Assembly (NCBI GenBank): GCA_946548085.1
Contig: CAMNPN010000001.1
Coordinates: 5,901-69,900, forward strand
Length of the DNA stretch: 64,000 nt
Direction: 5' to 3'
From: an uncultured Prevotella sp.
Lineage (GTDB): Bacteria > Bacteroidota > Bacteroidia > Bacteroidales > Bacteroidaceae
Of this stretch, positions 1-64,000 are shown piece after piece. The notes under the pieces are model-generated. The model worked only from the letters and a program-made list of their open reading frames with translations, made no database searches and had not been told where the DNA came from. Each line of letters begins with the position of its first letter. Within the stretch, counting starts at the first letter, position 1. The position numbers and the translations under genes are program-made.

Positions 1-25
1 TGTCTGTTGTCTTCGCCCTCAACGG

Positions 26-838
26 TTATTCTTCGGCAGGGAAGAGTGTCTCGTAGAAGTCTTCACAGGCTTCTGCCACATTTGCCGTATAGTTGAGGAT
101 AGGAATGTTCTTTGCTTTCGAATAGGCAAGCAGCTCTTCGTTGACAAGCTGCTCTGACTGTACGATACCATCGCTGTAGTCAATGGCAAGTTTGCCAAGC
201 TCGATGAAATCGAAGTTGTCGTTATATCCCTTGAGGATCTCAGGGGTGGCATCACGGAATTCAAGGCATTTCTTGAAGTTATCGCCCAGGTTCTTGTCGA
301 GCTTCTGGGTAAAGAGCGATGTCACCACCTTGGCGTCGGCAAAGGATGGCTCATCGTGATAGGCCGTCTTCACATAGAGAGGCACAACGGCACTCATCCA
401 GCCCTGGCAGTGGATGACATCGGGCACCCAGCGGAGCTTCTTCACCGTCTCCAGCACGCCACGGGCAAAGAAGATGGCTCGCTCACCGTTGTCAGGATAG
501 TCTTCACCTTGCTCATCTTTCTCCATCAGGCGCTTGCCGAAGTAGTCATCGTTGTCGATGAAATACACTTGTACCTTTGCTGACTGGATTGATGCCACCT
601 TGATGATCAGGGGATGGTCTGTATCGTTGATGATCAGATTCATGCCCGACAGACGGATCACCTCATGCAGCTGACCGCGGCGCTCGTTGATAGTGCCCCA
701 CTTGGGCATGAACGTGCGAATCTCGTGATTACGCTCCTGAATGGTCTGGGGAAGCACACGCCCCATCACGGATAATTCGTTGTCTGGTACGTACGGAGAT
801 ATCTCCTGATTGATGAATAATACCTTCTTTTTTGCCAT
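26..838 (-). CDS. Glycogen/starch synthase-like glycosyltransferase (short form)
   Basis: 270-aa ORF. The N-terminus MAKKKVLFINQEISPY and the HCQGWMSAVVPLY block resemble the starch-synthase catalytic domain. A TACCTTTG -7 box at 858-865 (minus strand) lies 20 nt upstream of the ATG. Confidence 0.7.
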   Translation of the reverse strand: MAKKKVLFINQEISPYVPDNELSVMGRVLPQTIQERNHEIRTFMPKWGTINERRGQLHEVIRLSGMNLIINDTDHPLIIKVASIQSAKVQVYFIDNDDYFGKRLMEKDEQGEDYPDNGERAIFFARGVLETVKKLRWVPDVIHCQGWMSAVVPLYVKTAYHDEPSFADAKVVTSLFTQKLDKNLGDNFKKCLEFRDATPEILKGYNDNFDFIELGKLAIDYSDGIVQSEQLVNEELLAYSKAKNIPILNYTANVAEACEDFYETLFPAEE

Positions 839-1104
839 TTCTGTTGGTTTTACCCTGCAAAGGTACGAAAAATAAATCGCAAAACTTACTTTCCGGGGCG
901 GTTTTTAGCAAAAAGTGACATTTTAAAGGGCTTTTTTTGATTATTTTTGGCTTTTAGGTATAATTGAAAAGAAAAGTAGAAAAAACTATAAAATGTTAAA
1001 AATGTGTTTATTTATAGAAAAATCATGAAATATTTGCGTAAAATGTTGCGCAGTTCAAAAAGATTTATTATATTTGCACATTAATCAACTAATCCACAAT
1101 TAAA

Positions 1105-1572
1105 ATGGCAAAGTATAACATTATTGAAAAAAAGGAAAAAGTAGCTGCCTACCGTACACTCGTTAGTCCGAAGATGATGGATGACATGCAGGAGAAGATT
1201 ATGGACATTATCGTCATGCAGAAGAAGTACCGTGACAAAGACTACTCAGCAAAGAAATTAGCTGAAGAATTAGGAACAAACACCCGTTATATCTCAGCTG
1301 TCGTCAATGTGCGTTTTCACATGAATTACACTTCATTCGTTAACAAGTATCGTATCGATGAAGCCATGACCATCCTCGTGGACAGGCGCTATCAGGATCT
1401 GCGGATGGAGGAGGTGAGCGACATGGTGGGATTCTCTAATCGGCAGTCGTTCTACGCATCATTCTACAGAGTGATGGGCATCACCCCGAGAGAGTATCGC
1501 CTGCAGCACCTCAAACAGCACCCCACCATGAGGGCATCGAGGCAGAAGCCGAAAGCTAAGACGGAAGAATGA
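1105..1572 (+). CDS. AraC/XylS-family HTH transcriptional regulator
   Basis: 155-aa ORF with two helix-turn-helix units (KKLAEELGTNTRYISAVV and VSDMVGFSNRQSFYASFYRVMGITPREYR). TATATTTG box at 1069-1076. Confidence 0.8.
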   Translation: MAKYNIIEKKEKVAAYRTLVSPKMMDDMQEKIMDIIVMQKKYRDKDYSAKKLAEELGTNTRYISAVVNVRFHMNYTSFVNKYRIDEAMTILVDRRYQDLRMEEVSDMVGFSNRQSFYASFYRVMGITPREYRLQHLKQHPTMRASRQKPKAKTEE

Positions 1573-3539
1573 AGCATGTTGCAGCAAACCCCGATTTCTG
1601 TTATCGGGACGAGCGGTTTGCCGACCTGCAGCTGCTTAGGTATCAACTGACGGGCTTTGATAAACTTGCCCCAAAGCAAAAAGAACTGATTTATTATCTA
1701 TCGAAAGCAACACTGTTCGGCAGGGATATTACATTCGATCAGTTTGGAAAGTTCAACCTCAGGATTCGCAAGATGATGGAGGTTGTTTTTACAGACCAGA
1801 ATGTAAGCCGCGATACAGAGGATTTTCAGGCTCTGGAGGTTTATCTGAAGCGCATCTGGTTCTCTAACGGTATTTATCATCATTATGGCTGCGAGAAGAT
1901 GATGCCGGGGTTCTCGCCCGACTATCTACGCCAGCAGCTTCATAAGGTCGACGCCTGTCGGCTGCCGTTAAGGGCAGGGGAGACACTCGAGGAAATGTGT
2001 GAGGAGCTCTTCCCTGTCATCTTCGACCCCCAGGTACTCCCCAAGCGTGTGAACAAGGCCGATGGCGAAGACCTGATACAGTCTTCTGCCTGTCATTTCT
2101 ATGAGGGTGTCACCCAGGCTGAAGCCGAAGCATTCTATGATCAGTTGAAGAAGCGTGAGGCGGCAAAGACCAACCCGCCGTCATTCGGACTGAACTCAAC
2201 GCTTGTAAAGGACAACGGCGTGGTGAAGGAGATCGTATGGTCGGCCAATGGGAGATATTCCAATGCTATCCGGCATATCGTTTTTTGGCTCAGAAAAGCA
2301 GCCGAGGTCGCTGAAAACGCACAGCAGAAGAAGGTTATAGAGCTGCTTATAAGTTACTATGAATCAGGCGATTTGCAGACATTCAATCAATATTGTATTG
2401 AATGGTTGAAAGAGCACGATTCTGCCATCGATTTCATTAACGGCTTTATTGAGGTATATGGCGATCCGCTGGGACTGAAAGGTTCATGGGAGGGATTGGT
2501 AGAGTTTATTGATGAAACGGCGACTCAGCGCACACGGACCATCAGCAGCAACGCCCAGTGGTTTGAGGATCACTCTCCCGTTGACCCGAGGTTCAGGAAA
2601 CCGGTGGTCAAAGGTGTCTCTGCCAATGTGATTTGTGCGGCCATGCTCGGTGGCGATGAATATCCCTCTACGGCCATCGGCATCAACCTGCCTAATGCCG
2701 ACTGGATACGTGCTGAATACGGCTCAAAGAGCATCACGATCAGTAATATAACGGATGCCTACAATAAGGCTGCACATGGTAGTGGATTCAGAGAGGAGTT
2801 TGTCATTGACCAGGAAACATTAGAACTCATCGACAAATACGGGGATGTGTGCGATGACCTGCATACCGATTTGCATGAGTGCCTCGGCCACGGCAGTGGC
2901 AGATTGCTGCCAGGGGTTGATCCCGATGCACTGAAAGCCTACGGCAACACCATCGAAGAAGCAAGGGCCGACCTGTTCGGACTCTATTATATCGCCGACC
3001 CGAAGCTGGTGGAACTGGGACTGACACCAGATATGGAGGCGTTCAAGTCGCAATACTATACCTATATGATGAACGGGCTGATGACTCAGCTCATCCGTAT
3101 CACACCCGGCAATCAGATCGAAGAAGCCCACATGCGTAATCGGGCTCTGATAGCCCATTGGTGCCTGGAGCATGGCGATGCCGTCAGAATGGTGCAACGC
3201 AACGGGAAAACGTTCGTTGAAATCACCGATTACGAGCAGCTCCGTCAGCTCTTCGCACGTCTGCTGGCCGAGGTGCAGCGCATCAAGAGCGAAGGTGACT
3301 TCGAGGCAGCACGCCTGTTGGTAGAGCGCTATGCTGTAAAGGTCGATGCGATGCTCCATCAGGAGGTGCTGGAACGTTATAGCCGACTGAATCTGGCGCC
3401 CTACAAGGGATTTATCAACCCCATGATGCTGCCTGTTTACGATCAGAACGGGCAGATGACGGATGTACATCTCTATTATGGTGAGAGCTATGCCCACCAG
3501 ATGCTGCGCTATAGTGCCGAGTATGGAACTTTGATTTGA
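1569..3539 (+). CDS. M49-family metallopeptidase (dipeptidyl-peptidase III-like)
   Basis: 656-aa ORF whose ATG overlaps the upstream stop (ATGA). Zinc motifs HECLGHGSG (HExxGH) and EEARADL match the two DPP-III signatures. Confidence 0.8.
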   Translation: MKHVAANPDFCYRDERFADLQLLRYQLTGFDKLAPKQKELIYYLSKATLFGRDITFDQFGKFNLRIRKMMEVVFTDQNVSRDTEDFQALEVYLKRIWFSNGIYHHYGCEKMMPGFSPDYLRQQLHKVDACRLPLRAGETLEEMCEELFPVIFDPQVLPKRVNKADGEDLIQSSACHFYEGVTQAEAEAFYDQLKKREAAKTNPPSFGLNSTLVKDNGVVKEIVWSANGRYSNAIRHIVFWLRKAAEVAENAQQKKVIELLISYYESGDLQTFNQYCIEWLKEHDSAIDFINGFIEVYGDPLGLKGSWEGLVEFIDETATQRTRTISSNAQWFEDHSPVDPRFRKPVVKGVSANVICAAMLGGDEYPSTAIGINLPNADWIRAEYGSKSITISNITDAYNKAAHGSGFREEFVIDQETLELIDKYGDVCDDLHTDLHECLGHGSGRLLPGVDPDALKAYGNTIEEARADLFGLYYIADPKLVELGLTPDMEAFKSQYYTYMMNGLMTQLIRITPGNQIEEAHMRNRALIAHWCLEHGDAVRMVQRNGKTFVEITDYEQLRQLFARLLAEVQRIKSEGDFEAARLLVERYAVKVDAMLHQEVLERYSRLNLAPYKGFINPMMLPVYDQNGQMTDVHLYYGESYAHQMLRYSAEYGTLI

Positions 3540-3546
3540 AGCGGAA

Positions 3547-4167
3547 ATGAATCAGGATGTCAACAGCCAGGTGAAGGCCATCAAGCAGGCATTCCGCCTG
3601 ATGATGGATGGCGCCGTGGCTCAATCGATGCGGCAGAAAGGACTCGACTATCATCTGAACTGGGGTGCCACGCTGCCTCGATTGCGCGAAATGGCCGATG
3701 AATACGGCAAAAACTACGAGCTCGCCATCGCCCTTTGGAAGGAGAACGTGCGCGAATGTAAGATCCTGGCCACGATGATAATGCCTGCCGAGAAGGTGCT
3801 GCCCGAGGTCATCGACATCTGGATGGAACAGACGCCCACCACGGAGATCGCGGAGCAGGCGGCCTTCAATCTGTATCAGTATCTGCCGTATGCACCTGAG
3901 AAAGCCTATACCTGGATAGCCTCAGACAGGGAGCTCTATCAGCTCTGCGGCTTCCATATCCTCTCACGTCTTTTTATGAACGGTCAGGAGCCTAACGAGC
4001 GCGGCATCAACGAGTTCGTAGATCAGGCTCTGGCCGCACTGCAGGGTGAGAGCATGATCGTCAGAAAGGCTGCCATGATGGCTATGCAACGCTTTGCGAA
4101 CCTCGGTCTGGTCTACCAGCGACTGGCCAAAAACGCAATAAAAACGATTAATTTAGATTTTTTATAA
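3547..4167 (+). CDS. DNA alkylation repair protein-like (AlkD-type HEAT repeat)
   Basis: 206-aa ORF 8 nt after the previous stop. The pattern NGAVAQSMRQKGLDYHLNWGATLPRLREMADEYGKNYELAIALW recalls the AlkD-like family. Assignment is from memory. Confidence 0.55.
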   Translation: MNQDVNSQVKAIKQAFRLMMDGAVAQSMRQKGLDYHLNWGATLPRLREMADEYGKNYELAIALWKENVRECKILATMIMPAEKVLPEVIDIWMEQTPTTEIAEQAAFNLYQYLPYAPEKAYTWIASDRELYQLCGFHILSRLFMNGQEPNERGINEFVDQALAALQGESMIVRKAAMMAMQRFANLGLVYQRLAKNAIKTINLDFL

Positions 4168-4198
4168 ATAAACTATCTTCTGTCTCTCTGAAAATGTG

Positions 4199-4206
4199 TA
4201 CCTTTG
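4199..4206 (+). promoter_or_regulatory. Bacteroidota -7 promoter box TACCTTTG
   Basis: Exact TAnnTTTG match 31 nt upstream of the ATG at 4238. It lies inside the longer track ORF that starts at 4196, which argues for the downstream start. Confidence 0.6.
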
Positions 4207-4237
4207 TGCGGTTTTCAAGGAAACGACAGTATTTAAG

Positions 4238-4738
4238 ATGGACATTGCAAGCAAGGAGAATGTGATCAGCGCCGTGGAGCGCATCCTGGACAACTATCTT
4301 GAGATGAACAATCATCGCAAGACCTTGGAACGCTATACCATCCTCAGGGCTATCTACAGCATCAACGGTCATTTCACGCTGGAAGAGCTCAACGCAAAGC
4401 TATTGAAGGAAATGAATTTCCACGTGAGCAGGGCCACGATGTATAACACCCTAAACTTGTTCTTAGAGCTCCGACTGGTAGTCCGGCATCGCTTTCAGGG
4501 GGCTACGAAGTACGAGGCCTGTTACGATAATACCAGCCATTGCCACCAGATATGTACCATCTGTGGAAAGGTGAACGAGATCAGGTCGCAAGAGATCAGT
4601 GAGGCCGTGGAGAATATGCCTACAAGGCGGTTCCGCAAGGATGGCTACACGCTCTATGTCTATGGCGTGTGCAGCACCTGTCAGGCTAAGATTACAAAGC
4701 GGAAAAATCGGAAAGAAAACAATAAAAATAAACGATAG
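4238..4738 (+). CDS. Fur-family metalloregulator
   Basis: Winged-helix N-terminal part plus two CxxC pairs (CHQICTICGK and VCSTCQ), typical of Fur/Zur/PerR. The start was moved to the ATG at 4238 because of the promoter box. Confidence 0.85.
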   Translation: MDIASKENVISAVERILDNYLEMNNHRKTLERYTILRAIYSINGHFTLEELNAKLLKEMNFHVSRATMYNTLNLFLELRLVVRHRFQGATKYEACYDNTSHCHQICTICGKVNEIRSQEISEAVENMPTRRFRKDGYTLYVYGVCSTCQAKITKRKNRKENNKNKR

Positions 4739-4741
4739 ATT

Positions 4742-6013
4742 ATGAATAAAGGAAAAGTTGATGTCCTGTTAGGTTTACAATGGGGCGATGAGGGTAAGGG
4801 AAAAGTCGTTGATGTGCTGACCCCGAAGTATGATGTGGTGGCTCGTTTCCAGGGTGGTCCCAATGCTGGTCATACCTTGGAGTTCGAAGGCCAGAAGTAT
4901 GTGTTGCGCTCGATTCCATCGGGCATCTTCCAGGGGGGTAAGGTGAACATCATCGGCAACGGTGTGGTGCTCGCTCCGGACCTCTTCATGGACGAGGCAA
5001 AGGCACTCGAGGCCAGTGGCCACGACCTGCACTCGCGGCTACATATCTCTAAGAAGGCTCATCTGATTATGCCCACCCATCGGGTGCTCGATGCTGCCTA
5101 CGAGGCTCAGAAGGGAAAGAACAAGGTGGGTACCACCGGTAAGGGCATCGGCCCGACCTATACCGATAAAATCAGCCGTAATGGTCTGCGCGTAGGCGAT
5201 ATCCTCGAGAACTTCCCTGAGAAGTACGCCAAGGCCAAGGCTCGTCATGAGGCTATCCTGAAGTCGCTCAACTTCGAGTATGATATCACGGAGGTGGAGA
5301 AGAAGTGGATGGAGGGTATCGAGTATCTCCGTCAGTTCCCCATCGTGGACTCAGAGCATGAGATCAACAATATCCTTAAGAGCGGCAAGAGTGTGCTCTG
5401 TGAGGGTGCCCAGGGTACAATGCTCGACATCGACTTCGGCAGCTACCCCTTCGTCACCTCGTCAAACACTATTTGTGCAGGTGCCTGCACAGGTCTGGGT
5501 ATCGGCCCCAATAAGATCGGCGATGTGTATGGCATCATGAAGGCTTATTGCACACGTGTCGGAGCAGGACCCTTCCCCACGGAGTTGTTCGATGAAACGG
5601 GCAAGAAGATTCGTGATCTCGGTCATGAATACGGTGCCGTAACGGGTCGTGAGCGCCGTTGTGGATGGATCGACCTCGTGGCCCTGAAATACTCTATCAT
5701 GGTCAACGGCGTCACCCAACTCATCATGATGAAGAGCGACGTGCTCGACGGCTTCGATACCATCAAGGCTTGTGTGGCCTATAAGCAGAATGGTGTGGAA
5801 ATCGATTATTTCCCCTATAATATAGAAGAGGGCATCGAGCCTGTCTATCAGGAGTTGCCTGGCTGGAAGACCGACATGACCAAGTTCACCAGCGAGGATC
5901 AGTTCCCGCAGGCCTTTAAGGATTATATCTCGTTCTTAGAGAAGCAGTTAGAGACGCCTATTAAAATCATTTCTATAGGTCCGGACCGTGATCAGACAAT
6001 CGTTAGGCAATAA
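4742..6013 (+). CDS. purA: Adenylosuccinate synthase
   Basis: 423 aa. Contains the [15 protein letters not shown]-loop, [11 protein letters not shown] and [11 protein letters not shown]-type blocks. Full length. Confidence 0.95.
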
Positions 6014-6032
6014 GTTCAAAACTCGAAGAAAC

Positions 6033-7409
6033 ATGAAACCTAGCATACCCAAAGGAACGCGCGACTTCTCTCCGATGGAGATGGCTAAGCGCAACTATAT
6101 CTTCGACACCATCAAACAGGTGTATCAACTCTATGGCTTCCAGCAGATAGAGACGCCGGCAATGGAAACACTCCAGACGCTGATGGGCAAGTACGGCGAG
6201 GAGGGCGATAAACTGCTCTTCAAAGTGCTTAACTCGGGCGATTTCATCTCAGAGGTCTCTGATGAGGAACTCCAGGAGCGCAATGCCCTCCACCTCGCTG
6301 CCAAACTCTGCGAGAAGGGTCTGCGTTACGATCTGACGGTGCCCTTTGCCCGTTACGTGGTGATGCACCGCGACGAACTGCAGTTACCTTTCAAACGCTA
6401 TCAGATGCAGCCCGTATGGCGGGCCGACCGTCCGCAGAAGGGGCGCTATCGTGAGTTCTGGCAGTTCGACGGCGACATCGTGGGCTCCGACTCATTGTTA
6501 AACGAGGTGGAGTTGATGCAGATTGTCGACACCGTCTTCACCCGTTTCGGCGTCCGTGTGCAGATCAAGATCAACAATCGCAAGATTCTCACAGGAATAG
6601 CCGAAGTCATCGGGGCTGCAGATAAGATTGTGGATATCACCGTCGCCATCGATAAGCTCGATAAAATCGGCCTTGACAACGTGAACCAGGAACTTCGTGA
6701 GGATGGCCTCTCCGAGGAACAGATCGCCAAACTTCAGCCTATCATCACCCTCGAAGGCACCAACGACGAGAAACTCGATACCATCGCCGACGTGCTCAAA
6801 GACAGTGAGATTGGCCTCAAAGGTGTCGATGAAATCCGCTATATCCTTTCCGCCTTATGTCCAGTAGACTGCGGTACTTCCGCAGTCCTCCACAACGAGA
6901 TCCAGCTCGACCTCACCCTCGCCCGTGGCCTGAACTACTATACAGGTGCCATCTTCGAGGTGAAGGCTCTCGACGTGCAGATCGGCTCTATCACTGGCGG
7001 TGGCCGCTACGACAACCTCACGGGCATCTTCGGCATGCCGGGCATCTCGGGTGTTGGCATCTCCTTCGGCGTAGACCGTATCTTCGATGTCCTCAACGCC
7101 CTCGACTGCTATCCCAAGGATGCGGTGGTAGGCACACAACTGCTCTTCATCAACTTCGGTGAGAAGGAAACGGCCTATTGCCTGCCCGCCGTAGCGAAGG
7201 CCCGACAGGCTGGCATCCGCACGGAGATCTATCCCGACAGTGCGAAGATGAAGAAACAGATGTCGTATGCCAATGCCAAGCAGATTCCGTTCGTCGCCCT
7301 GGCTGGCGAGAACGAGATGGCGGAAGGTAAACTGACCCTGAAGAATATGTTGACAGGAGAGCAGCAACTCGTTACAATTCAAGAACTTATCACATCGATA
7401 CAATCCTAA
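6033..7409 (+). CDS. hisS: Histidine--tRNA ligase
   Basis: [12 protein letters not shown] start, class II motifs ([17 protein letters not shown]) and a C-terminal anticodon-binding domain. I chose the ATG at 6033 rather than 5988, which overlaps purA. Confidence 0.95.
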
Positions 7410-7420
7410 ATTCATATCGA

Positions 7421-8428
7421 ATGAACAAGCTCTCTAAGATGCTTCTGTCGCTCGTTGCAGTCTTCCTGCTCACAGCGGCAACACCAGACAAGACCACGAC
7501 CATCTTTATCATCGGCGATTCCACCGCTGCCAATAAGGATCTCTCCAAGGGTAAACTGGAGCGTGGATGGGGGATGGCCCTGCAGTGCTATTTCGACGAC
7601 GACATCATTGTCGACAATCATGCCGTTAACGGGCGCTCCTCCAAGAGTTTCATGGATGAAGGCCGCTGGGACAAGGTCTTGGAGAAGATCAAGCCCGGCG
7701 ACTACGTCATCATCCAGTTCGGACACAACGATGAAAAGGCCCAGCCCAACCGTCACACCGATCCGGGTTCTACCTTCGATTACAATCTGGCAAAGTATGT
7801 TAGGGAGACGCGCGAGCATGGTGGCATCCCTGTGCTGATGAATGCGGTGGTGCGACGCAATTTCCTGCGCCTGCCACCAGAAATTGCCGATGATGAACAG
7901 TTGCGTAACATGTCTTTCAATGATATGAAGAACCTCGTGGAGGGCGATTCGCTCAATGATACGCATGGACTCTATCGTGTGGCTCCGCGTGACGTGGCCC
8001 GTCGCATGAACTGCCATTTCATCGATGCTAACCAGATTACCCACGACCTCGAACAGGGCCTGGGCACCGAGGGCTCGAAGAAACTCCACATGTGGTTCCT
8101 GCCTGATACGGAGCCTACGGAGCCGAAGGGCAAGCAGGACAATACACATTATAATATCTATGGTGCCCACGTCGTCGCCAGGTTGTTGGCTGATGCCCTC
8201 TGTGAGGAGATCCCTCTGCTCAAAGCCCATCGCACGGAGGCCGATTTCACCGTCGACAAACTGGGACGTGGCCAGTACTTCGATCTGAAAGAGGCCGTTG
8301 CTGCCGCACAGGCTTCATCGAAGGCCGAGACCACCATCCAGATTCTCGGAGGCGAGTGGGAGAGACCCCAACTGCCTAAGAAGTCCCGCATCCGTTTCAT
8401 CCTCCGCCAGGGTGCAACCATGAGATAA
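7421..8428 (+). CDS. SGNH/GDSL hydrolase (rhamnogalacturonan acetylesterase-like) with extra C-terminal tail
   Basis: Signal peptide, block I IFIIGDSTAAN, block III QFGHND and block V DNTHYN. About 68 extra residues follow the catalytic domain (see findings). Confidence 0.8.
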   Translation: MNKLSKMLLSLVAVFLLTAATPDKTTTIFIIGDSTAANKDLSKGKLERGWGMALQCYFDDDIIVDNHAVNGRSSKSFMDEGRWDKVLEKIKPGDYVIIQFGHNDEKAQPNRHTDPGSTFDYNLAKYVRETREHGGIPVLMNAVVRRNFLRLPPEIADDEQLRNMSFNDMKNLVEGDSLNDTHGLYRVAPRDVARRMNCHFIDANQITHDLEQGLGTEGSKKLHMWFLPDTEPTEPKGKQDNTHYNIYGAHVVARLLADALCEEIPLLKAHRTEADFTVDKLGRGQYFDLKEAVAAAQASSKAETTIQILGGEWERPQLPKKSRIRFILRQGATMR

Positions 8429-8437
8429 CGTTCATTC

Positions 8438-8576
8438 CGATGCCTTCTAACACTGTTGGAGATGGCTTGCATGACAGTAAGGGATGCCTGTTATACCCCT
8501 ATAACAGGCATCCCTTACTCCGTTAGAAGGCATCTCTTACCATCGTGCAAGGCATCTCCAACAACATAAGATGGCA
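8438..8576. repeat. Palindromic GATGCCT-rich intergenic repeat (two inverted copies)
   Basis: Perfect 20-bp stem at 8476-8495 / 8500-8519 (agtaagggatgcctgttata cccc tataacaggcatcccttact) with imperfect outer arms. A related single copy lies at 40718-40796. Confidence 0.8.
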
Positions 8577-8615
8577 CCCCCGTGATTTTTTGCGGCCAGA
8601 AGTGCATAATATCAG

Positions 8616-8745
8616 GCCAACACCTACCTGAATCTCCCAAAATCCCTTTGTACAAAGGGAAAGAAGAGAGGTAGGTGTTAGGGAAACACCTACCTCAACA
8701 TCTACCTCAACACCTACCTCAACACCTATCTGAACACCTACCTCG
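8616..8745. repeat. Left inverted arm with 12-bp tandem iteron-like repeats (cacctacctcaa x5)
   Basis: Units at 8687-8698, 8699-8710, 8711-8722, 8723-8734 and 8735-8745, plus an isolated unit at 8621-8632. There is a 12-bp-stem hairpin at 8668-8696 and a small palindrome tccctttgtacaaaggga. The reverse complement of 10232-10350 aligns to this arm. Confidence 0.85.
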
Positions 8746-8749
8746 CTGC

Positions 8750-9997
8750 TCATGCTGCTCTCATAGGAATCGCCTTGTAGTAGGCTACGCAGCCTCGTTT
8801 GGTGTGCTCGAAACCCAGTTCCTTCATCGCCAGTCCGATATGCACCTTCGTACTGTGGTCGCTCTTCACGGACGGGTACTCACGCTGTATCACCTTCAGC
8901 ATCTCAGCACTGTTCAGGGCCTTCACACTCTCACCCTCTGCCGGCTTACGGAAACAGACTGCGATGATATCAGCCATATCCAACTGCGTCACATAGTTCT
9001 GATTCAGTTGCTGGATACGTTCCACCTCGTTGTTGTCAAACCAATAAGGTGTCTCTGCCACCTTCAGTTCATGTACCACCTGAGCATAGAGTTGTCCGTA
9101 GTCGATCTCGCCAGTATTGTCGATATACTGCCCCTGCGGGATGGTCAGACAGATGTATCGCCTGCTGCCCGTCGCATCCGTCAGCGGATGGAGATTGTTC
9201 GTCGTAGCCACAAACGAGGCATAGCGGGGGCGGTCTTCCTGCGAGGCACCATAGATGGGGCGACCATTTACCTTACTCTTCGAGAGTGTCTGCTTCAGTG
9301 CTGCATGCTGGCTGGGACGGATGGCCTCGAGTTCGTCGAGGTTCACGATTAGGTTGTTCGTCAGCGCCATCTCCTTGTCAAATTTGTTCGACAGGTTCAG
9401 ATGGTCGAGGAAATACTCTCGCAGTTCTGGCGGCAGCAGTCGCTTGAAGAAGGTGGTCTTGCCACAGCCCTGTGCCCCGATGAGCGTCGGCACGCACTCG
9501 TTACCGTGCAGCAGATCCATCTGCATCCAGTGGGCCACTGCCGACAGCAGCCATGTGGCTAAAAAGCCCTGCTGTTCTGTCGTGATGCCAGGCAGACGGC
9601 TGAAGAGACGAGCGATGTGATTCTGACCGTCCCACTTTGGCAGATTGCTGAGATAGTCGCCGATGGGATCGAAGGTTGGTACATCCTCGGAGTGTGCAAA
9701 CTCCGTGATCTCCGTCTTCGGGTTACCCTTCTCCAGCACCTGTTCCTTCTTGGCTCTGCGGATGATGGTGTTGAGGGCCTCCACAGTCAGAGTACGGAAT
9801 TTCAGATCAACTTCATTGAAGCCATCCGAGAGGCCTTCGGCAGCATCAGCCGACGAAGGCAAAGTTGCAAATTCTACCTTTCCGTTCAGGATGTTGCGGC
9901 GGAAGCGATAGTTCTCATTGAGGAACTGCTCGATGACGAGCGTTGCCTTCTGGCAGACTCCTGGAGTCTCGCCAGTAAAAGTCATTTTACTGTCCAT
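8750..9997 (-). CDS. VirE/VapE-family P-loop NTPase (primase-helicase-associated type)
   Basis: 415 aa with Walker A GAQGCGKTTFFKRLLP. Overall layout recalls Bacteroidales virulence-associated protein E proteins (from memory). The stop codon abuts the left repeat array. Confidence 0.75.
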   Translation of the reverse strand: MDSKMTFTGETPGVCQKATLVIEQFLNENYRFRRNILNGKVEFATLPSSADAAEGLSDGFNEVDLKFRTLTVEALNTIIRRAKKEQVLEKGNPKTEITEFAHSEDVPTFDPIGDYLSNLPKWDGQNHIARLFSRLPGITTEQQGFLATWLLSAVAHWMQMDLLHGNECVPTLIGAQGCGKTTFFKRLLPPELREYFLDHLNLSNKFDKEMALTNNLIVNLDELEAIRPSQHAALKQTLSKSKVNGRPIYGASQEDRPRYASFVATTNNLHPLTDATGSRRYICLTIPQGQYIDNTGEIDYGQLYAQVVHELKVAETPYWFDNNEVERIQQLNQNYVTQLDMADIIAVCFRKPAEGESVKALNSAEMLKVIQREYPSVKSDHSTKVHIGLAMKELGFEHTKRGCVAYYKAIPMRAA

Positions 9998-10102
9998 AAT
10001 ACTAAATTAAAAATGTTTGAATAATAGGTTTTTAGGTCGCGCTTTTGACAGCGTGTTTTTCAGCCTACGAGTCGCTTCCTGCAACTTCGTTCTTGCAATC
10101 TG

Positions 10103-10110
10103 CAAAGATA
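10103..10110 (-). promoter_or_regulatory. -7 promoter box TATCTTTG for the VirE-type gene
   Basis: Plus-strand caaagata is the reverse complement of TATCTTTG. It sits about 105 nt upstream of the ATG at 9997. Confidence 0.45.
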
Positions 10111-10231
10111 CAAAATTTTCAGGCGATTTGCAAGAAAAAGACCAATTATTTTCATCAGAATTATCAGATTAAACATTTGCCCTCAAAATGAGGTCAAGAC
10201 ATGGTCTTGAGTATAGCCTAAGGTTAGGTCT

Positions 10232-10350
10232 TGAATGAGGTGTCCAGGTAGGTGTTAAGGTAGGTGTTGAGGTAGGTGTCCAGTTAGGTGTTTGAACGTC
10301 AAAGTCCCTTTAAATAAAGGATTTCCGAGGAATCTGAGGTAGGTGTTTGG
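10232..10350. repeat. Right inverted arm with 12-bp tandem iteron-like repeats
   Basis: ggtaggtgtt-containing units run tandemly across 10238-10292, with an isolated unit at 10336-10348. The reverse complement (gccaaacacctacctcagattcc...tttaaaggga...cacctacctcaacacctaccttaacacctacctgg) aligns with 8616-8745. Confidence 0.85.
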
Positions 10351-10379
10351 CAAAAACAGAGAACATGATTTCGAAATGA

Positions 10380-10410
10380 GAGAAAAAAACTGTCAAGGAA
10401 TCCTCGACAG
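10380..10410 (-). terminator. Rho-independent terminator of the 10440-10976 gene
   Basis: On the minus strand, the hairpin ctgtcgagg-att-ccttgacag (9-bp stem, one mismatch) is followed by TTTTTTT. Confidence 0.7.
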
Positions 10411-10439
10411 TTCAAATTATAGTTGGTACTGCTATTCTT

Positions 10440-10976
10440 TTACCAACTCCAGATGCTGGTATTCGTATTGTTGCTGCGCTGCTCGGTGGTAGTATTTCCA
10501 AATGAATCTGTATAACTTGACGATGAACCTATAATCTGGCCATTGTTATTGCTATAGGTGGTCGTTGTATTTCCAAAACTATCTGTGTAGCTGTTTGATG
10601 ATCCTGTAAATCCACCATTGCCATTGGAATACGTTGTATGGGTATTCCCAAAACTGTCAGTATAGCTGTTTGAAGATCCGATGTAACCACCATTGGCATT
10701 TTGGTGTCTCGTTGTCGTGTTACCAAAGCAGTCCGTTGAGGTAGTAGAGGTACCAATAACACGACCATTTCGATCTCTGTGAGTGGTCGTCGTGTTACCA
10801 AAACTATCCGTATATGACGATGATGTACCCGTGATGCCCCCATTTGCATTCCGATGGGTGCTTGTGCTGTTTCCGAAACTGTCGGTATATCTTGAAGACG
10901 AACCAACGTTATAACCCTGTGCGTTTGCTGCGATGGCGAATGTGACAGCCATCAATGTCATCATTAACTTTTTCAT
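10440..10976 (-). CDS. Secreted repeat protein (6 x 25-aa G-S-S-S-Y-T-D-S-F-G-N-T-T-T repeats)
   Basis: 178 aa with signal peptide MKKLMMTLMAVTFAIAANAQ, followed by six tandem 25-residue units (75-bp DNA period). I recognise no family. Confidence 0.7.
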   Translation of the reverse strand: MKKLMMTLMAVTFAIAANAQGYNVGSSSRYTDSFGNSTSTHRNANGGITGTSSSYTDSFGNTTTTHRDRNGRVIGTSTTSTDCFGNTTTRHQNANGGYIGSSNSYTDSFGNTHTTYSNGNGGFTGSSNSYTDSFGNTTTTYSNNNGQIIGSSSSYTDSFGNTTTEQRSNNTNTSIWSW

Positions 10977-11065
10977 AATTCTAATGTTTAAATTGTTACT
11001 AATTTGTTGTTCTTTTGCCTCTTTATACCCAAAAAGTTCAAAAGGTAACCACTAAAACAAAAAAA

Positions 11066-11524
11066 TTATTTCTTTTTTTTCATTTCTTTCATTTTTGCCT
11101 TAAGGGCGTTGTAAGCAGTTGCTGCCTCTGGGCAATTGTCTTTCTTGCCTGTTTTATAATCATTTAAGGCCTCCTTGTAATAGCCTAAAGCCTCATAGGC
11201 TTCCCCTCGCGTAACAAATATGAGACCTATTGGCTCAATACTGATTGCTTGAGTGGCGTTTTCAATCACATCATACCAACGCTGAGCCTTATGGGCTTCC
11301 AATGCCCGAGAAGCATAAAACCTAAACATCTCTTGTCGCCTCGCGGCCATTTCCTGCTGTCTTGCTGCCGCTTCAGCCTGGGCCCTTATGGCCATGTTCA
11401 TTATGCCTGGGTCATAGAGATCCATCGTCGGCATTCTCACATAGTCATCGTAACCATAGATCTGTGCCTGTGCCGACATCATCACAAAACACATCATTGC
11501 TGTTGCCAAAAGTTCCTTCTTCAT
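11066..11524 (-). CDS. Small secreted TPR-like protein
   Basis: 152 aa with a signal peptide ending SAQAQ and one TPR-like motif (GEAYEALGYYKEALNDY). A TAACTTTG box at 11550-11557 (minus strand) lies 25 nt upstream of the ATG. Confidence 0.65.
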   Translation of the reverse strand: MKKELLATAMMCFVMMSAQAQIYGYDDYVRMPTMDLYDPGIMNMAIRAQAEAAARQQEMAARRQEMFRFYASRALEAHKAQRWYDVIENATQAISIEPIGLIFVTRGEAYEALGYYKEALNDYKTGKKDNCPEAATAYNALKAKMKEMKKKK

Positions 11525-11653
11525 AATCTACAAATTTTAAATAACTCCGCAAAGTTACGTCGATTTGGGCCTCAATCCAAGAAAAAACACAATAACAACC
11601 TTGTGAAATATATAATATGTGGTAAAAACATTCTCGCATTCAATATTTTTTTG

Positions 11654-11661
11654 TATCTTTG
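11654..11661 (+). promoter_or_regulatory. -7 promoter box TATCTTTG of the CHAT-AbiH-CHAT operon
   Basis: Exact TAnnTTTG match 27 nt upstream of the ATG at 11689. It overlaps the TTG start used by the ORF track at 11659. Confidence 0.6.
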
Positions 11662-11688
11662 CCCCAAGTGGAACTAAAAATTGAATAT

Positions 11689-14600
11689 ATGAGAAGACTT
11701 ATTTCTGTCCTATTGTGTGCTGTTTGCCATATAGTCGCTATGGCTCATGTTATTGAGAACCCCATTTTTGACATGACACATTCTCCGAACTTTCGAGTTA
11801 ACAAGATTATCATATCACCTGATACCACCTACTTGTTTTGTACATGCTTTATTAGTGGCACATGGGTAAATATTTCAAAATCAACATATATTGAAGATAT
11901 TGAGTCTATGAACAGATACAATATTATAAAATCCGAAGGTTTGCCTTTTGGTCCTGACAAGATTGAGGTTATAGGTGACTCTTTGATTAATGCGGTATTG
12001 TATTTCCCTCGAATTACAGGAAGCAAAGTTAATTTTATAGAGGATGAGAATTCATATGCATTCAATATCTATGGTATAAACATTAATGAATCATACAAGT
12101 CAACATATACCGATAGAGACATTGATGAATTCAGGGAGTTGGCAGTTAAAGAAGATACTTCTGGTAATTGGGATGCGTCAATAGATTATTCTTTAAAGCA
12201 ACTAGAAGCTTCTGACTATGTTTATGGAAAACGTTCTTTTCCAAGCGCATGGTCTATGTACAATTTAACAATGGAGTATGCTCAATTAGAAAATCAAGAA
12301 TTTGCTGCACGTAAAATGATAGAATGGGGAGAAAAAGCAATTGATATCCTAAACAATGTATCTGCCTACAATTTAAGATTAGATAGTATTAATTTAGACG
12401 TGTTAGCGAGAGCGTATGGAAATACAAGTACTGCATTTACACAACTTGGGCAAAGTGACTCAGCGTCATATTATATGGATAAATCTTTAGATATCAGGAG
12501 AAATTTAGGCAAAGTTAATGGCCTAGATTATGAAGAATATTTGATGCATATGGCAAGAAATTCGTTTTTTGAAGAGAAATACCCTCAAGCATATCTATAT
12601 GCAAAAGAAAGTTCAGATATTTATGAAAAGAAATATAACGAAAATCAGTTGTTTTATGGTTGCTTGTATCTTAATACTTTATCTTACTTGTGCAACTTTG
12701 CTGAAAAGATTGGTAAATATGAAGAGTCCATTAATTATGGGAATAAGGTGCTAGCTCTCTTAAATAGTAATGTATGTCCGGATAAAAAGAGCCAAGAAAT
12801 TTTATACGCATCTACTTGTACGGGGTTGGCTTGTGCATATTCTCAAATTGCCCAAAATGATAAATCTATCGAAATATTAGAAAGTTTTCTAGACACAAAA
12901 CAGGAGTATGGACGTATGTCTATTAGAATGCTATTAGCGGAACAATTGTTGAATTGTAGAAAAGACACGACAAAAGTTATTCAAGAATACAAATCAATAC
13001 TTAAAACTTTGGAAGATAGTATCAGTGTCGGAAAATATAATTATCCAGATTACTCAGAAATCCTCCATAAACTGGCTATTGTTTATATGAAGAAAGATAT
13101 AGATTCTACTATTCACTATTTTGATAAGTATATTGAAGTTCAGAAAAAGTGGAATGGCGAAGAGTCTATTGCATATGGCAATTCTCTTTTTGAGTATATT
13201 CAGTGGTTATCTCCTATTATTATATTAAAGAAGAGTCAAGAAATAGAAAAGGTACAATCATATTTATATCAATCAGCCAATATTATTAAACGCCATTTCA
13301 ATAATTCAATTCCTTTCCTTTCTAAAAGAGACAGAAAGAATTATTGGCAACACTATAAGTTCCTATTTACTGAGTGGATACCCATTATTAATAGAATACT
13401 GAAAACAGACATTTCTTATTCTATGGCTTATGATGCCGCTCTTTTTTATAAAGGAATGTTATTGTCTTCAGAATTGGAATTTAAGAATGTACTTTTATCA
13501 AGTGAAGATAAAACTTTAAAAGAATTGTATGAATCCTATTCACATAATCTTGCTTTAATTGAAAATCTGTATTCTACAAATAGCAATACATCTTTAGTGG
13601 ACTCTTTGAAGTCTGTAATAAGTAGTCAAGAATATCTTCTTTCTCAAAAGGTGTCTAGGTCCTACAGAGAATTCAAAGGTACTAATTTTTCATGGCAAGA
13701 TGTTAGAGGGAAGTTAAGCGATAAAGATGTTGCTATTGAAATAGTATCATATAAAACATTAGTTGATACTATTACTTATTATGATGCATATATCTTAAAA
13801 AAAGGTATATCTGCACCAATACTTATACCACTGTTTGAAGAGAATCAATTAAAAAATTACGTTTCTAATGGCAAAGTTGATTATATGGGCATATCCTCAT
13901 TATTATGGGCTAATGAGGATATGAAGGAAGTTTTAAAGGGAAAAAAGAATATCTATTTCTCAACTTCAGGATTACTAAATCAAATAGGGATAGAATATTT
14001 ACCAATATCTGATGAAAAATATATCTATGATATTTATAACTTGTATAGACTTTCATCTACAAGAGAGTTATGCATGATGGACGATATTCATAATATAGTG
14101 TGTGCATATATTTATGGTGGTCTAGATTATAATGCTTCTGTCGAGAATGATGGGAATGGAAATATCATTAATGATAGTAAAGTGGGTGTGTCTGTTATTA
14201 GGTCGTTAAAGCAAAGAGGGGGATTTGATTATCTTGCAGGTTCAAAAGATGAAATACTTAAGGTTTCTCAAGAATTACAGAATAACAATATAGATTGTAC
14301 TGTTTACACAGCAGAAAAGGGTACTGAGGAATCCATAAAGAAGTTATCAGGTAGTATTGTTAATGCACTTCATATATCAACTCATGGTATCTGCATTTCT
14401 ATAGATAATGATAGCGTATTTCAAAAAAACAATTTGCCGGTTCTGACGCCAGATGAAAATAAAGATATAGATGAAGAAGAAATGTCATTGTCAAGATCAT
14501 TCTTGGTAATGTCCGGAGGCAATTTGCTGATTCGTCGAGATAGTATACCTGAAGGTAAAGATGACGGGTTATTGACTGCGCTTGAGATCTCACATCTTGA

Positions 14601-14913
14601 TTTCCTTAATCTTGATCTTGTTGTGTTATCTGCATGTCAAACAGCCTTAGGCGATGTTGATTCAGAAGGGGTATATGGCCTTCAAAGAGGTTTTAAGAAA
14701 GCTGGCGCAAAAAGCATTCTGATGAGTTTGGATAACGTTGATGATGAAGCAACTCGAATACTTATGGTGGAGTTTTATCGCAATCTTATGAGTGGAAAGA
14801 CAAAGCATCAATCCCTCAAAGATGCCCAGAAGTATCTTCGTCAGGTTGAGAATGGGAAATATGACAAGCCTGAGTACTGGGCCTCGTTTATTATGTTGGA
14901 TGGTCTAAATTGA
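11689..14913 (+). CDS. Exported TPR-repeat CHAT-domain (caspase-fold) protease, long form
   Basis: 1074 aa from the ATG. Has signal peptide MRRLISVLLCAVCHIVAMA and long TPR-like helical repeats. The C-terminal CHAT domain carries His (NALHISTHG) and Cys (LVVLSACQTALG), and the conserved tail ends YWASFIMLDGLN. Confidence 0.85.
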   Translation: MRRLISVLLCAVCHIVAMAHVIENPIFDMTHSPNFRVNKIIISPDTTYLFCTCFISGTWVNISKSTYIEDIESMNRYNIIKSEGLPFGPDKIEVIGDSLINAVLYFPRITGSKVNFIEDENSYAFNIYGININESYKSTYTDRDIDEFRELAVKEDTSGNWDASIDYSLKQLEASDYVYGKRSFPSAWSMYNLTMEYAQLENQEFAARKMIEWGEKAIDILNNVSAYNLRLDSINLDVLARAYGNTSTAFTQLGQSDSASYYMDKSLDIRRNLGKVNGLDYEEYLMHMARNSFFEEKYPQAYLYAKESSDIYEKKYNENQLFYGCLYLNTLSYLCNFAEKIGKYEESINYGNKVLALLNSNVCPDKKSQEILYASTCTGLACAYSQIAQNDKSIEILESFLDTKQEYGRMSIRMLLAEQLLNCRKDTTKVIQEYKSILKTLEDSISVGKYNYPDYSEILHKLAIVYMKKDIDSTIHYFDKYIEVQKKWNGEESIAYGNSLFEYIQWLSPIIILKKSQEIEKVQSYLYQSANIIKRHFNNSIPFLSKRDRKNYWQHYKFLFTEWIPIINRILKTDISYSMAYDAALFYKGMLLSSELEFKNVLLSSEDKTLKELYESYSHNLALIENLYSTNSNTSLVDSLKSVISSQEYLLSQKVSRSYREFKGTNFSWQDVRGKLSDKDVAIEIVSYKTLVDTITYYDAYILKKGISAPILIPLFEENQLKNYVSNGKVDYMGISSLLWANEDMKEVLKGKKNIYFSTSGLLNQIGIEYLPISDEKYIYDIYNLYRLSSTRELCMMDDIHNIVCAYIYGGLDYNASVENDGNGNIINDSKVGVSVIRSLKQRGGFDYLAGSKDEILKVSQELQNNNIDCTVYTAEKGTEESIKKLSGSIVNALHISTHGICISIDNDSVFQKNNLPVLTPDENKDIDEEEMSLSRSFLVMSGGNLLIRRDSIPEGKDDGLLTALEISHLDFLNLDLVVLSACQTALGDVDSEGVYGLQRGFKKAGAKSILMSLDNVDDEATRILMVEFYRNLMSGKTKHQSLKDAQKYLRQVENGKYDKPEYWASFIMLDGLN

Positions 14914-14921
14914 AAGAGGCA

Positions 14922-15887
14922 ATGGCAAAGAATATATATTATATAGGGAATGGCTTCGACCTACATCACCTCATACAGAGCAGCTATAAGAACTACGCAG
15001 ATTGGTTAATGTGCTTTGACTATGGTTTATATTTAAAGGTCAATATGGTATATGGTGCTTTGGGCAGAGAAGATGAATGGTGGGGGGATTTTGAGAACCA
15101 TATTGGAGATTTGGATGTTGAAGCCTATTCTGCTTGGGTATATAGAAACTATGGCCCTGATTTTGGAAGTGATAGTTTTCGCGAGGCCGATCGTTATACT
15201 GCAGAAATGAAAGCAGAGGAGGAACTGAATGATCTGTATTATAAAATTAAACACTCGTTTTACAAATGGGTTCAGCAACTCCATTTAGCAAATGTATTAA
15301 GAAAGGTAGTATTAGATATAAGTGATTCTTATTTCATTTGCTTTAATTATACAGATACCCTGAGGAGACTTTATAAAATCCCCCAGGATAAGATTTGTTA
15401 TATACATGGTAATGCAAGGAAGGGAGATGAATTAGTTCTAGGCCATGGTAAAACAAAGGATCAGTTAATCGAACCTACGTTGATGCCACCTAACTTAACA
15501 GAAGAGCAGCAGCAAGAATGGATTGATGAGAATATAACGGATGACTCATTTCATAGGACTGTAGACGCTACTATAGATGCTGTTAGTAATCAAAGGAAGG
15601 AAGTGGAAAGAATAATATTTCATAATGATGAGGCATGGAATCAAATGACTCATGCACAAAATTTTTACATATACGGTCTTTCCTTCTCCTCAATAGATAC
15701 ACCTTATATAACCAAGGCTCTTTCTATGATGGATAAGAAAAACCTCTCCATTGTAGTAAATTATTATAATCAGAAAGACATAGAGAAAATAAAGGAATAC
15801 TTTCATCAGTTAGAGTTTCCTGAAGAGAAAATAACTATAGTACAATTGAAGGATCTTTTGGTGTACAAACACTTGTATAATCATTAA
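14922..15887 (+). CDS. AbiH-like (abortive infection AbiH family) protein
   Basis: 321 aa. N-terminal IYYIGNGFDLHHLIQSSYKNYADWL and the internal FNYTDTLRRLY...YIHG...LVLGHG blocks match my memory of the AbiH family. No signal peptide. The ATG is 8 nt after the upstream stop. Confidence 0.75.
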   Translation: MAKNIYYIGNGFDLHHLIQSSYKNYADWLMCFDYGLYLKVNMVYGALGREDEWWGDFENHIGDLDVEAYSAWVYRNYGPDFGSDSFREADRYTAEMKAEEELNDLYYKIKHSFYKWVQQLHLANVLRKVVLDISDSYFICFNYTDTLRRLYKIPQDKICYIHGNARKGDELVLGHGKTKDQLIEPTLMPPNLTEEQQQEWIDENITDDSFHRTVDATIDAVSNQRKEVERIIFHNDEAWNQMTHAQNFYIYGLSFSSIDTPYITKALSMMDKKNLSIVVNYYNQKDIEKIKEYFHQLEFPEEKITIVQLKDLLVYKHLYNH

Positions 15888-15894
15888 TAATGAT

Positions 15895-17559
15895 ATGAAA
15901 CGGCTGCTGTGGATATTATTAACTATAGGATTATTTGTTCATAAGGCAAATGGTCAGAAAAGTGAAGTTAGTATTGACAGAGCCATGTCTCTTTCAAGGA
16001 TGGCGGATTTCTATTATACTGCCCATAATTATGAGAAGGCAATAGAGCAAGAAAAGAAAGCACTTGACATGAAGAGTGTACTCTATGGTATACATAGTTT
16101 GGAATATGCAACGTCGGCATTCAATCTCGCCAAGTATTATTATGATCGAGGGATGGAGGGTGAAATTGAATGCAATCCATCAGACTTTATCTACGCAACA
16201 GAGTATGCGAAGAAGTCTATGGCCATTATAAAGGATACGGTCCTTTTTGAAATGAAAGGTTTGGATTATAATTCAAGGTATCAGTTGTGGCAGAACGTAA
16301 ATACTATTTTTGACAGCACCTTTCCGAGCTATGTGGCGAAGAATCCCAATGATTCTATTCTCTCTGATCTTTACAATATCATACTATTTTCAAAAGGAAT
16401 AACCTGGAGAAGAGACGGAGGCATAAATACAATGTGCTGGAAAGAAATACAGAACGCACTTGGTGAGAATGATATCGCTATCGAATTTATATCACCAGTA
16501 GTGCCATCTAATGATAATATGGTGTTCTATGCGTTGACGCTAAAAAAGGGATATAGATGTCCTAAGATGACAAGGCTTTTTGATATCTTTCAGTTTAAAG
16601 ATTCATTAAAATCTTGTAGTTCAAAAGTCGAAAAAGGCCAAAAGATCGGAAATATGGTTTGGAATCCTCTTAATAATGAACTCATTGGAATAGAGAATGT
16701 CTATTTCTCTGCAACGCATGTGCTGAATAATATGCCTATTGAGTATATGCCAATAACTGACACGGAAACCTACAGTGACAGATATTGCATGATAAGGGTT
16801 TCGTCTACTCAAGAAATTGCAAATAATAAAAAACGTAATCATTTTAACAAAGCTATCCTATTCGGAGGTTTGCAATATGAGGCTATAGAGGCGAAAGGTG
16901 AAGATAGAATGGAAAGAAGTGGATTTGAACCTTTACCAAATACAGGAGAAGAGGTCGCTGAGATTGCGAATGTATTTGAGAAAAGACATATCGACTACAA
17001 AGTTTATTCTGGTGATGAAGGGACGGAAGAATTATTTAAGTCTCTTTCCGGCAGTTCCGTTGATATCCTTCATTTAGCAACTCATGGTAAGTATATAGTC
17101 AATAACGACGTTGGGGTGTATCATAATGGTGATGAAGCTTTGACGAATTCGATACTTGTTTTTTCTGGGGTAAATAAACGATCTACATCTAGTTTTGAAC
17201 AAGATGATGGTATAGTAACAGCTCTCGATATATCGCAGATGGTCTTTGGTAATCTTGATCTCATTTCATTATCAGCCTGTGAGTCTGCTTTGGGTGAATA
17301 TGGGATAGATGACAGTATCATGGGTTTACAGCGTGGCTTTAAAATTGCTGGAGCTAATACCATTTTGATGAGTATAGACAAAGTTGATGATGAAGCAACA
17401 AGAATACTGATGGTAGAGTTCTATCGCAATCTTATGAGTGGAAAGACAAAGCATCAATCCCTCAAGGATGCCCAGAAGCATCTTCGCAAGGTTGAGAATG
17501 GGAAATATGACAAGCCCGAGTATTGGGCATCTTTTATTATGTTGGATGGGTTGAATTAA
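15895..17559 (+). CDS. Exported TPR-repeat CHAT-domain protease, short form
   Basis: 554 aa with signal peptide MKRLLWILLTIGLFVHKANG and N-terminal TPR-like repeats. CHAT His (DILHLATHG) and Cys (LISLSACESALG) are present. The last ~60 aa are nearly identical to the 11689-14913 product. Confidence 0.85.
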   Translation: MKRLLWILLTIGLFVHKANGQKSEVSIDRAMSLSRMADFYYTAHNYEKAIEQEKKALDMKSVLYGIHSLEYATSAFNLAKYYYDRGMEGEIECNPSDFIYATEYAKKSMAIIKDTVLFEMKGLDYNSRYQLWQNVNTIFDSTFPSYVAKNPNDSILSDLYNIILFSKGITWRRDGGINTMCWKEIQNALGENDIAIEFISPVVPSNDNMVFYALTLKKGYRCPKMTRLFDIFQFKDSLKSCSSKVEKGQKIGNMVWNPLNNELIGIENVYFSATHVLNNMPIEYMPITDTETYSDRYCMIRVSSTQEIANNKKRNHFNKAILFGGLQYEAIEAKGEDRMERSGFEPLPNTGEEVAEIANVFEKRHIDYKVYSGDEGTEELFKSLSGSSVDILHLATHGKYIVNNDVGVYHNGDEALTNSILVFSGVNKRSTSSFEQDDGIVTALDISQMVFGNLDLISLSACESALGEYGIDDSIMGLQRGFKIAGANTILMSIDKVDDEATRILMVEFYRNLMSGKTKHQSLKDAQKHLRKVENGKYDKPEYWASFIMLDGLN

Positions 17560-17560
17560 T

Positions 17561-17586
17561 ATTGGAGAGGGAATTCCCTCTCCAAT
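17561..17586. terminator. Perfect 26-nt palindrome, bidirectional terminator candidate
   Basis: attggagagggaattccctctccaat starts 2 nt after the CHAT stop. It lies between convergent ORFs and has no long T run. Confidence 0.55.
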
Positions 17587-17590
17587 AACG

Positions 17591-17737
17591 CTACCACACA
17601 TAAGGTCTATCAAGGATTTTTGTGTTTCCGCACTTGGGGCACTTAAACTCTGTTAGTTGACGAACTACACCATTTCGGATTTCTGTTCTTGTCCTCATCT
17701 CGACCATCTGGCTTTTACAAAAGAAACAATTTTCCAT
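17591..17737 (-). CDS. Small zinc-ribbon protein (YgiT/MqsA-N-terminal-like CxxC...CxxC), candidate
   Basis: 48-aa ORF below the track cutoff: MENCFFCKSQMVEMRTRTEIRNGVVRQLTEFKCPKCGNTKILDRPYVW. A TACCTTTG box lies at 17851-17858 (minus strand) upstream. Convergent with the CHAT gene. Confidence 0.4.
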   Translation of the reverse strand: MENCFFCKSQMVEMRTRTEIRNGVVRQLTEFKCPKCGNTKILDRPYVW

Positions 17738-18145
17738 AATTGAATCAATTATTTGTTAATATTATGCGGTTCTCCATGCACCGCGTTATCAAGCTACTAA
17801 CATTGGTTCAAGACTCGAGTATGGAGCAGAAACTGGAGTTTTTCCATGTGCAAAGGTATAAACAATAATTGAGAACGCCAAACAATCTCACCATTTTTTT
17901 TGATAAACTCTCAGAATAGACGCCATTTACGTGTTATTGAACGAATACGGTCATTTGATGAAAATATCACTTTGAAGGCTCTTTCTTCTTGCTGGTTCAT
18001 CTGCTCTTAAGGAACTTCTCTATCTGATTGGTATGTCCTTCCATGTTGTTGCCTTTTCCTCTTGATACTGGGCATTATTTCAAGATAATTGAGTAGAAAG
18101 AGTGCAAACTTGCGTGATAGTTGAGTTTCGTGCTTATTTTTCACA

Positions 18146-18346
18146 GGTGACAAAGGAGCAGAATCTTCATTCTTATCATTATCAGGAGGACCAATAGATA
18201 TACTTCATTTAGCTACTCATGCAAGTATATCAGCAGTAGTATGGGGTTGCAAAGATGCCCAAAAGTATCTTCGTCAGATTGAAGATGGGAAATATGACAA
18301 ACCAGAGTATTGGGCCTCATTTATCATGTTGGATGGATTGAACTAA
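18146..18346 (+). pseudogene. Internally deleted remnant of a third CHAT protease gene
   Basis: The frame reads GDKGAESSFLSLSGGPIDILHLATHAS...KDAQKYLRQIEDGKYDKPEYWASFIMLDGLN*. It retains the His box and the C-terminal tail but lacks the roughly 110-aa segment with the catalytic Cys. It has no start codon; an in-frame TGA lies at 18122-18124. Confidence 0.75.
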
Positions 18347-18348
18347 AA

Positions 18349-18370
18349 GAGGGCGCATTAATGCGCCCTC
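18349..18370. terminator. Perfect 22-nt palindrome after the CHAT remnant
   Basis: gagggcgcattaatgcgccctc sits 3 nt after the remnant stop, in the same position as the 17561-17586 palindrome relative to the LDGLN stop. Confidence 0.5.
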
Positions 18371-18376
18371 GACATG

Positions 18377-18520
18377 TTAGTGGCATAGTATACCGAGCAA
18401 TGACGCTATGATACTCAAAAATGCAGCTATCTGTGTGAGAACATCTGATCTCCTTTTTGAATTGCTGACATTATAGTTATGCCACTCCACGTGTACCTTC
18501 TGAATTAACATTATTATCAT
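18377..18520 (-). CDS. Small tail-anchored hydrophobic peptide, candidate
   Basis: 47-aa ORF MIIMLIQKVHVEWHNYNVSNSKRRSDVLTQIAAFLSIIASLLGILCH with one C-terminal TM helix. A TATCTTTG box lies at 18633-18640 (minus strand) upstream. Confidence 0.3.
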   Translation of the reverse strand: MIIMLIQKVHVEWHNYNVSNSKRRSDVLTQIAAFLSIIASLLGILCH

Positions 18521-18678
18521 AACAATAATTCTTTTTGATACTCCGTGGCTCCGAGGCTCCTGGAGTTGTGGTGAATAAATACTTCACGGCTCTGTGGCTC
18601 TCCAGAAGATGAGCGAGTTTCGTTCACGGCAGCAAAGATACAACAAGATTACTAAACTTCCAAATTTTTTATGGAAAA

Positions 18679-19200
18679 TTATGTAGATTTCTCTGGAGGG
18701 TCAAACAGGAATGAAATGGTCTCGTTGAATTCCTCTATGACCTGAGGCAGATTCGGGTTATCCCTTTTTGATATAATGGCGATGAAATTCATGATTCCGT
18801 CCATCTTGCCCTCAGCAGTTTTCATGATAAATAATTCACGTCTTTCGTAGATGTTAAACCAACGCACGAAGAGTCTGTTTCGGAATGCTTGCTTGCGGTC
18901 GCCTGTCTCTGCCAAATAAAGCATGGTATCGTCACCGTTTACATCAAAGAACTCTTCGATGATGGCAAAAATGGTAAGTCGTAATTTGCTGTCATGAGGT
19001 GAACGCTCATGGTGTCTGTTGGTAATACCAAACTCGTAGGCTCCACTGGGGATAATGGCCTCATTTATTGTGAAGTCGATGTCGAACCTGACACCACTAT
19101 CACTGACAAAGTAGAAATTGTTATGTCTCACAGGATCCTGCATCACCTTATAAGGAGCATGCAGATTGATGTTCTCCAATCTGAGTGTGTTCATAGTCAA
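18679..19200 (-). CDS. Hypothetical protein (173 aa)
   Basis: Clean ORF on the same strand, 26 nt downstream of the 45-aa ORF. I recognise no motif. Confidence 0.6.
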   Translation of the reverse strand: MTMNTLRLENINLHAPYKVMQDPVRHNNFYFVSDSGVRFDIDFTINEAIIPSGAYEFGITNRHHERSPHDSKLRLTIFAIIEEFFDVNGDDTMLYLAETGDRKQAFRNRLFVRWFNIYERRELFIMKTAEGKMDGIMNFIAIISKRDNPNLPQVIEEFNETISFLFDPPEKST

Positions 19201-19226
19201 TAAAGGTTTAAAAGGCTTCTCTGTTT

Positions 19227-19364
19227 TTATGCAAAAAAGCCTTGAAGTTCTAACTCGTCCATTCTCTTCAGATTTTCTTCCATGCGCTCCTTCTTCCTGC
19301 GCATCGTCTCCCTGAATGCGGCTCTCACCTCTTCACGGGTTCTTTTTGTTTTTCTTGTTTCCAT
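19227..19364 (-). CDS. Small basic protein (45 aa), candidate first gene of a two-gene cassette
   Basis: METRKTKRTREEVRAAFRETMRRKKERMEENLKRMDELELQGFFA. A TAACTTTG box at 19400-19407 (minus strand) lies 35 nt upstream of the ATG, which is canonical spacing. Confidence 0.45.
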   Translation of the reverse strand: METRKTKRTREEVRAAFRETMRRKKERMEENLKRMDELELQGFFA

Positions 19365-19458
19365 ATCGATAAAAAGTTAAGATGTTATTAATACGCTGGC
19401 AAAGTTACGGATAAATCCTGAAACTCCCAAATAATTTGAGTAAAAAGTGAGATAGAGT

Positions 19459-20121
19459 TCATTTCCTCAACTTATTAAGTATTTCCAGAGCCTTGACAGC
19501 AATGGGTGTATCAGGATTATCTTCTGCCAATTTCTTTAGAACAGGAATAGCCTTATTTGTCTGATCGTTCTTAATATAGGCAAGGGCCAGATTAATGGCA
19601 ATGTCGTTGGCATAAGCGGAATAGGTGAAGTCTGAGTCCATATTGGAATAAATGGTTTCCAATTCTGCTATGATGGTACTGACGTTGCGCTGTTCCTTTA
19701 TATTATTAAATAAGGTGTAGAGGTGGGCGACGGTAACAGAATCTAAATCACCGCGTGAATAATCATCCATGCTATACTCAGAATAATAGGGTGATACAAG
19801 TGCGGAGAGTTCATTAAATCGCTTGTCTTTCTGATAGCCGAAGAAGATGGCAATGACGGCAGCGATAGAGCAGGCCCATGCAACAAGCGTGCGTAGTCTT
19901 TCTTTGGTGTTGTTGCTGATAAGTGTCTTTTCCTTAGCAGCCTCCTGTGAGCGTATGCTTTTAATCAGAGATACGGTAGCCAACACTTGGGCACGCAGTT
20001 CTGGGTCTGCCTTGATCTCTTGCTTAAAGGCTTGTTCTTCAACCTCTGTCATGGCACCACGTATGAAAGCATCGATTCTTTCTTCGATGGCCTGCTGTTG
20101 TATATCGTTGTACTTATCCAT
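19459..20121 (-). CDS. Membrane anti-sigma-like protein with extracytoplasmic TPR-like domain
   Basis: 220 aa. N-terminal FIRGAMTEVEEQAFKQEIKADPEL is an anti-sigma-type helix, followed by a single TM helix (LVAWACSIAAVIAIFFGY) and a C-terminal TPR-like tail. The ATG overlaps the sigma gene stop by 8 nt. Confidence 0.6.
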   Translation of the reverse strand: MDKYNDIQQQAIEERIDAFIRGAMTEVEEQAFKQEIKADPELRAQVLATVSLIKSIRSQEAAKEKTLISNNTKERLRTLVAWACSIAAVIAIFFGYQKDKRFNELSALVSPYYSEYSMDDYSRGDLDSVTVAHLYTLFNNIKEQRNVSTIIAELETIYSNMDSDFTYSAYANDIAINLALAYIKNDQTNKAIPVLKKLAEDNPDTPIAVKALEILNKLRK

Positions 20122-20698
20122 AGATCTTATTCTTTAGTTCGTTATACTTGTCGCGGAACTTCTTCACGCACTTATATTTCTGGGCCTTAACGGAGTTGGC
20201 ATCAGAGAAGTTGAACATATCTGCAATGGTTGATGTCGAGAAGTCATCCCAGTAGTAACTATGAAGAATATTCTTGCAGGTGTCTGTCATCGAGGCGATG
20301 ATATTGTTCACCAGCAGTTCCATACGGGTTTTCCTTTCTTCTTCCTCCGCATCTATACAAGCGCCATAGAGTTCTGCTATCTTGTCATCACGTACAAAGT
20401 CGGAGTTGGTGAGTCTTCTATCGTCAAAGAAAGGTTTCGTCTTGCTGTCCTTTCCCAGGAACTTTAGGGTCTGGTTAATGCAGACTCTCATGAAATAGGT
20501 TCCTAACGAACTTGTCAGAGTAGACAACTTCCCGTCACGGACATTCAGGAAAAGAGCCATTGATGACTCCTGGAAGATATCATCAAGGTCATCATCTGAG
20601 ACATAGAACTGTTTCCGTAGATATGACAATACCCTTCCTCTCTCATCAGAAAGGAAGCGGTTCAAATCCTGGTTCTGCAATGATATCTCCTTTGCCAT
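20114..20698 (-). CDS. ECF-type sigma-70 family RNA polymerase sigma factor
   Basis: 194 aa. Region 2-like DDLDDIFQESSMALFLNV...YFMRVCINQ and region 4-like CKNILHSYYWDDFSTSTIADMFNFSDANSVKAQKYKCVKKFR. Confidence 0.8.
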   Translation of the reverse strand: MAKEISLQNQDLNRFLSDERGRVLSYLRKQFYVSDDDLDDIFQESSMALFLNVRDGKLSTLTSSLGTYFMRVCINQTLKFLGKDSKTKPFFDDRRLTNSDFVRDDKIAELYGACIDAEEEERKTRMELLVNNIIASMTDTCKNILHSYYWDDFSTSTIADMFNFSDANSVKAQKYKCVKKFRDKYNELKNKIYG

Positions 20699-20699
20699 A

Positions 20700-21569
20700 T
20701 TAGAAACTCGTTTCTGTTACCATGTTCTGATTATTGGGCCAATGGCCATTCTTCATAATGGAAGCCTTGACTCCATTCAAGAATTCCTCGGCATTGGTGG
20801 ATAAGGGTCTTGTTTGCAATGCCTGAGCGATGTTGTAAGACAGCGGGCCATAGCGCTTATCTGCCACCATTATCTCCATATTCACCTGATCCGGGCGACA
20901 GGCTTCAAGATACAGGACATGAGACTGTTTGGCTGATGGCTCAATCTTGTAATGGGACTTCTTGTCAGCAGAAGGCTTGAACACCTTGTTATGATAGGTA
21001 AAGCCGACCTTGGTACCTCTGACTGTTTCGTCATTGGCGCGTGAGGATGTGCCGGCATGGCAGGCATCAATCACCACATAGAGGAATCCCGTAGGACCTA
21101 TCTTGTCGCGTAACTTTTTGACGTATGTGTTCAGCTGATCATCCAGAAGATGCTTTTTCCCTTCATAGACGCCTTTCTTATAGAGTTTATAGGCATCGAT
21201 GGGGATGATGGCTTCATCCCAGCCATCTTCTTCATCACCATTCAAGTCTTCTACAGGCTGGCCGTGTGCTGAGAAGTGGAGATAGACGATATCACCTTTT
21301 TTCGTCTTGTCTGCGAACTGAGATAGTTGGGTGATAATATTTTCGAAAGTGGCCTGTTCATCCAAGAGAGAGGTGATAGCAAATCCTTGCTTTTTCAGGA
21401 TGGGAGTTAAAAGATTCACGTCTTCAGTACCATTGATATTATTCCACTGGTAGCCAGTCAATGCCGTGTCATAATGAGAGATGCCCACCATGAAAGCCCT
21501 TTTCCGTTGTGGAAATGCAACAGACGAAATACAGCATAACAGACTTAATATCAGCAGTTTCCAATTCAT
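20700..21569 (-). CDS. Exported caspase-family (peptidase C14) protease
   Basis: 289 aa from the ATG at 21569, with signal peptide MNWKLLILSLLCCISSVAF. The catalytic dyad blocks are YLHFSAHGQ and VVIDACHAGTS. Its stop codon is 1 nt from the sigma ATG. Confidence 0.85.
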   Translation of the reverse strand: MNWKLLILSLLCCISSVAFPQRKRAFMVGISHYDTALTGYQWNNINGTEDVNLLTPILKKQGFAITSLLDEQATFENIITQLSQFADKTKKGDIVYLHFSAHGQPVEDLNGDEEDGWDEAIIPIDAYKLYKKGVYEGKKHLLDDQLNTYVKKLRDKIGPTGFLYVVIDACHAGTSSRANDETVRGTKVGFTYHNKVFKPSADKKSHYKIEPSAKQSHVLYLEACRPDQVNMEIMVADKRYGPLSYNIAQALQTRPLSTNAEEFLNGVKASIMKNGHWPNNQNMVTETSF

Positions 21570-21587
21570 TGCCCAAAATATTTTCGG

Positions 21588-21595
21588 CAAATATA
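21588..21595 (-). promoter_or_regulatory. -7 promoter box TATATTTG of the caspase-sigma-anti-sigma operon
   Basis: Plus-strand caaatata is the reverse complement of TATATTTG, 18 nt upstream of the ATG at 21569. The track start at 21590 is the TTG inside this box. Confidence 0.6.
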
Positions 21596-21690
21596 CAAAA
21601 ATATTTCGAAATAGCGGTTACCTTTTTGTTTTTTTCAGTATAAAGAGGCAAATAAACAACAAATTAGTAACAATTTAAACATCAAACAAA

Positions 21691-22230
21691 ATGAAAAAAG
21701 TATTTTATCACATCACGAGAGTGTTTTCTAAGTGCTGGTTTATCATCCTCCTTGCTTGCACGATTTCGCCAATCGTAGCCTTAGGTGTCCTCATCCTCTT
21801 TACCATTATCTCAATGGTATTTTTCAAGGATCCTGATGATGCCAAGAACCCTGATGATTATTTCACAGATGAGGAAATGAAGAGATTGGAGTCCGGCGAG
21901 GACATGAATGACGAGGAGTTTCTGACGCTGGTGGCTAAATGTCAGACCTTCAACTGCCCGAAGAAAGTCGATCCTGTAACGACCTGGACGAGTTCTGAAT
22001 TGACCAAGGACGCATACATCTATAACTATGAGATTAACGACAAAAAACACATGTATCGTCTCTTGGATATGAATGACCTGAAGAATCAGATCCTGTCAAG
22101 GATTGACAAACAAAACGATAAGATTCAGCGCATTATTGCTACTAATAGAAATCTTGTGTTCCGTTACAGGAATTATCAGAAGAACACCATAGAAGATGTT
22201 GTTCTGACAACAAACGAGCTTAGGAGTTAA
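21691..22230 (+). CDS. Hypothetical membrane-anchored protein (179 aa)
   Basis: N-terminal hydrophobic stretch WFIILLACTISPIVALGVLILFTIISMVFF followed by a soluble domain. It is divergent from the caspase operon. Confidence 0.6.
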   Translation: MKKVFYHITRVFSKCWFIILLACTISPIVALGVLILFTIISMVFFKDPDDAKNPDDYFTDEEMKRLESGEDMNDEEFLTLVAKCQTFNCPKKVDPVTTWTSSELTKDAYIYNYEINDKKHMYRLLDMNDLKNQILSRIDKQNDKIQRIIATNRNLVFRYRNYQKNTIEDVVLTTNELRS

Positions 22231-22269
22231 GATTAGAAACATGTATAACCCTATAAAAACAGAAATAAT

Positions 22270-22836
22270 ATGGCACTATTAAGTTTGTTCGGCGCAAAGC
22301 CAAAGGAAAAGGTAGAGATGGTTCCTGTCATTCCAGAGAATTCTACCGAGCAAGATGCTGAGGACGTAAAGAACTCAGAGGAAGACAACGAAGAAGAGAA
22401 AAAGCATCTGATCACCATCACCTGGGGAACGGGAATGCCCATAGACGTCATTTTCAACTACATTCATAAGAACTTCGAGGAAGAAGGATTCCAGGATGCG
22501 TTGGTTAATTCAGACATTACTTATCGCGATGCCAAAGAGAAAATTATCCGTAACGACCTGGAGATGCTTTTCAAACGTATTATCCTCTGCTACAAGAAGA
22601 ATATCCGTGAGATAGATGTCCAGATTAACAATGCCCGTCAGGCATACGCCCTTTCTGCTGCATCAAGCCTGGAAGCCCGGCGTACCACCTATGAAGAGCA
22701 TCTTACAGAGATTGATGAGATGCGTGAACAGTTTGAGTCAGACGATCCTAAAATGATGACCATGATAGAGTCATATCGCAGGGGATTTCTCAAAGGAATC
22801 ACAGCAGTATCACTTAAGTTTATTAATCACGAATAA
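22270..22836 (+). CDS. Hypothetical protein (188 aa), acidic N-terminus plus helical C-terminus
   Basis: Clean ORF 39 nt after the previous gene. No recognised motif. Confidence 0.6.
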   Translation: MALLSLFGAKPKEKVEMVPVIPENSTEQDAEDVKNSEEDNEEEKKHLITITWGTGMPIDVIFNYIHKNFEEEGFQDALVNSDITYRDAKEKIIRNDLEMLFKRIILCYKKNIREIDVQINNARQAYALSAASSLEARRTTYEEHLTEIDEMREQFESDDPKMMTMIESYRRGFLKGITAVSLKFINHE

Positions 22837-22848
22837 GAATTATCAGTT

Positions 22849-23838
22849 ATGAAAACTTTAAATAATATTGGATGTGCCCTGATTGGATGGGACAAGAATA
22901 TCTTGAAAGAATGTGGTGAGGCAAGTCACCGCCAGTTTAGAAAACTGATCTCTGCCATTTGTATCATGATGATACTCTGGGGAACCATCGGCTACTGTTT
23001 TGCCGACAGATACATAAATATTGAATCATTAGTATTGAAGATTTGTATTGCCTTGATGTTCATGCTCATTGTCTTATGCGTAGAACGAGTGATCATTCTA
23101 ACGGTTGGCAAAGCGCGCCTTATGACTGTGATGAGAGTTATGCTTGCTTTATGTATGGCTTTTCTGGGAGCTTGTATCTTTGACCAAATTATCTTCCAAA
23201 ATGATATTCAGCAGACAATACACGATCGCCGTGAGGACGTAATTCAGGAAACTACAGCAAAACGTCTGATGGTCTTTAATAGTGATATACAAAGGATTAC
23301 TCATGATTTGGATTCGTTGAGCAAATCTACAATTACTTTGGGTGAAGAATTGGCGAAACATCCTACTATAAAGAGCGTTAACGTATCAACAATAGAACAG
23401 GCCATAGGAGTTGATGAGAATGGTAATCCAAAGAAAGTGAGAAATCGTTCTACAGAGATTGTGAATATTCCTAATCCTCTGACTGGACAGCTAAATGCAA
23501 ATAACGAACAGATTCAGTTATATCAAAATCAGTTAGAGCAGCTTCGTCAGGACAAAAAAGAGATTGCTGGAAAGGTGACAGATGAAATACACTCTCGTCC
23601 TGTTGGATTTATTGAGGAATTGGAAGCGACTCTGAAGGTTGTGTCGAACAGCTGGATATCATTGGTATTTTATATAGTTCTCTTCTGCTTCCTGACATTT
23701 CTGGAACTGTTCGTTCTAACAATCAAAATGGGCGAAAGTAAGTGTGACTATGATTTGATAGTGGAGAACCAGTTGAAACTGAAAAAGAACCTCATGGATC
23801 AGACTGCACAGAGTATGATGGTGAATATAGCAGTTTAG
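22849..23838 (+). CDS. Membrane protein with long central coiled coil (DUF4407-like architecture)
   Basis: 329 aa with three N-terminal TM helices, a heptad-rich segment of about 140 aa (LNANNEQIQLYQNQLEQLRQDKKEIAGK) and a C-terminal TM helix (WISLVFYIVLFCFLTFLELFVLTI). The family name is from memory and uncertain. Confidence 0.6.
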   Translation: MKTLNNIGCALIGWDKNILKECGEASHRQFRKLISAICIMMILWGTIGYCFADRYINIESLVLKICIALMFMLIVLCVERVIILTVGKARLMTVMRVMLALCMAFLGACIFDQIIFQNDIQQTIHDRREDVIQETTAKRLMVFNSDIQRITHDLDSLSKSTITLGEELAKHPTIKSVNVSTIEQAIGVDENGNPKKVRNRSTEIVNIPNPLTGQLNANNEQIQLYQNQLEQLRQDKKEIAGKVTDEIHSRPVGFIEELEATLKVVSNSWISLVFYIVLFCFLTFLELFVLTIKMGESKCDYDLIVENQLKLKKNLMDQTAQSMMVNIAV

Positions 23839-23864
23839 TATTAACACTTTAAATATAAACGTTT

Positions 23865-24131
23865 ATGGAAACAAGAGACGACTTATTTAGTGATGTCATC
23901 GAAGAGATGTTTGAAGAACTACCCATTGAAGTTAAAATGGATATGGATGAGGAAGATTTGGAAGATCTAGTCGATGAAGATAATGATTGGGAAGAATCTG
24001 ATAATTACGAGTGTGGTGGTTATCTGTGGACAGAGGAAGATTCCTGGGATGCACTTACGGATGGAATGTATGGTGAAATGCCCAATAGCCCTTGGGAATA
24101 TGATGCGATGATGGATGCTATGGGATTCTAA
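23865..24131 (+). CDS. Extremely acidic small protein (88 aa)
   Basis: By my count 33 Asp/Glu against 2 Lys/Arg. It has aromatic-acidic motifs (DNDWEESDNYE, SPWEYDAMMD). Confidence 0.6.
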   Translation: METRDDLFSDVIEEMFEELPIEVKMDMDEEDLEDLVDEDNDWEESDNYECGGYLWTEEDSWDALTDGMYGEMPNSPWEYDAMMDAMGF

Positions 24132-24144
24132 TAAAGTTTAGACT

Positions 24145-24717
24145 ATGGATAAGGAATTAAAAGTAATGATCTCAAAAGAAATGGAGCAGTTCCATTGCTC
24201 CATTCTTTTAGACGAAGTGAAAGAAAAAGTACGTAAGTTGAAAGCGTATGGTGTGGAGGAAGCAGATATTGTAGCTGCCATGAATGAGGAAGAACTATTC
24301 CCTCAGTTGGTGGTGACAGAAGATTACAAGGTTGTTTTGGCAGGAGAAAAGTCCATAGAGGTAGAGATGGAGCCCCTGATAAAGGCTATATATTTGTTGT
24401 TCTTGTCCCATCCAGAGGGGATTGTGCTCAAATGTCTTCCAGATTATCGTAAAGAACTAACTAGTATCTATCTGCTTCTACGTCCATATGGACTTACTGA
24501 CAGAGTAGAAAATAGTATTGAAAGCGTGACCAATCCTATGCAGAACTCAATCAATGAGAAGTGTGCCAGGATTCGGAAACTGTTCTCATCGCTGCTCCCC
24601 AAGAGTGTTGCCAAATATTATGCCATTTCTGGTAAGCGTGGCGAAGCCAAGAAGATAGATCTTGTTCGGGCCAATGTCGTCTGGAAATGCAAATTGCCTA
24701 ATTCGCAAGGCTTGTGA
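24145..24717 (+). CDS. Uncharacterised protein, paralog of the FtsZ-coupled gene at 28117-28701
   Basis: 190 aa. Shares the blocks VVTEDYKVVL, IYLLFLSHPEGI, NSINEKCARIRKLF and VVWK with the 28117-28701 product. Confidence 0.65.
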   Translation: MDKELKVMISKEMEQFHCSILLDEVKEKVRKLKAYGVEEADIVAAMNEEELFPQLVVTEDYKVVLAGEKSIEVEMEPLIKAIYLLFLSHPEGIVLKCLPDYRKELTSIYLLLRPYGLTDRVENSIESVTNPMQNSINEKCARIRKLFSSLLPKSVAKYYAISGKRGEAKKIDLVRANVVWKCKLPNSQGL

Positions 24718-24751
24718 TGCAAAATAGTTTGGCGGCAGAGATATTAGTTAG

Positions 24752-24759
24752 TATCTTTG
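24752..24759 (+). promoter_or_regulatory. -7 promoter box TATCTTTG ahead of the 142-aa gene and dnaB
   Basis: Exact TAnnTTTG match 23 nt upstream of the ATG at 24783. It lies inside the longer track ORF that starts at 24714. Confidence 0.55.
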
Positions 24760-24782
24760 CCACCTATTTAATTTTATTTCTT

Positions 24783-25211
24783 ATGACAGACTACGAGTAC
24801 ATTATTACACAATTGAAGAAGTGTCATTTCTCTGGATGGGATGACAAAGTGATGAGGGATTGTATTGACAGGTTGCCTAACTTGTCGCGTCAGGAATTGA
24901 CAGCGCTCTATTTAGGTAAATGGGTGAAGGAGTATGCTGTGTTTAAGGAGGCTATCTTCAACATTATGTTTGCTGATAAGATAGGACTGCGAGAAGAGCG
25001 TATCAGGAATCTTGATACGGAGGCGCTGATTGCGGAGTTTAAGGATAAGAAAGGTGGAAATGTGTCACTTTGCAGGGAAGAACTGAAGGCTCGCTATGAG
25101 GCTGGGCGTGATGTGGATCTGATAGCTGAGGCTTTTACTGCTTCGAACAAGAAAGACCAGCAGTGGATTATCAAACAGGAGAAGAAATCAAAGGATGGGG
25201 ACAAGAAGTGA
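24783..25211 (+). CDS. Hypothetical protein (142 aa) overlapping the dnaB start
   Basis: MTDYEYIITQLKK... start chosen because of the promoter box. The 3' end overlaps the dnaB ATG by 17 nt. Confidence 0.55.
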   Translation: MTDYEYIITQLKKCHFSGWDDKVMRDCIDRLPNLSRQELTALYLGKWVKEYAVFKEAIFNIMFADKIGLREERIRNLDTEALIAEFKDKKGGNVSLCREELKARYEAGRDVDLIAEAFTASNKKDQQWIIKQEKKSKDGDKK

Positions 25212-26706
25212 TAGGAGACAGTCGTCGCAGCAGTCATTGGAACTTGCTTACGGTCATGTGATGCCTCAGGCTCCTGAGGTGGAGAAGGCTGTGCTGGGAG
25301 CGCTGATGATAGACAAGGATGCCTATCTGGAGGTGTGCGACCTGTTGAGGCCAGAGAGTTTCTATGAGCCAAGAAACCAGATGGTGTATGAGGCTATTAT
25401 GAAACTCAGCATAGAGGAGAGTCCCGTGGATGTGCTGACGGTGACTGACAAGTTGGGCAAGATGGGGAAACTCGAGGATGTCGGAGGGCCTGGATATATA
25501 GCAGAACTCAGTTCAAGGGTCGCTTCTTCGGCCAATATCGAGTATCATGCCAATGTGGTGGCGGAGAAATATCTGTCGCGCCAGATGATTCATTATGTGG
25601 GAGAGGTAGGAAAGAAGACTTTTGACGAGACATATCCCATCAAGGATGTGGTTAATGATGCACAGGCCAAACTCTTTGAACTGTCTCAGAAGAATATGAA
25701 GAAGGACTATTCCGTGCTTGCTCCTATTCTGGAGAGGGCTGTCAAGTCTGTTCAGGATGCCCACTCTAATACAGGAGGTGTGACGGGTATTCCCACCGGT
25801 TTTTACAAACTGGACGACATCACTTGCGGATGGCAAAAGTCTGATCTTGTGATTATTGCCGGAAGACCTGCTATGGGAAAGACTGCCTTTGCCCTTTCAT
25901 TGGCGAAGAACATCGCTGCGGATCAGAAGATTCCGATGGCATTCTTCTCGTTGGAGATGTCAAGCGAACAACTGGCAAACCGTCTGATGGCTAATGCCTT
26001 TGAGATAGACGGTAAGAAACTCATGAGCGGACAGTTGGATCGTGAAGATTGGAACAGGCTTGATAAGGGTATGAATAATCTCGTAGACGCACCTTTGTAT
26101 ATTGACGATACGGAAGGACTTTCGGTGATGGAACTGAGGACTAAGGCTCGTCGATTGGTAAATGAACACCATGTGCAGTTGATCATGGTGGATTACCTTC
26201 AACTGATGACTGCCAGTGGCATGAGATATAACAGTCGCCAAGAGGAGGTGTCGCTGATTTCCCGATCACTGAAAGGTCTCGCTAAGGAATTGGATATCCC
26301 TGTTCTGGCATTAAGTCAGTTGAACAGAGGGGTAGAGGGAAGAGATGGGGCAGAGGGGAAACGCCCCATGCTTTCTGACCTTCGAGAGTCTGGTGCCATT
26401 GAGCAGGATGCGGATATGGTGGTGTTCTTGCATCGCCCAGAGTATTATGGTATTATGATGAGTGATGACGGCACGAAAGACTATCGAGGGATGGCGGAAG
26501 TGATAATAGCCAAGCATCGTAAAGGTGCAGTTGGTATCAAGTTGTTGAAGTTCAGAGGGGAATACACGCGGTTTGAGAATCCAGAGGATAATATGATTGG
26601 CAATGGTGTTCCCAGCGATGGTGGTGAAATCGTTGGCTCGAAGATCAATGGTGAGAATAGCATGCCCTTCCCGCCACCAGACTCATTCAACTCGTTCAAT
26701 ATTTAA
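25195..26706 (+). CDS. dnaB: Replicative DNA helicase
   Basis: 503 aa. Has the N-terminal domain EVEKAVLGALMIDKDAY, Walker A GRPAMGKTAF, and the SLEMS, DYLQLM and RESGAIEQDAD blocks. Confidence 0.9.
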   Translation: MGTRSDRRQSSQQSLELAYGHVMPQAPEVEKAVLGALMIDKDAYLEVCDLLRPESFYEPRNQMVYEAIMKLSIEESPVDVLTVTDKLGKMGKLEDVGGPGYIAELSSRVASSANIEYHANVVAEKYLSRQMIHYVGEVGKKTFDETYPIKDVVNDAQAKLFELSQKNMKKDYSVLAPILERAVKSVQDAHSNTGGVTGIPTGFYKLDDITCGWQKSDLVIIAGRPAMGKTAFALSLAKNIAADQKIPMAFFSLEMSSEQLANRLMANAFEIDGKKLMSGQLDREDWNRLDKGMNNLVDAPLYIDDTEGLSVMELRTKARRLVNEHHVQLIMVDYLQLMTASGMRYNSRQEEVSLISRSLKGLAKELDIPVLALSQLNRGVEGRDGAEGKRPMLSDLRESGAIEQDADMVVFLHRPEYYGIMMSDDGTKDYRGMAEVIIAKHRKGAVGIKLLKFRGEYTRFENPEDNMIGNGVPSDGGEIVGSKINGENSMPFPPPDSFNSFNI

Positions 26707-26768
26707 AAATAGAAGTGGGAATTTCACCGCAAGCCTTGTGAAGATTTGGGTATGTGGGAAAAGTTTAC

Positions 26769-26776
26769 TAACTTTG
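26769..26776 (+). promoter_or_regulatory. -7 promoter box TAACTTTG ahead of the ftsZ homolog
   Basis: Exact TAnnTTTG match 24 nt upstream of the ATG at 26801. Confidence 0.55.
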
Positions 26777-26800
26777 CAAACGATTTAATGCAAAGTGAAT

Positions 26801-28120
26801 ATGGGCGAGGAAATAATAGAGTTTGACGGCATCAGAGATACGATGCAAGGCATCATCAAGGTGATCGGCGTTGGTGGTGGTGGCTGTAATGCCGTGCGGA
26901 ATATGTATAATGAACAAGTGACGGGCGTCACCTTTGCAGCCTGCAATACGGACAGCCAGTCGCTGAAGGGATCGCCAGTGCCAGTGAAAGTGCTGATGGG
27001 CGAGGGCCTTGGTGCTGGCGGTGACCCTGAGATTGGCAGGTCGGAGGCAGAGAAAAGCATTGACACGCTGAGGGAGATACTGAGCGATGGCACGAAGATG
27101 GTGTTTATCACCGCCAGCATGGGGGGCGGCACGGGTACTGGCTCTGCGCCCGTGGTGGCGCAGGTGGCTCAGGAACTGGGGCTGCTGACGGTGGGGGTGG
27201 TGACCATACCGTTCTATTTCGAACGTAAGCCCAAAATTATCCAGGCTTTGAAGGGTGTTGACGAGATGAGGAAGTATGTGGATGCGATGCTGATCATCAA
27301 TAACGAACGGCTCTGTGACGTGTATTCTGACTCGGAGATCTCGCTGAAAGAGGCGTTCGGACGTGCAGACAATATCCTGAAGGATGCCGTGAAGGGCATC
27401 TCCGAACTGATCACCGTGCATAGCGAAGGCAGTATCAACCTCGACTTCCGTGATGTCGAGGCTACGATGAAAGACGGTGGTGGGGCCATCATGGCGATGG
27501 GACGTGCCAGCGGCGAGCATCGTGTGGAGAAGGCGATCATCGATGCCCTGAACTCACCCTTGCTCTATGGCAACGATATCGGCAAGGCGAAGCGAATCCT
27601 GTTTAATATCTATGCCAGCGATGAGCATCCCATCTTCGTCAGGGAGATGCAGGAGATAGACGATTTCTTCGATCAGTTGGATCCCAATATCAGCGTCATC
27701 TGGGGTACGTCTACTGACGACTCCTTGGGCGAAGATGCCAAGGTGACAATCCTGGCAACAGGCTTGGAGGACGATATGTGCAAAGAAACAGGCCAGGATG
27801 TGCATCGCAATGCTGATGACTATTATGAGGATCTGATACCTAAACTCTATAAGCCTGCCAAGAAGAAGGTGGCAGAGGTCATCACCCAGGAACTGCCATT
27901 CGTTGTGGAACCTGCTGCAGAGCCAGAACCTGCCGTAGTCAGCGAGCCTGTTGACAGTCATGAGGCTACTGTTGAACCTGTGTCTGCGCCGTCTGTAACT
28001 CCTGTGCCCGAGGGGACAAAGGAGCGTGATGAGGATGAACAGGAGGAGCCTGAAGAGTCTACGATGGTGAGCAAGTGGAAGGGCTGGTTGAACAACTTGG
28101 TGAAAGACGTGACAGAATGA
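26801..28120 (+). CDS. ftsZ: FtsZ-family tubulin-like GTPase
   Basis: Contains IKVIGVGGGGCNAV, GLGAGGDPEIG, the tubulin signature SMGGGTGTGSAP and the T7-like NLDFRDV. It has an acidic Pro-rich linker and an amphipathic C-terminal peptide KWKGWLNNLVKDV. There is no ftsA or ftsQ next to it. Confidence 0.9.
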   Translation: MGEEIIEFDGIRDTMQGIIKVIGVGGGGCNAVRNMYNEQVTGVTFAACNTDSQSLKGSPVPVKVLMGEGLGAGGDPEIGRSEAEKSIDTLREILSDGTKMVFITASMGGGTGTGSAPVVAQVAQELGLLTVGVVTIPFYFERKPKIIQALKGVDEMRKYVDAMLIINNERLCDVYSDSEISLKEAFGRADNILKDAVKGISELITVHSEGSINLDFRDVEATMKDGGGAIMAMGRASGEHRVEKAIIDALNSPLLYGNDIGKAKRILFNIYASDEHPIFVREMQEIDDFFDQLDPNISVIWGTSTDDSLGEDAKVTILATGLEDDMCKETGQDVHRNADDYYEDLIPKLYKPAKKKVAEVITQELPFVVEPAAEPEPAVVSEPVDSHEATVEPVSAPSVTPVPEGTKERDEDEQEEPEESTMVSKWKGWLNNLVKDVTE

Positions 28121-28701
28121 GCGAGTTGATCCTTTCACCAGAAGAGGCGGCCCAGGAAGTGAAGCGGCTGACGATGCAACTGCAACAGTCGGGTAGGCAG
28201 GACCTGTTGTTGCATGCACTTGGTGTACCTCTTTTGGAGGAACTCAGAATAGAGGCTGCCAAGGGACGGTTGAGCCGACTGGTGATAACTGAAGACTACC
28301 GATTCGTATTGGAAGACTATCACAAGGAGGTGGAACTGCAGCCTGTGCATAAGGCCGTCTATCTGCTGTTCCTGGCCCATCCGGAGGGTATCGAGTTCAA
28401 GCGCCTGGCGGAGTATCGTGATGAATTGTTGGGCTATTACATGTCTACTGCAAAGATGATGGACAAGGAGAAGGTGATAGAGAGTGTAGACCATCTGACA
28501 GACCCGCTCGACAATGCCATCAACGAGAAATGTTCACGTATCAAGAAGGTGTTTCTTGAACTGATGGATGAGTACTCGGCAAGTTACTATATCATCAGCA
28601 GTCATACGCAGAAACATGTCGTTGGCTCCAGTCGTATCTGGTACGAACGGCTGAAGGTGGTAAGGCTGCCAAGGGAACTGGTGGTGTGGAAAAGAGGGTA
28701 G
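28117..28701 (+). CDS. Uncharacterised protein translationally coupled to the ftsZ homolog (paralog of 24145-24717)
   Basis: 194 aa. Its ATG overlaps the ftsZ TGA (ATGA at 28117-28120). Blocks: VITEDYRFVL, VYLLFLAHPEGI, NAINEKCSRIKKVF, VVWK. Confidence 0.7.
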   Translation: MSELILSPEEAAQEVKRLTMQLQQSGRQDLLLHALGVPLLEELRIEAAKGRLSRLVITEDYRFVLEDYHKEVELQPVHKAVYLLFLAHPEGIEFKRLAEYRDELLGYYMSTAKMMDKEKVIESVDHLTDPLDNAINEKCSRIKKVFLELMDEYSASYYIISSHTQKHVVGSSRIWYERLKVVRLPRELVVWKRG

Positions 28702-28852
28702 GCGGGTGGCCTGTGGGAGTTTAGACGTCGTATAAATTAGATTCTAAACATCGAAATTGTTTGTGGGTATCGGAAATTTGTCGTATATTTGCAAACGAAA
28801 GTTTTTGACGAACTATTCACTCACATTATTAATATTATAAACAAGTACATTT

Positions 28853-29410
28853 ATGAAGAAAAAATTTATTTGCGCCGTTTGTGGATATATCTATGAAGGC
28901 GATGCTGCTCCCGAGAAGTGCCCCATCTGTAAGGCTCCTGCTTCAAAGTTCTCTGAGTTGAAGGATGATGCCGACATGACCTATGCCACTGTTCATAAGA
29001 TTGGTGACGGTAAGCCCGAAGGTGTCAGCGAGGAGATGATTCAGGACCTGCGTAACCACTTCAATGGTGAGTGCGGCGAGGTCGGTATGTATCTGGCCAT
29101 GGCCCGTCAGGCTGACCGTGAGGGCTATCCCGAGATTGCCGAGGCCTTCAAGCGCTATGCTTTCGAGGAGGCTGACCACGCCAGTCGTTTCGCTGAACTG
29201 CTGGGTGAGTGTGTCTGGGATACGAAGACGAACCTGGAGAAGCGTGCCGCTGCTGAGGCTGGTGCCTGCGAGGATAAGTTCCGTATCGCCAAGAACGCCA
29301 AGGCCGCCGGCTTTGACGCTATCCACGACACTGTTCACGAGATGGCCAAGGACGAGGCCCGTCACGGTGCCGGCTTCGCTGGACTGCTGAAGCGTTATTT
29401 CGGTAAGTAA
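28853..29410 (+). CDS. rbr: Rubrerythrin with N-terminal rubredoxin-like domain (reverse domain order)
   Basis: CAVCGY...CPICKA zinc/iron ribbon at the N-terminus, then a ferritin-like di-iron domain ([20 protein letters not shown]). TATATTTG box at 28784-28791. Confidence 0.9.
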
Positions 29411-29449
29411 AACACAATAAACCGACGATTAATCCGTTTTATCATTACG

Positions 29450-30790
29450 ATGAAACGGATTTTTTATTTTCTCGCTATAGCATGGTGCCTGGTGGCTTGT
29501 CAGGATGATGACAAGTTCTCGGCAAGCACCGGCCTGCAACTGACATTCCCCTCTGACACGCTGAAGATGGATACCGTGTTCAGTCGTACCCCTTCCTCTA
29601 CCTACAGCTTCTGGGTACATAATCAGAATGATACGGGCATCCGTATGGAGCGGATACGCCTCAAGAGAGGTAACCAGACGGGCTTCCGGGTGAACGTAGA
29701 CGGCATCTATCTCGACAATGCCAATGGTTCTCAGACGGCTGATGTGGAGATACGGCGCAACGATAGTATCCTTGTATTTGTTGAACTGACACCAGGAGAG
29801 ACTGGTCAGCAGCAACCTGTGTTACTGGAGGATGATCTTGTATTCACCTTTGAAAGCGGCAATGAGCAGAAAGTCTGTCTGCAGGCTTGGGTGTGGGATG
29901 CCAGAAAGCTCTATTCTCCCGTCATTTCCGAAGATACAGTCATCGAGTCGTCTGTGCCACTGGTTGTCTTTGGTGACATGCGTGTTGAGGAGGGAGCCAC
30001 GCTGACGGTAAGAAACACCACGCTGTTCTTCCACGATGGTGCCGGCATAGATGTCTATGGTACCTTACGGGCTGAGGACTGTGTCATGCGTGGTGATCGC
30101 TTGGATGATATGTTCGACTACCTGCCCTACGATCGTATCAGTGGCCAGTGGAACGGCATCCATATCCGTCCTACATCGAAAGACAATGTATTGCTGAGGA
30201 CGGAGATACGGAATCCTCTCTATGGCGTACGCTGTGATTCGGCTGCCTTGGATGTCGATCACTATCGCTTGGAGATGGAGCACTGCGTGATTCATAATTG
30301 CGAAGGTGCAGGTCTTGTTGGAGTCAATGCGTATGTGCGACTGGATCACTGCCAGCTGACCAATACGGGTGGTGACTGCTTTGCATTATACGGTGGAGTG
30401 GCGGAGATAGAGCACTGCACATTTGCACAGTTCTATCCTTTCATTGCCGACCGTGGTGCTGCCTTCCGTTTCACTAACTATCATGGCAATGATACTATAC
30501 CTCTTTATCTATATTGCAGCGGTTCTATTCTTACGGGTTATGCCGACGATGTGGTGATGGGTGAGATGCTTGGCGAAGACGCGGCTACCTTCGACTATAC
30601 ATTTAAGAATTGTCTGATGCGAACACCTGAGGTTGCCGATGAAACCAACCGTTTTGAGGATATCATTTGGGAAACGCCCAAAGACTCCATCCAGGGTACA
30701 AAACATTTTGTTACCATCGACGAGGATAACCTCATCTATGATTTCCACCTCGATTCCTTGTCGACGGCTCAGGGCAAGGGCTGTTATTAG
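29450..30790 (+). CDS. Lipoprotein, possibly right-handed beta-helix fold
   Basis: 446 aa with lipobox LVAC at the end of the signal peptide. Repetitive Gly/Asn-rich beta-type segments. The fold assignment is a guess. Confidence 0.6.
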   Translation: MKRIFYFLAIAWCLVACQDDDKFSASTGLQLTFPSDTLKMDTVFSRTPSSTYSFWVHNQNDTGIRMERIRLKRGNQTGFRVNVDGIYLDNANGSQTADVEIRRNDSILVFVELTPGETGQQQPVLLEDDLVFTFESGNEQKVCLQAWVWDARKLYSPVISEDTVIESSVPLVVFGDMRVEEGATLTVRNTTLFFHDGAGIDVYGTLRAEDCVMRGDRLDDMFDYLPYDRISGQWNGIHIRPTSKDNVLLRTEIRNPLYGVRCDSAALDVDHYRLEMEHCVIHNCEGAGLVGVNAYVRLDHCQLTNTGGDCFALYGGVAEIEHCTFAQFYPFIADRGAAFRFTNYHGNDTIPLYLYCSGSILTGYADDVVMGEMLGEDAATFDYTFKNCLMRTPEVADETNRFEDIIWETPKDSIQGTKHFVTIDEDNLIYDFHLDSLSTAQGKGCY

Positions 30791-31281
30791 AACTCTGAGA
30801 AGGTGAGCGGCATCAGTTGCCTGATTCCATCGATGATATAAACACATCTGCGTCCGTAAAGCAAGATTCGGATGGGATGTTTAGCACGTGTCTCAGACTC
30901 GATGATCACCTGACGGCAACTGCCGCAGGGCCCCGTTGGCTCTTCTGTCATCTCTCCGTCAGTGCCTCTGGCTGCGACGGCAAGCACCTTTACTGGCACG
31001 TCAGGATACAGGGCACCGGCAGCAAACAGTGCCGTCCGCTCTGCACAGAGGCCCGATGGATAGGCGGCATTCTCCTGATTACAGCCTATCACGATCTCAC
31101 CATTTCCCAGCCTGACTGCGGCTCCTACACGAAAGTGGGAGTAGGGGGCATAGCTGCGACGGGTGGCTTCGATGGCCTGCTCTACCAACTGGCGGTCTTC
31201 GGCGCTGAGTTCATCCATCTGGCATTCCTGGATGACGGTTTTAAGTTCTATTTCTTTCATAGATTGAATATTTTTCTGCAA
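30787..31281 (-). CDS. cdd: Cytidine deaminase
   Basis: 164 aa with zinc motifs CAERTALF and PCGSCRQ. TATATTTG box just upstream on the minus strand. Confidence 0.9.
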   Translation of the reverse strand: MQKNIQSMKEIELKTVIQECQMDELSAEDRQLVEQAIEATRRSYAPYSHFRVGAAVRLGNGEIVIGCNQENAAYPSGLCAERTALFAAGALYPDVPVKVLAVAARGTDGEMTEEPTGPCGSCRQVIIESETRAKHPIRILLYGRRCVYIIDGIRQLMPLTFSEF

Positions 31282-31339
31282 ATATACGAATTATTCGAGA
31301 TAATTCATTACTTTTGCACAAAAATTTGAAGAAAACAGC

Positions 31340-32254
31340 ATGAAGAGAGTCTTAACGATACTTTTTGTATTCCAACTGTCGTTTATTGCAGCTCATTCAC
31401 AGTCATCGTGGAACCAGACTTATCAGCAGTATATCAACCAATATAAGGATATCGCCATTGAGCAGATGAAGCGATACCGTATTCCTGCTTCTATCACTCT
31501 GGCTCAGGGACTCTTCGAGAGTGGGGCCGGCAGGAGCGAGTTGGCACTCAAGGGCAATAATCATTTTGGAATCAAGTGTGGTGGTCAGTGGAATGGCTCC
31601 CGAGTCTATCATGACGATGACGCAAATAATGAGTGTTTCAGGGCTTATCGCAATGCGTATGAATCGTTTGAAGACCATTCCAAGTTCCTGTCAGGCGGTC
31701 AGCGATACCGTTCCTTGTTCCAGCTGAAGGTCACCGACTATAAGGGCTGGGCTCGCGGTCTGAAGGCAGCAGGCTATGCCACAAACCCGCAATATGCGCA
31801 GCGGCTGATAGATATCATACAGCTCTACAAACTCTATCGCTATGATAATGCCGACGGTTATGACAAGTTCATGGCCGACCACTTGAAGAATGCGGCTAAT
31901 GGTGTGTCGCTGCACATCATCAAGATCTTCAACAAGAACTATTATGTCATTGTCCGGCGAGGAGATACCTTCAGCTCGATTGCCGATGAAATCGGTATCA
32001 GTGCCCGTAAGTTGGCTAAATACAACGAACGCGACAGGCGTGATGCTCTTGAAGAGGGAGAAATCATCTGGTTGAAGAAGAAACAGAAGAAGGCGCCAAA
32101 GGACTACAAGGGACGGTTGCACTATGTGCGTAACGGAGAGTCTATGTATAGCATTGCGCAGAAGTACGGCATTCGTCTGAAGAACCTGTATAAGATGAAT
32201 AAGCTGGCTCCCGACTATCAGATCAGAGTGGGAGATGCTTTAAGACTGCGATAA
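31340..32254 (+). CDS. Glucosaminidase-domain peptidoglycan hydrolase with two LysM domains
   Basis: Signal peptide, the block ITLAQGLFESGAGRSELALKGNNHFGIKC, and two C-terminal LysM repeats (VRRGDTFSSIADEIG and VRNGESMYSIAQKYG). TACTTTTG box at 31308-31315. Confidence 0.8.
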   Translation: MKRVLTILFVFQLSFIAAHSQSSWNQTYQQYINQYKDIAIEQMKRYRIPASITLAQGLFESGAGRSELALKGNNHFGIKCGGQWNGSRVYHDDDANNECFRAYRNAYESFEDHSKFLSGGQRYRSLFQLKVTDYKGWARGLKAAGYATNPQYAQRLIDIIQLYKLYRYDNADGYDKFMADHLKNAANGVSLHIIKIFNKNYYVIVRRGDTFSSIADEIGISARKLAKYNERDRRDALEEGEIIWLKKKQKKAPKDYKGRLHYVRNGESMYSIAQKYGIRLKNLYKMNKLAPDYQIRVGDALRLR

Positions 32255-32290
32255 AGTATAGGTGAGATTCGTGTAACCGTGTTCTTCCTC

Positions 32291-32364
32291 TGGAGCGGAA
32301 TACGGGAATCGAACCCGCCTCCCAGGCTTGGGAAGCCCGTGCACTACCGATGTGCTAATTCCGC
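32291..32364 (-). tRNA. tRNA-Gly (anticodon CCC)
   Basis: Hand-folded cloverleaf: acceptor gcggaat/attccgc, anticodon loop ttCCCaa, T-loop ttcgatt, encoded CCA. Confidence 0.85.
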
Positions 32365-32392
32365 ATGAAAATAAGTTTTCTGATTACTTTTG

Positions 32393-32465
<73 letters not shown>

Positions 32466-32478
32466 AACCTTTTATTTG

Positions 32479-32551
32479 TACACCCGCAGGGGTTCGAACC
32501 CTGGACACCCTGATTAAGAGTCAGGTGCTCTACCAACTGAGCTACGGGTGC
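32479..32551 (-). tRNA. tRNA-Lys (anticodon CTT), copy 1
   Basis: Acceptor gcacccg/cgggtgt (G1-U72 wobble in my fold), anticodon stem cctga/tcagg with loop ctCTTaa, T-loop ttcgaac. Confidence 0.85.
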
Positions 32552-32594
32552 ATCCGATTTTTCAAAAAGAAAGGAGGGTCGCTTGCCTCCTCTG

Positions 32595-32667
32595 TACACC
32601 CGCAGGGGTTCGAACCCTGGACACCCTGATTAAGAGTCAGGTGCTCTACCAACTGAGCTACGGGTGC
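32595..32667 (-). tRNA. tRNA-Lys (anticodon CTT), copy 2
   Basis: Identical in sequence to 32479-32551. Tandem duplicate with a 43-nt spacer. Confidence 0.85.
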
Positions 32668-32687
32668 ATCTTTTTGTTTTGCGGGTG

Positions 32688-32695
32688 CAAAGGTA
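32688..32695 (-). promoter_or_regulatory. -7 promoter box TACCTTTG of the tRNA cluster
   Basis: Plus-strand caaaggta lies 20 nt upstream of the first tRNA-Lys 5' end. Confidence 0.55.
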
Positions 32696-32754
32696 CATAC
32701 TTTTTTCCATACCACCAAACTTTTTGGTGATTTTCTTCCAAAAAAGTTGTTGCC

Positions 32755-34236
32755 TTATTGCCTGGTGGCGTGAAATCCATCAATATTCTCGTAACGACGC
32801 TTCATCATGCGGTTATAGATGTTGCGGATCCATATCGGATGAGTGCTGATGAAAAGCAGTCCTATCGCAGACATGGCTATAAAAGTGTAGGTGGGGCCCA
32901 CCAGCATAAACCCGAGAGCCGCAATGGCACCGGGGGCAAACAGCGACAGGAGTTCTATCACCAGTTGCATGCCGTTCTCGAAGTTTCCTTTTGCCGTTAT
33001 TTTCTGCTGTAGTGGCAGGGTTTGCTTGTTATACACAGCCAGCTGGAAGATGACGAAATGAAGCAGTCCGGCCGTCAGCAGCATATAGGCCACAAGCATC
33101 AGCAGCGTAAACTTCCCGGTGAACACGGCTGGCAGCATCACCAGGAAGGGAATGAACAGGACGGCACTGTAGAACCAGAACTTTGCTTCCAGCAGGGCGA
33201 TGATATTCTCGCGGTGCATCATCAGCAGGTCGATGTAATTGCCTTCCTGACCCATGATCTTGATAAGTGTCGTCACACTGTAGATGGCAAAGCAGTACAG
33301 GCACCAGAAGTTCTGCATGAACAGGTTGTCGTATATGGGTGTGTATGCCACGAGCATCGAGAACATGACGATGAGGGCTATGCTCATGATGCAGCGTGAG
33401 CGCATGGTCTTGTTCCGGAGATTTGACTTCAGCTCGATCTTCAGATATTCACCCACAAGTCCGAAACGATTCAGGAAGGTGAACTGTGACACATGTCGCA
33501 GCGCGCGCTCCTTCTTTTTTGAGATTTCCTCGTACACATATTTGAACTGGAAGTGCCGGTTTACGAAGAAGAGCAGGGTGATGGCGATGATGACGGCCAG
33601 AAGGAACCACCATGCACGTCCGGCCTCGGCATACATATCGATCATCCGCTCGAATCCCTTTCGATCAAGCCGCAGTATCCAGGGGAGGAAAGGAATGGTA
33701 TATACTGCGACGGCAGCCAGGAACCACACAACCTTCCTGTTGATGAGTGTACGGAAGAACAGGTAGACCTGGCTATTCAGTATGATGAGCAATACGCAGC
33801 AGATGAGTTCCAGCACTATAGGCCAGAAGCCTGCCCCGGCAAAGATGAGGATGATAGAGTAGGGCACGAACATGCAGAGCCAGAGGAAGTTGTACCCGCT
33901 GAGATGTGATGACAGCAAGAAACACTCAATGGCAGAATACCGTGAGATAGGTAGCAGGATATAGGGCTTCACCATCATGCCGGGCGTGGTCTGTATGACA
34001 AATCGGAACAAGAAGTCGATGGCGAGGATGATTGGTATCAACGAGATCATCCGTCCTGCCTCACCCTCGGCGGTCATGGCGATAAGACAGCCATACATGA
34101 TCATATAGAGTGCCAACAGACCAGCGCCGAAATAGGTGAGACCCTTTGCCCACTTGTTCTGCTCGAATACCGGACTGCGCTTGTAACTCAGTGTCGTATT
34201 CTTCCGCAGTAGTCGATACAGTTTGAATCTATTCAT
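32755..34236 (-). CDS. Polytopic inner-membrane protein of unknown function
   Basis: 493 aa, about ten or more hydrophobic helices by eye. No catalytic motif recognised. Confidence 0.7.
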   Translation of the reverse strand: MNRFKLYRLLRKNTTLSYKRSPVFEQNKWAKGLTYFGAGLLALYMIMYGCLIAMTAEGEAGRMISLIPIILAIDFLFRFVIQTTPGMMVKPYILLPISRYSAIECFLLSSHLSGYNFLWLCMFVPYSIILIFAGAGFWPIVLELICCVLLIILNSQVYLFFRTLINRKVVWFLAAVAVYTIPFLPWILRLDRKGFERMIDMYAEAGRAWWFLLAVIIAITLLFFVNRHFQFKYVYEEISKKKERALRHVSQFTFLNRFGLVGEYLKIELKSNLRNKTMRSRCIMSIALIVMFSMLVAYTPIYDNLFMQNFWCLYCFAIYSVTTLIKIMGQEGNYIDLLMMHRENIIALLEAKFWFYSAVLFIPFLVMLPAVFTGKFTLLMLVAYMLLTAGLLHFVIFQLAVYNKQTLPLQQKITAKGNFENGMQLVIELLSLFAPGAIAALGFMLVGPTYTFIAMSAIGLLFISTHPIWIRNIYNRMMKRRYENIDGFHATRQ

Positions 34237-34250
34237 CTGTAAACCGTAAA

Positions 34251-34871
34251 CTATCTCAGGTCGATGATCTCAGCGTGGGGGAAGTCCTTGGCATTGAAGC
34301 GGAACTGACTGTCGCTGGCTGTCTGCTTCTTTAGGTTGGAGATGTCGAAGATGGTCCATTTCTTACCCTGAAGCAGTTTCACCTGTGTGGGGTGATACGT
34401 TTTCTTGTTGACGGTGATGAAAAGTTCTTTGATCTTCTGGTTGGCAGAGGTGGCGGTCAGGTGCACTACGTGACTGCTGCTGCCGCTGTTCATGGTTGCC
34501 TTATAGCCCTTCTTGTAGAGGTTGATGAAGTTGTAGGGATTGATAGCCTGCAACTGCGACTCATTGGGAGTGCTGATATTCACCTCGTCATTGTTCTTCA
34601 TATAAGTCCACTGGGTCTTGCCGTCAAACCAGACGCTGGCCTGCGGTGTGGTGGCATGAAACTTTTTACCTTTGATCACGATGCTGCCGCTGGTACTCCC
34701 CATGCTGCCGGTCATTTTGAAGTCGGCCTTAACGCCTTCCTTCATGGTGACGGTGGCAGCTGCTTTGTCGAGTATGCTTGTAGCCGTTTGGGCATTTAAA
34801 GGTAAAAAGGTAAAAAGGTGAAAGAATAAAATCCCTGCCACCTTTATCCATCTGTTTTTAATTGTAATCAT
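34251..34871 (-). CDS. LolA-like outer-membrane lipoprotein carrier protein
   Basis: 206 aa with a signal peptide. It sits immediately downstream of ftsK, the common ftsK-lolA arrangement, and its size and beta-rich sequence are consistent with the fold. Confidence 0.65.
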   Translation of the reverse strand: MITIKNRWIKVAGILFFHLFTFLPLNAQTATSILDKAAATVTMKEGVKADFKMTGSMGSTSGSIVIKGKKFHATTPQASVWFDGKTQWTYMKNNDEVNISTPNESQLQAINPYNFINLYKKGYKATMNSGSSSHVVHLTATSANQKIKELFITVNKKTYHPTQVKLLQGKKWTIFDISNLKKQTASDSQFRFNAKDFPHAEIIDLR

Positions 34872-34914
34872 CGCTAAACTCTAAACTATGAATTATGAAC
34901 TCTAAATAATGAAC

Positions 34915-37395
34915 TTACTTCAGGTTTGCCAACAGGTTGTTCAGGCTGTTCTCGTCCTGTATCATGACCTCACGTGGCTTCGATCCCATCGCTGCACCTA
35001 CGACTCCGGCTTTCTCCAACTGATCCATCAAACGGCCTGCGCGATTGTAGCCGATGGCAAACTTACGCTGAATGAGTGAGGTAGAGCCACTCTGGTTGAT
35101 AACGATCAGACGTGCAGCATCCTCAAACAGCGGGTCGAGGTGCTGCATATCCACATCCTTGTCGCCACCGTCGCTGAAGTCTGCGTCGGGGGTGTCGGGC
35201 TCAGGCAGCTCGAACGGTGTGACATAACCCTGTTGCGAGGCGATGAAGTCGTTGATACGCTCCACCTCGGGCGTGTCGACAAAGGCACACTGCACACGTA
35301 CGGGCTCTGCGCCTCCCACGAGTGCGAGCAGGTCGCCTCGGCCTATGAGCTGCTGGGCGCCGGTGCGGTCGAGAATGGTCTTCGAGTCGATGCCTGCCGA
35401 CACCTTGAAAGCGATACGTGCGGGGAAGTTTGCCTTGATGTTACCCGTGATGATGGTGGTGGTGGGTCGCTGGGTGGCGATGACCATGTGTATACCAACG
35501 GCGCGTGCCAGCTGGGCGATACGGGCAATGGGCAGCTCGATCTCTTTGCCTGCGGTCATGATAAGGTCGCCGAACTCATCGATGATGACGACGATGTAAG
35601 GCATGAACCCGTGACCTCCGCGTGGTGGTATGCGACGCTCGATGAATTTCTTGTTGTATTCCTTGATATTGCGTGCTCCCACCTCTTTGAGCAGGTCGTA
35701 ACGTGTATCCATCAACTTGCAGAGCGAGTTGAGCGTGCGCACTACCTTGGTCACGTCGGTGATGATGGGGTCGGCATCCTCGTCGGGCACCTTCGCAAGG
35801 AAGTGGTTGATGAGTGAGTTGTAAATGGAGAACTCTACCTTCTTGGGGTCGACGAGCACAATCTTCAACTCTGCGGGATGCTTCTTATATAATAAAGAGG
35901 TGACAATCGCATTCAGTCCTACCGACTTTCCTTGACCTGTCGCACCAGCTACGAGCAGGTGGGGCGCCTTGGCCAGGTCAAACATATAGACCTCGTTGGT
36001 GATGGTCTTACCGATGGCGCAGGGCAGTTCCATCGTGGTCTCCTGGAATTTCTTGGAGTTAAGGATCGATTCCATCGATACGATTGAGGGCTTGGCGTTA
36101 GGCACTTCGATACCTACGGTACCCTTGCCTGGGATCGGGGCGATGATACGGATGCCGAGGGCCGCAAGCGAGAGGGCGATGTCGTCTTCCAGGTTCTTCA
36201 CCTTTGAAATGCGCACGCCTGGAGCCAGCGTGATCTCATACAGCGTGATTGTCGGACCGACGGTAGCCTTGATGCTCGAGATCTCAACGCCGAAAGTGCG
36301 TAGCACCTCTACAATCCTGTTCTTGTTGGCTGTCTGCTCAGCCATGTCTATATAGGGCTTACCGTCATTATCATATTTCTTCAACAGGTCGAGGGTGGGA
36401 TAGTGGTAGTTCTCCAGATCGCGCTTGGGATCATAGGGCTCGAGATCCTCCAGCGACGGGGCGACGGTCTTCTTGTCTGCTGCCTCATCGCCTTGGGTCG
36501 TCTCTATGTTAAAGTCAACGTCTGAAATTTCTGCCGACTTGCTTTTTTCAACAGAACTGTTACCGTCCTTATAACCGTTGTCAATCACCTCGGCTTCGCC
36601 GTCTTCCTTGAAATTGACGATCTGCACGTCGGGATCATCAAATACTGTCGGCTCGTCGTGCTCGTCCGTGTCATCATCATCCGATGCGGCAATCATATCT
36701 TCGTACGATTCTGTCTGCTCGTCAGGGTCGTTGTTTGTGATCTTGAATTTCACCTTGTCGAGGAACTTGCTCGGATTCAGCAGCTTACGGATGATAATGA
36801 TGGTCTCTGCACTCAGATAGGTGAGGAAGATGATGGCTGTCAGCCCGAGGATGGCCGTCAGTCCGGGGGTACCTACGAGGTTGCCCAGATAGTTGCAGAT
36901 ATACAAGCCGTGGTCGCCGCCGGGACTATAGCAGGTGTCGGTAAAGAAGGGTGCCAACAGGAGTGAGAATGCCACAGATGCCCAGATCATCATGATCATC
37001 AGTGAGAGGAACCACTTCAGCAGGTTCACCCTATAGGCTCTGGTCATGTGTATGCCTACCAGCAGCAGGAAAAGGGGGATGAGAAAAGCAGGCAGTCCGA
37101 AGCAGCGCTTGATGAAATACCAGGAACTCCAGGCACCAATGCTGCCGCAGGTGTTCATAAACTCATGGTGCTCGTTGAGGATCTCACCCTCACGCGGGTC
37201 TTCTATCAGGCTCTGGTCGGCGGCCCCTGTCGACAGGAACGACACGAATGCCAGTATCAGCACTATTGATACGAGCGCCAATGCTATGCCTATGGTGAAG
37301 TTCAGTGTCTCGTTGTAGAATATCTTGTCTAAGCTTAGCACGTTCAGCAGACTGGAACGTTTTTCTGCCTTTTTTTCTTTCTTCTTCTTTGCCAT
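34915..37395 (-). CDS. ftsK: DNA translocase FtsK
   Basis: 826 aa with N-terminal TM helices, an acidic linker, a motor domain with Walker A GATGQGKS, and a gamma-domain (SLIQRKFAIGYNRAGRLMDQLE). Confidence 0.95.
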   Translation of the reverse strand: MAKKKKEKKAEKRSSLLNVLSLDKIFYNETLNFTIGIALALVSIVLILAFVSFLSTGAADQSLIEDPREGEILNEHHEFMNTCGSIGAWSSWYFIKRCFGLPAFLIPLFLLLVGIHMTRAYRVNLLKWFLSLMIMMIWASVAFSLLLAPFFTDTCYSPGGDHGLYICNYLGNLVGTPGLTAILGLTAIIFLTYLSAETIIIIRKLLNPSKFLDKVKFKITNNDPDEQTESYEDMIAASDDDDTDEHDEPTVFDDPDVQIVNFKEDGEAEVIDNGYKDGNSSVEKSKSAEISDVDFNIETTQGDEAADKKTVAPSLEDLEPYDPKRDLENYHYPTLDLLKKYDNDGKPYIDMAEQTANKNRIVEVLRTFGVEISSIKATVGPTITLYEITLAPGVRISKVKNLEDDIALSLAALGIRIIAPIPGKGTVGIEVPNAKPSIVSMESILNSKKFQETTMELPCAIGKTITNEVYMFDLAKAPHLLVAGATGQGKSVGLNAIVTSLLYKKHPAELKIVLVDPKKVEFSIYNSLINHFLAKVPDEDADPIITDVTKVVRTLNSLCKLMDTRYDLLKEVGARNIKEYNKKFIERRIPPRGGHGFMPYIVVIIDEFGDLIMTAGKEIELPIARIAQLARAVGIHMVIATQRPTTTIITGNIKANFPARIAFKVSAGIDSKTILDRTGAQQLIGRGDLLALVGGAEPVRVQCAFVDTPEVERINDFIASQQGYVTPFELPEPDTPDADFSDGGDKDVDMQHLDPLFEDAARLIVINQSGSTSLIQRKFAIGYNRAGRLMDQLEKAGVVGAAMGSKPREVMIQDENSLNNLLANLK

Positions 37396-37490
37396 ATACT
37401 ATCTCTTTTCGCTATTTTGATGCAAAATTAGTTGAAAAAACTTAGATTTCATCATAAAATAATGTTTTTTTTGTAATTTTGCACCAAGAA

Positions 37491-38150
37491 ATGAAAAAGT
37501 TGATTTATAACAAGGTCGATAAGACCATGATTACGCATCTCAAGCGGGTGGAGTTCTATGGCAAGATTCATGTCGTGACTTCTGCCGACGAGGCGGAACG
37601 GGCAGTCGATTTCCTCCTGTCGCAGCCCTTGCTTGGTTTCGACACCGAGACGCGTCCGGCTTTCGTGAAGGGCGTGAATTACAAGTGTTCATTGCTGCAA
37701 GTCTCGACACGCACAGACTGCTTCCTCTTCCGGCTGAATACCATCGGTCTTTGTCCTGCCGTCGTGCGACTCCTTGGCGACGTTGAGGTGACCAAGGTGG
37801 GACTTGCCTGGAATAATGACATACTCTCGCTGAAACGACTTGGCAGCTTTAATCCTGGCCGTTTCATCGACCTGCAGGACATGGTGCGCGAGTTAGGTAT
37901 CGAGGACCAGAGTCTGGTGAAAATCTATGCCAACCTCTTCGGTGAGCGCATCAGTAAGGCTGAACGGCTCTCCAACTGGGAGCGCGGTGAGCTGAAGGAG
38001 AGTCAGCAGCTCTATGCCGCCATAGATGCCTGGGCCTGTGTTCGTATTTACAATGAGGTGCAACGACTGCTGGCGACTGGAGATTATGAACTGGTAGTCA
38101 GGTCTGATGAAGATAATTTGAATAGTCATAATGAAACAAGTCTATCTTAA
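37491..38150 (+). CDS. 3'-5' exonuclease domain protein (DEDDy, RNase D-like)
   Basis: Motifs LGFDTETRP, AWNNDILSL and YAAIDAWAC. A TAATTTTG box at 37474-37481 argues for the ATG at 37491 rather than the TTG at 37479. Confidence 0.8.
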   Translation: MKKLIYNKVDKTMITHLKRVEFYGKIHVVTSADEAERAVDFLLSQPLLGFDTETRPAFVKGVNYKCSLLQVSTRTDCFLFRLNTIGLCPAVVRLLGDVEVTKVGLAWNNDILSLKRLGSFNPGRFIDLQDMVRELGIEDQSLVKIYANLFGERISKAERLSNWERGELKESQQLYAAIDAWACVRIYNEVQRLLATGDYELVVRSDEDNLNSHNETSLS

Positions 38151-39333
38151 ACGCGGTAAGGAGGAGAGTCTGCTCCGATTCCATCCCTGGGTATTTTCAG
38201 GAGCTATCCAGCATGCCGACGAAGGTATTAGTGAGGGCGATGTGGTGCGTGTCGTCAACAATCAGGGCGATTTCATCGCTGTAGGGCATTATCAGATGGG
38301 GTCTATCGCCGTGCGCGTGCTCTCCTTTCATGACGAAAACATCGACGAGCCGTTTTGGGGCAGGCGATTGGCATCAGCCTTACAAGTGAGGCAGGCCATC
38401 GGCCTGGCCGACAGTCCGAGCAACAATACCTATCGCCTTGTGCATGGTGAAGGCGACCTGTTGCCGGGGCTGGTCATCGACGTCTATGGCCAGACGGCCG
38501 TGATGCAGGCTCACAGCGTGGGGATGCACGTCAGCCGCGAAGCCATCGCACGGCAGTTGGTTGAGGTGATGGACGGGCGGATTGCCCATGTCTATTATAA
38601 GAGTGAGACCACGCTGCCCGGTAAGTTGCGGGCCGACGAGCCGGGACTGGCTGCCGACGGTTCCCTGAGTTATTTCATCTACGGCGGAAGCGACGACAAT
38701 ACCGCGATGGAGAATGGCCTGCTGTTCTATGTCGACTGGCTGCGCGGACAGAAGACGGGCTTCTTCGTCGACCAGCGCGACAACCGTCTGCTGCTTGAGC
38801 GATTCGCCAAGGGTAAGCGGGTGCTGAATATGTTCTGCTATACCGGTGGATTCTCGTTTTATGCCATGCGGGGTGGGGCCGAACTGGTACATTCCGTCGA
38901 CAGCAGTGCGAAGGCCATCGAGCTCACCAACCGTAACGTCGAACTGAACTTCCCCGGCGATGCCCGCCATCAGGCTTTCTGCGAGGATGCCTTCTGCTAT
39001 CTTGAACAGGCTGGCAGTCAGTACGACCTGATTATCCTCGACCCACCGGCCTTTGCCAAGCATCGCGGTGCTCTGCACAATGCCTTAAAGGGGTACACCC
39101 GACTCAACTATAAAGCGTTCCAGAAGATTCAGCCAGGTGGCATACTCTTCACGTTCAGTTGTTCTCAGGTGGTCACGAAAGACCATTTCCGTAATGCGGT
39201 CTTTACGGCTGCAGCTCAGGCTGGCCGACAGGTGCGCATCCTGCATCAGTTGCACCAGCCTGCCGACCATCCCATTAACATCTACCATCCTGAGGGGGAA
39301 TATCTCAAGGGACTTGTCTTGTATGTGGAATGA
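38131..39333 (+). CDS. rlmI: Class I SAM-dependent rRNA methyltransferase (RlmI-like, PUA plus MTase)
   Basis: 400 aa. N-terminal PUA-like part (HPWVFSGAI), SAM-binding VLNMFCYTGGFS, and DPPAF. Confidence 0.8.
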   Translation: MKQVYLKRGKEESLLRFHPWVFSGAIQHADEGISEGDVVRVVNNQGDFIAVGHYQMGSIAVRVLSFHDENIDEPFWGRRLASALQVRQAIGLADSPSNNTYRLVHGEGDLLPGLVIDVYGQTAVMQAHSVGMHVSREAIARQLVEVMDGRIAHVYYKSETTLPGKLRADEPGLAADGSLSYFIYGGSDDNTAMENGLLFYVDWLRGQKTGFFVDQRDNRLLLERFAKGKRVLNMFCYTGGFSFYAMRGGAELVHSVDSSAKAIELTNRNVELNFPGDARHQAFCEDAFCYLEQAGSQYDLIILDPPAFAKHRGALHNALKGYTRLNYKAFQKIQPGGILFTFSCSQVVTKDHFRNAVFTAAAQAGRQVRILHQLHQPADHPINIYHPEGEYLKGLVLYVE

Positions 39334-40642
39334 GCATTACCTGTTAGGCCAGGTTAAAGATTTCATCGGGAAAAACCGGCTGCTGACGAAGGAGGGGCTG
39401 CACCTGGTGGCACTGAGTGGTGGTGCCGACAGCGTGGCATTGTTACGCGTCATGATGGCTTTAGGCTATCGGGTAGAGGCAGCCCATTGTAATTTCCATC
39501 TGCGTGGCGATGAGAGTGACCGCGATGAACAGTTTGCCAAGAACCTCTGTTATTCTTCAGACGTGCCACTTCACTTAATCCACTTTGATACAGCCGAATA
39601 CGCATCGTTGCATCAAGTAAGCATTGAGATGGCGGCACGCGAACTGCGCTATAGCTATTTCCGTCAGTTGCGCCACGACATCGGAGCTGAGACGGTCTGT
39701 GTGGCTCACCATCGTGACGATGCCGTAGAGACGCTGCTCATGAACCTCCTCCGTGGTGCCGGCATCCATGGACTGACGGGCATCCGTCCCCGAAACGGTG
39801 ACATCGTCCGTCCACTGCTTTGTGTCAGTCGTCAGGAGATCCTGCAGTATCTCGATTCCATCGGACAGGACTACGTCATCGACTCCACTAACCTGCAGCC
39901 CGACGTGCTGCGTAATAAGGTTCGTCTCAATCTCCTGCCGTTGCTCGAACAAATGTATCCCGGTGCTTCAGAGAATATCGCGCGTTCTGCCTATTATCTC
40001 TCCGAGGCCGAGAAGGTCTACAACGCGGAGATGGCCAATCTAACTCCTCGGGAAAAGAGATCAATTCTCTCGGCTCCATCGCCCCTTTGCCTGCTCCACG
40101 AGTGGCTCTCGCCGCTTGGCTTCAACCGCTCACAGATAGACCAGATACTTACCAGTCTTAACGGCGAGTCGGGCCGGGAATTTGTTTCTCCGACACATAT
40201 TCTTGTCATCGACCGTGAAAGCGTGGTGGTAGAGCCCGTCTGTGCCCCGTTGAAACCGCTCGTTATCCCAGAGTCTGGTACTTACCGCATCGATGAAACC
40301 GCCAAAATCCGCATCGAGGAGGTTGGGGTAGAGGCTGGCATCAGCCGCGACCCTGCCATCGCCACCCTCGACGCTGCCACCGTCCGTTTTCCACTCACCC
40401 TGCGCACCGTGGAGTCCGGCGACAGCTTCCAGCCTTTCGGCATGGAGGGACGGAAACTTGTGAGCGACTTCCTCACCGACCGTAAGATCAATCTCCTGGC
40501 CAAGCGACGTCAGCGTGTCGTCGTCGATGCTTCGGGTGCCATCGTCTGGCTCGTCGGCCTTCGTACCGACCACCGCTTCCGCGTCACCCCCCAGACTTCT
40601 TCCATTCTGAGGCTTTGCTTGCTACTAGCTGGACGCGAGTAA
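39323..40642 (+). CDS. tilS: tRNA(Ile)-lysidine synthase
   Basis: PP-loop LVALSGGADSVAL, then AHHRDD. The start at ATG 39323 overlaps the rlmI stop by 11 nt. The longer track ORF from 39137 lies inside rlmI. Confidence 0.9.
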   Translation: MWNEHYLLGQVKDFIGKNRLLTKEGLHLVALSGGADSVALLRVMMALGYRVEAAHCNFHLRGDESDRDEQFAKNLCYSSDVPLHLIHFDTAEYASLHQVSIEMAARELRYSYFRQLRHDIGAETVCVAHHRDDAVETLLMNLLRGAGIHGLTGIRPRNGDIVRPLLCVSRQEILQYLDSIGQDYVIDSTNLQPDVLRNKVRLNLLPLLEQMYPGASENIARSAYYLSEAEKVYNAEMANLTPREKRSILSAPSPLCLLHEWLSPLGFNRSQIDQILTSLNGESGREFVSPTHILVIDRESVVVEPVCAPLKPLVIPESGTYRIDETAKIRIEEVGVEAGISRDPAIATLDAATVRFPLTLRTVESGDSFQPFGMEGRKLVSDFLTDRKINLLAKRRQRVVVDASGAIVWLVGLRTDHRFRVTPQTSSILRLCLLLAGRE

Positions 40643-40717
40643 TCACCTTGGTGCTTCGTTTGTCTATGAGCGCATAATTGCCATCTCGGGATGGCAAAAT
40701 AAGGGGCGTGTTTATAA

Positions 40718-40796
40718 CGATGCCTGTTAAGGGTGTTGGAGATGCCTTGCACGACAGTAAAGGATGCCTTGTAACAGAGTAAGAGATGCGTATGGC
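40718..40796. repeat. Single copy of the GATGCCT-rich intergenic repeat
   Basis: cgatgcctgttaagggtgttggagatgccttgcacgacagtaaaggatgccttgtaacagagtaagagatgc aligns by eye at roughly 80 percent identity with both arms of 8438-8576. Confidence 0.75.
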
Positions 40797-41169
40797 AAAT
40801 ATCATCTACCGATGCTTCACAGGCAGTTGGCCATGAGCGAGGGGCTGACATATAAATAAGGGACCAGCACAAATGGGCAGGTCCCTTGACTTATCACTCT
40901 TTTAACTTCGGCTTGCGGGAGCTGAGAAGTTAATCATTCTGCTCTCTCCTCATGTCGGCCTTGGCCTCGAAATCGTAGACCTCATCACAATTATGAATAC
41001 CCCTGATGTCGCCACGGCCACAGGATGGAGCACAAGACCTCATGAGTCTGACGACTTCAACGGTTTCGTCAATCTTGGAGTGACGGCGGGACTGAGGTTT
41101 TACTTTCCCTGATTGGCTTATGCGCAGCGATATGTCAGAGTCCGCAGACCTGTCCGGCATCGACGGGCA

Positions 41170-43146
41170 TCAGCTGCGCTTCTCCTTGAGGATGCCGTGA
41201 CGGTAAGCGTAGAGCAACTTCTTGAGGTCGGCTACCTGGGTGCGCAGTTCCTCGCCCTTGTCGGTATCAGCGACAAGCATGCGGTGGGCTGACATCTCGA
41301 CGATCTGGGTGGTAGACTTGATGTCGGTTTCGCGGACGATGGCATCGCGGGCAGAGGTGAACGGCTCGTGCTGTACGAGCTGGAAACCGCGAGAGTGGTA
41401 GACGAGGGTGTATCCAGCGATGCCAGTCTCACTGTGATAGGCTTCTGAGAATCCGCCGTCGATGACCATCAGCCTGCCACCGGCCTTGATGGGATTCTCG
41501 CCCTTGGAGGCATGAACGGGTACATGGCCATTGATGATATGGCGCACGTTGCCCTTCACCTCGAAGGCATCGAGGATGCGGTCGCAGATCTCGGCAGAGT
41601 CGCGCAACTTGAAATAGTTTCCCTTCTCCTCCTTATACGTCTCCTTGTCCTTGAGGAAATACCGCTCGAAGGTGGCCATCTTCGACTTGTCGAAGAGGGG
41701 TGAGTCTTTGCCGCACCACAGATAGAGGAAAAAGTCGCGGGCATAGTCACGCGGGAACACCTGCAGCTCCTTGTCTACGCCCGACTCGAAGGCAGCGCGT
41801 ATCATCATGCCGATATTGTGCATGAGTGCCTTGCCGCTATAGCGCTGGCCTGGGTATATCTCTACTTCCTTGAGCGATCCATCGTCACAAAGGGGGATGG
41901 AGGCATGGAAAAGGAGGTTGGAGTTGGTGACGGTGTACATGCAGCCGTGGGAGAGCAGTGTACGGATATGCTTGTGAAGTTTCTCGGAGATACGGAACGA
42001 GTGGTGGAGCTTGTCCATGAGGTCTTTCTCTTCGGCCGTGAGGGTATTGGGTGATGCCGGGTCGATAGTGGGGAAGTGACAGCTCTTCATCTCGTAGTCC
42101 TTGCCATTGATGCGGCAGATGCCGCGTTCGTAGTCGATAGAGTCGAACAGGCAGCGGTCGTCCATCTTCCACTCGGGATGACGGTGGAACACCGTAGCCT
42201 CTTCCTTCAGCTGTATGACGGTGATAGCCTTATGCATACGGGCAGTGAGCAGGCTGGTCTTCTCGTCGAGCTGCTGGTTGTCGGCCAGTACCTTTGGCAT
42301 GAACTCCTCGCAAGGATCGTCGCCATAGGTGTCGAGGGCGAAGGTGGCCAGTGGCACGAGGTTGATGCCGTACTCCTCGATAGTGGCGAGGTTGGCATAG
42401 CGCAGGCAGAGGCGGAGAACGTTGCAGATACAGGCATTGTTGCCTGCCGAGGCTCCCATCCAGAGAATGTCGTGATTGCCCCATTGGATATCCCACGAAT
42501 GGTACTGCCGCAGCGTGTCCATAATTTTATGGGCGCCGGGGCCACGGTCGTAGATGTCGCCGAGGATATGCAGCTGGTCGATGGCCAGGCGCTGGATGAC
42601 GTTACAGATGGCAACGATAAAGTCGTCGGCACGGCCTGTGGAGATGATCGTATTGACGATGACGCTGACATAGGCGGCCTTGTCGCTATCGCTGAGGCTC
42701 TCGTGGAGCAGTTCCTCGATGATATAGGAGAAGTCTTCGGGCAATGACTTGCGCACTTTTGAGCGGGTGTACTTCGACGAGACATCACGACATACTTTCA
42801 CCAGCTGGTGGATGGTGATGCGGTACCAGTCGTCGAGATCGGTCTCCTGTGCCTTGATGAGCTCGAGTTTCTGTTCTGGATAGTAGATGAGTGTGCAGAG
42901 CTCTTTCTTCTCCGACTCACGTATGTCGTTGCCGAAAAGCTCATTCACCTTGCGCTTGATGTTTCCCGAGGCATTTTTCAGTACATGCTGGAAGGCCTCG
43001 CTCTCTCCGTGCAGGTCGGCGAGGAAGTGCTCGGTGCCTTTAGGCAGGTTCATGATAGCCTCAAGGTTGATGATCTCTGTTGAGGCCTCAGCGATGTTGG
43101 GAAACGACTGCGAGAGCAGCTGCAGGTAGTGCATATCGGTATCCAT
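41170..43146 (-). CDS. fbp: Fructose-1,6-bisphosphatase class 3
   Basis: 658 aa with metallophosphoesterase motifs LADLHGE, GDIYDRG and GNHD. Length and N-terminus are typical of class-3 FBPase. Confidence 0.9.
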   Translation of the reverse strand: MDTDMHYLQLLSQSFPNIAEASTEIINLEAIMNLPKGTEHFLADLHGESEAFQHVLKNASGNIKRKVNELFGNDIRESEKKELCTLIYYPEQKLELIKAQETDLDDWYRITIHQLVKVCRDVSSKYTRSKVRKSLPEDFSYIIEELLHESLSDSDKAAYVSVIVNTIISTGRADDFIVAICNVIQRLAIDQLHILGDIYDRGPGAHKIMDTLRQYHSWDIQWGNHDILWMGASAGNNACICNVLRLCLRYANLATIEEYGINLVPLATFALDTYGDDPCEEFMPKVLADNQQLDEKTSLLTARMHKAITVIQLKEEATVFHRHPEWKMDDRCLFDSIDYERGICRINGKDYEMKSCHFPTIDPASPNTLTAEEKDLMDKLHHSFRISEKLHKHIRTLLSHGCMYTVTNSNLLFHASIPLCDDGSLKEVEIYPGQRYSGKALMHNIGMMIRAAFESGVDKELQVFPRDYARDFFLYLWCGKDSPLFDKSKMATFERYFLKDKETYKEEKGNYFKLRDSAEICDRILDAFEVKGNVRHIINGHVPVHASKGENPIKAGGRLMVIDGGFSEAYHSETGIAGYTLVYHSRGFQLVQHEPFTSARDAIVRETDIKSTTQIVEMSAHRMLVADTDKGEELRTQVADLKKLLYAYRHGILKEKRS

Positions 43147-43150
43147 ATAT

Positions 43151-44215
43151 CTAATCTTTTATATTCAGGTGGTTTTCAAGTTGTTGCCGTATCTGTCGTG
43201 TCTGTCGGTTGTCGACAGGCGCCAGGGGCATGTATCCCTCGTCGAGAGCTGTCTGCTCTTCGAGTACTTGCATGAGTGACCGTGTGAAAGCGGTGAGCTT
43301 CTTCTCTTCGAGGCGTTCGGCGAGCTGGTCGTCATCGACGGTGTCGCGATAGAGCTCGCGAGTCAGTTCTATCAGATGCAGCAGCAGCGGCTGATGGCGT
43401 ATCTGACTGATGAAGCGCACGAGGTAATCGGTCTGCTTGCCCTTGTATTCGCCCACCTTCTCACGGATGGTGTGGGGAACCTCATAGTCGTCGGGGAAGT
43501 AGGCAGCGATATGGGTCGTGTCTATTGGTGGTACGCTCAACCCGAGGATGCTGATGCCATAGTCGACATAGTTGCGAATATTCTCATGTTCGGCGTAGAG
43601 TAGGAGGGCGCGCCAGTCGATATCCTCCGAAGGCAGGGCTACGGTCCAGCGGCGGTCGCCCATGATGCCAACCTTGATGATAGCCCGCAGCATGCGAGCT
43701 GTCGGCTCGTCCATTCGCTCGAGGGTATTAGAGTCGAGCACTTTCTGATAGAGGGCAAAGGTTGCCGTACACATCTCCTGACGGCTGATGGTGTTGGTGG
43801 TGACGGCATTATGTATCTCCACCGTTCGGCGATTCCAGCCTAACGCCTGGAAGTTGGTCTGTTCGAGCCTTCCTAACAGGATGACGGCGTATGCGCGACG
43901 GACGAGCTTCTTCTGCCAGATGATGGCCGACATTTTTCTATTGGCGTCCGTAGCCCACGGCTCCAACTGTCCGTGTAAAGTGAGCACCAGACGTGCCCCT
44001 TTGTTTACGACATTTATGATCGTGCGAACGGTCGAGGCGGAAGGGCATCCGTGACAATGGATGATATCTGGGACTTGCTCCTTCACTGCCTTCCGCAAAG
44101 CACTCAAACTGTCGGCTGTGTCTATCGTCACACTCTGTCTCAGCCCTTCGGTCAGCATGCTGACATGTTGGCTTATGAGAGATTCAGATTTCGGATAGAC
44201 AAACAGGACTTTCAT
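43151..44215 (-). CDS. Glycosyltransferase-like protein (GT4-type N-terminal domain only)
   Basis: 354 aa. MKVLFVYPK...IIHCHG resembles a GT4 N-terminal Rossmann half. I do not recognise the C-terminal half. Confidence 0.45.
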   Translation of the reverse strand: MKVLFVYPKSESLISQHVSMLTEGLRQSVTIDTADSLSALRKAVKEQVPDIIHCHGCPSASTVRTIINVVNKGARLVLTLHGQLEPWATDANRKMSAIIWQKKLVRRAYAVILLGRLEQTNFQALGWNRRTVEIHNAVTTNTISRQEMCTATFALYQKVLDSNTLERMDEPTARMLRAIIKVGIMGDRRWTVALPSEDIDWRALLLYAEHENIRNYVDYGISILGLSVPPIDTTHIAAYFPDDYEVPHTIREKVGEYKGKQTDYLVRFISQIRHQPLLLHLIELTRELYRDTVDDDQLAERLEEKKLTAFTRSLMQVLEEQTALDEGYMPLAPVDNRQTRQIRQQLENHLNIKD

Positions 44216-44243
44216 GATCAGTTTACAGTTGCGATGCTACAAA

Positions 44244-44909
44244 CTACTCAGTGTATAGAACGGTTGTGGATGACCGTCGCAAGATGTTTTCCCATAGAAT
44301 ACCGATTCGGATGCCTATCAGTTTCATAGTGGAGATTTTCTGTTCGAAGAGTCTCAGCAGGTCAAGGGTACGCTCCTTTCTTACGATGATAAAGTCATAT
44401 CGGCCCCAGGCGTAGTTGCCATACTTTCGTTCGCATACTTTGCTGATGCGACGCTCCATTCTCGTGATATGCCCTTCAGCCTGTTCGATGGTGTCAAAAG
44501 GCTGTAGGCGTATTCGCTTCTTCGACACATATCCCAACGTGAGTTCAGCCCTGGTGTCGAGCACCTCTGCCAATGCCTTGAAAACGTCGGTATCGGTTGG
44601 TGCAATGCTCAGCTTTGTCATGATAACATACTCATACTTAGCAGCTTTGATGCCGATGTTAAAGGCAAGCTTTCGACGGAATGTCTGTGCGTTTGGCTTT
44701 GGCAGGAAGGTGGTATAGAGTTGCTTGTATTTCTCTTTCAGCAGTTTCAGTACGTCGGGTGTTTCGTCGGTAGACGATTCGTCAACGACGATGACCTCAT
44801 AGCCTGGCTCGTACTCCTGTGTGAGGAAGGCAGGTAGCCGTTCCTCCAGCTCACGAGCTTGGTCAAAGACGGTCATGACGACTGAAAATGGATGCTGTTT
44901 GTTGTTCAT
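44244..44909 (-). CDS. Family 2 glycosyltransferase
   Basis: 221 aa. FSVVMTVFDQ...YEVIVVDESSTDETPDVL is a typical GT-A N-terminus. Confidence 0.75.
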   Translation of the reverse strand: MNNKQHPFSVVMTVFDQARELEERLPAFLTQEYEPGYEVIVVDESSTDETPDVLKLLKEKYKQLYTTFLPKPNAQTFRRKLAFNIGIKAAKYEYVIMTKLSIAPTDTDVFKALAEVLDTRAELTLGYVSKKRIRLQPFDTIEQAEGHITRMERRISKVCERKYGNYAWGRYDFIIVRKERTLDLLRLFEQKISTMKLIGIRIGILWENILRRSSTTVLYTE

Positions 44910-44924
44910 ATTTCAACTGTTTTC

Positions 44925-46085
44925 TTAGATTTCATCGCTCATATAGCCTTGTGGAAGGCGGCGTAGGTTGTACTGCGATGCCATGATTTCCCCATAAGCC
45001 CCCGCCGATCGTATGGCGAGCAGATCGCCTCGCCTGCAGCCGTTGATATCGGTCTGTTTGGCAAACACGTCGGTAGACTCACAGATAGGTCCTACTACGT
45101 CGTATGCCTCGATAGGCTCTTCGCTGGTGATATTTTCTATCTTGTGATAGGCCTGATAGAGGGCAGGGCGGATGAGGTCTGTGAATCCGGCGTCGACGAT
45201 GGCGAACTTCTTCTGGGTGCCTTCTTTTATATATAAGGTTCGCGTGATGAGCGAGCCGCACTGTGCAACGACGGCACGACCGAGTTCAAAGTGCAGCGTC
45301 TGTCCGGGACGGAGCTTCAGCTTCCGGGCATAGGTATCGAAGTAGGCCTTGAAGTCGGGTATAGGCACACGGTTGGGGTGACCATAGTCGATACCGAGTC
45401 CGCCGCCAACGTTGATATGTTCCACGCGGATACGGTGACGGTCGAGCTGATCCTGCAACTCGTTTACCCTGTTGCAGAGGGCTTCGAAGTCGCCCATGTC
45501 GAGAATCTGTGAGCCGATGTGGAAGTGGAGACCTACGAACTTTACGTTCGGCAGCTTCTCAGCCTCGGCAATGACCGTCTCCATGTCTTTCATGGCGATG
45601 CCGAACTTGTTCTCTGCCAGTCCTGTGGTGATGTTTGCGTGAGTGTGTGCTCCGACATTCGGATTCAGACGGAATGCCACCCGGGCCACCTTTCCTTTCT
45701 GTCCGGCCAAATCGTTGATGACCTCCAATTCTGGAATGCTCTCAACGTTGAAGCAGAAGATGTCGTTATCGAGGCCGAGGTTTATCTCCCAGTCAGCCTT
45801 CCCCACACCGGCATAGACAATCTTTGCCGCAGGGAAGCCAGCCTTGACAGAAGCCTCTATCTCACCACCACTGACACAGTCGGCACCAAATCCAGCCTCG
45901 CGGATGATACGGAGGATGCGCGGGTTGGCATTTGCCTTGACAGCATAGTGAACCACGAAGCCCTCATGCTTTTGTGCCTCTGCGTTGATGCAACGGAGTG
46001 TCTGTCGTAATAGCTCCGTGTCGTAGTAGTAGAAAGGCGTCTGAATCTGTTGGAGCCTGTCTACAGGAAATTGTCCTTTAGCCAT
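44925..46085 (-). CDS. lysA: Diaminopimelate decarboxylase
   Basis: 386 aa. PLP-lysine block HYAVKANANP, then GGGLGIDY and CESTD. Adjacent to lysC. Confidence 0.9.
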   Translation of the reverse strand: MAKGQFPVDRLQQIQTPFYYYDTELLRQTLRCINAEAQKHEGFVVHYAVKANANPRILRIIREAGFGADCVSGGEIEASVKAGFPAAKIVYAGVGKADWEINLGLDNDIFCFNVESIPELEVINDLAGQKGKVARVAFRLNPNVGAHTHANITTGLAENKFGIAMKDMETVIAEAEKLPNVKFVGLHFHIGSQILDMGDFEALCNRVNELQDQLDRHRIRVEHINVGGGLGIDYGHPNRVPIPDFKAYFDTYARKLKLRPGQTLHFELGRAVVAQCGSLITRTLYIKEGTQKKFAIVDAGFTDLIRPALYQAYHKIENITSEEPIEAYDVVGPICESTDVFAKQTDINGCRRGDLLAIRSAGAYGEIMASQYNLRRLPQGYMSDEI

Positions 46086-46140
46086 AGTTGTGTTGTATCT
46101 CTTATCTTCTACTTCTTTATTATTTTCCTCTGTTTACGAC

Positions 46141-47463
46141 TTACTTCTTATAGAAGATTGTGTTGCTGAGATTCTGCAATGCACGCTTCTTATCCTCCTC
46201 GCGTATGAGGAAGGAGATGTTGTAGTTGGAGCCTCCGTAACTGACCATGCGTACAGGGATATCCTTGAGTGCGTCGAGCGCGAGGGTCTCGAAGCCGATG
46301 TTCGACCAGTCGAGATCGCCTACAACACATACGATACACATGTTCGTGTCTACTGTCACCGTACCGTATTTCTTCAGCTCGTCGACGATTTCTCCCAGGT
46401 GGGCAGAGTTGTCGATACTCATCGACACGCCGACCTCCGAAGTGCAAATCATGTCGATACTCGTCTGATAGCTCTCGAATATCTCGAACACCTTGCGCAG
46501 GAATCCGGTAGCGAGGAGCATGCGGCTCGACTTGATCTTGATGGCCGTGATGTTGTCTTTGGCGGCGATGGCCTTGATCTTGCCATACTCAGTCTTGTTG
46601 GAGATGGTTGTGCCTTCAGCGTCGGGATCCATCGTGTTGAGCAGACGTACGGGGATGCCTGCATACTTGGCGGGCTGGATGCAGGTGGGGTGGAGGATCT
46701 TTGCACCGAAGTATGCCAGCTCGGCAGCTTCTTCGAAGTGTAGCTGGTGTACGGGATCGGTCTTCTCCACCACGCGGGGATCGTTGTTGTGCATACCGTC
46801 AATGTCTGTCCATATCTGTATCTCCTCGGCATTAATGGCCTCTCCGATGAGTGAGGCTGTGTAGTCTGATCCGCCGCGCTGCAGGTTGTCGATCTCTCCG
46901 TAGGCATTACGGCAGATGAATCCCTGCGTGAGGTACACCTGTGCTCCTTCATTGTCAGCGAGGATAGGCTTCAGCTTCTCGCGGATATACATGGGGTCGG
47001 GCTCTGCGTTCTTGTCGGTACGCATGAAGTCGAGGGCGTTGAGCAACACGGCATTGATGCCCTGTTCCTTCATGTAGTTCACCATCATGTTGGTAGAGAT
47101 GATCTCTCCCTGAGCCACGATGCTCTTCTCCTCGAAGCTGGTGAACAGCTCCTTGGTGAATGAGCGAAGGAAGTCGAACTCGCTGCGCAGGAACTCACGG
47201 GTGGCGGCTTTCGTCTCCTCTGCGCTATAGAGCTCCTCTACGTGCTGGGCGTACTTCTGCTCCAGACGGTTTATCACCTCGTTGGCGCCATCGGGGTTTT
47301 TCTTGTACAGATAGTCAGAGATCTCCACCAGCGAGTTGGTGGTACCCGACATAGCTGAGAGGACGACGAACACAGGCTCGCCAGACTTCGTGACCAGCTT
47401 GGCCACTTCTTTCATTCTCTTTGGGGTGCCGACGGAAGTACCGCCGAATTTCATCACTTTCAT
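46141..47463 (-). CDS. lysC: Aspartate kinase
   Basis: 440 aa. MKFGGTSVG N-terminus, kinase core and C-terminal ACT repeats. Confidence 0.9.
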   Translation of the reverse strand: MKVMKFGGTSVGTPKRMKEVAKLVTKSGEPVFVVLSAMSGTTNSLVEISDYLYKKNPDGANEVINRLEQKYAQHVEELYSAEETKAATREFLRSEFDFLRSFTKELFTSFEEKSIVAQGEIISTNMMVNYMKEQGINAVLLNALDFMRTDKNAEPDPMYIREKLKPILADNEGAQVYLTQGFICRNAYGEIDNLQRGGSDYTASLIGEAINAEEIQIWTDIDGMHNNDPRVVEKTDPVHQLHFEEAAELAYFGAKILHPTCIQPAKYAGIPVRLLNTMDPDAEGTTISNKTEYGKIKAIAAKDNITAIKIKSSRMLLATGFLRKVFEIFESYQTSIDMICTSEVGVSMSIDNSAHLGEIVDELKKYGTVTVDTNMCIVCVVGDLDWSNIGFETLALDALKDIPVRMVSYGGSNYNISFLIREEDKKRALQNLSNTIFYKK

Positions 47464-47501
47464 AAGTCTATATGTTTTTATTATCTACTTTTTTTCCTTT
47501 C

Positions 47502-48257
47502 CTATATCTCCATCCTCTCCGAGTAGCGTACGGTGATCTCGTCTGTATCAGGCGTGTCGTCGACGATTACCAGCTGGTGGAAGTCGGAGGTGATCTCTTC
47601 CATCCGTTCGTCCTGACACCGGTAGATGATGCTTGGATTCTCCTTGATCATCGGCAGGTTGTGGGTCGACATCACCACAGCCGTTCCCTGAGCGGAGATA
47701 GAGAAGAGCAGCTTGATGATCGTGTCTGACGTCTCTGGGTCGAGGTTCCCTGTGGGCTCGTCGGCCAGGATGAGCTTCGGATGGTTGAGGATAGCCCTTG
47801 CGATAGCCACGCGCTGCTGCTCGCCGCCGGAGAGTTCAAAGGGCATGCGATCACCCTTGTCGGCCATGTCGACAGCTTCCAGCACCTCGGTGATACGTTC
47901 GCTGATGCCGTCGTTCTTCTTCCAGCCGGTTGCCTTCAGCACAAACTCCAGATTCTTGTATACCGTGCGGTCTGCAAGCAGTTGGAAGTCCTGGAACACG
48001 ACGCCCATCTCCCTCCTCAGGGCAGGTATCTCTTTCTGGCGGATGGTCAGCAGGTCGCGCCCGAGCACCATCGCCTCGTCGGCCTCGTCCATCTCCAGCT
48101 CGCAGTAAAGTGTTCGCATCAGGGTGGTCTTACCAGAGCCAACTCTACCGATGAGGTAGATGAACTGTCCCTCGTCAACCTTGAAGTTCACGTTCTTCAA
48201 CACACAGATACCGTGTCGCTGATAAATGTTTGCGTTCTTGTAACTAATCAGGGCCAT
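47502..48257 (-). CDS. ftsE: FtsE-like ABC transporter ATP-binding protein
   Basis: Walker [10 protein letters not shown], signature [14 protein letters not shown], Walker [13 protein letters not shown]. No ftsX is adjacent. Confidence 0.7.
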
Positions 48258-48287
48258 ATCCTTCTTATGTTTATGGTTTACAGGTGA

Positions 48288-48971
48288 TTACTTCATTGTT
48301 CCGGCGGCTTTTGCCTCGCGGCGTTTCTTGTCCCATTCAGGATCATGCCGGCGATGCAACTCTTCGGCGAGTTGCTCGATGCGCATGCCCTTGGCAGAAA
48401 GCAGCACCACAAGGTGATAGAGCATGTCGGAGGCCTCGTAGGTCAGCTGCTCGTTGGTGCCTGTGCAGCTCTCGATGACCGTCTCCAGCGCCTCTTCGCC
48501 AACCTTTTGTGCAATGCGCTTCACACCGTCCTTGAAGAGTTTGGTGGTATAGCTGCCCTCGGGCATTTCCTCATGACGGCGGTCGATGAAGTCCTGCAGT
48601 TCCTTTAGGAACATCAGCGGCGAAGTCTCCTCGTCGGGAGCCTGCTGTCCGTTGACGATCGGGCGGTTCTCCTCGCCCCAGCAGGTGTCGGTACCCGTGT
48701 GGCAAGTAGGTCCGTCAGGATGCACCTTCACGAGCAGGGTGTCGTTGTCACAGTCTACCTTGATATCCACCAGGTGGAGGAAGTGGCCAGAGGTCTCTCC
48801 CTTCGTCCACAGACATTTACGCGTGCGGCTCCAGAAAGTCACCTTCTTCGTGTCGAGAGTTTTCTGTAGTGCCGTCTCGTTCATGTATCCGAGCATGAGC
48901 ACGCTTCTCGTCTCTGCGTCTTGTATGATGGCCGGCACCAACCCGCCGCATTTCTCAAAATCTATTTTCAT
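48288..48971 (-). CDS. hisIE: Bifunctional phosphoribosyl-AMP cyclohydrolase / phosphoribosyl-ATP pyrophosphatase
   Basis: 227 aa. HisI block WSRTRKCLWTKGETSGHF...DCDNDTLL and a HisE-type helical C-terminus. Confidence 0.9.
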   Translation of the reverse strand: MKIDFEKCGGLVPAIIQDAETRSVLMLGYMNETALQKTLDTKKVTFWSRTRKCLWTKGETSGHFLHLVDIKVDCDNDTLLVKVHPDGPTCHTGTDTCWGEENRPIVNGQQAPDEETSPLMFLKELQDFIDRRHEEMPEGSYTTKLFKDGVKRIAQKVGEEALETVIESCTGTNEQLTYEASDMLYHLVVLLSAKGMRIEQLAEELHRRHDPEWDKKRREAKAAGTMK

Positions 48972-48999
48972 CTTCTATAATTGTGATAGTGTCGCTTTA

Positions 49000-49758
49000 T
49001 TACAGTCTTACGTTTATCCCTTCCTGGCGCAGATACTGCTTGAGTTCGGGGATGGGGATCTCGCCGAAGTGGAACACGCTGGCAGCGAGGGCTGCATCGG
49101 CATGACCTTCGGTGAAGGCGTCGCGAAAGTGCTCCTTCCTGCCTGCTCCGCCGCTGGCGATGATGGGTATGGAGAGCGTGTCGGCCAGATGACGCAATGC
49201 CTCGTTGGCGTAGCCCTCCTTCACGCCGTCGTGGTTCATCGACGTGAATAGTATCTCTCCCGCACCGCGCTCCTGAGCCTCATGGGCCCACTCGAAGAGT
49301 CCCCGTTCTGTGCGCTCCCGGCCTCCCTTCAGATAACAGTGCCAGCCGTCGTCGTCGAGCCGGGCATCGATGGCGCAGACGCATACCTGTGATCCGAATC
49401 GGGTGGTGATCTCGTCGATGAGCTGCGGGTTGCGGATAGCGGCACTGTTCACACTCACCTTGTCGGCACCGGCATAGAGCAGCCGTTCTACGTCGGCCAG
49501 CTCGTTGACACCGCCGCCTACCGTGAAGGGGATGTTGATCTCACGGGCCACACGGGTTACCATCTCGGTAAAGGTCTTTCGTCCCTCGAACGAGGCCGTG
49601 ATGTCGAGGAAGCACAACTCGTCAGCTCCCTGCTCGGAGTAGGCCTTTCCCAGTTCCACGGGGTCGCCGGCCGAGCGCAGGTTCACGAAGTTTGTCCCTT
49701 TCACGGTCTCACCGTCCTTTACATCCAGGCAGGGGATTATTCTTTTTGCTAAACTCAT
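49000..49758 (-). CDS. hisF: Imidazole glycerol phosphate synthase cyclase subunit
   Basis: 252 aa. [11 protein letters not shown] start and a (beta/alpha)8 pattern with two phosphate-binding GG motifs. Confidence 0.95.
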
Positions 49759-50489
49759 ATCTCCTCAATTTCTTTATTCAGCAACCTCTTCAAGTCAATT
49801 CTTCCCTCGTAGATGGCCTTTCCGAACACGACGGCGGGGATGCCGGCAGCGTCGAGGGCCTCGATATCCGCATTCGACGACACGCCTCCGCTGGCGATGA
49901 GATGCAGCTCGGGGTAGGTGTCCATCACCTGCTTGTAGAGGTCGATGGCCGGTCCGGCGAGGGTGCCGTCTTTAGAGATTTCTGTACAGAGCACGTTCTT
50001 CACTCCCGCATCCACATATTTCTTCAGGAAGGGAAGGAGTCCTTCGCTGGAATCTTCTTTCCAGCCATTGATGCTGATCATTCCCTGTCGCACGTCGGCA
50101 CCCAGTATCATGCGGTCGGCACCGTATTTGTCCAGCCAGCCCATGAACAGCTCGGGCTGTGTAACCGCCACCGAGCCTACAGTCACCATCGCTGCTCCGG
50201 CGGCAAAGGCGGTCTCGATATCCTCGTTGGTCTTGATGCCGCCGCCGAAGTCTACTGTCAGTGCCGTCTCTGCCGTAATGCTGCTGAGCACACCGCTGTT
50301 GACGATATGCTTCGACTTCGCACCGTCGAGATCCACCACATGGAGGCGCCTGAAGCCGATGGCCTCAAACTCGCGTGCCACCTCTGCGGGCGCATCGCGG
50401 TAGACTGTCTTCTGGTCGTAATCACCCTTGGTCAGTCTCACGCACTGTCCGTCGATGATGTCTATGGCAGGTATCAGTTCTATCTTCAT
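49755..50489 (-). CDS. hisA: ProFAR isomerase
   Basis: 244 aa. [15 protein letters not shown] start. 4-nt overlap with hisF. Confidence 0.92.
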
Positions 50490-50504
50490 TTCAATCTTCT
50501 ATTT

Positions 50505-51164
50505 TCAACCTTCAATCTCCAAGAAGTTCTTGAGGATGCGCTCGCCAACCTTCCCGCTCTTTTCCGGATGGAACTGGCAGGCATAGAAATTGTCACGATG
50601 CATCGAGGCGGAGTAGGGAAGTATGTAGTCGGCTGTGGCGATAGTCTCCTGGCACACAGGCACATAGTAGCTATGCACGAAGTAAACGTATGGCTTGTCG
50701 CCCAAGCCCTCCATCAGTGCATTTGGCTGGTAGTCGTCTACAGCTCTCTCCATTCCCGAGCTCAGTTCACCAGCCCGTAGCCATTCACCGTTCACCTCTA
50801 ACTGATTCCACCCCATGCAAGGCACCTTGTCCTCGTGGCGCACAGGCTGGAAGCGCTTCACCTCTGCATCAAACACGCCGATGCAGTCTACGTCACCCTC
50901 CTCAGAGTGGCGGCACAGCAGTTGCTGCCCCACGCAGATGCCGAGCACGGGCTGTCTCAGGTCGCGTATCACCTCGTCGAGCCTACGTGCCCTGAGGTAG
51001 TCCATCGCCTTGGCTGCATGTCCCTGTCCTGGAAACAGCACGCGGTCTGCTCTCTTTAGCGCCTCGGCATCGTCAGTCAGCTCCGGCTCTATGCCCATCC
51101 TTCTCAGTGCGTTTACCACCGAGTAGATGTTTCCGGCATTATATTTTACGATAGCTACGTTCAT
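50505..51164 (-). CDS. hisH: Imidazole glycerol phosphate synthase glutaminase subunit
   Basis: 219 aa. Class I glutamine amidotransferase with GICVGQQ (catalytic Cys) and QFHPEKS. Confidence 0.9.
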   Translation of the reverse strand: MNVAIVKYNAGNIYSVVNALRRMGIEPELTDDAEALKRADRVLFPGQGHAAKAMDYLRARRLDEVIRDLRQPVLGICVGQQLLCRHSEEGDVDCIGVFDAEVKRFQPVRHEDKVPCMGWNQLEVNGEWLRAGELSSGMERAVDDYQPNALMEGLGDKPYVYFVHSYYVPVCQETIATADYILPYSASMHRDNFYACQFHPEKSGKVGERILKNFLEIEG

Positions 51165-51179
51165 CTTTCAATATTCTAT

Positions 51180-52043
51180 CTAACTAAAGATGATCGTTTT
51201 GTTCTTATAAGTCAGAATCTTGCGCTGGATGTGCTTCGACACAGCGTGTGACAGCACGATCTTCTCCAGGTCCTTGCCTTTGAGTACCAGACTGTCGGGG
51301 GTGTCCTTATGGGTGATGCGCGTCACGTCTTGTTCGATGATGGGTCCTGCGTCGAGCTCTGCTGTCACGTAGTGACTGGTGGCTCCGATGATCTTCACGC
51401 CGCGCTCGTAAGCCTGGTGGTAGGGCTTGGCCCCGATGAAGGCGGGCAGGAACGAGTGGTGGATATTGATGATGTGGTGGGGGTATTCGGCGATCATCTC
51501 GTCGCTGATGATCTGCATATAGCGTGCGAGCACGATAAACGAGATGTCCTCCTTCTTGAGCAGGTCCATCTCCGCCTTCTCCACCTCGGCCTTGTTAGAG
51601 TGGTCTTTCTTGATGCTCCACACGTAGTATGGTATGCCGAACTGGTCGGCCACATAGCGCAGGTCCTCGTGGTTGCTGATGATGCAGGGAATGTCGCAGT
51701 TGAATTCGCCTGCCTTCCAGCGTGCCAGCAGGTCGTAGAGGCAGTGGCTCATCTTCGACACGAAGATTGCCATCCTCGGGCGCTTGTCGCTGTAGTAGAG
51801 CGAGAACTTCATCTTGTAGCGCTGGGCGTAGAGTGTCGTGATATAGTCGTAGAGCTTGTCACGCGGGATGAGGAACCCCTCCAGCTCCCATTCGATACGC
51901 ATGAAGAACATGCCGTCAACCTTGTCCACATACTGGTCGAGGTACACGATGTTGCCTTTGTTATCCGTTATAAATTTGGTCACTTCCGAAATGATTCCCT
52001 GCTGGTCAGGGCAGTGCAGAAGCAGAATTGCCGTTGTATCCAT
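51180..52043 (-). CDS. purU: Formyltetrahydrofolate deformylase
   Basis: 287 aa. N-terminal ACT domain and a formyltransferase core with IINIHHSFLPAF. TACCTTTG box at 52066-52073 (minus strand). Confidence 0.9.
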   Translation of the reverse strand: MDTTAILLLHCPDQQGIISEVTKFITDNKGNIVYLDQYVDKVDGMFFMRIEWELEGFLIPRDKLYDYITTLYAQRYKMKFSLYYSDKRPRMAIFVSKMSHCLYDLLARWKAGEFNCDIPCIISNHEDLRYVADQFGIPYYVWSIKKDHSNKAEVEKAEMDLLKKEDISFIVLARYMQIISDEMIAEYPHHIINIHHSFLPAFIGAKPYHQAYERGVKIIGATSHYVTAELDAGPIIEQDVTRITHKDTPDSLVLKGKDLEKIVLSHAVSKHIQRKILTYKNKTIIFS

Positions 52044-52200
52044 TGTCTGTAATTACTATTTCAAGGTGCAAAGGTACGAATAAGTGAGCAGAATACCAAA
52101 TAAAATTTGGATTTTCTCGAACGGGAGTGTTTTCGGCGCAGCCAGAGGTGCGGATAAACGAACATCTTGTGTCTTACCCCTTGAAATTTCTGGCGCTATC

Positions 52201-52266
52201 GTTTGCCTATAGGCGATCGATCGTTTGAGTATAGGCAAACGATTGTTTGAGTATAGGCGAATGATA
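52201..52266. repeat. Three tandem 22-bp direct repeats
   Basis: gtttgcctataggcgatcgatc / gtttgagtataggcaaacgatt / gtttgagtataggcgaatgata. Located in the purU-upstream spacer, downstream of the FHA gene. Confidence 0.8.
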
Positions 52267-52307
52267 GTTAAGATAGGGTAAACTCCCTGTGAGGATGGAC
52301 TTTACCC

Positions 52308-52886
52308 CTATACGCTATGTTCGGAATCTTCGCTGTCGTCTGTGCGGAGGATGATGCTGGTGGCCCCGATGGTGAAGAGTGTGCCGCCACAGATGACACG
52401 GCGCTCGCGGGGAGTGAGCTCCACGTTGTCGACAAAGGTGCCGGTGTTGCTGTTGTTGTCCTTCAGGGTGTAGCGCAGCTGGCCTTTCTTGTCGCGTGAG
52501 ACGGTGATGGTGCAGTGGTTCAGGTCGACGCTGGGGTCGACAGTCTCGAAGGGGGTGTTGATGGCGTTGCCCTTCTGGTGGCGGCCGATGACGTTGTCGC
52601 CCATGCGGAGGGGGATGACCTGCTTGTAATGAAACATGTTCTCGATGACGACGATAGCTCCGCAGCTGTTGCCGTCGCCGTCCTGATCGGAGGTCGACTG
52701 TGCTGACGACAGCCTGTCGTCGGGGTTCTCGTCTTTCTGGCGATTATGGAGTTTGCTTACGCCCATGCGTATGGCGAACTGCTTGCCGCAGTCGGGGCAC
52801 TGGAACACGAGCGACTGGCCGTCGGCATAACGGGTCTCGTCGAAGGTGATGTAGTTCTCACATTTGGGACAGCGAACGCGCTTCAT
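52308..52886 (-). CDS. FHA-domain protein with N-terminal zinc ribbon
   Basis: 192 aa. CPKCENY...CPDCGKQF ribbon, a low-complexity linker, and an FHA core (NVIGRH...LKDNNSNTGTFVDN). Confidence 0.8.
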   Translation of the reverse strand: MKRVRCPKCENYITFDETRYADGQSLVFQCPDCGKQFAIRMGVSKLHNRQKDENPDDRLSSAQSTSDQDGDGNSCGAIVVIENMFHYKQVIPLRMGDNVIGRHQKGNAINTPFETVDPSVDLNHCTITVSRDKKGQLRYTLKDNNSNTGTFVDNVELTPRERRVICGGTLFTIGATSIILRTDDSEDSEHSV

Positions 52887-52940
52887 TACTTTATTATAAT
52901 TGCAGTTTGCGGTTTACAGATGATTACTTTGGGAGGGCGG

Positions 52941-54110
52941 TCAGAGGGGCATGACCCAGGCCTCGGCTGTTTCGCTATTGCGATGGAAACGGCGGAGGTC
53001 GTCGTGGGCGGCTTCCTCGGAAGGATAACGGCCGTAGATGACACGGGTGATGTTCTTGCGCACGAAGATTTCTGCCTGGCCGAGCCCTTGCTTCTGAAGG
53101 CGCTCGATAAAGGCATCGGCATTGCGCTTGGATACCTGGGTGGCCAGTACGATGCAGAAGGTCTTTTGTGGAGCGGGGATTGTGGATTGCGGATTGGGAT
53201 TGGTTGTTGACGCAGAATCTGCCAAAGATTTTGCGGCATCGTCTGCTTTTTGAGTGCTCTCATTCTTTGCTCCTCGCTCCTCACTCCTTGAAATAATCTC
53301 CTCACTCTTCGAAATACTATGTCCGTTCCTCGAAATATGTATCTTGCTCATGTTCGTGTCTTCGCTCATCATGCCGAAGAGCAGACCGTTGTTGATGTTG
53401 CTGATGGTGCGCGTCATCATATCCGTCTTGCCCGTGGGCAGGGCGAGGATGAAGACAGCCAGCAGGATGGCGGCCACTGCAACGGCGTTGCGCACCCATG
53501 TATATTTGATGTGGATGACGTCGGCCTCGGCCTCTTCTTCCTCGTAGGCCTCTTCGTAGGTCTCTTCAAGAGGCTGTTCTGCTTCTGCGACGGTCTGCGC
53601 CGGCTCGGCCTTCGCGCTGTCGATGGCCACGCTGCGGGTATCGGCGCTCGTGTTGCCTGTCTCGCTGTCGGCCTGCGGCTGCCGACTGGCAGCCAGTCTC
53701 TTCATCTCTACCGAACTAAGGCCGTAGAGGGTGGGGGTGAGGATGCCCGACTCGCAGGGCGAGAAGACGTAATGGCCATCGTCGTTGAGCGACAGCGTGC
53801 CGATGTCGTTCAGCTCATACGTCCCTTCGTTCTGTAGGTGCTGCTTGAGCTCCTCCACCTCGTCCTCGATACGCTGGAGGGCTTCGGGATAGCTGATGTC
53901 GTAGGCTTCGATGTACGACTGCACGAGCAGCGAGTCGTTGATGAGTAGCTGGGGATTGAACCCGAGGGTGCGCAAGGGTGGCAGGAAGAGCTGGTCGCGG
54001 TCGTCATAGCGCGCCTCGATGGCATGCGCCATGAAGCCTCCCAGACGGGGTACGATGACGCAGTCGTTGCTCAATAAGAGTATCTCTATATGTCTGTCAA
54101 GTTCAATCAC
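52941..54110 (-). CDS. HU-like/SPOR-domain cell-wall-binding protein
   Basis: The N-terminal VIELDRHIEILLLSNDCVIVPRLGGFMAH matches the conserved MIEL... start of Bacteroidales HU-domain/SPOR proteins, so I call the GTG at 54110 as the start. It has a TM segment and a C-terminal SPOR-like domain. The longer track ORF runs across the rfbC promoter. Confidence 0.65.
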   Translation of the reverse strand: MIELDRHIEILLLSNDCVIVPRLGGFMAHAIEARYDDRDQLFLPPLRTLGFNPQLLINDSLLVQSYIEAYDISYPEALQRIEDEVEELKQHLQNEGTYELNDIGTLSLNDDGHYVFSPCESGILTPTLYGLSSVEMKRLAASRQPQADSETGNTSADTRSVAIDSAKAEPAQTVAEAEQPLEETYEEAYEEEEAEADVIHIKYTWVRNAVAVAAILLAVFILALPTGKTDMMTRTISNINNGLLFGMMSEDTNMSKIHISRNGHSISKSEEIISRSEERGAKNESTQKADDAAKSLADSASTTNPNPQSTIPAPQKTFCIVLATQVSKRNADAFIERLQKQGLGQAEIFVRKNITRVIYGRYPSEEAAHDDLRRFHRNSETAEAWVMPL

Positions 54111-54188
54111 GAGTGCAAAATTACGGCATTTTTTTGATATAAACAAATAAAAGAAACTTAAAATGTCGAGGAAATGGATTTTTTGATG

Positions 54189-54196
54189 TAACTTTG
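54189..54196 (+). promoter_or_regulatory. -7 promoter box TAACTTTG of rfbC
   Basis: Exact TAnnTTTG match 17 nt upstream of the ATG at 54214. Confidence 0.55.
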
Positions 54197-54213
54197 CAGC
54201 AAATTTCGAAAAT

Positions 54214-54762
54214 ATGGAATATAAGGAGACAGAAATCAAAGGTGTTTTCATCATAGAGCCCAAGGTGTTTAAGGATGCTCGCGGCTATTTCATGGAGGCC
54301 TGGAAGCAGGCCGAGTTTGATGAGCACGTCGGACGGACGGTGTTCATCCAAGACAACGAGTCGAAGTCGTCGTATGGCGTGCTGCGCGGCCTTCACTATC
54401 AGAAGGGCGACGCCTCGCAGGCGAAGCTCGTGCGCGTGATTAAAGGCAAGGTGCTCGATGTGGCGGTGGATATCCGGCGGTCGAGTCCTACGTTCGGCCG
54501 TCACGTGATGGTGGAGCTGAGCGAGGACAACAAGCGGCAGTTCTTCATCCCGCGCGGCTTTGCCCACGGATTTCTGGTGCTGAGCGACGAGGCCATCTTC
54601 ACGTATAAGGTCGACAACCCCTATGCGCCCCAGTCGGACGCCGGCATCCGCTGGAACGACCCTGCCCTGGGTATTGAGTGGCCCATAGACCCCGCAGTGG
54701 TGCTGACCAGTGAGAAGGACTTGAAGCAGCCCTTGCTGAAAGACGCAGAAGTGTTTGAGTAG
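54214..54762 (+). CDS. rfbC: dTDP-4-dehydrorhamnose 3,5-epimerase
   Basis: 182 aa. RmlC cupin blocks RGLHYQ, KLVRVIKGKVLDVAVDIR and FIPRGFAHGF. Confidence 0.93.
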   Translation: MEYKETEIKGVFIIEPKVFKDARGYFMEAWKQAEFDEHVGRTVFIQDNESKSSYGVLRGLHYQKGDASQAKLVRVIKGKVLDVAVDIRRSSPTFGRHVMVELSEDNKRQFFIPRGFAHGFLVLSDEAIFTYKVDNPYAPQSDAGIRWNDPALGIEWPIDPAVVLTSEKDLKQPLLKDAEVFE

Positions 54763-54767
54763 TAATT

Positions 54768-54906
54768 GTTTACAGTTTACAGTTTACGGTTTACAGATGA
54801 TATGCTTGCATGCCCATCTTCATCCGCAAATGCAAATATGCTTACATGCTCATCTTCTGCCGCAGAATGTAATCAACTGTAAACTGTAAACCGTAAACAG
54901 TAAACA
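54768..54906. repeat. Composite intergenic repeat: inverted GTTTACN heptad arrays enclosing two tandem units of about 33 bp
   Basis: Left arm tgtttacagtttacagtttacggtttacag (54768-54797). Right arm ctgtaaactgtaaaccgtaaacagtaaaca (54877-54906). The interior has atatgcttgcatgcccatcttcatccgca and atatgcttacatgctcatcttctgccgca. Confidence 0.85.
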
Positions 54907-54914
54907 AAAAGAAT

Positions 54915-56234
54915 ATGAATATTGCAATTGTAGGAACAGGCTATGTGGGTCTTGTATCCGGTACATGTTTTGCAGACACAGGTGCCAATGTAACCTGTGT
55001 GGATGTCGATGCACAGAAGATAGAGCGACTGCAGAAGGGTGAGATTCCCATCTACGAGCCCGGCCTCGACGAACTGGTGAAAAAGAATGTGGCCGCTGGC
55101 CGACTGAAGTTCACCACCGACCTCGCCTCGGTGCTCGACGATGTTCAGATAGTGTTCTCCGCGGTAGGTACACCTCCCGATGAGGACGGGTCGGCAGACC
55201 TGAAGTACGTGCTGCAGGTGGCGCGCACCATTGGTCAGAACCTGAACCACTATGTGGTGGTGGTCACCAAGTCGACAGTCCCTGTGGGCACCGCCCGTAA
55301 GGTGCGCCAGGCCATCGAGGAGGAGTTGCAGAAACGCGGCGTAGAGGTGGAGTTTGATGTCGCCTCGAACCCCGAGTTCCTCAAGGAGGGCAACGCTATC
55401 AAGGACTTCATGTCGCCCGACCGTGTGGTTGTCGGTGTGGAGAGCGAACATGCCAAGAAGGTGCTCACGAAGCTGTATAAGCCTTTCCTGATAAACAACT
55501 TCCGTGTGATCTTCATGGACATCCCCTCTGCCGAAATGACGAAATATGCCGCTAACTCGATGCTCGCCACGCGCATCTCGTTTATGAACGATATCGCCAA
55601 CCTGTGTGAGCGCGTGGGCGCGGATGTAAATATGGTTCGCGCGGGAATAGGCTCCGACACCCGTATCGGCCGCAAGTTCCTCTATGCGGGTTGCGGCTAT
55701 GGTGGTTCGTGCTTCCCCAAGGATGTGAAGGCACTCATCAAGACGGCCGACCAGAACGGCTATTCGATGGAGGTGCTCAAGGCTGTGGAGCGCGTGAACG
55801 AGCGTCAGAAGGGTGTACTTTTTGAGAAACTCGTCAAGGCCTTCGGATCAGAAGAGGCTCTAAAGGGCAAGACGATTGCCATGTGGGGCCTGTCGTTCAA
55901 GCCCGAGACTGACGACATGCGTGAGTCAACGGCTCTTGTGATGATTGCCAAGTTGCTGGATGCCGGCTGCGTCGTGCGCGTCTACGACCCCATCGCGATG
56001 GATGAATGCAAGCGCAGAATCGGTGAGACGGTGACCTACTGTCGCGATATGTACGACGCCGTGCTCGATGCCGACGCCCTGCTGCTGCTCACGGAGTGGA
56101 AGGAGTTCCGTCTGCCAGGATGGGGCGTCATCAAGAAAGCGATGAAACGACCGTTGGTCATCGACGGCAGGAACATCTTCGACATCGAGGAGCTGGAAGA
56201 GAACGATTTCGAGTATCATTGCATCGGAAAGTAA
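54915..56234 (+). CDS. ugd: UDP-glucose 6-dehydrogenase
   Basis: 439 aa. Rossmann IAIVGTGYVGLV and the catalytic Cys block GYGGSCFPKD. Confidence 0.93.
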   Translation: MNIAIVGTGYVGLVSGTCFADTGANVTCVDVDAQKIERLQKGEIPIYEPGLDELVKKNVAAGRLKFTTDLASVLDDVQIVFSAVGTPPDEDGSADLKYVLQVARTIGQNLNHYVVVVTKSTVPVGTARKVRQAIEEELQKRGVEVEFDVASNPEFLKEGNAIKDFMSPDRVVVGVESEHAKKVLTKLYKPFLINNFRVIFMDIPSAEMTKYAANSMLATRISFMNDIANLCERVGADVNMVRAGIGSDTRIGRKFLYAGCGYGGSCFPKDVKALIKTADQNGYSMEVLKAVERVNERQKGVLFEKLVKAFGSEEALKGKTIAMWGLSFKPETDDMRESTALVMIAKLLDAGCVVRVYDPIAMDECKRRIGETVTYCRDMYDAVLDADALLLLTEWKEFRLPGWGVIKKAMKRPLVIDGRNIFDIEELEENDFEYHCIGK

Positions 56235-56277
56235 CTCGACAAGTATCCGATATCGGCTTACAGATTACTGTTTCTAT

Positions 56278-57066
56278 ATGATCAGAGAGATTTTTAAAGT
56301 TGTGGCGGTGCTGCTGATGGTAGGTTGTGGAGGCCAGCATGCAAGCAACCAGGAGGCAGCAGAAGACCGTGCTGCCAAAGAGCTTATGCAGGGCATCTGG
56401 ATAGACTCCGAGACGGAGAACGTATCGTTCCGCGTTGTGGGCGACACGATCTTCTATGCCGACACCACGAGCATGCCTGCCTGCTTTAAAATCGTGGGCG
56501 ACTCGCTGATGATGTCAAGCGGTACGACGTATGCTATAGAGAAACAGACAGAGCACCTGTTCTGGTTCCGCAATCAGAACGGCGACCTCATCAAACTGGA
56601 GAAGAGCGTAGAGGCAGAAGACGTGTCGTCGTTCACCGCGAGTAAGCCCACGGTGATGACCTACACACATCAGGTGAAGACCGACTCTATAATAACCTAC
56701 GGCGGAGAGCGCTATCACTGGTATATCGCCATCAATCCGACGCGCTACAAGGTCGTTCGTCGTACTTTCAACGACGACGGTATGGAGGTGGAGAACGTGT
56801 ATTACGATAATATCATGCACATCAGCGTCTATCGCGGCGCACAATGTCTCTACTCCAGCGATATACACAAGAAAGATTTCCAGAAGCTTGTGCCTGCAAA
56901 TTTCCTCAACGAGGCCATCCTTGCGAATATGGAGTACAACAAGGCCGATGCTGCCGGACTCCATTTCAACGCTACACTCTGCATCCCCGACGGTGCCAGT
57001 TGTTATCTCGTCGAGACGCTCGTCTCCTACAAGGGTGCTATGACGATGAAACTGTTAGAATACTAA
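56278..57066 (+). CDS. Lipoprotein of unknown function
   Basis: 262 aa. The signal peptide ends LMVGC (lipobox). Confidence 0.6.
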   Translation: MIREIFKVVAVLLMVGCGGQHASNQEAAEDRAAKELMQGIWIDSETENVSFRVVGDTIFYADTTSMPACFKIVGDSLMMSSGTTYAIEKQTEHLFWFRNQNGDLIKLEKSVEAEDVSSFTASKPTVMTYTHQVKTDSIITYGGERYHWYIAINPTRYKVVRRTFNDDGMEVENVYYDNIMHISVYRGAQCLYSSDIHKKDFQKLVPANFLNEAILANMEYNKADAAGLHFNATLCIPDGASCYLVETLVSYKGAMTMKLLEY

Positions 57067-57072
57067 CTTTTG

Positions 57073-57858
57073 TTACCTCTCACCTCTACTCTTTATCCAA
57101 TCATCAATGAGCATGCGGGCGATGGAGAGCTTTTCAGGGATGTTTGGCAGGTGATCGCTGCTGAACCAGCCGCCTTTAGCAATCTCTGAACGCTGTAGGT
57201 GGATGTCGCCGCTGACATAGTCGGCATTGAAGCCGATCATGAGTCCGCAGGGATAAGGCCAAGGCTGGCTGCCGAAATAGCGAATGTTTGTGATGGTGAC
57301 CCCTGTCTCCTCAAGCGCCTCGCGGGCCACAGCCTCCTCAAGGGTCTCGCCTGTCTCGACGAAGCCTGCCACAAGGCCATAGAAGTCGCGCTTGAAGTTC
57401 TTGGCTTTTACCAGCAGCACCTCGTCGCCCCGATGGATGAGCACAATGATGGCTGTCGCCAACTGTGGCCAGATCTCTTTGCCACACTCCGTACACTTCT
57501 TTGAGATAGCGGTATCCATACGCATCAGACCGCCGCAGACACCACAGTATTTCGTATTCTGATCCCAGTAGAGCAGTTCCTGGCACTTGCCTGCTTTCAG
57601 GTAGAAGGGCTGTTCGAGCTTGTAATAACTCTGTCGCAGGCCGCACATCTCAAAGCGCTCGTCGTCGACGACAGGTGTGTCGATGCGATAGGCTCTCACC
57701 TCGTGGCCGTCTTCCATCGGTGTGATGGTCATCATGTTCGTCCAGGGCTTTACTTCCGTAGGCGGTTCAGGTCCCAAAGGGATGGCGTAGCTGCCGTCGG
57801 CGGTCTTCTCAAGCAGAAGATCGTCCTTGCAGAAAACGAAATAGTATTTGTCTATCAT
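57073..57858 (-). CDS. nudC: NADH pyrophosphatase (Nudix, zinc-ribbon type)
   Basis: CGVCGG...CTECGK ribbon and Nudix box GFVETGETLEEAVAREALEETG. I use the ATG at 57858 (MIDKYYFVF); the upstream extension overlaps the neighbouring gene. Confidence 0.85.
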   Translation of the reverse strand: MIDKYYFVFCKDDLLLEKTADGSYAIPLGPEPPTEVKPWTNMMTITPMEDGHEVRAYRIDTPVVDDERFEMCGLRQSYYKLEQPFYLKAGKCQELLYWDQNTKYCGVCGGLMRMDTAISKKCTECGKEIWPQLATAIIVLIHRGDEVLLVKAKNFKRDFYGLVAGFVETGETLEEAVAREALEETGVTITNIRYFGSQPWPYPCGLMIGFNADYVSGDIHLQRSEIAKGGWFSSDHLPNIPEKLSIARMLIDDWIKSRGER

Positions 57859-57863
57859 TGATT

Positions 57864-59636
57864 TTATTTTGCGGTTGTAATTCCAAACAACATTTTGCGG
57901 TCGCGCTCTATGGCGGGTTTCACCCAAGCCTCAGGCACGAAGCGCCAGTTGCTGTTGGCTTGAGGGTTCAGTCTGCCTTGTCGTTCTATCTCCTCCATCA
58001 GATAGTGGCGCTGGTCGAGCTCGCTGCAGTATATCACGCGACTGGCCAGAGCATCCTTGGGGATACCGGCACCGTGGGTAAGCAGTTCGCCACCACCATT
58101 GGCACGATAGCTGTTCATCGCAACCTTATACCACTTCTTTTCGTCGAACGGTGTGCCGTCAGACATCTGTAGGATGCGCACCTTCTCACCCTCGGGTTTC
58201 GTCACATCAACCTCGTAGTCGATTCCAGCAGCCGAGTCAAAATTGAAGGTGTAGTACTTGAATCCCGCCCGTTGCTGGTCTTCTTTCATCTCGTCGTCAA
58301 GCAGCATGATGTGGTCGTCGGGGGATGTCATCTGGTTGGTCCAGATGTCATAGCTCATCTCAAGGTGCTTGCGTATCTCTTCGCCCGTCATGCGTAACAC
58401 GAGCAGGAGGTTCTCAAAGCGGTACAGCTTGAACATGTCGGCGACGGTGACATCGCCAGCTTTGATGACGGCATTGAACGACAATGGGGCTGTGATGCTG
58501 ATGTCGGCACCCGTGATCTTCAGCTGAAGATTGTGGATGAGGTCTACGAAGGCGGAGTTGCCGAAAAAGCTGTCACGTGTATAGATGGACGAGTCGAACG
58601 TTCCGATCTTCCGTCCTACGTAGTTTTTGACGGCATCAATTTGCGGCTGGAAGTGGTGCACCATCTCCTCGTCGATTGCCTCGTCGTTCACACTGACAAT
58701 CTCGCCCTTGATGTCTTTCTTCACAAGATGGCCCCGTTCGTAGGTAAGTTCGATGGTTGCCTCAGCCACGTTACGTACGTAGCACGACGGGTCGATGATG
58801 AGCACCTGCTGACCTTCGCTGTTGGTGATCCATTCATTGTGTACCTGATGGTCGTGACCAAAGAAGATGATGTCGAAACCAGGCACCTCGCGAGCCACTG
58901 CAGCGGTGGCATTCTCTTCGTAGCTGTCGGTGACGATGCCACCATCCTTGCCTGAATGGAAGAGGCCGAAGATGAGGTCGGGACGCTCCACCTTTTTCAG
59001 ATATTTCACCCATTTGCGGGCACAGGCGGTCATCTCCTCAAACTCCATTCCTTTCCACACGCTCTCTGTCAGCCAGTTTGGGATGGCAGGTGTGAGCATG
59101 CCGATGATGGCAATCTTCACGCCATCGACATAGTGTATGGAGTAGGGGCGAAGTCCGGTGTAGATGTTGTTAGGATGAGCTGTACCATCAGAGCCTGCCT
59201 TAACGATGTTCGCACCAAGCAGTGGACAGCGCACCTCGCGGATCCATTTGTCGTAGACCTTATGTCCAGGCTCCACATCGTGGTTGCCGACGGTCTCGGC
59301 ATCGTATTGCATATAGTTGATAACCGATGCTGCCAGGTTCTCACTCTCTGGCATCACGTAGTTCGACCAGTAAACACACGGCTGGCCCTGCAGGATATCG
59401 CCGTTGTCGATAAGCAGCAGGTTGTCGCCATAGGCTGCACGTTCTTTTTTAATATAGGTATTAGCGCGTGAAAGGGTTCCTTTAATAGGGCGGTTGTTCA
59501 TAAAGTCCCAGGGGAAGAAATGTCCATGAACGTCGCTGGTTTCTATTACTTTCAAGCGGACGGTTTTAGACTGTTGTGCGTGCATGGGCACCATGACATA
59601 GATAAATAAGAGGGTTAAGTGGATGATTTTCTTCAT
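57864..59636 (-). CDS. Bifunctional metallophosphatase / 5'-nucleotidase (UshA-like), exported
   Basis: 590 aa with a signal peptide. Motifs ETSDVHG, DNGDILQG, GNHD and GHDH, plus a C-terminal nucleotidase domain. Confidence 0.85.
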   Translation of the reverse strand: MKKIIHLTLLFIYVMVPMHAQQSKTVRLKVIETSDVHGHFFPWDFMNNRPIKGTLSRANTYIKKERAAYGDNLLLIDNGDILQGQPCVYWSNYVMPESENLAASVINYMQYDAETVGNHDVEPGHKVYDKWIREVRCPLLGANIVKAGSDGTAHPNNIYTGLRPYSIHYVDGVKIAIIGMLTPAIPNWLTESVWKGMEFEEMTACARKWVKYLKKVERPDLIFGLFHSGKDGGIVTDSYEENATAAVAREVPGFDIIFFGHDHQVHNEWITNSEGQQVLIIDPSCYVRNVAEATIELTYERGHLVKKDIKGEIVSVNDEAIDEEMVHHFQPQIDAVKNYVGRKIGTFDSSIYTRDSFFGNSAFVDLIHNLQLKITGADISITAPLSFNAVIKAGDVTVADMFKLYRFENLLLVLRMTGEEIRKHLEMSYDIWTNQMTSPDDHIMLLDDEMKEDQQRAGFKYYTFNFDSAAGIDYEVDVTKPEGEKVRILQMSDGTPFDEKKWYKVAMNSYRANGGGELLTHGAGIPKDALASRVIYCSELDQRHYLMEEIERQGRLNPQANSNWRFVPEAWVKPAIERDRKMLFGITTAK

Positions 59637-59756
59637 ATTTAATTAATTTTTCTGCAAAATTAATTGATTTTTTTTAATATGCCAAGAGTTTTTGGGGATT
59701 TAGGCACACTTTTTGCTGAATTTCTTACGAACGATTAAAAGAAATGGAGGATTATT

Positions 59757-60464
59757 ATGGCATTTATTGATTATTACAAGATTTTAGGCGTCGACAAGAC
59801 GATACCTCAGAAAGATGTGAAGAAGGCCTACCTGAAACGAGCCAAGCAGTTTCATCCAGACCTTCATCCCGACGACCCAAAGGCCCAGGCAAAGTTTCAG
59901 GCGTTGCAAGAAGCGTATGACGTGATTGGTGATCCAGAGAAACGTCAGAAGTATGACCAGTACGGAGAACAATGGAAGCAGGCTGATGCCTTCGGTGCTG
60001 GAGGCTTCGGCGCCAACGGTGGTGGAAACCCGTTTGGCGGTTTCGACTTCTCGCAGTTCTCATCAGGCTCTGGTGGCGGCTTCAGCGATTTCTTTGAGAG
60101 TCTCTTTGGTCGAAAGAGTCGGCAGGGTGGCGGCTTTGGCGGATTCCAGGGATTCTCTTCTGGCAGCACGGGCTTCGGACAACAGGGGCGCACCCACTCT
60201 GGAGAGATGAATGCCAACGTGACTATCGATCTCTATACGGCTCTTTTAGGCGGAGAGGTGATGTTGACACTGTCGAATGGGAACAAGGTGAAGATGAAAA
60301 TCAAGCCTGAGACCCAGCCTGGCACAAAAGTACGTCTCCGCGGCAAGGGATATGACCGCGGAGACGGAACTTTCGGCGACCTGATTATCACTTATCAGGT
60401 GAAGCTGCCCACAAACTTGTCGGAGCGTCAGAAGTCTTTGCTCCAGCAGATGCGTAACGGGTAA
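59757..60464 (+). CDS. J-domain protein (CbpA/DnaJ-like, no zinc finger)
   Basis: 235 aa. DYYKILGV...HPD J domain, a Gly/Phe-rich linker and one C-terminal substrate-binding-type domain. Confidence 0.85.
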   Translation: MAFIDYYKILGVDKTIPQKDVKKAYLKRAKQFHPDLHPDDPKAQAKFQALQEAYDVIGDPEKRQKYDQYGEQWKQADAFGAGGFGANGGGNPFGGFDFSQFSSGSGGGFSDFFESLFGRKSRQGGGFGGFQGFSSGSTGFGQQGRTHSGEMNANVTIDLYTALLGGEVMLTLSNGNKVKMKIKPETQPGTKVRLRGKGYDRGDGTFGDLIITYQVKLPTNLSERQKSLLQQMRNG

Positions 60465-60490
60465 GCGCAAGCTGAGCCTACGAATGTTGC

Positions 60491-61933
60491 TTAGAAGAAT
60501 GTACCTGCCAGCAGGTAGCAGACGATCGTAGAGACAACTACACTTATCAGACCAGGAATCATGAACGAATGGTTGAATACATACTTGCCAATCTTCGTGG
60601 TTCCTGAACGGTCCATGTTTACTGTGGCTATATCCGTGGGATAGTTCGGGATGAAGAAATAGCCGTATGCACAAGGCAGTACGCCGAGCAACACCCATCC
60701 CGGTATACCCAGTGCGTAGGCTACGGGCAAAAGCGAAACGATGACGGCTCCCTGAGAATTGATGAGCACGGAGAACACGAAGAACATCAGGGCTATCGTC
60801 CACTTGTACTCCTCAACCATTGAGCCGAGCAGCATCCTCACATCGTCCATGTGGGCGTTGAAGAAGGTGTTCGACAACCAGGCGATACCGTAGATTGCAA
60901 CGACGGCCACCATTCCCGACTGCCACACGTTGTCGGCAACAGCATTCTTTGGCTTGGCACCGCAGATGATAATCATCAGGGCTGCAGCAGAGATGAGGAT
61001 AATCTGAATGACAAGGTACATCTTGATGGTTACCATCGACTTGACCGTCACGCCCTCCATCACGATGCCTGCAGCTGCCAGATTCTCTGGAGAGACGGTC
61101 TTACCTGTTGGCAGCACGACATCCTTGGCTCCCTCAACGGCAATCACCTGCTCGTAGGCAGGCAGTATCTGCTGGGCGAAGGCCAGAATCACGATGATGG
61201 CGACAGCAGCGAGGAAGATATAGACGGCATACTTCGCCTTCTTGTCGATCTGCTTGTCGAGAACGGTGTTGGTGTTTCCGTAGATGAAATCATACTGAAC
61301 AGGGTCAGCGATGCGTGCCTGGAACTCGGGATCCTTGTCGAGGTCAAGTCCTCGCCGCGTGCTCCATGCTGCGGCGATCATGATACCTATCAGACAGCTG
61401 GGAATCGTGACAGCCACAATCTGCGGGATTGAGATGTTGAAGCCGTTGAGCGCCGAGATCGTGGAGAAGGCTACGACGGCGGCCGAGATCGGTGAGCAGA
61501 TGATGGCAATCATAGAGGCAACGCTTGCGATGGCACAAGGACGTTCAGGACGGATGCCCTTCTTGATGGCTACATCGGTGATGATCGGCATCAGCGTGTA
61601 CATCACGTGGCCCGTTCCTACGAGGATGGTCAGTGTGAAGGTGGACAGAGGAGCCAGGAAGGTGATGTACTGGGGATTCTTGCGGAGTATCTTCTCGGCA
61701 ATCTGTATCATCCAGTCCATACCGCCCGAGGCCTGCAGGATGCCCGCACAGGTGACAGCTGCTACGATGATGTAGATAACATCGGTAGGAGGCGTACCGG
61801 GACGAAGACCGTGATCGAACACCAGAATGGCAAGACCCAGGCCTGCTATCGCACCAAGTGCCAGACTACCGTATTTAGAACCAAGGTATAGTGCCAGCAG
61901 CACTATCAGTAATTCTATAATTGTGATAAGCAT
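60491..61933 (-). CDS. Anaerobic C4-dicarboxylate transporter (DcuA/DcuB family)
   Basis: 480 aa. The N-terminus and the GIRPERPCAIASVASMIAIICSPISAA block parallel E. coli DcuA. Tandem paralog of the next gene. Confidence 0.85.
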   Translation of the reverse strand: MLITIIELLIVLLALYLGSKYGSLALGAIAGLGLAILVFDHGLRPGTPPTDVIYIIVAAVTCAGILQASGGMDWMIQIAEKILRKNPQYITFLAPLSTFTLTILVGTGHVMYTLMPIITDVAIKKGIRPERPCAIASVASMIAIICSPISAAVVAFSTISALNGFNISIPQIVAVTIPSCLIGIMIAAAWSTRRGLDLDKDPEFQARIADPVQYDFIYGNTNTVLDKQIDKKAKYAVYIFLAAVAIIVILAFAQQILPAYEQVIAVEGAKDVVLPTGKTVSPENLAAAGIVMEGVTVKSMVTIKMYLVIQIILISAAALMIIICGAKPKNAVADNVWQSGMVAVVAIYGIAWLSNTFFNAHMDDVRMLLGSMVEEYKWTIALMFFVFSVLINSQGAVIVSLLPVAYALGIPGWVLLGVLPCAYGYFFIPNYPTDIATVNMDRSGTTKIGKYVFNHSFMIPGLISVVVSTIVCYLLAGTFF

Positions 61934-61952
61934 AATCTCTTCTGTTTAGGGG

Positions 61953-63401
61953 TTAGAAAAATATCATTGCCAATGCGTAGGCCACGATGGTCGAGACGAA
62001 AATGTGTACCAGTCCAGGCATCATGAACGAGTGGTTCAGCAGATACTTGCCGATAACGGTAGTACCCGAACGGTCGAAGTTGACGGTAGCGATGTCGGAA
62101 GGATAATTCGGAATGAAGAAGTAGCCATACACAGAGGGTAGGACACCAAGCAGCACTGGTCCGGGAATCCCAAGTGAGTAAGCCAGTGGCAGCATCGAGA
62201 CGACAACGGCTCCCTGTGAATTGATCAGTACAGATACAAGGAAGAATACAAAGGCTATCGACCAGTTGTACTTCGCTACGATATCACCCAGCATCGACTG
62301 CATCTCCTCGGTATAATTCGAGAAATACGTGTCGGCCAGCCAGGCAATACCGAAGATGGCAACTACGGCCACCATTCCCGACTGCCAGACGGCTCCATGA
62401 ACGGCCTTTACGGGTGAGGCTTTACAGAAGAGGATCATGATGGCTGCAGCAGAGATCATCACTATCTGAATCACCACGTTCATCTTCAACTGAACGGTCG
62501 AGGCCTCAGTAATGCCGGGAATGATGACCTTCGCTTTGGCCAGCGCTGCTGCGGAAGCTACGGTACCGTCGTCAAACGTGAAGTCGGGAGCACCCTTGAC
62601 AGCCTTGATGGTAGAGTATGAGGGCAGGATGTCCTGGAAGATGGCAAAGAGCACGATCACCAACAGGGCGCCCAGGAACACATATACGGCATTCTTGGCC
62701 GACTGCGGGATCTCCTTGTCGAGCGTTGTGGCGTTGCTGCCATAGATATATTCGCGCTGGACGGGATCTTTCAGCTTGGCCTGGAACTCGGGGTCTTTGT
62801 CGAGGTCGAGTCCACGATGATAGGAGGCAACAGCCGCCGCCATCAGTCCGCAGACGCATGCGGGGAAGCTGATCATCAGCACCTGCGGGATAGAGATGTC
62901 GAATCCGTTGGCATTAGAAATGGTCACGAAAGCCACCACAGCTGCCGCAATGGGTGAGCAGGTAATACCCACCTGCGAGGCTATCGACGCGACACCGCAA
63001 GGACGCTCCGGACGAATGCCCTGCTTGAGCGAGATGTCGCAGATGATGGGCATCAGCGTGTAGACCACGTGGCCTGTTCCCACCAGAACTGTCAGGATAA
63101 ACGTAGACAGCGGTGCAAGAAACGTGATGCGGTCGGGATGCTTGCGCAGCATCTTCTCTGCAATCTGGATCAGCCAGTCCATACCGCCTGAGGCTTGCAT
63201 GATGCCCGCACAGGTCACTGCTGCGATGATGATGTAAATTACGTCGGTGGGAGGGGATCCGGGCTTCATACCGAAACCAAACACCAACAAAGCCAGACCG
63301 ATTCCGGAAATGGCACCGAGTGCCAATGATCCGTATCGGGAACCAACATACAGCGCCAACAAAACTATCAGCAACTGTAGAATCATTGTAAATGTTACCA
63401 T
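61953..63401 (-). CDS. Anaerobic C4-dicarboxylate transporter (DcuA/DcuB family)
   Basis: 482 aa, colinear with 60491-61933. TACCTTTG box on the minus strand about 40 nt upstream. Confidence 0.85.
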   Translation of the reverse strand: MVTFTMILQLLIVLLALYVGSRYGSLALGAISGIGLALLVFGFGMKPGSPPTDVIYIIIAAVTCAGIMQASGGMDWLIQIAEKMLRKHPDRITFLAPLSTFILTVLVGTGHVVYTLMPIICDISLKQGIRPERPCGVASIASQVGITCSPIAAAVVAFVTISNANGFDISIPQVLMISFPACVCGLMAAAVASYHRGLDLDKDPEFQAKLKDPVQREYIYGSNATTLDKEIPQSAKNAVYVFLGALLVIVLFAIFQDILPSYSTIKAVKGAPDFTFDDGTVASAAALAKAKVIIPGITEASTVQLKMNVVIQIVMISAAAIMILFCKASPVKAVHGAVWQSGMVAVVAIFGIAWLADTYFSNYTEEMQSMLGDIVAKYNWSIAFVFFLVSVLINSQGAVVVSMLPLAYSLGIPGPVLLGVLPSVYGYFFIPNYPSDIATVNFDRSGTTVIGKYLLNHSFMMPGLVHIFVSTIVAYALAMIFF

Positions 63402-63589
63402 GTTAGGATCTTGATATTTATAAATAATTAGGTTATTTTGACTGCAAAGGTAACAAAAATATCTGATTAATCGAACATTTTGGGCAGAAATCTTAAAATT
63501 ATTTATTTATTTTGTCGTGTCGAATATTTTATGTACCTTTGTGCCCCAAATATTAAAGGTAATGTATAAATAGAATATTTAGCATTGAT

Positions 63590-64000
63590 ATGAGTAAGAA
63601 ATTTGCTGAACATAGCGGTCTGAACCTGACAAAGGTAAATGACGACATCCTGGAGATGTGGCGCGAGAAGAATGTGTTCTGGCGTTCTGTCGAAGAGCGT
63701 GAGGGCTGTCCTCAGTTTGTATTCTTCGAGGGACCTCCTTCTGCCAACGGGCATCCTGGCATCCATCACGTGCTGGCACGTACCATCAAGGATACCTTCA
63801 ACCGCTATAAGACGATGAAGGGCTATCAGGTGAAGCGTAAGGCGGGATGGGATACCCACGGACTGCCTGTGGAACTTGGTGTCGAGAAGGAGCTCGGCAT
63901 CACGAAGGCCGATATCGACAATAAGGATTCTGAGAAATACATCTCGACGGAGGACTACAATAAGAAGTGCCGCGAGAATGTGATGATGTTTACGCAGGAG
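63590..64000 (+). CDS. ileS: Isoleucine--tRNA ligase, 5' part (runs off the window)
   Basis: Hand translation gives MSKKFAEHSGLNLTKVNDDILEMWREKNVF...EGPPSANGHPGIHHVLARTIKD...AGWDTHGLPVE (HIGH-type motif). TACCTTTG box at 63533-63540. It is not in the ORF track because it has no stop in the window. Confidence 0.9.
   Translation, partial: MSKKFAEHSGLNLTKVNDDILEMWREKNVFWRSVEEREGCPQFVFFEGPPSANGHPGIHHVLARTIKDTFNRYKTMKGYQVKRKAGWDTHGLPVELGVEKELGITKADIDNKDSEKYISTEDYNKKCRENVMMFTQE

Follow-up and report, generated by a model that had tools for sequence, protein, structure and literature searches.

A SIR2-like AbiH gene as putative cargo of an exported TPR-CHAT protease operon linked to a caspase-sigma-anti-sigma operon in Prevotella

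Within a 64,000-nt stretch of DNA from an uncultured Prevotella sp. (the window), an AbiH-family gene is located between two genes encoding TPR-CHAT proteases with export signals. Comparison with related loci indicates that this operon and a nearby caspase-sigma-anti-sigma operon together form a conserved, putative envelope signalling module of rumen Prevotella-type bacteria, and that AbiH is a swappable, promoter-less cargo in the exported-protease operon. We propose a two-layer reading, in which the CHATs would constitute the variable arm of a DdvA/DdvS-like module in split form and AbiH would be an autonomous NADase-type cargo; its chances of being right appear about even.

Overall organization of the locus

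The operon is encoded on the forward strand and consists of CHAT1 (11689..14913), the AbiH-family gene (14922..15887) and CHAT2 (15895..17559), in agreement with the three-gene structure of the initial annotation. The intergenic gaps are also as claimed there, with the AbiH ATG 8 nt past the CHAT1 stop and 7 nt between AbiH and CHAT2. A Bacteroidota-type -7 box, TATCTTTG, had been correctly placed at 11654..11661 (forward strand), 27 nt before the CHAT1 ATG at 11689. TAnnTTTG is the -7 consensus of Bacteroides promoters, and it was found 57 times in the window versus 27.6 expected. A promoter and terminator scan built on the E. coli-type consensus was uninformative, yielding 46 promoter-like sites versus 42 expected. 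Directly 3' of the CHAT2 stop lies the perfect palindrome previously noted to close the unit, which measures 28 nt (17560..17587, forward strand) and forms a terminator-like hairpin (-20.5 kcal/mol, z = -6.8). The terminal CHAT genes of three sister loci (L109, L142 and L146) are likewise followed by equivalent hairpins.

The second operon, on the reverse strand, encodes an exported C14 caspase (20700..21569) with a signal peptide and a His/Cys dyad that is invariant in 44 of 44 caspases, an ECF-type sigma-70 family factor (20114..20698) and an anti-sigma-like protein (19459..20121). The sigma factor matches TIGR02937 (4.7e-13; 49.1 bits versus a cut-off of 42.9), and a PDB sequence search with its profile gave nothing significant. 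Viral contigs scanned with the same profile contained no relatives, therefore no sign of a phage-borne module was seen. The anti-sigma protein of 220 aa, assigned from weak HMM matches and topology, has a cytoplasmic N-terminus of about 75 aa, one TM helix at about residues 75-95 and a periplasmic TPR tail without a CHAT domain. No Cys or His of a CHCC zinc site is present in its first 75 residues. A promoter cassette, GGTAACC-N19-TATATTTG (21588..21622, reverse strand), precedes this operon, with no second site of this kind in the window. In many loci, the variable CHAT region is bounded on its far side by two small exported proteins, rep178 and TPR152 (10440..11524, reverse strand). The genes p179, p188, DUF4407 and p190 (21691..24717, forward strand) are conserved divergent neighbours and not established members of the module.

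The CHAT proteases carry predicted export signals

CHAT1 (1074 aa) is composed of a signal peptide, an N-terminal beta-rich domain (..ENPIFD..), TPR repeats and a CHAT domain, while CHAT2 (554 aa) is a shorter exported TPR-CHAT protease. HMM searches bore out the CHAT domain calls, with Pfam CHAT at 3.7e-46 and 1.9e-49, respectively, and TPR_12 in both; each protein has a His-Cys dyad CHAT domain preceded by TPR repeats. The His and Cys reported for both proteases are indeed kept (ALHISTHG/LSACQTA in CHAT1, ILHLATHG/LSACESA in CHAT2), and an alignment column check found both columns unchanged across all 48 related CHAT C-domains.

Export was called by a heuristic N-terminal hydrophobicity check instead of SignalP. 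A signal-like h-region was found at the N-termini of CHAT1 and CHAT2 and none in AbiH, agreeing with the earlier prediction. About 45 CHAT homologues had an intact ORF with a usable ATG start; all of them have such a region, which usually closes with an ..A/S-Q junction. In the six lineages checked, the CHATs and caspases have signal peptides, the anti-sigma protein has one TM helix, and the sigma factor and AbiH have none. The odd topology first noted in the window, with proteases outside and AbiH inside, is thus predicted in all lineages examined.

The predicted structure of CHAT2 (pLDDT 86.7) revealed a separase/craspase/DdvA-type fold. Its best structural match is Csx29 (7.5e-13), followed by DdvA (1.5e-10; structures 8rw5 and 8rot, both at E ~1e-10), and separase is also matched. 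The fold comparison was informative, whereas PDB sequence searches with CHAT1 and CHAT2 returned nothing significant. Neither protein matched any PADLOC model, including Borvo, a single-gene CHAT defence.

AbiH is predicted to be a cytoplasmic SIR2-like effector

The middle protein of 321 aa scores as an AbiH family member, as first suggested. The Pfam match (PF14253, 2.7e-46; 159.2 bits versus a cut-off of 30.9) covers model positions 1-260 of 260, the PADLOC AbiH model matches at 6e-18, and the motifs GNGFD, FNYTDTL, YIHG and LGHG are present. Residues G9-D13, N142, H162 and G174-H175 are invariant among 56 AbiH homologues, so that the GNGFD loop, FNYT[DN] and the His of xIHG, equivalents of the SIR2-like Asn/His, are all conserved. 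A PDB sequence search gave nothing significant. The predicted structure (pLDDT 94.7) has SIR2 proteins, such as SIR2-HerA, CobB and ThsA, as all of its top 23 PDB matches, which are weak (probability up to 0.99, with E ~2e-3 and TM 0.3-0.4). AbiH is nowadays regarded as SIR2-like (PMC13064643; bioRxiv 10.1101/2024.09.18.613514), and the description of its mechanism as unknown is partly outdated, since literature and fold search both point to a SIR2-like protein. Taken from these models, AbiH is probably a cytoplasmic, NAD+-consuming abortive-infection effector.

Similar to lactococcal AbiH, the window protein shows a full-length family match, the GNGFD/FNYTD/HG motifs and a probably SIR2-like predicted fold. 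It differs in its low identity to characterised members, in lacking a promoter of its own and in its position 8 nt behind a protease gene. Compared with the SIR2 effectors ThsA, DSR1/2 and SIR2-HerA/Nezha, the fold resemblance is weak (TM ~0.38), and sister loci hold a genuine SIR2_2/ThsA-like gene in the AbiH slot; however, the HerA, TIR, SLOG or pAgo partner is missing here. Among 80 genome AbiH homologues, 77 have no CHAT neighbour, and defence or mobile-element genes surround the two such loci that were checked (L004 and L005). AbiH genes of the window clade do not stand alone in this way, always following a CHAT gene by 6-9 nt.

Effector gating by CHAT proteases is known from other defence systems, and it had been suggested that the locus could be a protease-gated Abi module. 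CHAT1 or CHAT2 would then cleave or bind AbiH to activate it, comparable to caspase-like/gasdermin pairs or to Craspase and Csx30, and the tight coupling through the 8- and 7-nt gaps would fit. However, every complete CHAT homologue with a usable ATG carries a signal peptide and AbiH does not, therefore they are expected in different compartments. AbiH also has no extra domain, pro-domain or extension relative to its family. As AbiH is SIR2-like and predicted to be cytoplasmic, direct gating is highly improbable, and we rejected it on the predicted topology. No gasdermin match was found among the neighbours scanned.

The CHAT genes accompany the caspase-sigma-anti-sigma operon

We surveyed 42 sigma-anchored metagenome loci, most of which stem from related rumen organisms and cannot be counted as independent. 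In 41 of them, one to three exported TPR-CHAT genes adjoin the anti-sigma gene within 3.5 kb, and this linkage persists through changes of gene order down to 31-34% sigma identity. AbiH is present in four of the 42, and its association with the module recurs in three different gene orders. The recurring unit is a TPR-CHAT gene directly followed by AbiH, always beside the operon for the exported C14 caspase, ECF sigma and single-pass anti-sigma. Two distant Bacteroidales genomes (L008 and L025/L026) have all five genes together in a single co-directional cluster, each with its own gene order; in L025, AbiH lies between the anti-sigma and CHAT genes. The suggestion that the unit belongs with the caspase/sigma operon 2 kb away is therefore well supported by the 41 of 42 informative loci and the five-gene clusters.

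The trio itself did not hold up as a fixed arrangement. CHAT1-AbiH-CHAT2 is limited to near-identical contigs, the AbiH-bearing relatives P0008, P0014 and P0015 have no CHAT2, AbiH occurs in few modules and other cargo is found in its slot. We rejected the trio as a conserved unit.

CHAT genes and cargo are exchanged at a conserved 3' end

CHAT1 and CHAT2 share 87% identity over their last ~220 nt (14689..14911 and 17335..17557, forward strand), while the proteins are otherwise 42% identical. This conserved end is common to CHAT paralogues as a putative recombination anchor. An orphan remnant of a third CHAT 3' end lies at 18250..18370 (forward strand); it is 86% identical across 103 nt and carries a GC hairpin of its own at 18349-18370. 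Between loci whose flanks are 92% identical, the CHAT genes are alike over the last ~250-350 nt only, and CHAT identity is 37% where flanking genes show 72-89%. These patterns indicate that CHAT genes are replaced as cassettes anchored at the conserved 3' end.

Across loci, the slot 3-9 nt past the CHAT stop is occupied by AbiH, SIR2_2, DUF3800/PDC-S51 or a 571-aa gene of unnamed family. In L093, the junction from CHAT to the 571-aa gene is identical to the CHAT1-to-AbiH junction of the window through the ATG. CHAT-cargo-CHAT sandwiches were found with three cargo families, namely AbiH in the window, SIR2_2 in L133 and DUF3800 in L129. Further genes also gather in the CHAT region, including TA modules (PIN, AbiEi/Eii), GNAT and NUDIX genes.

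Such turnover would also be expected if the CHATs and caspase were secreted proteases under diversification that serve to remodel the surface, to obtain nutrients or to compete with other bacteria, with no link to defence signalling, and if the region were a recombination hot spot collecting defence genes. The hypervariable CHAT cassettes, the piling up of TA, GNAT and NUDIX genes and the small exported repeat proteins at the border are all consistent with this. On the other hand, the sigma/anti-sigma link is near-obligate and persists at the lowest sigma identities, a dedicated promoter motif is common to both operons in seven loci, and the closest structural relatives of CHAT2 include the anti-sigma DdvA. 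We regard this alternative as distinctly unlikely.

The GGTAAC promoter and control of AbiH

Intergenic regions were aligned by anchoring on the caspase motif KRAFxVGIS. The resulting element, GGTAAC-N18-23-TAnnTTTG, occurs at 47 sites in 764 kb: 40 before caspase operons, six before first CHAT genes, one before SIR2_2 and none elsewhere. Seven sister loci thus have the sigma-operon promoter motif ahead of a CHAT or cargo operon. In L100, the gene directly behind this promoter is a SIR2_2 cargo that heads the CHAT operon. The window is not among them, as no GGTAAC was found at -33 in its CHAT1 promoter. The other AbiH-bearing operons examined also lack the element. Those readable upstream (window, L084, L089 and L092), as well as the PLD-headed operon of L149, have ordinary TAnnTTTG promoters without GGTAAC. 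Therefore, sigma control of the window AbiH is not supported.

This result bears on an integrated system, in which AbiH, replaced by SIR2_2, DUF3800 or PLD in sister loci, would be the cytoplasmic output of the module, and ECF sigma freed through periplasmic sensing by CHAT and caspase would raise CHAT-cargo transcription, leading to NAD+ depletion. The restriction of the motif to caspase, CHAT or SIR2_2-headed operons argues for it, as do the recurrent sandwiches, the placement of AbiH inside five-gene clusters in two orders and a neighbour-joining tree that groups the CHAT-linked AbiHs of the window clade with that of L008 in a single clade. The recurrence of AbiH with the module in several gene orders and the promoter position of the L100 cargo likewise suggest something beyond passive carriage. 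The control of a defence island by DdvS (DdvA paper) points the same way. However, besides the missing promoter, roughly half of ~28 module architectures tallied by hand have no recognisable defence cargo, AbiH has no adaptor domain, and Lactococcus AbiH is reported to work alone (Prevots 1996, as cited in PMC13064643). We consider the integrated system doubtful.

Comparison with known systems and proposed mechanism

The closest parallel is DdvA/DdvS of Myxococcus. In both, an ECF sigma is paired with a single-pass anti-sigma, the TPR-CHAT part with its His/Cys faces the periplasm (here by prediction) and defence genes are associated with the locus. However, CHAT is fused to the anti-sigma in DdvA, whereas here it is encoded by one to three separate, exported, hypervariable genes; the sigma operon adds an exported C14 caspase, the zinc-site residues are missing from the anti-sigma N-terminus, the defence genes are embedded within the CHAT operon, and the phylum is Bacteroidota. 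DdvA-like proteins were found only in Myxococcota and one Comamonas (DdvA paper). In DdvA, the protease and its presumed substrate are on one polypeptide, and the start of anti-sigma proteolysis by a periplasmic CHAT for phage defence is a proposal from DdvA alone (PMC11506125).

CHAT2 resembles Csx29 of type III-E systems in its predicted fold. In Craspase, Cas7-11 acts with the TPR-CHAT Csx29, which cleaves Csx30 bound to an RpoE-type sigma, an arrangement in which, as proposed here, a caspase-like protease acts upstream of a sigma factor. However, Csx29 is cytoplasmic and RNA-guided, whereas the CHATs here carry export signals, and no Cas7-11 or other cas genes were found among the neighbours scanned (within ~10 kb). 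A protease combined with an ECF sigma is also a theme of conflict systems such as CalpL-CalpT-CalpS. EACC2-caspase systems likewise pair the protease with an ECF sigma and with a TPR protein (Kaur et al. 2021, PMC8195603); both differ in their cytoplasmic proteases of other architectures and have neither an exported CHAT array nor a cargo slot. No paper combining CHAT, anti-sigma, SIR2 and caspase was found in the literature, neither Kaur 2020 nor the ECF reclassification paper contains the module, and we could not find an earlier description of it.

By analogy with DdvA/DdvS, we propose under the two-layer reading that a periplasmic cue would be sensed by the exported TPR-CHAT proteases, perhaps together with the caspase, and that these would cut the anti-sigma on its periplasmic side. 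Intramembrane proteolysis might follow this outside cut and release the sigma factor. AbiH would have been inserted as a promoter-less cassette a few nucleotides behind the conserved CHAT1 3' end, and may share one transcript with the CHAT genes, driven by a housekeeping-type promoter. It would most likely act alone, like standalone AbiH, and not be cleaved by the CHAT proteases. A more ambitious, rather unlikely extension is an outside-in immune pathway of rumen Bacteroidales, in which hypervariable periplasmic CHAT sensors and caspase would cut the anti-sigma and the sigma factor would induce two operons, the second carrying exchangeable AbiH, SIR2, DUF3800 or PLD effectors, sensor and effector both being cassettes at the CHAT 3' end.

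Implications

What is new here is most likely a DdvA/DdvS-like module in split form, with TPR-CHATs separate from the anti-sigma and AbiH in the variable arm. As the protease, the second protease and the anti-sigma are separate, the cleavage is directly testable in vitro and by genetics, and the natural diversity of CHAT cassettes may record sensor targets. An AbiH gene beside proteases should not be annotated as a protease-gated system on that ground. Bacteroidales defence genes seem to move as promoter-less cargo that follows a conserved 3' gene end by a few nucleotides. If the outside-in pathway is true, the locus would represent a split, modular form of DdvA/DdvS with exchangeable sensor and effector cassettes.

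Organization of the operon in the window

The operon comprises three genes on the forward strand, CHAT1 (11689-14913), the AbiH-like gene (14922-15887) and CHAT2 (15895-17559), separated by gaps of only 8 and 7 nt, respectively. Both TPR-CHAT proteases match the Pfam families CHAT (3.7e-46 for CHAT1 and 1.9e-49 for CHAT2) and TPR_12, and the middle protein matches AbiH (2.7e-46) across the whole model and is also called AbiH by PADLOC. The promoter box TATCTTTG is located at 11654-11661 (+), 27 nt upstream of the CHAT1 ATG. The gene order, spacing, promoter box and domain calls proposed in the initial annotation are all present in the window. The motif TAnnTTTG, which we take to be the Bacteroidota promoter consensus, occurs 57 times in the window against 27.6 expected, an excess of about 2-fold that fits a Bacteroidota genome. 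The unit is closed by a perfect palindrome as annotated; however, it spans 28 nt at 17560-17587 (+), directly downstream of the CHAT2 stop, rather than 17561-17586. It folds with an energy of -20.5 kcal/mol (z = -6.8). Hairpins of differing sequence lie immediately downstream of terminal CHAT genes in other loci, supporting its assignment as a terminator. Just past it, a 48-aa zinc-ribbon ORF was found at 17591-17737 (-), a position taken by an Ogr/Delta-like 46-aa gene in locus L173 and by small ORFs in L084.

CHAT1 and CHAT2 share 87% identity over the final ~220 nt of the genes, against an overall protein identity of 42%. A third, orphan copy of this 3' end, with its own hairpin, is located at 18250-18370. 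All 48 CHAT domains and all 44 caspases compared retain the catalytic His and Cys. A structural model of CHAT2 (pLDDT 86.7) matched the Craspase protease Csx29, the anti-sigma factor DdvA and separase. Between the window and loci with 92%-identical flanks, DNA similarity within the CHAT region is limited to the final ~250-350 nt of each CHAT gene; equivalently placed CHAT proteins are 37% identical, whereas their neighbours are 72-89% identical. The mature part of many long CHAT proteins opens with a beta-rich ..(V/I)ENP(V/I)FD(R)TD.. domain right behind the signal peptide (window 11750-12100; L092, L137, L144, L149 and L153), and the short CHAT2-type proteins (~555 aa) form a separate, well-populated subfamily.

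Association with the caspase/sigma operon

The exact AbiH protein was found on three contigs, each carrying the same trio. In relatives of 75%, 68% and 44% identity, a TPR-CHAT gene is followed by AbiH after 6-7 nt and the second CHAT gene is absent. The trio is confined to near-identical contigs and is thus not the fixed three-gene arrangement of the initial annotation. In all these relatives, the CHAT-AbiH pair faces, in convergent orientation, the operon that is also found 2 kb away in the window, in agreement with the earlier suggestion of a connection between the two. The products of this operon are an exported C14 caspase, a sigma factor scoring above the cut-off of the NCBIfam ECF model (49.1 versus 42.9 bits), and a small membrane protein with weak anti-sigma matches, one transmembrane helix at about residues 75-95 and a TPR tail.

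Species-representative genomes were surveyed for AbiH; of the 80 loci among the matches listed, a CHAT gene neighbours AbiH in just three, each time within one co-directional cluster of all five genes. The order is caspase-sigma-anti-sigma-CHAT-AbiH in L008 and sigma-anti-sigma-AbiH-CHAT-caspase in L025 (Prevotella sp. MA2016) and L026. With the sigma factor as anchor, a scan of metagenomes yielded 80 loci, mostly from rumen samples and mostly related contigs. In 42 of them the sequence extends 3 kb or more beyond the anti-sigma gene; 41 of these have TPR-CHAT genes there, 1-3 in number, and AbiH is present in only 4 of the 42.

Export was predicted heuristically, from the hydrophobicity of the N-termini. 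Every CHAT gene with a complete ORF and a usable ATG has a signal-like start, usually with an ..A/S-Q junction, as do all caspases; the sigma factors and AbiH never do. The initial annotation considered a protease-gated Abi module. With the proteases and AbiH predicted on opposite sides of the membrane, it is unlikely that AbiH is gated by direct proteolysis.

In many loci, the variable CHAT region is bounded at its far end by a small exported protein composed of repeats rich in Ser/Thr/Gly/Asn (..SSYTDSFGNTTTT..; window 10440-10976 (-)), together with an exported 152-aa TPR protein (11066-11524). A DUF6169 gene (18679-19200 (-)), for which PADLOC gave no match, recurs inside this region by anti-sigma or CHAT genes (L084, L094, L108 and L165). 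Neighbouring genes at 25195-28120, where ftsA is absent, encode a 503-aa helicase of the DnaB type and a 441-aa FtsZ-family protein with a GTG start, which may be the housekeeping FtsZ or a paralogue. Many loci keep this pair in synteny with the module, and the FtsZ of L084 is 89% identical.

Promoters of the two operons

The caspase operon promoter contains a conserved cassette, CTCTTTATAC..AAAGGTAACC-N19-TTGTATATTTGC, noted in the form CTCTTTATAC..AAAGGTAACC-N19-TAnnTTTG in the window at 21588-21622 (-) and in L100, L107, L109, L111, L112, L144 and L165. Across the sigma-anchored loci (764 kb), 47 sites of GGTAAC-N18-23-TAnnTTTG were counted: 40 before caspase genes, 6 before first CHAT genes and 1 before a SIR2_2 gene heading a CHAT operon; none was found elsewhere in that DNA. 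The site at 21588-21622 is the only one in the 64-kb window, where the chance expectation is 0.01. GGTAAC sits at the place expected for the Bacteroidota -33 element. This restriction to caspase operons and some CHAT/cargo operons speaks for a regulon of two operons in the loci where the motif precedes both, and we infer that the ECF sigma factor would control the motif-bearing promoters. The GGTAAC cassette is absent from the CHAT1 promoter of the window, from the AbiH-bearing operons with readable upstream DNA (L084, L089 and L092) and from the PLD-headed L149, all of which have an ordinary TAnnTTTG. Many loci, of both promoter types, conserve before their first CHAT genes an element AACAACCTTGTGAAA, which in the window is at about 11594-11608 (+), ~50 nt 5' of the -7 box.

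A regulatory link between AbiH and the module is possible: the two are found together in three different gene orders, and in a neighbour-joining tree (no bootstrap) the CHAT-linked AbiHs of the window clade fall together with that of L008. Neither the recurrence nor the grouping shows such a link for this window.

AbiH as a probable cargo gene

In other loci, the slot directly behind or between the CHAT genes holds a SIR2_2/ThsA-like gene, a DUF3800 gene (PADLOC PDC-S51, 7.7e-100), a 571-aa gene without assignment or a PLD nuclease, and DUF2971/PDC-S31, PIN and AbiE modules lie nearby. The sandwich of AbiH in the window has counterparts with SIR2_2 in L133 and DUF3800 in L129. Cargo downstream of a CHAT gene begins 3-9 nt past the CHAT stop. 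In L093 the junction, ctaaatTGAaagaggcaATGg, is exactly that of CHAT1-AbiH in the window, followed by an unrelated gene. At the left edge of the region, a VapE-like, DUF3874 primase-type gene (8750-9997 (-)) immediately follows housekeeping genes (purA, hisS and a GDSL lipase); the varying position of VapE in L107 and L144 suggests mobile-element traffic.

The AlphaFold model of AbiH, built from 56 homologues (pLDDT 94.7), has only SIR2 proteins as best PDB matches (SIR2-HerA, CobB and ThsA), with probabilities up to 0.99, weak E-values and a TM-score of ~0.38. Two papers likewise describe AbiH as SIR2-like and propose NAD+ depletion (PMC13064643; bioRxiv 10.1101/2024.09.18.613514). The GNGFD loop, Asn142 and His162 are invariant among the 56 homologues, and may correspond to the Asn/His chemistry of SIR2 enzymes, which they fit. 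Homologues in L004 and L005 have no CHAT neighbour and are surrounded by DUF4365, PLD, AbiEii and primase-like genes. Most simply, AbiH is an autonomous, SIR2-like predicted effector riding as promoter-less cargo. In L018 (8878-10903; a Paludibacteraceae MAG), a CHAT-free AbiH directly follows the gene for a 364-aa protein, the C-terminal half of which is 43% identical to p190 (window 24145-24717), which is conserved next to the module and lacks a Pfam match.

Comparison with DdvA/DdvS

The closest described system is DdvA/DdvS, in which a TPR-CHAT on the periplasmic side belongs to the anti-sigma factor DdvA itself, and the cognate ECF sigma factor governs a defence island; its authors found DdvA-like proteins only in Myxococcota and one Comamonas (PMC11506125). 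In contrast, the window locus has a small anti-sigma factor, with the TPR-CHAT proteases separate, exported and hypervariable, and adds an exported caspase. We found no paper on this combination of CHAT proteases, caspase, sigma/anti-sigma pair and AbiH. The locus looks like a split version of DdvA/DdvS, and its main interest lies in the module rather than in AbiH.

Follow-up and report, generated by a model that had tools for sequence, protein, structure and literature searches.

The 64-kb stretch of rumen Prevotella DNA analyzed here (the window) carries what appears to be a horizontally mobile Bacteroidales cassette, the core of which encodes four proteins: an ECF sigma factor; an anti-sigma-like protein (gene 3) that spans the membrane once and has a TPR-like tail; and two kinds of exported protease, a small C14 caspase and a large, hypervariable TPR-CHAT enzyme (Table 1). 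On balance, we think that the cassette is probably a protease-triggered switch in which cleavage of the anti-sigma by periplasmic caspase-fold proteases sets the sigma factor free. Housekeeping-type promoters would make the proteases and the sigma/anti-sigma pair, and the anti-sigma would tether the sigma factor to the membrane. Caspase-fold proteolysis would then be turned on by a periplasmic cue that the variable TPR-CHAT senses, with the CHAT protease acting either directly or through the small Arg/Lys-type caspase; the anti-sigma would be clipped outside the membrane, the candidate site being the near-invariant Arg123-Gly124 in the loop that separates the transmembrane (TM) helix from the TPR-like domain; cleavage would be completed by a site-2 protease; and the freed sigma factor would fire GGTTACC-N15-GTATAAA promoters in front of a DUF4407 membrane-protein operon and p178 in the window. 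The biological role may be envelope or phage defense.

Table 1. Positions of the cassette genes, promoter elements, and surroundings in the window (gene 3 parts in residues).
Feature	Position	Strand	Length	Remarks
Low-GC island	10000-25211	none		composition profile: 29-44% GC, flanks ~53%
p178, predicted target	10440-10976	-		exported; ~7 repeats of ~24 aa (SSYTDSFGNTTTT..NGG..G); motif 75 nt upstream
Second motif copy with leader	11021-11050	-		points into p178
TPR152, small exported TPR protein	11066-11524	-		weak TPR matches; divergent from CHAT gene
Exported TPR-CHAT protease 1	11659-14913 (as listed)	+	1084 aa	Pfam CHAT 3.8e-46, TPR_12
AbiH-family protein	14910-15887	+		Pfam AbiH 2.8e-46; 4-nt overlap with TPR-CHAT 1 gene
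Exported TPR-CHAT protease 2	15895-17559	+	554 aa	Pfam CHAT 1.9e-49, TPR_12
Gene 3, anti-sigma-like single-pass membrane protein	19459-20121	-	220 aa	
Gene 3, N-terminal helices	residues 3-67			
Gene 3, TM helix	residues 76-94			
Gene 3, near-invariant Arg-Gly within a loop	residues 123-124			
Gene 3, TPR-like periplasmic tail	residues 128-219		~90 aa	
ECF sigma factor (gene 2)	20114-20698	-	194 aa	
Exported C14 caspase (gene 1)	20700-21569	-	289 aa	ORF list: 20700-21590, TTG start
Caspase signal peptide	gene 1 N-terminus			MNWKLLILSLLCCISSVAFPQ
Bacteroidetes housekeeping-type -7 box TAnnTTTG	21588-21595	-		TATATTTG; serves caspase-sigma-anti-sigma operon
ECF-type motif GGTTACCTTTT-N11-GTATAAAG with conserved leader	21616-21645	+		points into divergent DUF4407 operon
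Predicted target operon	21691-25211	+		p179 (TM), p188, DUF4407 (four TM), acidic p88, p190, p165
DnaB	25195-26706			neighbor of island

The sigma operon is compact: one base separates the caspase TAA (20700-20702) from the sigma ATG (20696-20698), and the sigma and gene 3 ORFs overlap by 8 nt (20114-20121). An earlier note on this DNA had described three coupled minus-strand ORFs behind one promoter box, and its coordinates, spacer, and overlap were all confirmed in the sequence. Translation of the caspase probably starts at ATG 21569 rather than at TTG 21590, because the -7 box lies 19 nt before that ATG; across loci, TAnnTTTG occurs within 110 nt of the caspase operon start in 58 of 78 cases, against 6.3 in shuffles. 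Directly 3' of gene 3, no intrinsic terminator was found. We weighed a DUF6169 gene (18679-19200) as a possible fifth member of the operon and rejected it, because no related locus has a counterpart. The entire cassette lies inside the low-GC island, adjoining dnaB; tRNA and Rfam scans of the island revealed no mark of an integration site, and a PADLOC scan of ten island proteins returned a weak generic caspase match to gene 1 and no system.

The identities that the earlier note had read from the first two ORFs held up in profile searches and family alignments. Gene 1, which it took for a caspase with an intact dyad and a signal peptide, matches Pfam Peptidase_C14 (PF00656) over residues 22-272 (E 2.5e-21; 76.9 bits, cutoff 21.4), with His102 (FSAHGQ) and Cys170 (DACHAG) aligned to the HG and DSCHSG motifs of the yeast metacaspase Mca1 and invariant in 30 relatives with identities down to 34%; a hydropathy heuristic finds a hydrophobic stretch at the N-terminus of 80 of 82 homologues. 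Asp50 and Asp168 are also invariant and align to the metacaspase Asp of CxND and Asp of DxCHSG; by analogy with metacaspase S1 pockets, these acidic S1 residues may confer Arg/Lys (basic P1) specificity. An acidic S1 pocket has also been linked to Arg/Lys specificity elsewhere (PMC6426788). The enzyme thus appears to be of the orthocaspase/metacaspase type with putative basic P1 specificity, and it has more than 550 relatives across species-level genomes. Gene 2, judged by its profile matches, belongs to the ECF (group IV) sigma factors and has only regions 2 and 4, as had been proposed: it exceeds the cutoff of TIGR02937 (sigma70-ECF; 49.1 bits, cutoff 42.9), and its family profile matches SigW over both domains (5wuq, 4e-10, residues 31-184) and sigma-E across regions 2 and 4. 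The Pfam region 2 match of the window protein is weak (13.5 bits), and 19 of 26 family members match Sigma70_r2.

For gene 3, the proposed plan of an N-terminal helical domain, one TM helix, and a TPR-like tail is borne out by an AF2 model of moderate confidence (pLDDT 75.5), in which three helices at the N-terminus precede the TM helix and six make up the TPR-like tail, and by a single TM helix in 70 of 77 homologues. The N-terminus is inside, and the gene directly follows the sigma gene across a conserved junction. Matches to known anti-sigma families are faint: the window protein reaches E 0.003 with NF052375 ('antisigma'), far below cutoff, and its relatives give weak matches to NF052375 in 14 of 31 cases (best 1.3e-5), to PRK13920 in 8, and to DUF3379 in 3. 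TPR HMM matches are likewise weak and below cutoff. Among solved structures, the gene 3 profile matched TPR sequences and no anti-sigma, and the best Foldseek matches of the model were TPR domains, none at E <= 0.001, with no solved anti-sigma structure. In the family alignment, the zinc-binding anti-sigma motif HxxxCxxC is absent, and no Cys or His is conserved in the N-terminal domain. Taken with the conserved N-terminal motif and the model, the sub-threshold HMM matches suggest that gene 3 most likely acts like a class-I anti-sigma. Two near-invariant residues lie outside the membrane: R123 is present in 205 and G124 in 203 of 208 sequences, in a loop that the model predicts to be low in structure, which makes Arg123-Gly124 possibly the cleavage site; the same conservation could have structural reasons instead.

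Both CHAT proteases of the window are exported as well. The first probably starts at ATG 11689 (MRRLISVLL...), behind a TATCTTTG -7 box, has an intact His/Cys dyad, and is in convergent orientation; the second has the signal peptide MKRLLWILLTIGLFVHKANGQ and the dyad LATHG / SACES. The CHAT (PF12770) dyad is kept in 71 of 71 relatives, and N-termini resembling signal peptides occur in 59 of 69 CHATs by the hydropathy heuristic. With such N-termini on caspase and CHAT proteins and a single TM helix in the anti-sigma, the proteases and the anti-sigma tail would share a compartment. The CHAT proteins evolve very differently from their neighbors: between the window and locus L005, the caspase is 99%, the sigma factor 95%, and the anti-sigma 88% identical, and the CHATs only 34-41%. 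Such hypervariability looks sensor-like, and the TPR-CHAT may be the real sensor or the site-1 protease of the module. The slot after the CHAT gene is variable too: it holds AbiH in L071, L074, L078, L143, and L198, DUF3800 in L002 and L003, and elsewhere also proteins without recognized identity. Neighboring genes at other loci encode DUF3800, PIN, ADP-ribosylglycohydrolase, and PIF1-like helicase proteins.

The earlier note proposed the triplet as a unit that should recur beyond this genome, and it does: the order caspase, sigma, anti-sigma with junctions of +1 and -8 nt is found in at least 69 of 80 species-level Bacteroidales loci from several families, and co-occurrence spans caspase identities of 43-99%. 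Because order and junctions recur this often, the linkage is far above chance. While the three genes are indeed conserved together, the conserved unit is one of four genes, since the exported TPR-CHAT is equally conserved: of 69 triplet-bearing species-level loci, 57 have a CHAT gene nearby (72-73 of 84 when all loci are counted), and the 12 with none within the flank are mostly on truncated contigs. The window CHAT genes stand outside the sigma operon; in distant lineages, the CHAT gene belongs to the same operon, either directly after the anti-sigma gene (17 loci) or directly before the caspase gene. Caspase, sigma, anti-sigma, and TPR-CHAT are the only families common to all lineages, AbiH and DUF3800 being lineage-specific.

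Promoter placement suggests the order of events. The motif GGTTACCTTTT-N11-GTATAAAG has two perfect matches in the 64 kb, where 0.01 are expected, and an N10 spacer gives none. It is conserved in relatives, and the second copy keeps its position beyond the CHAT gene in L001-L003, L014, L017, L026-L031, and many metagenome contigs. Among distant loci, a loose regular expression for the motif is not enriched (8 against 6.2), and the specific core G[GT]TTACCTTT is (14 against 2.2). We predict a non-housekeeping, ECF-type promoter of the form GGTTACC-N15-GTATAAA and infer from its placement that this sigma factor reads it. The sites precede only p179 and p178, and housekeeping -7 boxes stand in front of the protease and sigma operons; this division suggests that the proteases act upstream of sigma activation. 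The divergent operon starting at 21691, which the earlier note had suggested as part of the regulon, gains support from the shared motif, and p178 is a second predicted target. Within that operon, the DUF4407 protein (22849-23838) matches Pfam at 2.2e-36, the other proteins match no family, and a PHROGs scan gave no meaningful match. The operon occurs in 27 close loci, and the distant locus L057 has it together with a variant of the motif. For the DUF4407 protein, AF2 was run on a shallow alignment (identities of 82% or more), and the resulting model was set aside as too poor for fold inference (pLDDT 60.9, pTM 0.30).

A motif-only scan of metagenomes led to a sister sigma family in environmental Bacteroidota (88-101 bits, 26-31% identity) for which our literature search found no published description. 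It shares with the cassette a homologous sigma factor, the N-terminal motif and TM position of the anti-sigma, the promoter motif GGTTACCTTTT-N11-GTATAAA, and a divergently encoded exported low-complexity target protein. In all six anti-sigmas tested, the gene 3 N-terminal motif and TM helix are followed by a C-terminal Trypsin_2 domain, so a protease physically tied to the anti-sigma appears to be a trait of the wider family. The sister systems have neither CHAT nor C14 and carry a fused periplasmic trypsin-like serine protease, whereas the cassette has caspase-fold enzymes in trans.

This comparison bears on the strongest alternative, which we regard as possible but unlikely: sigma and anti-sigma may form an ordinary envelope-stress or cue-sensing ECF pair, with the caspase and CHAT as co-encoded cargo directed at other substrates in the periplasm or at the surface, such as p178, envelope proteins, or competitor or phage proteins. 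Release of the anti-sigma would then fall to generic site-1 and site-2 proteases or to a partner that binds its TPR-like tail, and TPR domains do usually bind partners and are not usually cleaved. Adjacency cannot tell regulators from co-expressed cargo; as the ECF reclassification paper (PMC7826278) itself cautions, the operon neighbors of an ECF gene may be its targets and not only its regulators. In both families the conserved sigma targets include exported low-complexity proteins; p178 contains Arg, the small lipoproteins are Lys-rich, and these could be protease substrates or inhibitors. Against the cargo reading stand the position of the proteases, which are not behind the ECF-type promoter, the tight translational coupling of caspase, sigma, and anti-sigma kept over 43-99% identity, and the fusion of a protease to the anti-sigma in the sister systems and of a CHAT in Myxococcus xanthus DdvA. 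By analogy, the DdvA precedent and the sister fusion favor a protease-gated anti-sigma.

The protease-triggered switch can also be drawn more boldly, in a form that we rate somewhat lower than the cargo alternative and thus also as unlikely: a periplasmic caspase cascade in which a hypervariable TPR-CHAT receptor-protease activates a small, Arg-specific C14 executioner, which cuts Arg123-Gly124 and brings on a dedicated membrane-protein response. The CHAT cue would be fast-evolving and foreign, such as a phage or competitor protein, and the cascade would have arisen when caspase-fold enzymes in trans took the place of a fused serine protease.

Lower again, and improbable in our estimation, is an abortive-infection or conflict system in which the TPR-CHAT and caspase would serve as effectors of death or immunity, with AbiH, DUF3800, and the like as their variable partners, and the sigma factor would only tune the accessory DUF4407 operon. 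The low-GC island, the hypervariable CHAT, the weak PADLOC caspase match, and neighbors such as those listed above at other loci are in keeping with such a role, as is AbiH, which is translationally coupled to the CHAT here and recurs in the five loci named. Yet both proteases are exported, unlike the known cytoplasmic caspase and CHAT defense effectors, no PADLOC system was matched, and AbiH and DUF3800 are not part of the core. A conflict role is compatible with the protease-triggered switch, since defense may be its purpose. Fortuitous adjacency of independent genes, for which nothing speaks beyond the general possibility, can be practically dismissed given the order and junction spacing kept in at least 69 of 80 loci and several Bacteroidales families.

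Regulated proteolysis of ECF anti-sigmas is well known from RseA/DegS/RseP, RsiW/PrsW, RsiV and RsiP with signal peptidase, and CSS anti-sigmas with Prc. These canonical systems resemble the proposed switch in that an extracytoplasmic cue leads to a site-1 clip outside the membrane and then to release of the sigma factor. To our knowledge, however, the known site-1 proteases are serine or metallo enzymes encoded elsewhere, whereas the candidates here are cysteine proteases of the caspase fold whose genes lie in the cassette itself. The closest precedent is DdvA/DdvS: in M. xanthus DdvA, the anti-sigma is fused to a periplasmic TPR-CHAT proposed to be a self-cleaving site-1 protease, and DdvA-like proteins have been found only in Myxococcota and one Comamonas (PMC11506125; PMC6061681). 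Both systems combine an ECF sigma factor that drives (here, by prediction) a neighboring island, a single-pass anti-sigma, and periplasmic TPR-CHAT input with a His-Cys dyad, and in both, CHAT-mediated site-1 cleavage followed by RseP action has been proposed or may be envisaged. They differ in architecture, DdvA having its TPR-CHAT fused and a zinc-binding ZASD as its cytoplasmic domain, and the cassette having separate exported CHAT ORFs, an anti-sigma with a short tail and without a zinc motif, an additional small C14 caspase, and a Bacteroidales host. The islands differ as well: CBASS or CRISPR for DdvS, and a predicted regulon of the DUF4407 operon and an exported repeat protein for the cassette.

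The earlier note did not recognize the triplet as a described system, which stands for the quartet in this form but must be qualified by related associations in the literature (PMC3501461, PMC8195603, PMC11506125). Operons of metacaspase and sigma-70 genes were noted in 2012 (Asplund-Samuelsson et al., PMC3501461), and neighborhoods of EACC2-caspase, ECF sigma, and DUF1822 TPR genes led to a proposal of caspase-triggered transcription (Kaur et al. 2021, PMC8195603). The caspases in these studies carry EACC2 or other modules with variable C-termini and come from other phyla (Myxococcota, Fibrobacter, and others), and neither study describes the quartet of exported minimal caspase, membrane anti-sigma, sigma, and CHAT. 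Gene 1 itself scores 17.2 bits against NF047832 (caspase_w_EACC1; cutoff 140), and the EACC module has no counterpart in it, the signal peptide alone preceding the p20 core. Genes for CHAT, subtilase, and carboxypeptidase proteins neighbor those of ECF54 in Actinobacteria, for which direct proteolytic control of the sigma factor has been proposed (PMC8999054); a conserved neighboring CHAT protease as proposed regulator is common to both, but ECF54, from a different phylum, lacks an anti-sigma. The note's analogies to type III-E Craspase (Cas7-11/TPR-CHAT Csx29/Csx30/Csx31/RpoE) and CalpL-CalpT-CalpS proved loose: as in the proposed switch, proteolysis of an anti-sigma-like inhibitor liberates an ECF-type sigma factor in these systems, but they operate in the cytoplasm and respond to target RNA or cyclic oligoadenylate, whereas the cassette proteases are exported. 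Pfam and PADLOC found no cas genes or domains among the island ORFs, and neither the Lon-type protease nor the SAVED domain that characterize CalpL turned up among the neighbors. We therefore do not file the cassette under Craspase, CalpL, EACC-caspase, or DdvA, since a defining feature of each is absent here.

In bacterial signaling, the protease-gated release of ECF sigma factors holds a central place, and we know of caspase-fold enzymes in this role only from one fused, unproven case (DdvA) and from cytoplasmic CRISPR-linked systems. If the switch is real, exported caspases and CHAT proteases would act as in-trans signal transducers in the Bacteroidales, a dominant order of gut and rumen; were the cascade form to hold, it would be an extracytoplasmic counterpart of initiator/executioner caspase signaling that is wired to transcription, not death. 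The hypervariable CHAT and its AbiH or DUF3800 neighbors hint at sensing of phages or competitors. The natural substrates of bacterial metacaspase-type enzymes are mostly unknown, and these enzymes would gain a concrete candidate substrate and cleavage site. With a defined motif and a small predicted regulon, the proposal is testable with reporters in cultured hosts, among them Prevotella sp. P6B1, Palleniella intestinalis, and Prevotellamassilia timonensis. Next to the predicted target p178, the gene for TPR152 is also conserved, and the two recur together in other loci.

Profile searches and a census of related loci place the caspase, sigma, and anti-sigma-like genes of the window in a conserved four-gene unit, completed by an exported TPR-CHAT protease. 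On the minus strand, the three ORFs and the way they join, as well as the TATATTTG box, agree exactly with the earlier description, and both family assignments made there hold: gene 1 is a Peptidase_C14 caspase (E = 2.5e-21 in a profile search), and gene 2 is an ECF sigma factor (NCBI model TIGR02937, 49.1 bits against a cutoff of 42.9) whose family profile matches SigW and sigma-E over both domains. His102 and Cys170 of the caspase align with the metacaspase dyad and are invariant among relatives, down to 34% identity. Because the TATATTTG box lies 19 nt upstream of it, the ATG at 21569 is the likely caspase start; the alternative TTG start chosen by automatic ORF calling (21590) would fall within the promoter.

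Coordinates of the features discussed, in positions of the window
Feature	Position	Strand	Remark
Low-GC island	10000-25211
Exported repeat protein p178	10440-10976	-
Motif copy 2	11021-11050	-	directed into p178
Exported TPR-CHAT protease, CHAT 1 of the island	11659/11689-14913
Exported TPR-CHAT protease, CHAT 2 of the island	15895-17559
Interval from short CHAT gene to DUF6169 gene	17560-18680
Zinc-ribbon-like small ORF	17591-17737	-
Terminator-like hairpin	18349-18370	-
DUF6169 gene	18679-19200
Sigma/gene 3 overlap	20114-20121	-	8 nt
Caspase/sigma junction	TAA 20700-20702, ATG 20696-20698	-	1 base between
Promoter box TATATTTG	21588-21595	-
Motif copy 1	21616-21645	+	directed into the divergent DUF4407 operon
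DUF4407 protein gene	22849-23838

A caspase profile retrieved 556 relatives from one-genome-per-species contigs, and we analyzed the best 80 of these 556 (43-99% caspase identity), all from Bacteroidales except for a few contigs of metagenome-assembled genomes (MAGs) labeled as other taxa and possibly mis-binned. With neighbors found by ORF calling and iterated HMM searches within 6-kb flanks on often fragmented MAG contigs, 77 of the 84 loci examined have the sigma gene next to that of the caspase, 75-77 have gene 3 (the anti-sigma-like gene), and 72-73 have a CHAT protein no more than 6 kb away. The order caspase, sigma, anti-sigma on a single strand recurs in at least 69 of the 80 species-level loci, with the median junction gaps of the window (+1 and -8 nt), so the triplet proposed in the earlier note is conserved beyond this genome, but the real unit has four genes, with the CHAT protease added. 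The CHAT gene is convergent and downstream in closer relatives (30 loci); in distant lineages it joins the same operon, either directly after the anti-sigma gene (17 loci, often overlapping) or directly before the caspase. When all neighboring ORFs were clustered, only the caspase, sigma, anti-sigma, and CHAT families were common to all lineages. Both His and Cys are retained in all CHAT proteins (71/71), and a hydropathy heuristic called signal-peptide-like N-termini in 80 of 82 caspases and 59 of 69 CHATs; by the same heuristic, 70 of 77 anti-sigmas cross the membrane with one TM helix. Cultured carriers of the module include Prevotella sp. P6B1 and Palleniella intestinalis. Some loci (L055, L059, and L068) have two C14 caspase genes, one preceding the sigma gene and the other immediately behind the anti-sigma gene, whose stop it overlaps. 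Just behind the module, downstream of CHAT, 11 distant loci from Muribaculaceae and others (among them L045, L063, L065, L067, L069, L074, L078, L080, and L084) encode a PIF1-like helicase that has a TPR segment at its C-terminus and may be either a system member or a conserved chromosomal neighbor.

The intergenic region between the caspase and p179, the first gene of the divergent DUF4407 operon, contains a conserved element, GGTTACCTTTT-N11-GTATAAAG, that does not resemble the Bacteroidetes housekeeping promoter; the leader behind it is conserved as well. The 64-kb window holds exactly two perfect copies, where 0.01 would be expected even with three mismatches, and the two hardly differ over the stretch that begins with the -35-like element and includes a leader of about 35 nt. 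In relatives, the motif recurs at both of these positions, 50-150 nt 5' of a start codon and sometimes as tandem duplicates. Distant lineages have a variant, GTTTACCTTT(T)-N10/11-GGTATAAT, in the intergenic DNA flanking the module (14 matches to its core vs 2.2 expected); in a locus with 45% caspase identity (L057), it lies upstream of a gene set ending in p188-DUF4407, p188 being another member of the divergent operon. Housekeeping -7 boxes (TAnnTTTG), by contrast, stand at the caspase and CHAT operons, in 58 of 78 loci against 6.3 in shuffles. We infer that expression of the proteases and the sigma/anti-sigma pair is probably constitutive, with the motif as the putative output promoter of the sigma factor, a link that is positional and comparative. 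One predicted target, p178, is an exported chain of about seven tandem repeats (SSYTDSFGNTTTT..NGG..G, about 24 aa each), interspersed with Arg and His. The DUF4407 protein is better conserved than the caspase in rumen Prevotella, with many matches at 99-100% identity; its predicted layout (AF2, low confidence, pLDDT 60.9) has three N-terminal TM helices, a long helix/beta-hairpin/helix stalk, and a C-terminal TM helix.

Gene 3 belongs to no curated family, and its relatives are all annotated as hypothetical proteins. Among 31 diverse relatives, sub-threshold matches link 14 to NCBIfam 'antisigma' (best 1.3e-5), eight to an anti-sigma-E model, and three to DUF3379, and an alignment of the family reveals a common N-terminal motif, DERIxxYLxGxMxxxEExxFxxELxxDxxLR, that is devoid of zinc ligands. 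In the AF2 model (pLDDT 75.5), three helices form the N-terminal part, and a TM helix and a loop connect them to a TPR-like domain of six helices; TPR domains come closest to the model in structure, though short of significance. The otherwise variable loop from the TM helix to the TPR-like domain contains Tyr112, Arg123, and Gly124 (206, 205, and 203 of 208 family members, respectively); Arg123-Gly124 is the most conserved feature of this juxtamembrane loop, in a part that the model leaves unstructured.

A metagenome scan with the promoter motif alone as query returned many rumen contigs with the module and, unexpectedly, about 22 contigs from soil and freshwater Bacteroidota with neither caspase nor CHAT. 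There, the motif and a sister sigma gene (88-101 bits on the HMM of the window sigma family, 26-31% identity) point in opposite directions at a distance of 150-200 nt. The fetched stretch includes a sigma/anti-sigma pair in L086, L091, L094, L100, L104, L108, L109, L118, L122, L126, L154, L156, L157, L175, L181, L192, and L199, and the sigma gene only in L124, L128, L135, L159, and L183. The sister anti-sigma, about 370 aa and encoded after the sigma factor, shares the N-terminal motif and TM position of gene 3, and all six tested have Trypsin_2, a protease domain predicted to be periplasmic, at the C-terminus (E = 1e-23 to 1e-26). By these fusions, a protease on the outer side of the anti-sigma is a trait of this sigma lineage; in the Bacteroidales cassette, caspase-fold enzymes acting in trans seem to have taken the place of the fused protease. 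We found no description of the trypsin-fused family in full-text literature searches. The shared motif precedes a divergent lipoprotein of 58-78 aa with low-complexity S/T/D/K repeats, which parallels p178 of the window. In close and distant relatives as well as in the sister family, the recurrent predicted target of the sigma factor is an exported low-complexity protein, which could be a substrate, decoy, or inhibitor of the proteases.

The best-supported model is that the cassette's own periplasmic caspase-fold proteases would carry out regulated proteolysis of the anti-sigma. The TPR-CHAT protease would be the likely sensor. This partner is hypervariable or swapped: in L005, a locus of a Prevotella MAG from roe-deer abomasum, identity to the window proteins is 99% for the caspase, 95% for the sigma factor, and 88% for the anti-sigma, but only 34-41% for the CHAT (L005:8612-12112), and CHAT size ranges from 520 to 2005 aa across loci. 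The small caspase may act as a second-tier protease or else as an alternative site-1 enzyme, with Arg123-Gly124 of gene 3 as a candidate cleavage site. Asp50 and Asp168 of the caspase are invariant and align with the metacaspase acidic S1-pocket positions; such a pocket marks Arg/Lys-specific metacaspases (PMC6426788). That the proteases are instead cargo acting on other exported substrates seems unlikely to us. Still more doubtful is an abortive-infection or conflict system in which AbiH or DUF3800 proteins act as partners, and a defense reading is in any case compatible with proteolytic switching of the sigma factor and does not replace it.

The nearest characterized system is DdvA/DdvS of Myxococcus, which controls a CBASS/CRISPR island (PMC11506125; PMC6061681). 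In DdvA, a periplasmic TPR-CHAT is fused to a single-pass anti-sigma, and the protein has been proposed to cleave itself before RseP acts (PMC11506125); the authors of that study found its relatives confined to Myxococcota, apart from one Comamonas (PMC11506125). Operons of metacaspase and sigma-70 genes were listed in 2012 for Myxococcus, Fibrobacter, and others (PMC3501461), neighborhoods of EACC2-caspase, ECF sigma, and DUF1822 TPR genes were described in 2021 (PMC8195603), and the ECF54 context includes a CHAT gene (PMC8999054). Type III-E Craspase and CalpL/T/S have in common with the cassette only the logic of a protease that frees a sigma factor. The earlier view of the gene set as undescribed therefore needs narrowing: the Bacteroidales quartet was not described in any paper that full-text literature searches brought up, but DdvA/DdvS and caspase-sigma operons were already known.

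The whole cassette lies in an island of about 15 kb with 29-44% GC, compared with about 53% in its flanks, between a VapE-like gene and dnaB; scans of the window found no tRNA or Rfam element at the island ends. An AbiH gene sits between the two TPR-CHAT genes, and further island genes encode p178 and, separately, a small TPR protein that is exported; the divergent DUF4407 operon is part of the island too. The slot after CHAT is variable, with AbiH in the window, L071, L074, L078, L143, and L198, DUF3800 in L002, L003, and L021, and a 571-aa protein of no assigned family in L001. The DUF6169 gene has a counterpart in none of the related loci. Between it and the short CHAT gene, about 1.1 kb is free of ORFs longer than 50 aa, but includes a small ORF for a 48-aa zinc-ribbon-like protein (CxxC...CxxC) and a strong terminator-like hairpin.

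Follow-up and report, generated by a model that had tools for sequence, protein, structure and literature searches.

The DdvS/DdvA system of Myxococcus, which comprises an ECF sigma factor and an anti-sigma factor that carries a TPR-CHAT domain in the periplasm, switches on a defence island (PMC11506125). Judged by its parts, it appears to be the closest known system to the locus described here, a five-gene operon (g1 to g5) that lies divergent from a caspase/sigma/anti-sigma operon in a 64-kb stretch of DNA (the window) from a rumen Prevotella. Both systems appear to combine an ECF sigma factor with a single-pass anti-sigma factor that has a periplasmic TPR region, to have a caspase-superfamily protease that faces the periplasm, and to lie beside their target operon within an accessory region of the defence type. 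In contrast to DdvS/DdvA, the protease of this locus is a separate exported Peptidase_C14 protein, and the anti-sigma-like protein is only 220 aa long and shows no CHAT/caspase fusion. A CHCC zinc site is not possible in it because its N-terminal (cytoplasmic) domain, residues 1 to 74, contains neither Cys nor His. The putative targets (DUF4407 and others) are unrelated to CBASS or CRISPR.

In the type III-E CRISPR craspase, Cas7-11 acts with the TPR-CHAT protein Csx29, which cleaves Csx30, and Csx30 holds an ECF-like sigma factor. As may be the case at this locus, it couples, in a conflict setting, a caspase-family protease with an anti-sigma-like substrate and an ECF-type sigma factor. Whereas craspase works in the cytoplasm and is guided by RNA, this locus has no CRISPR genes, and its protease and sensor are predicted to be exported.

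Organization of the g1-g5 operon and of the divergent sigma operon

The five plus-strand ORFs are separated by spacers of 39, 12, 26 and 13 nt (Table 1). The ORF list and the measurements of spacers and composition agreed in every listed feature with the sequence-only reading of this DNA. No terminator-like site was predicted on the plus strand of positions 21691 to 28701, which covers g1-g5 (21691 to 24717), and a scan of the g1-g5 spacers for -7 boxes found none. Shared strand, short spacers and the lack of internal terminator or promoter signals are the features of a single unit, and g1-g5 are predicted to form an operon. The plus-strand run extends past 24717 into g6 (24783-25211), dnaB, ftsZ and a g5 paralogue (g5p), and transcription may read on into g6-dnaB. 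The -7 box in the g5-g6 spacer is probably a separate promoter of g6-dnaB that marks the 3' limit of the operon.

TABLE 1 Coordinates of genes and predicted cis elements in the window
Feature	Position	Strand	Basis or remark
x178, predicted as second regulon member; secreted, 178 aa, with some six repeats of the SYTDSFGNTTTT type	10440-10976	-	sequence
Second exact motif copy	11022-11050	-	46 nt before x178
Anti-sigma-like protein, single-pass, 220 aa	19459-20121	-	overlaps sigma gene by 8 nt
ECF-type sigma factor	20114-20698	-	NCBIfam TIGR02937
Caspase-family protease (Peptidase_C14), exported, first gene of divergent operon	20700-21569	-	Pfam E 2.7e-21
Pair of overlapping -7 boxes (TATATTTG, TATTTTTG) of the Bacteroidetes housekeeping type, directed toward the caspase operon	21588-21603	-	TANNTTTG scan
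Candidate ECF-type promoter, GGTTAC(C)-N16-GTATAAA	21616-21644	+	exact pattern match; 47 nt before g1 ATG
A-rich conserved leader (GAGGCAAATAAACAACAAATTAGTAACAATTTAAAC...)	21645-21690	+	alignment A6; near-verbatim also upstream of x178
g1, 179 aa, membrane-anchored, optional member	21691-22230	+	ORF list, hydrophobicity
g2, 188 aa, cytoplasmic (predicted), obligate g3 partner	22270-22836	+	structure model, co-occurrence
g3, 329 aa, DUF4407 inner-membrane protein	22849-23838	+	Pfam PF14362
g4, 88 aa, hyper-acidic	23865-24131	+	ORF list, composition
g5, 190 aa, N-terminal long helix plus winged-helix-like domain (model)	24145-24717	+	AF2 model
Housekeeping-type -7 box (TATCTTTG)	24752-24759	+	g5-g6 spacer, 24 nt before g6 ATG; -7 box scan
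g5p, g5 paralogue, context only, outside operon	28117-28701	+	overlaps ftsZ stop codon by 4 nt

Strain comparisons of g1-g5 gave dN/dS values of 0.00 to 0.20 where both rates were computable, except for g4 (0.58, 89 codons). Two comparisons of g4 and one of g1 had a dS of zero, and gapped alignments led to the omission of some gene/strain pairs. Because dN/dS is low and orthologues are present across many species, g1-g5 are real genes under purifying selection and not chance ORFs. The strength of this selection and the sequence of g3, which is 100% identical between strains, are unlike what is seen in fast-evolving defence genes.

The first gene of the divergent operon encodes a caspase-family protein with signal-like hydrophobic residues 1 to 19 and the motifs SAHG and DACHAG. 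The sigma factor scored 49.1 bits against TIGR02937 (sigma70-ECF; cut-off, 42.9) over residues 13 to 184, in line with the ECF type (regions 2 and 4 only). The anti-sigma-like protein consists of an N-terminal helical domain, a TM segment (residues 75 to 97) and a C-terminal TPR part; its matches to anti-sigma and TPR HMMs were weak and all below the cut-offs (NF052375, E 0.003). Among 65 species-level loci, the trio was complete in 17 of 17 loci and never occurred without g2-g3.

In related contigs, the caspase ATG is called at 21569, which leaves the 121-bp intergenic region to g1 that had been proposed before. The -7 box consensus is established knowledge of Bacteroides promoters. A TAnnTTTG box is present for each of the caspase operon, g6, ftsZ and x152, and none was found before g1 on the plus strand of the 121-bp region. 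The GGCAAATATACAA block at the caspase-facing boxes is kept across species. With these boxes directed toward the caspase operon and a conserved motif directed toward g1, the region is a shared control region with two predicted promoters, in line with the sequence-only reading.

A two-block motif precedes g1 and x178

The motif consists of a block of 6 to 7 nt, a spacer of N15-16 and a block of 7 nt. Exact matches in the 64 kb numbered 2, versus 0.10 expected. In each of the 17 species loci with the sigma gene, the motif lies 44 to 48 nt before the first gene of the operon, which is g1 or, in loci lacking g1, g2. It is kept across species although the sequence around it has diverged, and loci that lack the sigma gene do not have it at promoter positions. 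A putative two-block promoter before the predicted targets therefore co-varies with the presence of sigma. A related arrangement was found in locus L012, where a 32%-identical sigma gene lies co-directionally upstream, GTTTACC-N15-GTATATA (read by eye) precedes g2, and the operon that contains the caspase gene is likewise preceded by a copy with one mismatch.

A pattern scan of metagenomes revealed 83 motif matches among the 80 loci listed. In these listed loci, 58 of the 83 matches precede g1, x178, g2 or a g4-like gene, and another 20 precede small repeat lipoproteins; homologues of x178 are preceded by the motif in 24 metagenome matches. In soil Bacteroidetes, genes for small lipoproteins follow the motif, and a homologous sigma gene (26 to 27% identical) lies beside them. 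Several lipoprotein loci have an ECF sigma gene 25 to 26% identical (tblastn) 1 to 2 kb away, and the neighbouring anti-sigma of one of them (L136) carries a Trypsin_2 fusion (E 1.2e-21).

These results make the g1-g5 operon a strong candidate for a target of the adjacent ECF sigma factor. The same regulon had been suggested before, and the motif gives the suggestion good computational support. A promoter consensus for this sigma family, GGTTACC-N15/16-GTAT[AT]AA, can thereby be tested. Bacteroidota, the phylum concerned, is dominant in the communities of gut and rumen, and little is known of its alternative-sigma promoters.

Could the motif be an operator or promoter of another factor, e.g., g5 or a different alternative sigma factor, or a duplicated promoter cassette? 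The leader of about 40 nt, conserved and duplicated before x178, would suit a DNA- or RNA-binding regulator. Because no sigma-type motif was found before the sigma operon of the window, the autoregulation seen in many ECF sigma factors is lacking there. Against this reading stand the promoter-like two-block geometry, spacing and distance to the ATG and the tracking of sigma in all 17 loci and L012. In the soil Bacteroidetes loci, moreover, only the two blocks persist and the leader does not, no g5 is present, and the homologous sigma gene is the only shared neighbour. Control by another factor thus seems quite improbable, and recognition by the adjacent sigma factor is preferred.

g2 and g3 form a mobile pair

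The g3 protein matched Pfam DUF4407 (PF14362) with E 2.2e-36 and 126.1 bits (cut-off, 31.3). Residues 17 to 308 span model positions 1 to 296 of 297, so that the earlier description "DUF4407-like" can be replaced by an end-to-end family assignment. Like the family, g3 has a 3+1 arrangement of hydrophobic segments (about 34-54, 63-85, 96-116 and 265-290), with a charged, coiled-coil-like middle part of about 148 aa between TM3 and TM4. By the positive-inside rule (charge counts), this middle segment is probably periplasmic.

The g2 protein (pI 4.9; D+E, 20%) starts with a conserved MALLSLFGxKPK motif, followed by an acidic disordered region and a conserved block (residues 48 to 82); a long helical hairpin (residues 83 to 185) is predicted in the model. 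Its family comprises 276 clusters at 50% identity and is absent from Pfam. In the 65 species-level loci, g2 and g3 always occur together (20/20).

Outside Prevotella, a g2-like gene and a DUF4407 gene form a triad with a gene for a small HNH protein. The triad was found on the Persicobacter replicon pPP1 (Cytophagales), whose g2 homologue aligned with an hhalign probability of 94.6% (E 6.6e-8), and on 15 IMG/VR contigs, which are near-identical and count as one or two independent observations; neighbours on the latter are integrases, a YafQ toxin and antirepressors. The g2-g3 genes are thus a mobile pair, found together with the gene for a small HNH protein both on integrative elements and on a replicon of Cytophagales. 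Neither the obligate g2-like partner nor the HNH association is part of the DUF4407 family description, and the literature searched contained only three incidental mentions of DUF4407. The partner family and the recurrent HNH companion on mobile elements give a first contextual handle on DUF4407.

Type II Zorya comprises the membrane protein ZorA with a long coiled-coil tail, ZorB and the HNH nuclease ZorE. A coiled-coil membrane protein and an HNH protein are likewise combined in the triad, whose HNH protein matched ZorE weakly in PADLOC (E 7.8e-4), a similarity that is generic for HNH proteins. In contrast to Zorya, g3 has no MotA/ExbB match, a ZorB-like gene is lacking, and no HNH gene is present in the g1-g5 operon; the likeness is a lead only.

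The operon is modular and lies at the edge of a variable island

The g2-g3 pair is patchy in its distribution (20 of 65 species loci). The sigma trio accompanies it in 17 of the 20 and is not nearby in L033, L036 and L087; these co-occurrence counts are raw and uncorrected for phylogeny. The g1 protein has a basic N-terminus and one long hydrophobic segment of roughly 30 residues (called at residues 11 to 48), followed by an acidic stretch and then a C-x4-CPKK...TxW domain that is conserved; it is 31 to 58% identical between species. It is missing from 7 of the 20 g2-g3 loci, namely four with sigma (L021, L024, L035, L044) and the three without the trio.

Conservation of the five-gene set, which had been proposed as a check, was found in part: about 17 species share the order g(1)-2-3-4-5, with protein identities of 55 to 85%, but the modules also occur apart. 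Because g1 is optional, g2-g3 travel alone elsewhere and g4-g5 are found without g2-g3, g1-g5 represent three separable modules and not one fixed system.

The window also carries AbiH and two exported TPR-CHAT proteins. SIR2 is present in the island of a sister strain, and DarT, an ADP-ribosylglycohydrolase and a PLD nuclease occupy the same position in other species. The locus lies at the margin of a variable island of the defence type in rumen Prevotella, and g4-g5 are the conserved edge of this island.

The g4 protein (D+E, 38%; pI 4.05) has a conserved C-terminal motif, WTEEDSWDALTDGMYGxMPxxPxEYDAMMDAMGF. The AF2 model of g5 (pLDDT 86.7) gave AdeR, PhoB, CadC, ToxR and OmpR as best Foldseek matches (E 0.1 to 3, probability up to 0.96); 18 of the 20 top matches were OmpR/PhoB-type (E 0.1 to 3, TM about 0.6 on the target). 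The model shares the order of elements with OmpR/PhoB/ToxR winged-helix domains (small N-terminal sheet, helices, C-terminal hairpin) but differs in two additional helices that separate helix 1 from the putative recognition helix, and it has no receiver or membrane domain. No Trans_reg_C signature was detected in g5 (no Pfam match at E up to 0.1), and a PDB sequence search with g5 gave no match. By its model, g5 resembles OmpR/PhoB-type winged-helix DNA-binding domains and is a probable DNA-binding protein. It belongs to a multi-copy Prevotellaceae family with >558 members in genomes, which includes g5p (41% identity, BLASTP E 1e-32), the paralogue recognized earlier. This flags probable DNA-binding proteins beside dnaB and ftsZ as a family that extends across Prevotellaceae.

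Proposed mechanism and alternative explanations

The overall explanation, in which our confidence is evenly balanced, is that the region is an alternative-sigma-dependent unit of three modules at the edge of a defence-type island. The analysis establishes how the genes are laid out, that they co-occur and that they share a cis element, and the sigma dependence, proteolytic activation, topology and biochemical roles that follow are inferred. The regulatory part of the scheme is likely: the caspase/ECF-sigma/anti-sigma operon would be transcribed leftwards from the housekeeping-type promoter, and the single-pass anti-sigma would tether sigma at the membrane. An extracytoplasmic cue, acting via the exported caspase-family protease and TPR proteins, would remove the anti-sigma, and the freed sigma would fire the GGTTACC-N16-GTATAAA promoters before g1-g5 and x178. 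In the inner membrane, g3 would be bound at its cytoplasmic face by its obligate partner g2, with g1 as an optional added periplasmic domain. The acidic g4 and the probable DNA-binding protein g5 may provide a secondary transcriptional output. The label "membrane effector" can be applied to the operon in a putative sense only.

As the purpose, a conflict function that is inducible and acts at the envelope, such as abortive infection or the exclusion of phages or competitors, is proposed tentatively, at slightly less than an even chance. Plain envelope homeostasis is the main alternative: sigma would sense periplasmic damage, and the operon and x178 would repair or re-coat the envelope as a stress or surface-remodelling regulon without a conflict role. 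Most localisable predicted products (x178, g1, g3) are exported or membrane-bound, purifying selection is strong, and the small repeat lipoprotein arrays that adjoin the homologous sigma in soil Bacteroidetes fit envelope as well as defence. Defence-database searches also gave no match: g1-g5 had none in PADLOC-DB 2.0 at E below 0.001 (best, g2 versus PDC-M14B, E 0.0015), distant g2/g3 homologues matched no system there, no PHROG of known function was matched by g1-g5, and the operon proteins matched no solved structure by sequence. The patchy distribution, the DarT, PLD, SIR2 and AbiH cassettes of the hotspot and the occurrence of g2-g3 with the HNH protein on integrative elements beside a toxin-antitoxin pair argue against homeostasis, which we consider rather unlikely.

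It also seems unlikely that there is no functional unit, i.e., that recombination placed unrelated cassettes beside g4-g5 as a conserved flank regulating replication and division genes. Conservation is indeed tiered: g5-like, g6, dnaB, ftsZ and g5p are present in most Prevotellaceae loci, and DnaB and FtsZ of the window pass the NCBIfam equivalog cut-offs. In addition, dS is mosaic among neighbouring genes (0.01 to 0.65), g4-g5 occur without g2-g3 (L028, L032, L050, L068), and g2-g3 occur without g4 (L016, L017 and also L087). Against this stand the spacers of 12 to 39 nt with no terminator or -7 box between the genes, the order conserved in about 17 species, and L159, where a g4-like gene comes directly first behind a sigma-type promoter and g1, g2, g3 and g5 have no match. 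With its modularity, this reading is in part taken up by the sigma-dependent three-module unit, and it competes only with the idea of a common function.

The earlier reading of a membrane effector module with a possible FtsZ-interacting component, taken as far as a division block through the last gene, is very improbable: although g5p overlaps the ftsZ stop codon and adjoins ftsZ throughout Prevotellaceae, the g5 model resembles DNA-binding winged-helix domains and g5 is therefore not an obvious FtsZ partner, other paralogues lie beside dnaB, g6 or PIF1 helicase with no ftsZ nearby, and Pfam, NCBIfam and PDB searches showed no similarity of g5 to known FtsZ regulators. A similarly remote extension of the cascade would have envelope attack induce at the same time the g2/DUF4407 pair (HNH-coupled elsewhere), as a hitherto unrecognised membrane module, and g5, modulated by the acidic g4; g5 would then compete with the paralogues flanking dnaB and ftsZ and arrest both replication and division in a dormancy or abortive programme.

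If true, the sigma-dependent unit would add a second architecture for protease-coupled anti-sigma factors that switch on accessory conflict genes, of which one case has been studied so far. In this architecture, the caspase is exported as a protein of its own, and in relatives the anti-sigma is instead fused to a trypsin-like protease. At least one carrier, Prevotella sp. P6B1 (L026), is cultured, which makes the predictions directly testable.

The operon comprises genuine genes in a divergent arrangement

Analysis of the open reading frames confirmed the arrangement proposed in the sequence-only reading. Five plus-strand genes (g1 to g5) are separated by spacers of 39, 12, 26, and 13 nt, and g1 begins 121 bp from the divergent caspase gene. 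The caspase homologue, ECF-type sigma factor, and anti-sigma-like genes (here, the trio) form a tight operon on the minus strand. The dN/dS values of g1 to g5 between strains were 0.00 to 0.20 where both rates were computable, with g4 as the exception (0.58, 89 codons), and homologues of the operon genes number hundreds to thousands. Because of these low ratios and numerous homologues, the operon genes are real and under purifying selection. The DUF4407-like architecture noted for g3 was borne out by its 3+1 hydrophobic segments and a full-length match to Pfam DUF4407 (E value of 2.2e-36). Likewise, g5 is a paralogue of g5p, as had been read from the sequence (41% identity; E value of 1e-32). 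The g5p gene overlaps the ftsZ stop codon by 4 nt.

Positions and properties of features in the window
Feature	Position	Strand	Length	Description
Hairpin-like element	8451-8566			long; 3' of GDSL lipase gene
VapE-like primase gene	8750-9997	-		with DUF3874
x178	10440-10976	-	178 aa	secreted; about six SYTDSFGNTTTT(H/Y)xxxNG repeats
Second motif copy	11022-11050	-		46 nt before x178
TPR-CHAT/AbiH cassette	11659-17559	+		both TPR-CHAT proteins with N-terminal signal-like sequences
DUF6169 gene	18679-19364	-		preceded by 45-aa highly basic ORF
Anti-sigma-like gene	19459-20121	-		single-pass TPR protein; weak anti-sigma similarity
ECF-type sigma gene	20114-20698	-		TIGR02937 above cut-off
Caspase homologue gene	20700-21569	-		Peptidase_C14; N-terminal signal-like segment
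g1	21691-22230	+	179 aa	basic N terminus and single long hydrophobic segment
g2	22270-22836	+	188 aa	pI 4.9
g3	22849-23838	+	329 aa	DUF4407
g4	23865-24131	+	88 aa	Asp+Glu 38%
g5	24145-24717	+	190 aa	paralogue of g5p
g6	24783-25211	+		overlaps dnaB start by 17 nt
g5p	28117-28701	+		overlaps ftsZ stop
tRNA cluster	32291-32667	-		four genes: Gly-CCC, Thr-CGT, two Lys-CTT

Conservation reveals separate modules

Comparison of the window proteins covered 79 genome loci at species level and 14 metagenome loci. The window derives from a rumen Prevotella, for which MAG RGIG3773 (L015) provides the closest genome locus. Conservation falls into three tiers. The widest is the order g5-like gene, g6, dnaB (often), ftsZ, and g5p, found across Prevotellaceae (24145-28701 in the window; loci L015-L093), with a PIF1-type helicase gene directly upstream of the g5-like gene in island-free loci. 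The second consists of g4 and g5 together, also in loci without g2 and g3. In the third, g2 and g3 are always paired (20 of 20 loci). The trio is all-or-none (complete in 17 of 17 loci), and each of these 17 loci is among the 20 that carry g2-g3 (Fisher p of 6e-13, without correction for phylogeny). Thus, g2 and g3 are strictly coupled, and the trio is coupled to them in Prevotella. The g1 gene is weakly conserved (31 to 58% identity). Four sigma-bearing loci lack it and have the promoter motif described below directly before g2; it is also absent from the three g2-g3 loci without the trio.

The g2-g3 pair also occurs on mobile elements. A tblastn search with g3 gave one match among plasmid records, the Persicobacter psychrovividus replicon pPP1, and none in 50,697 phage genomes. 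In pPP1, a 100-aa HNH-like protein and a g2 homologue (hhalign probability of 94.6%, E value of 6.6e-8) are followed by a DUF4407 gene. The same triad of HNH, g2 (47% identity), and g3 (49% identity) is present on 15 IMG/VR contigs, which represent near-identical elements; its neighbours there are two tyrosine integrases, a YafQ-type toxin with its antitoxin, and Bro-N/ANT antirepressors. The HNH proteins of the pPP1 and IMG/VR triads are 47% identical to each other, and a PADLOC search with the triad proteins returned nothing but generic HNH similarity to ZorE. Scanning the viral contigs with the g2 alignment gave no match despite the g2 homologues present, which marks a limit of the pattern method. 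A fixed five-gene system, as first proposed, is not supported by these data, since g1 is optional, g4-g5 occur without g2-g3, and g2-g3 are found on mobile elements.

A two-block promoter motif is shared by g1 and x178

Alignment of the caspase-g1 intergenic regions from 17 species revealed two conserved blocks. Within the minus-strand block, TTGTATATTTGCC, the TAnnTTTG consensus of Bacteroidetes housekeeping -7 boxes is found roughly 20 nt upstream of the caspase ATG. The plus-strand block, GCGGTTACCTTTT-N-GTATAAAGAGGCAAA, corresponds to GGTTACC-N16-GTATAAA and is located 44 to 48 nt upstream of the first gene of the operon. The conserved A-rich leader that follows matched no known RNA in an Rfam search. 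One TAnnTTTG box each precedes the caspase operon, x152 (a small exported protein), g6, ftsZ, and rubrerythrin; none was found before g1. An exact search of the 64-kb window gave only two copies of the two-block pattern (0.10 expected), one before g1 and the other before x178, which shares promoter and leader with g1. A scan of related loci (1.49 Mb, at most one mismatch) located the motif at promoter positions exclusively in sigma-bearing loci, where it precedes g1 or g2 and x178 or x152. The two-block cis element is common to g1-g5 and x178, conserved, and tracks the sigma family. In six sigma-bearing loci, the motif also precedes a short ORF resembling the anti-sigma N-terminal domain.

Variants were observed in individual loci. 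Two species carry tandem copies of the motif before g1 (L016, 7684-7776; L039, 7481-7601). In L023 (5167-5357, minus strand) and in L009, L024, L030, L031, and L035, a motif-like site of a third type (CGATTACCTTTCCCC...GTATCAAGGG) is found immediately 3' of the anti-sigma gene; it precedes a 57-aa ORF resembling the anti-sigma N-terminal domain that could provide feedback control. The window lacks this site, and the idea that it exists there was rejected. Locus L012 differs in architecture: a sigma gene (32% identity) and a TPR anti-sigma-like gene are co-directional with and upstream of g2-g5. By reading the sequence, GTTTACC-N15-GTATATA was found before g2, and a one-mismatch motif copy precedes an operon ending in a caspase gene.

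The promoter type travels with the sigma family

Scanning the metagenome collection for the exact pattern yielded 83 matches in the 80 listed loci. Among the matches listed, the downstream gene is a g1 homologue in 28, an x178 homologue in 24, a small lipoprotein with short repeats in 20, g2 in 4, and a long g4-like protein in 2, with no ORF or an unclear one in 5. In one of the two g4-like cases (L159), the g4-like gene is the sole operon gene behind the promoter. Judging by sample identifiers in the contig names, some small-lipoprotein loci presumably come from soil (or rhizosphere), among them L136, which we take to be from a soil Bacteroidetes. Eight of the 14 longer small-lipoprotein loci carry, within 1 to 2 kb, an ECF sigma homologous to that of the window (25 to 26% by tblastn; for L136, 27% by BLASTP, E value of 7e-15). 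In L136 (5927-9046), the anti-sigma adjoining the sigma factor is fused to a Trypsin_2 trypsin-like protease domain (E value of 1.2e-21). Divergent from it are four tandem small lipoprotein genes, which encode DTTKK/ADSAKM repeats; the same promoter type precedes at least one of these genes. The motif matches, the homologous sigma factors, and the L136 fusion together indicate that promoter type and protease-coupled anti-sigma travel with the sigma family across distant Bacteroidota. This co-travel is the strongest RNA-independent evidence that g1-g5 and x178 may constitute the regulon of the sigma factor, and it supports the sequence-only proposal that the operon is a target of the adjacent ECF-like sigma.

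Structural models of the operon proteins

Searches of Pfam, NCBIfam, PHROGs, and PADLOC gave no usable match for g1, g2, g4, g5, or g6, and PDB sequence searches with g1 to g6 (profiles or single sequences) gave nothing below an E value of 0.03 (the matches were coiled-coil noise). The AlphaFold model of g5 is confident (pLDDT of 86.7) and comprises a long N-terminal helix, a small sheet, helices, and a C-terminal hairpin. Its best PDB matches are OmpR/PhoB/ToxR/CadC DNA-binding domains, with weak scores (E values of 0.1 to 3, probability of at most 0.96, TM of about 0.6 on the target). Pfam and PDB sequence searches gave no match for g5, and Foldseek against viral structures was uninformative. 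With moderate confidence, g5 and its paralogues are read as probable DNA-binding proteins; the initial suggestion that g5 may interact with FtsZ is not supported. In L087, a distant g2/g3 pair is closely followed by the gene for a 470-aa protein (9098-10510) in which an N-terminal membrane region is fused to a g5-like C-terminal domain.

In the g2 model, the N-terminal third is acidic and disordered, and a long helical hairpin is also present. A PspA/ESCRT-III-like identity, suggested by the N-terminal motif and hairpin, is only a thought because the pLDDT is 64 and Foldseek found no match; a Pfam PspA match is also lacking. A profile search of 1.84 billion representatives (E value up to 0.001) placed the g2 family in 276 clusters at 50% identity, the best 150 of which are mostly stand-alone proteins of about 170 to 210 aa plus shorter partial sequences. 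The positive-inside rule predicts a periplasmic location for the 148-aa coiled segment of g3 and the C-terminal domain of g1. The C-terminal motif of g4 is strikingly conserved.

The operon borders a hotspot of conflict cassettes

The G+C content falls from about 0.52 to 0.30-0.45 across roughly 10 to 25 kb of the window. This stretch holds the VapE-like primase gene, x178 and x152, the DUF6169 gene, the trio, g1-g5, and an AbiH homologue between two exported TPR-CHAT proteins. A sister strain has SIR2 where the window has AbiH. The interval flanked by the PIF1 helicase gene and g4/g5 is occupied by different genes in other species, namely DarT, an ADP-ribosylglycohydrolase, a NUDIX-NrtR protein, or a PLD-like nuclease. 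The varied genes and the SIR2/AbiH exchange indicate a hotspot for cassettes of the conflict type at this site. At its 3' edge, the "five-gene operon" is assembled from modules, and the cassette is mobile as well as modular.

Downstream of g5, the genes g6, dnaB, ftsZ, and g5p lie in normal-GC DNA. Element-borne copies of dnaB and ftsZ were rejected because of this GC content and because both exceed the NCBIfam equivalog cut-offs (TIGR00665, 528 bits versus 385; TIGR00065, 328 versus 295). Both genes are flanked by a family of probable DNA-binding proteins.

In the mechanism we propose, the sigma factor would recognize the motif, the exported caspase would trigger loss of the anti-sigma (the TPR-CHAT proteins may contribute), and the regulon products would act at the envelope. 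The second step is modeled on DdvS/DdvA, in which a periplasmic TPR-CHAT anti-sigma controls a defense island (PMC11506125). For its purpose, we tentatively favor an inducible conflict function, at slightly less than even confidence; envelope homeostasis is a less likely alternative. The regulatory logic, an ECF sigma with a protease-coupled anti-sigma, is already known in kind. No earlier description of the split caspase architecture, the promoter consensus, the g2/DUF4407 module (with or without HNH), or the g4-g5 pair was found in the literature and databases searched; these contained no functional study or statement on DUF4407, and the main text of the ECF reclassification paper contains no "CHAT," "caspase," or "Peptidase_C14."

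Several further features of the region were observed. In strain L002, SIR2_2 and a 1047-aa TPR protein replace the TPR-CHAT/AbiH cassette. In other Prevotella, the variable slot that starts at the PIF1 helicase gene and ends at g2-g5 or g4-g5 was seen in L036 (183-7781), L028 (7957-9728), and L033. In the window, neither ftsA nor other dcw genes adjoin ftsZ. The closely related strain L002 has a clean g6-ftsZ junction without dnaB (12351-12610 versus 25195-26706 in the window), and dnaB is also missing here in several other species; therefore, the dnaB position is variable or a second copy exists. A housekeeping-type -7 box lies upstream of the DUF6169 gene and its basic ORF, a pair found in some strains only. 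The hairpin-like element, with weak, miRNA-precursor-type Rfam matches, is followed by the VapE-like primase gene, and the two possibly mark the left boundary or a remnant of a mobile element. Four tRNA genes are clustered further downstream.
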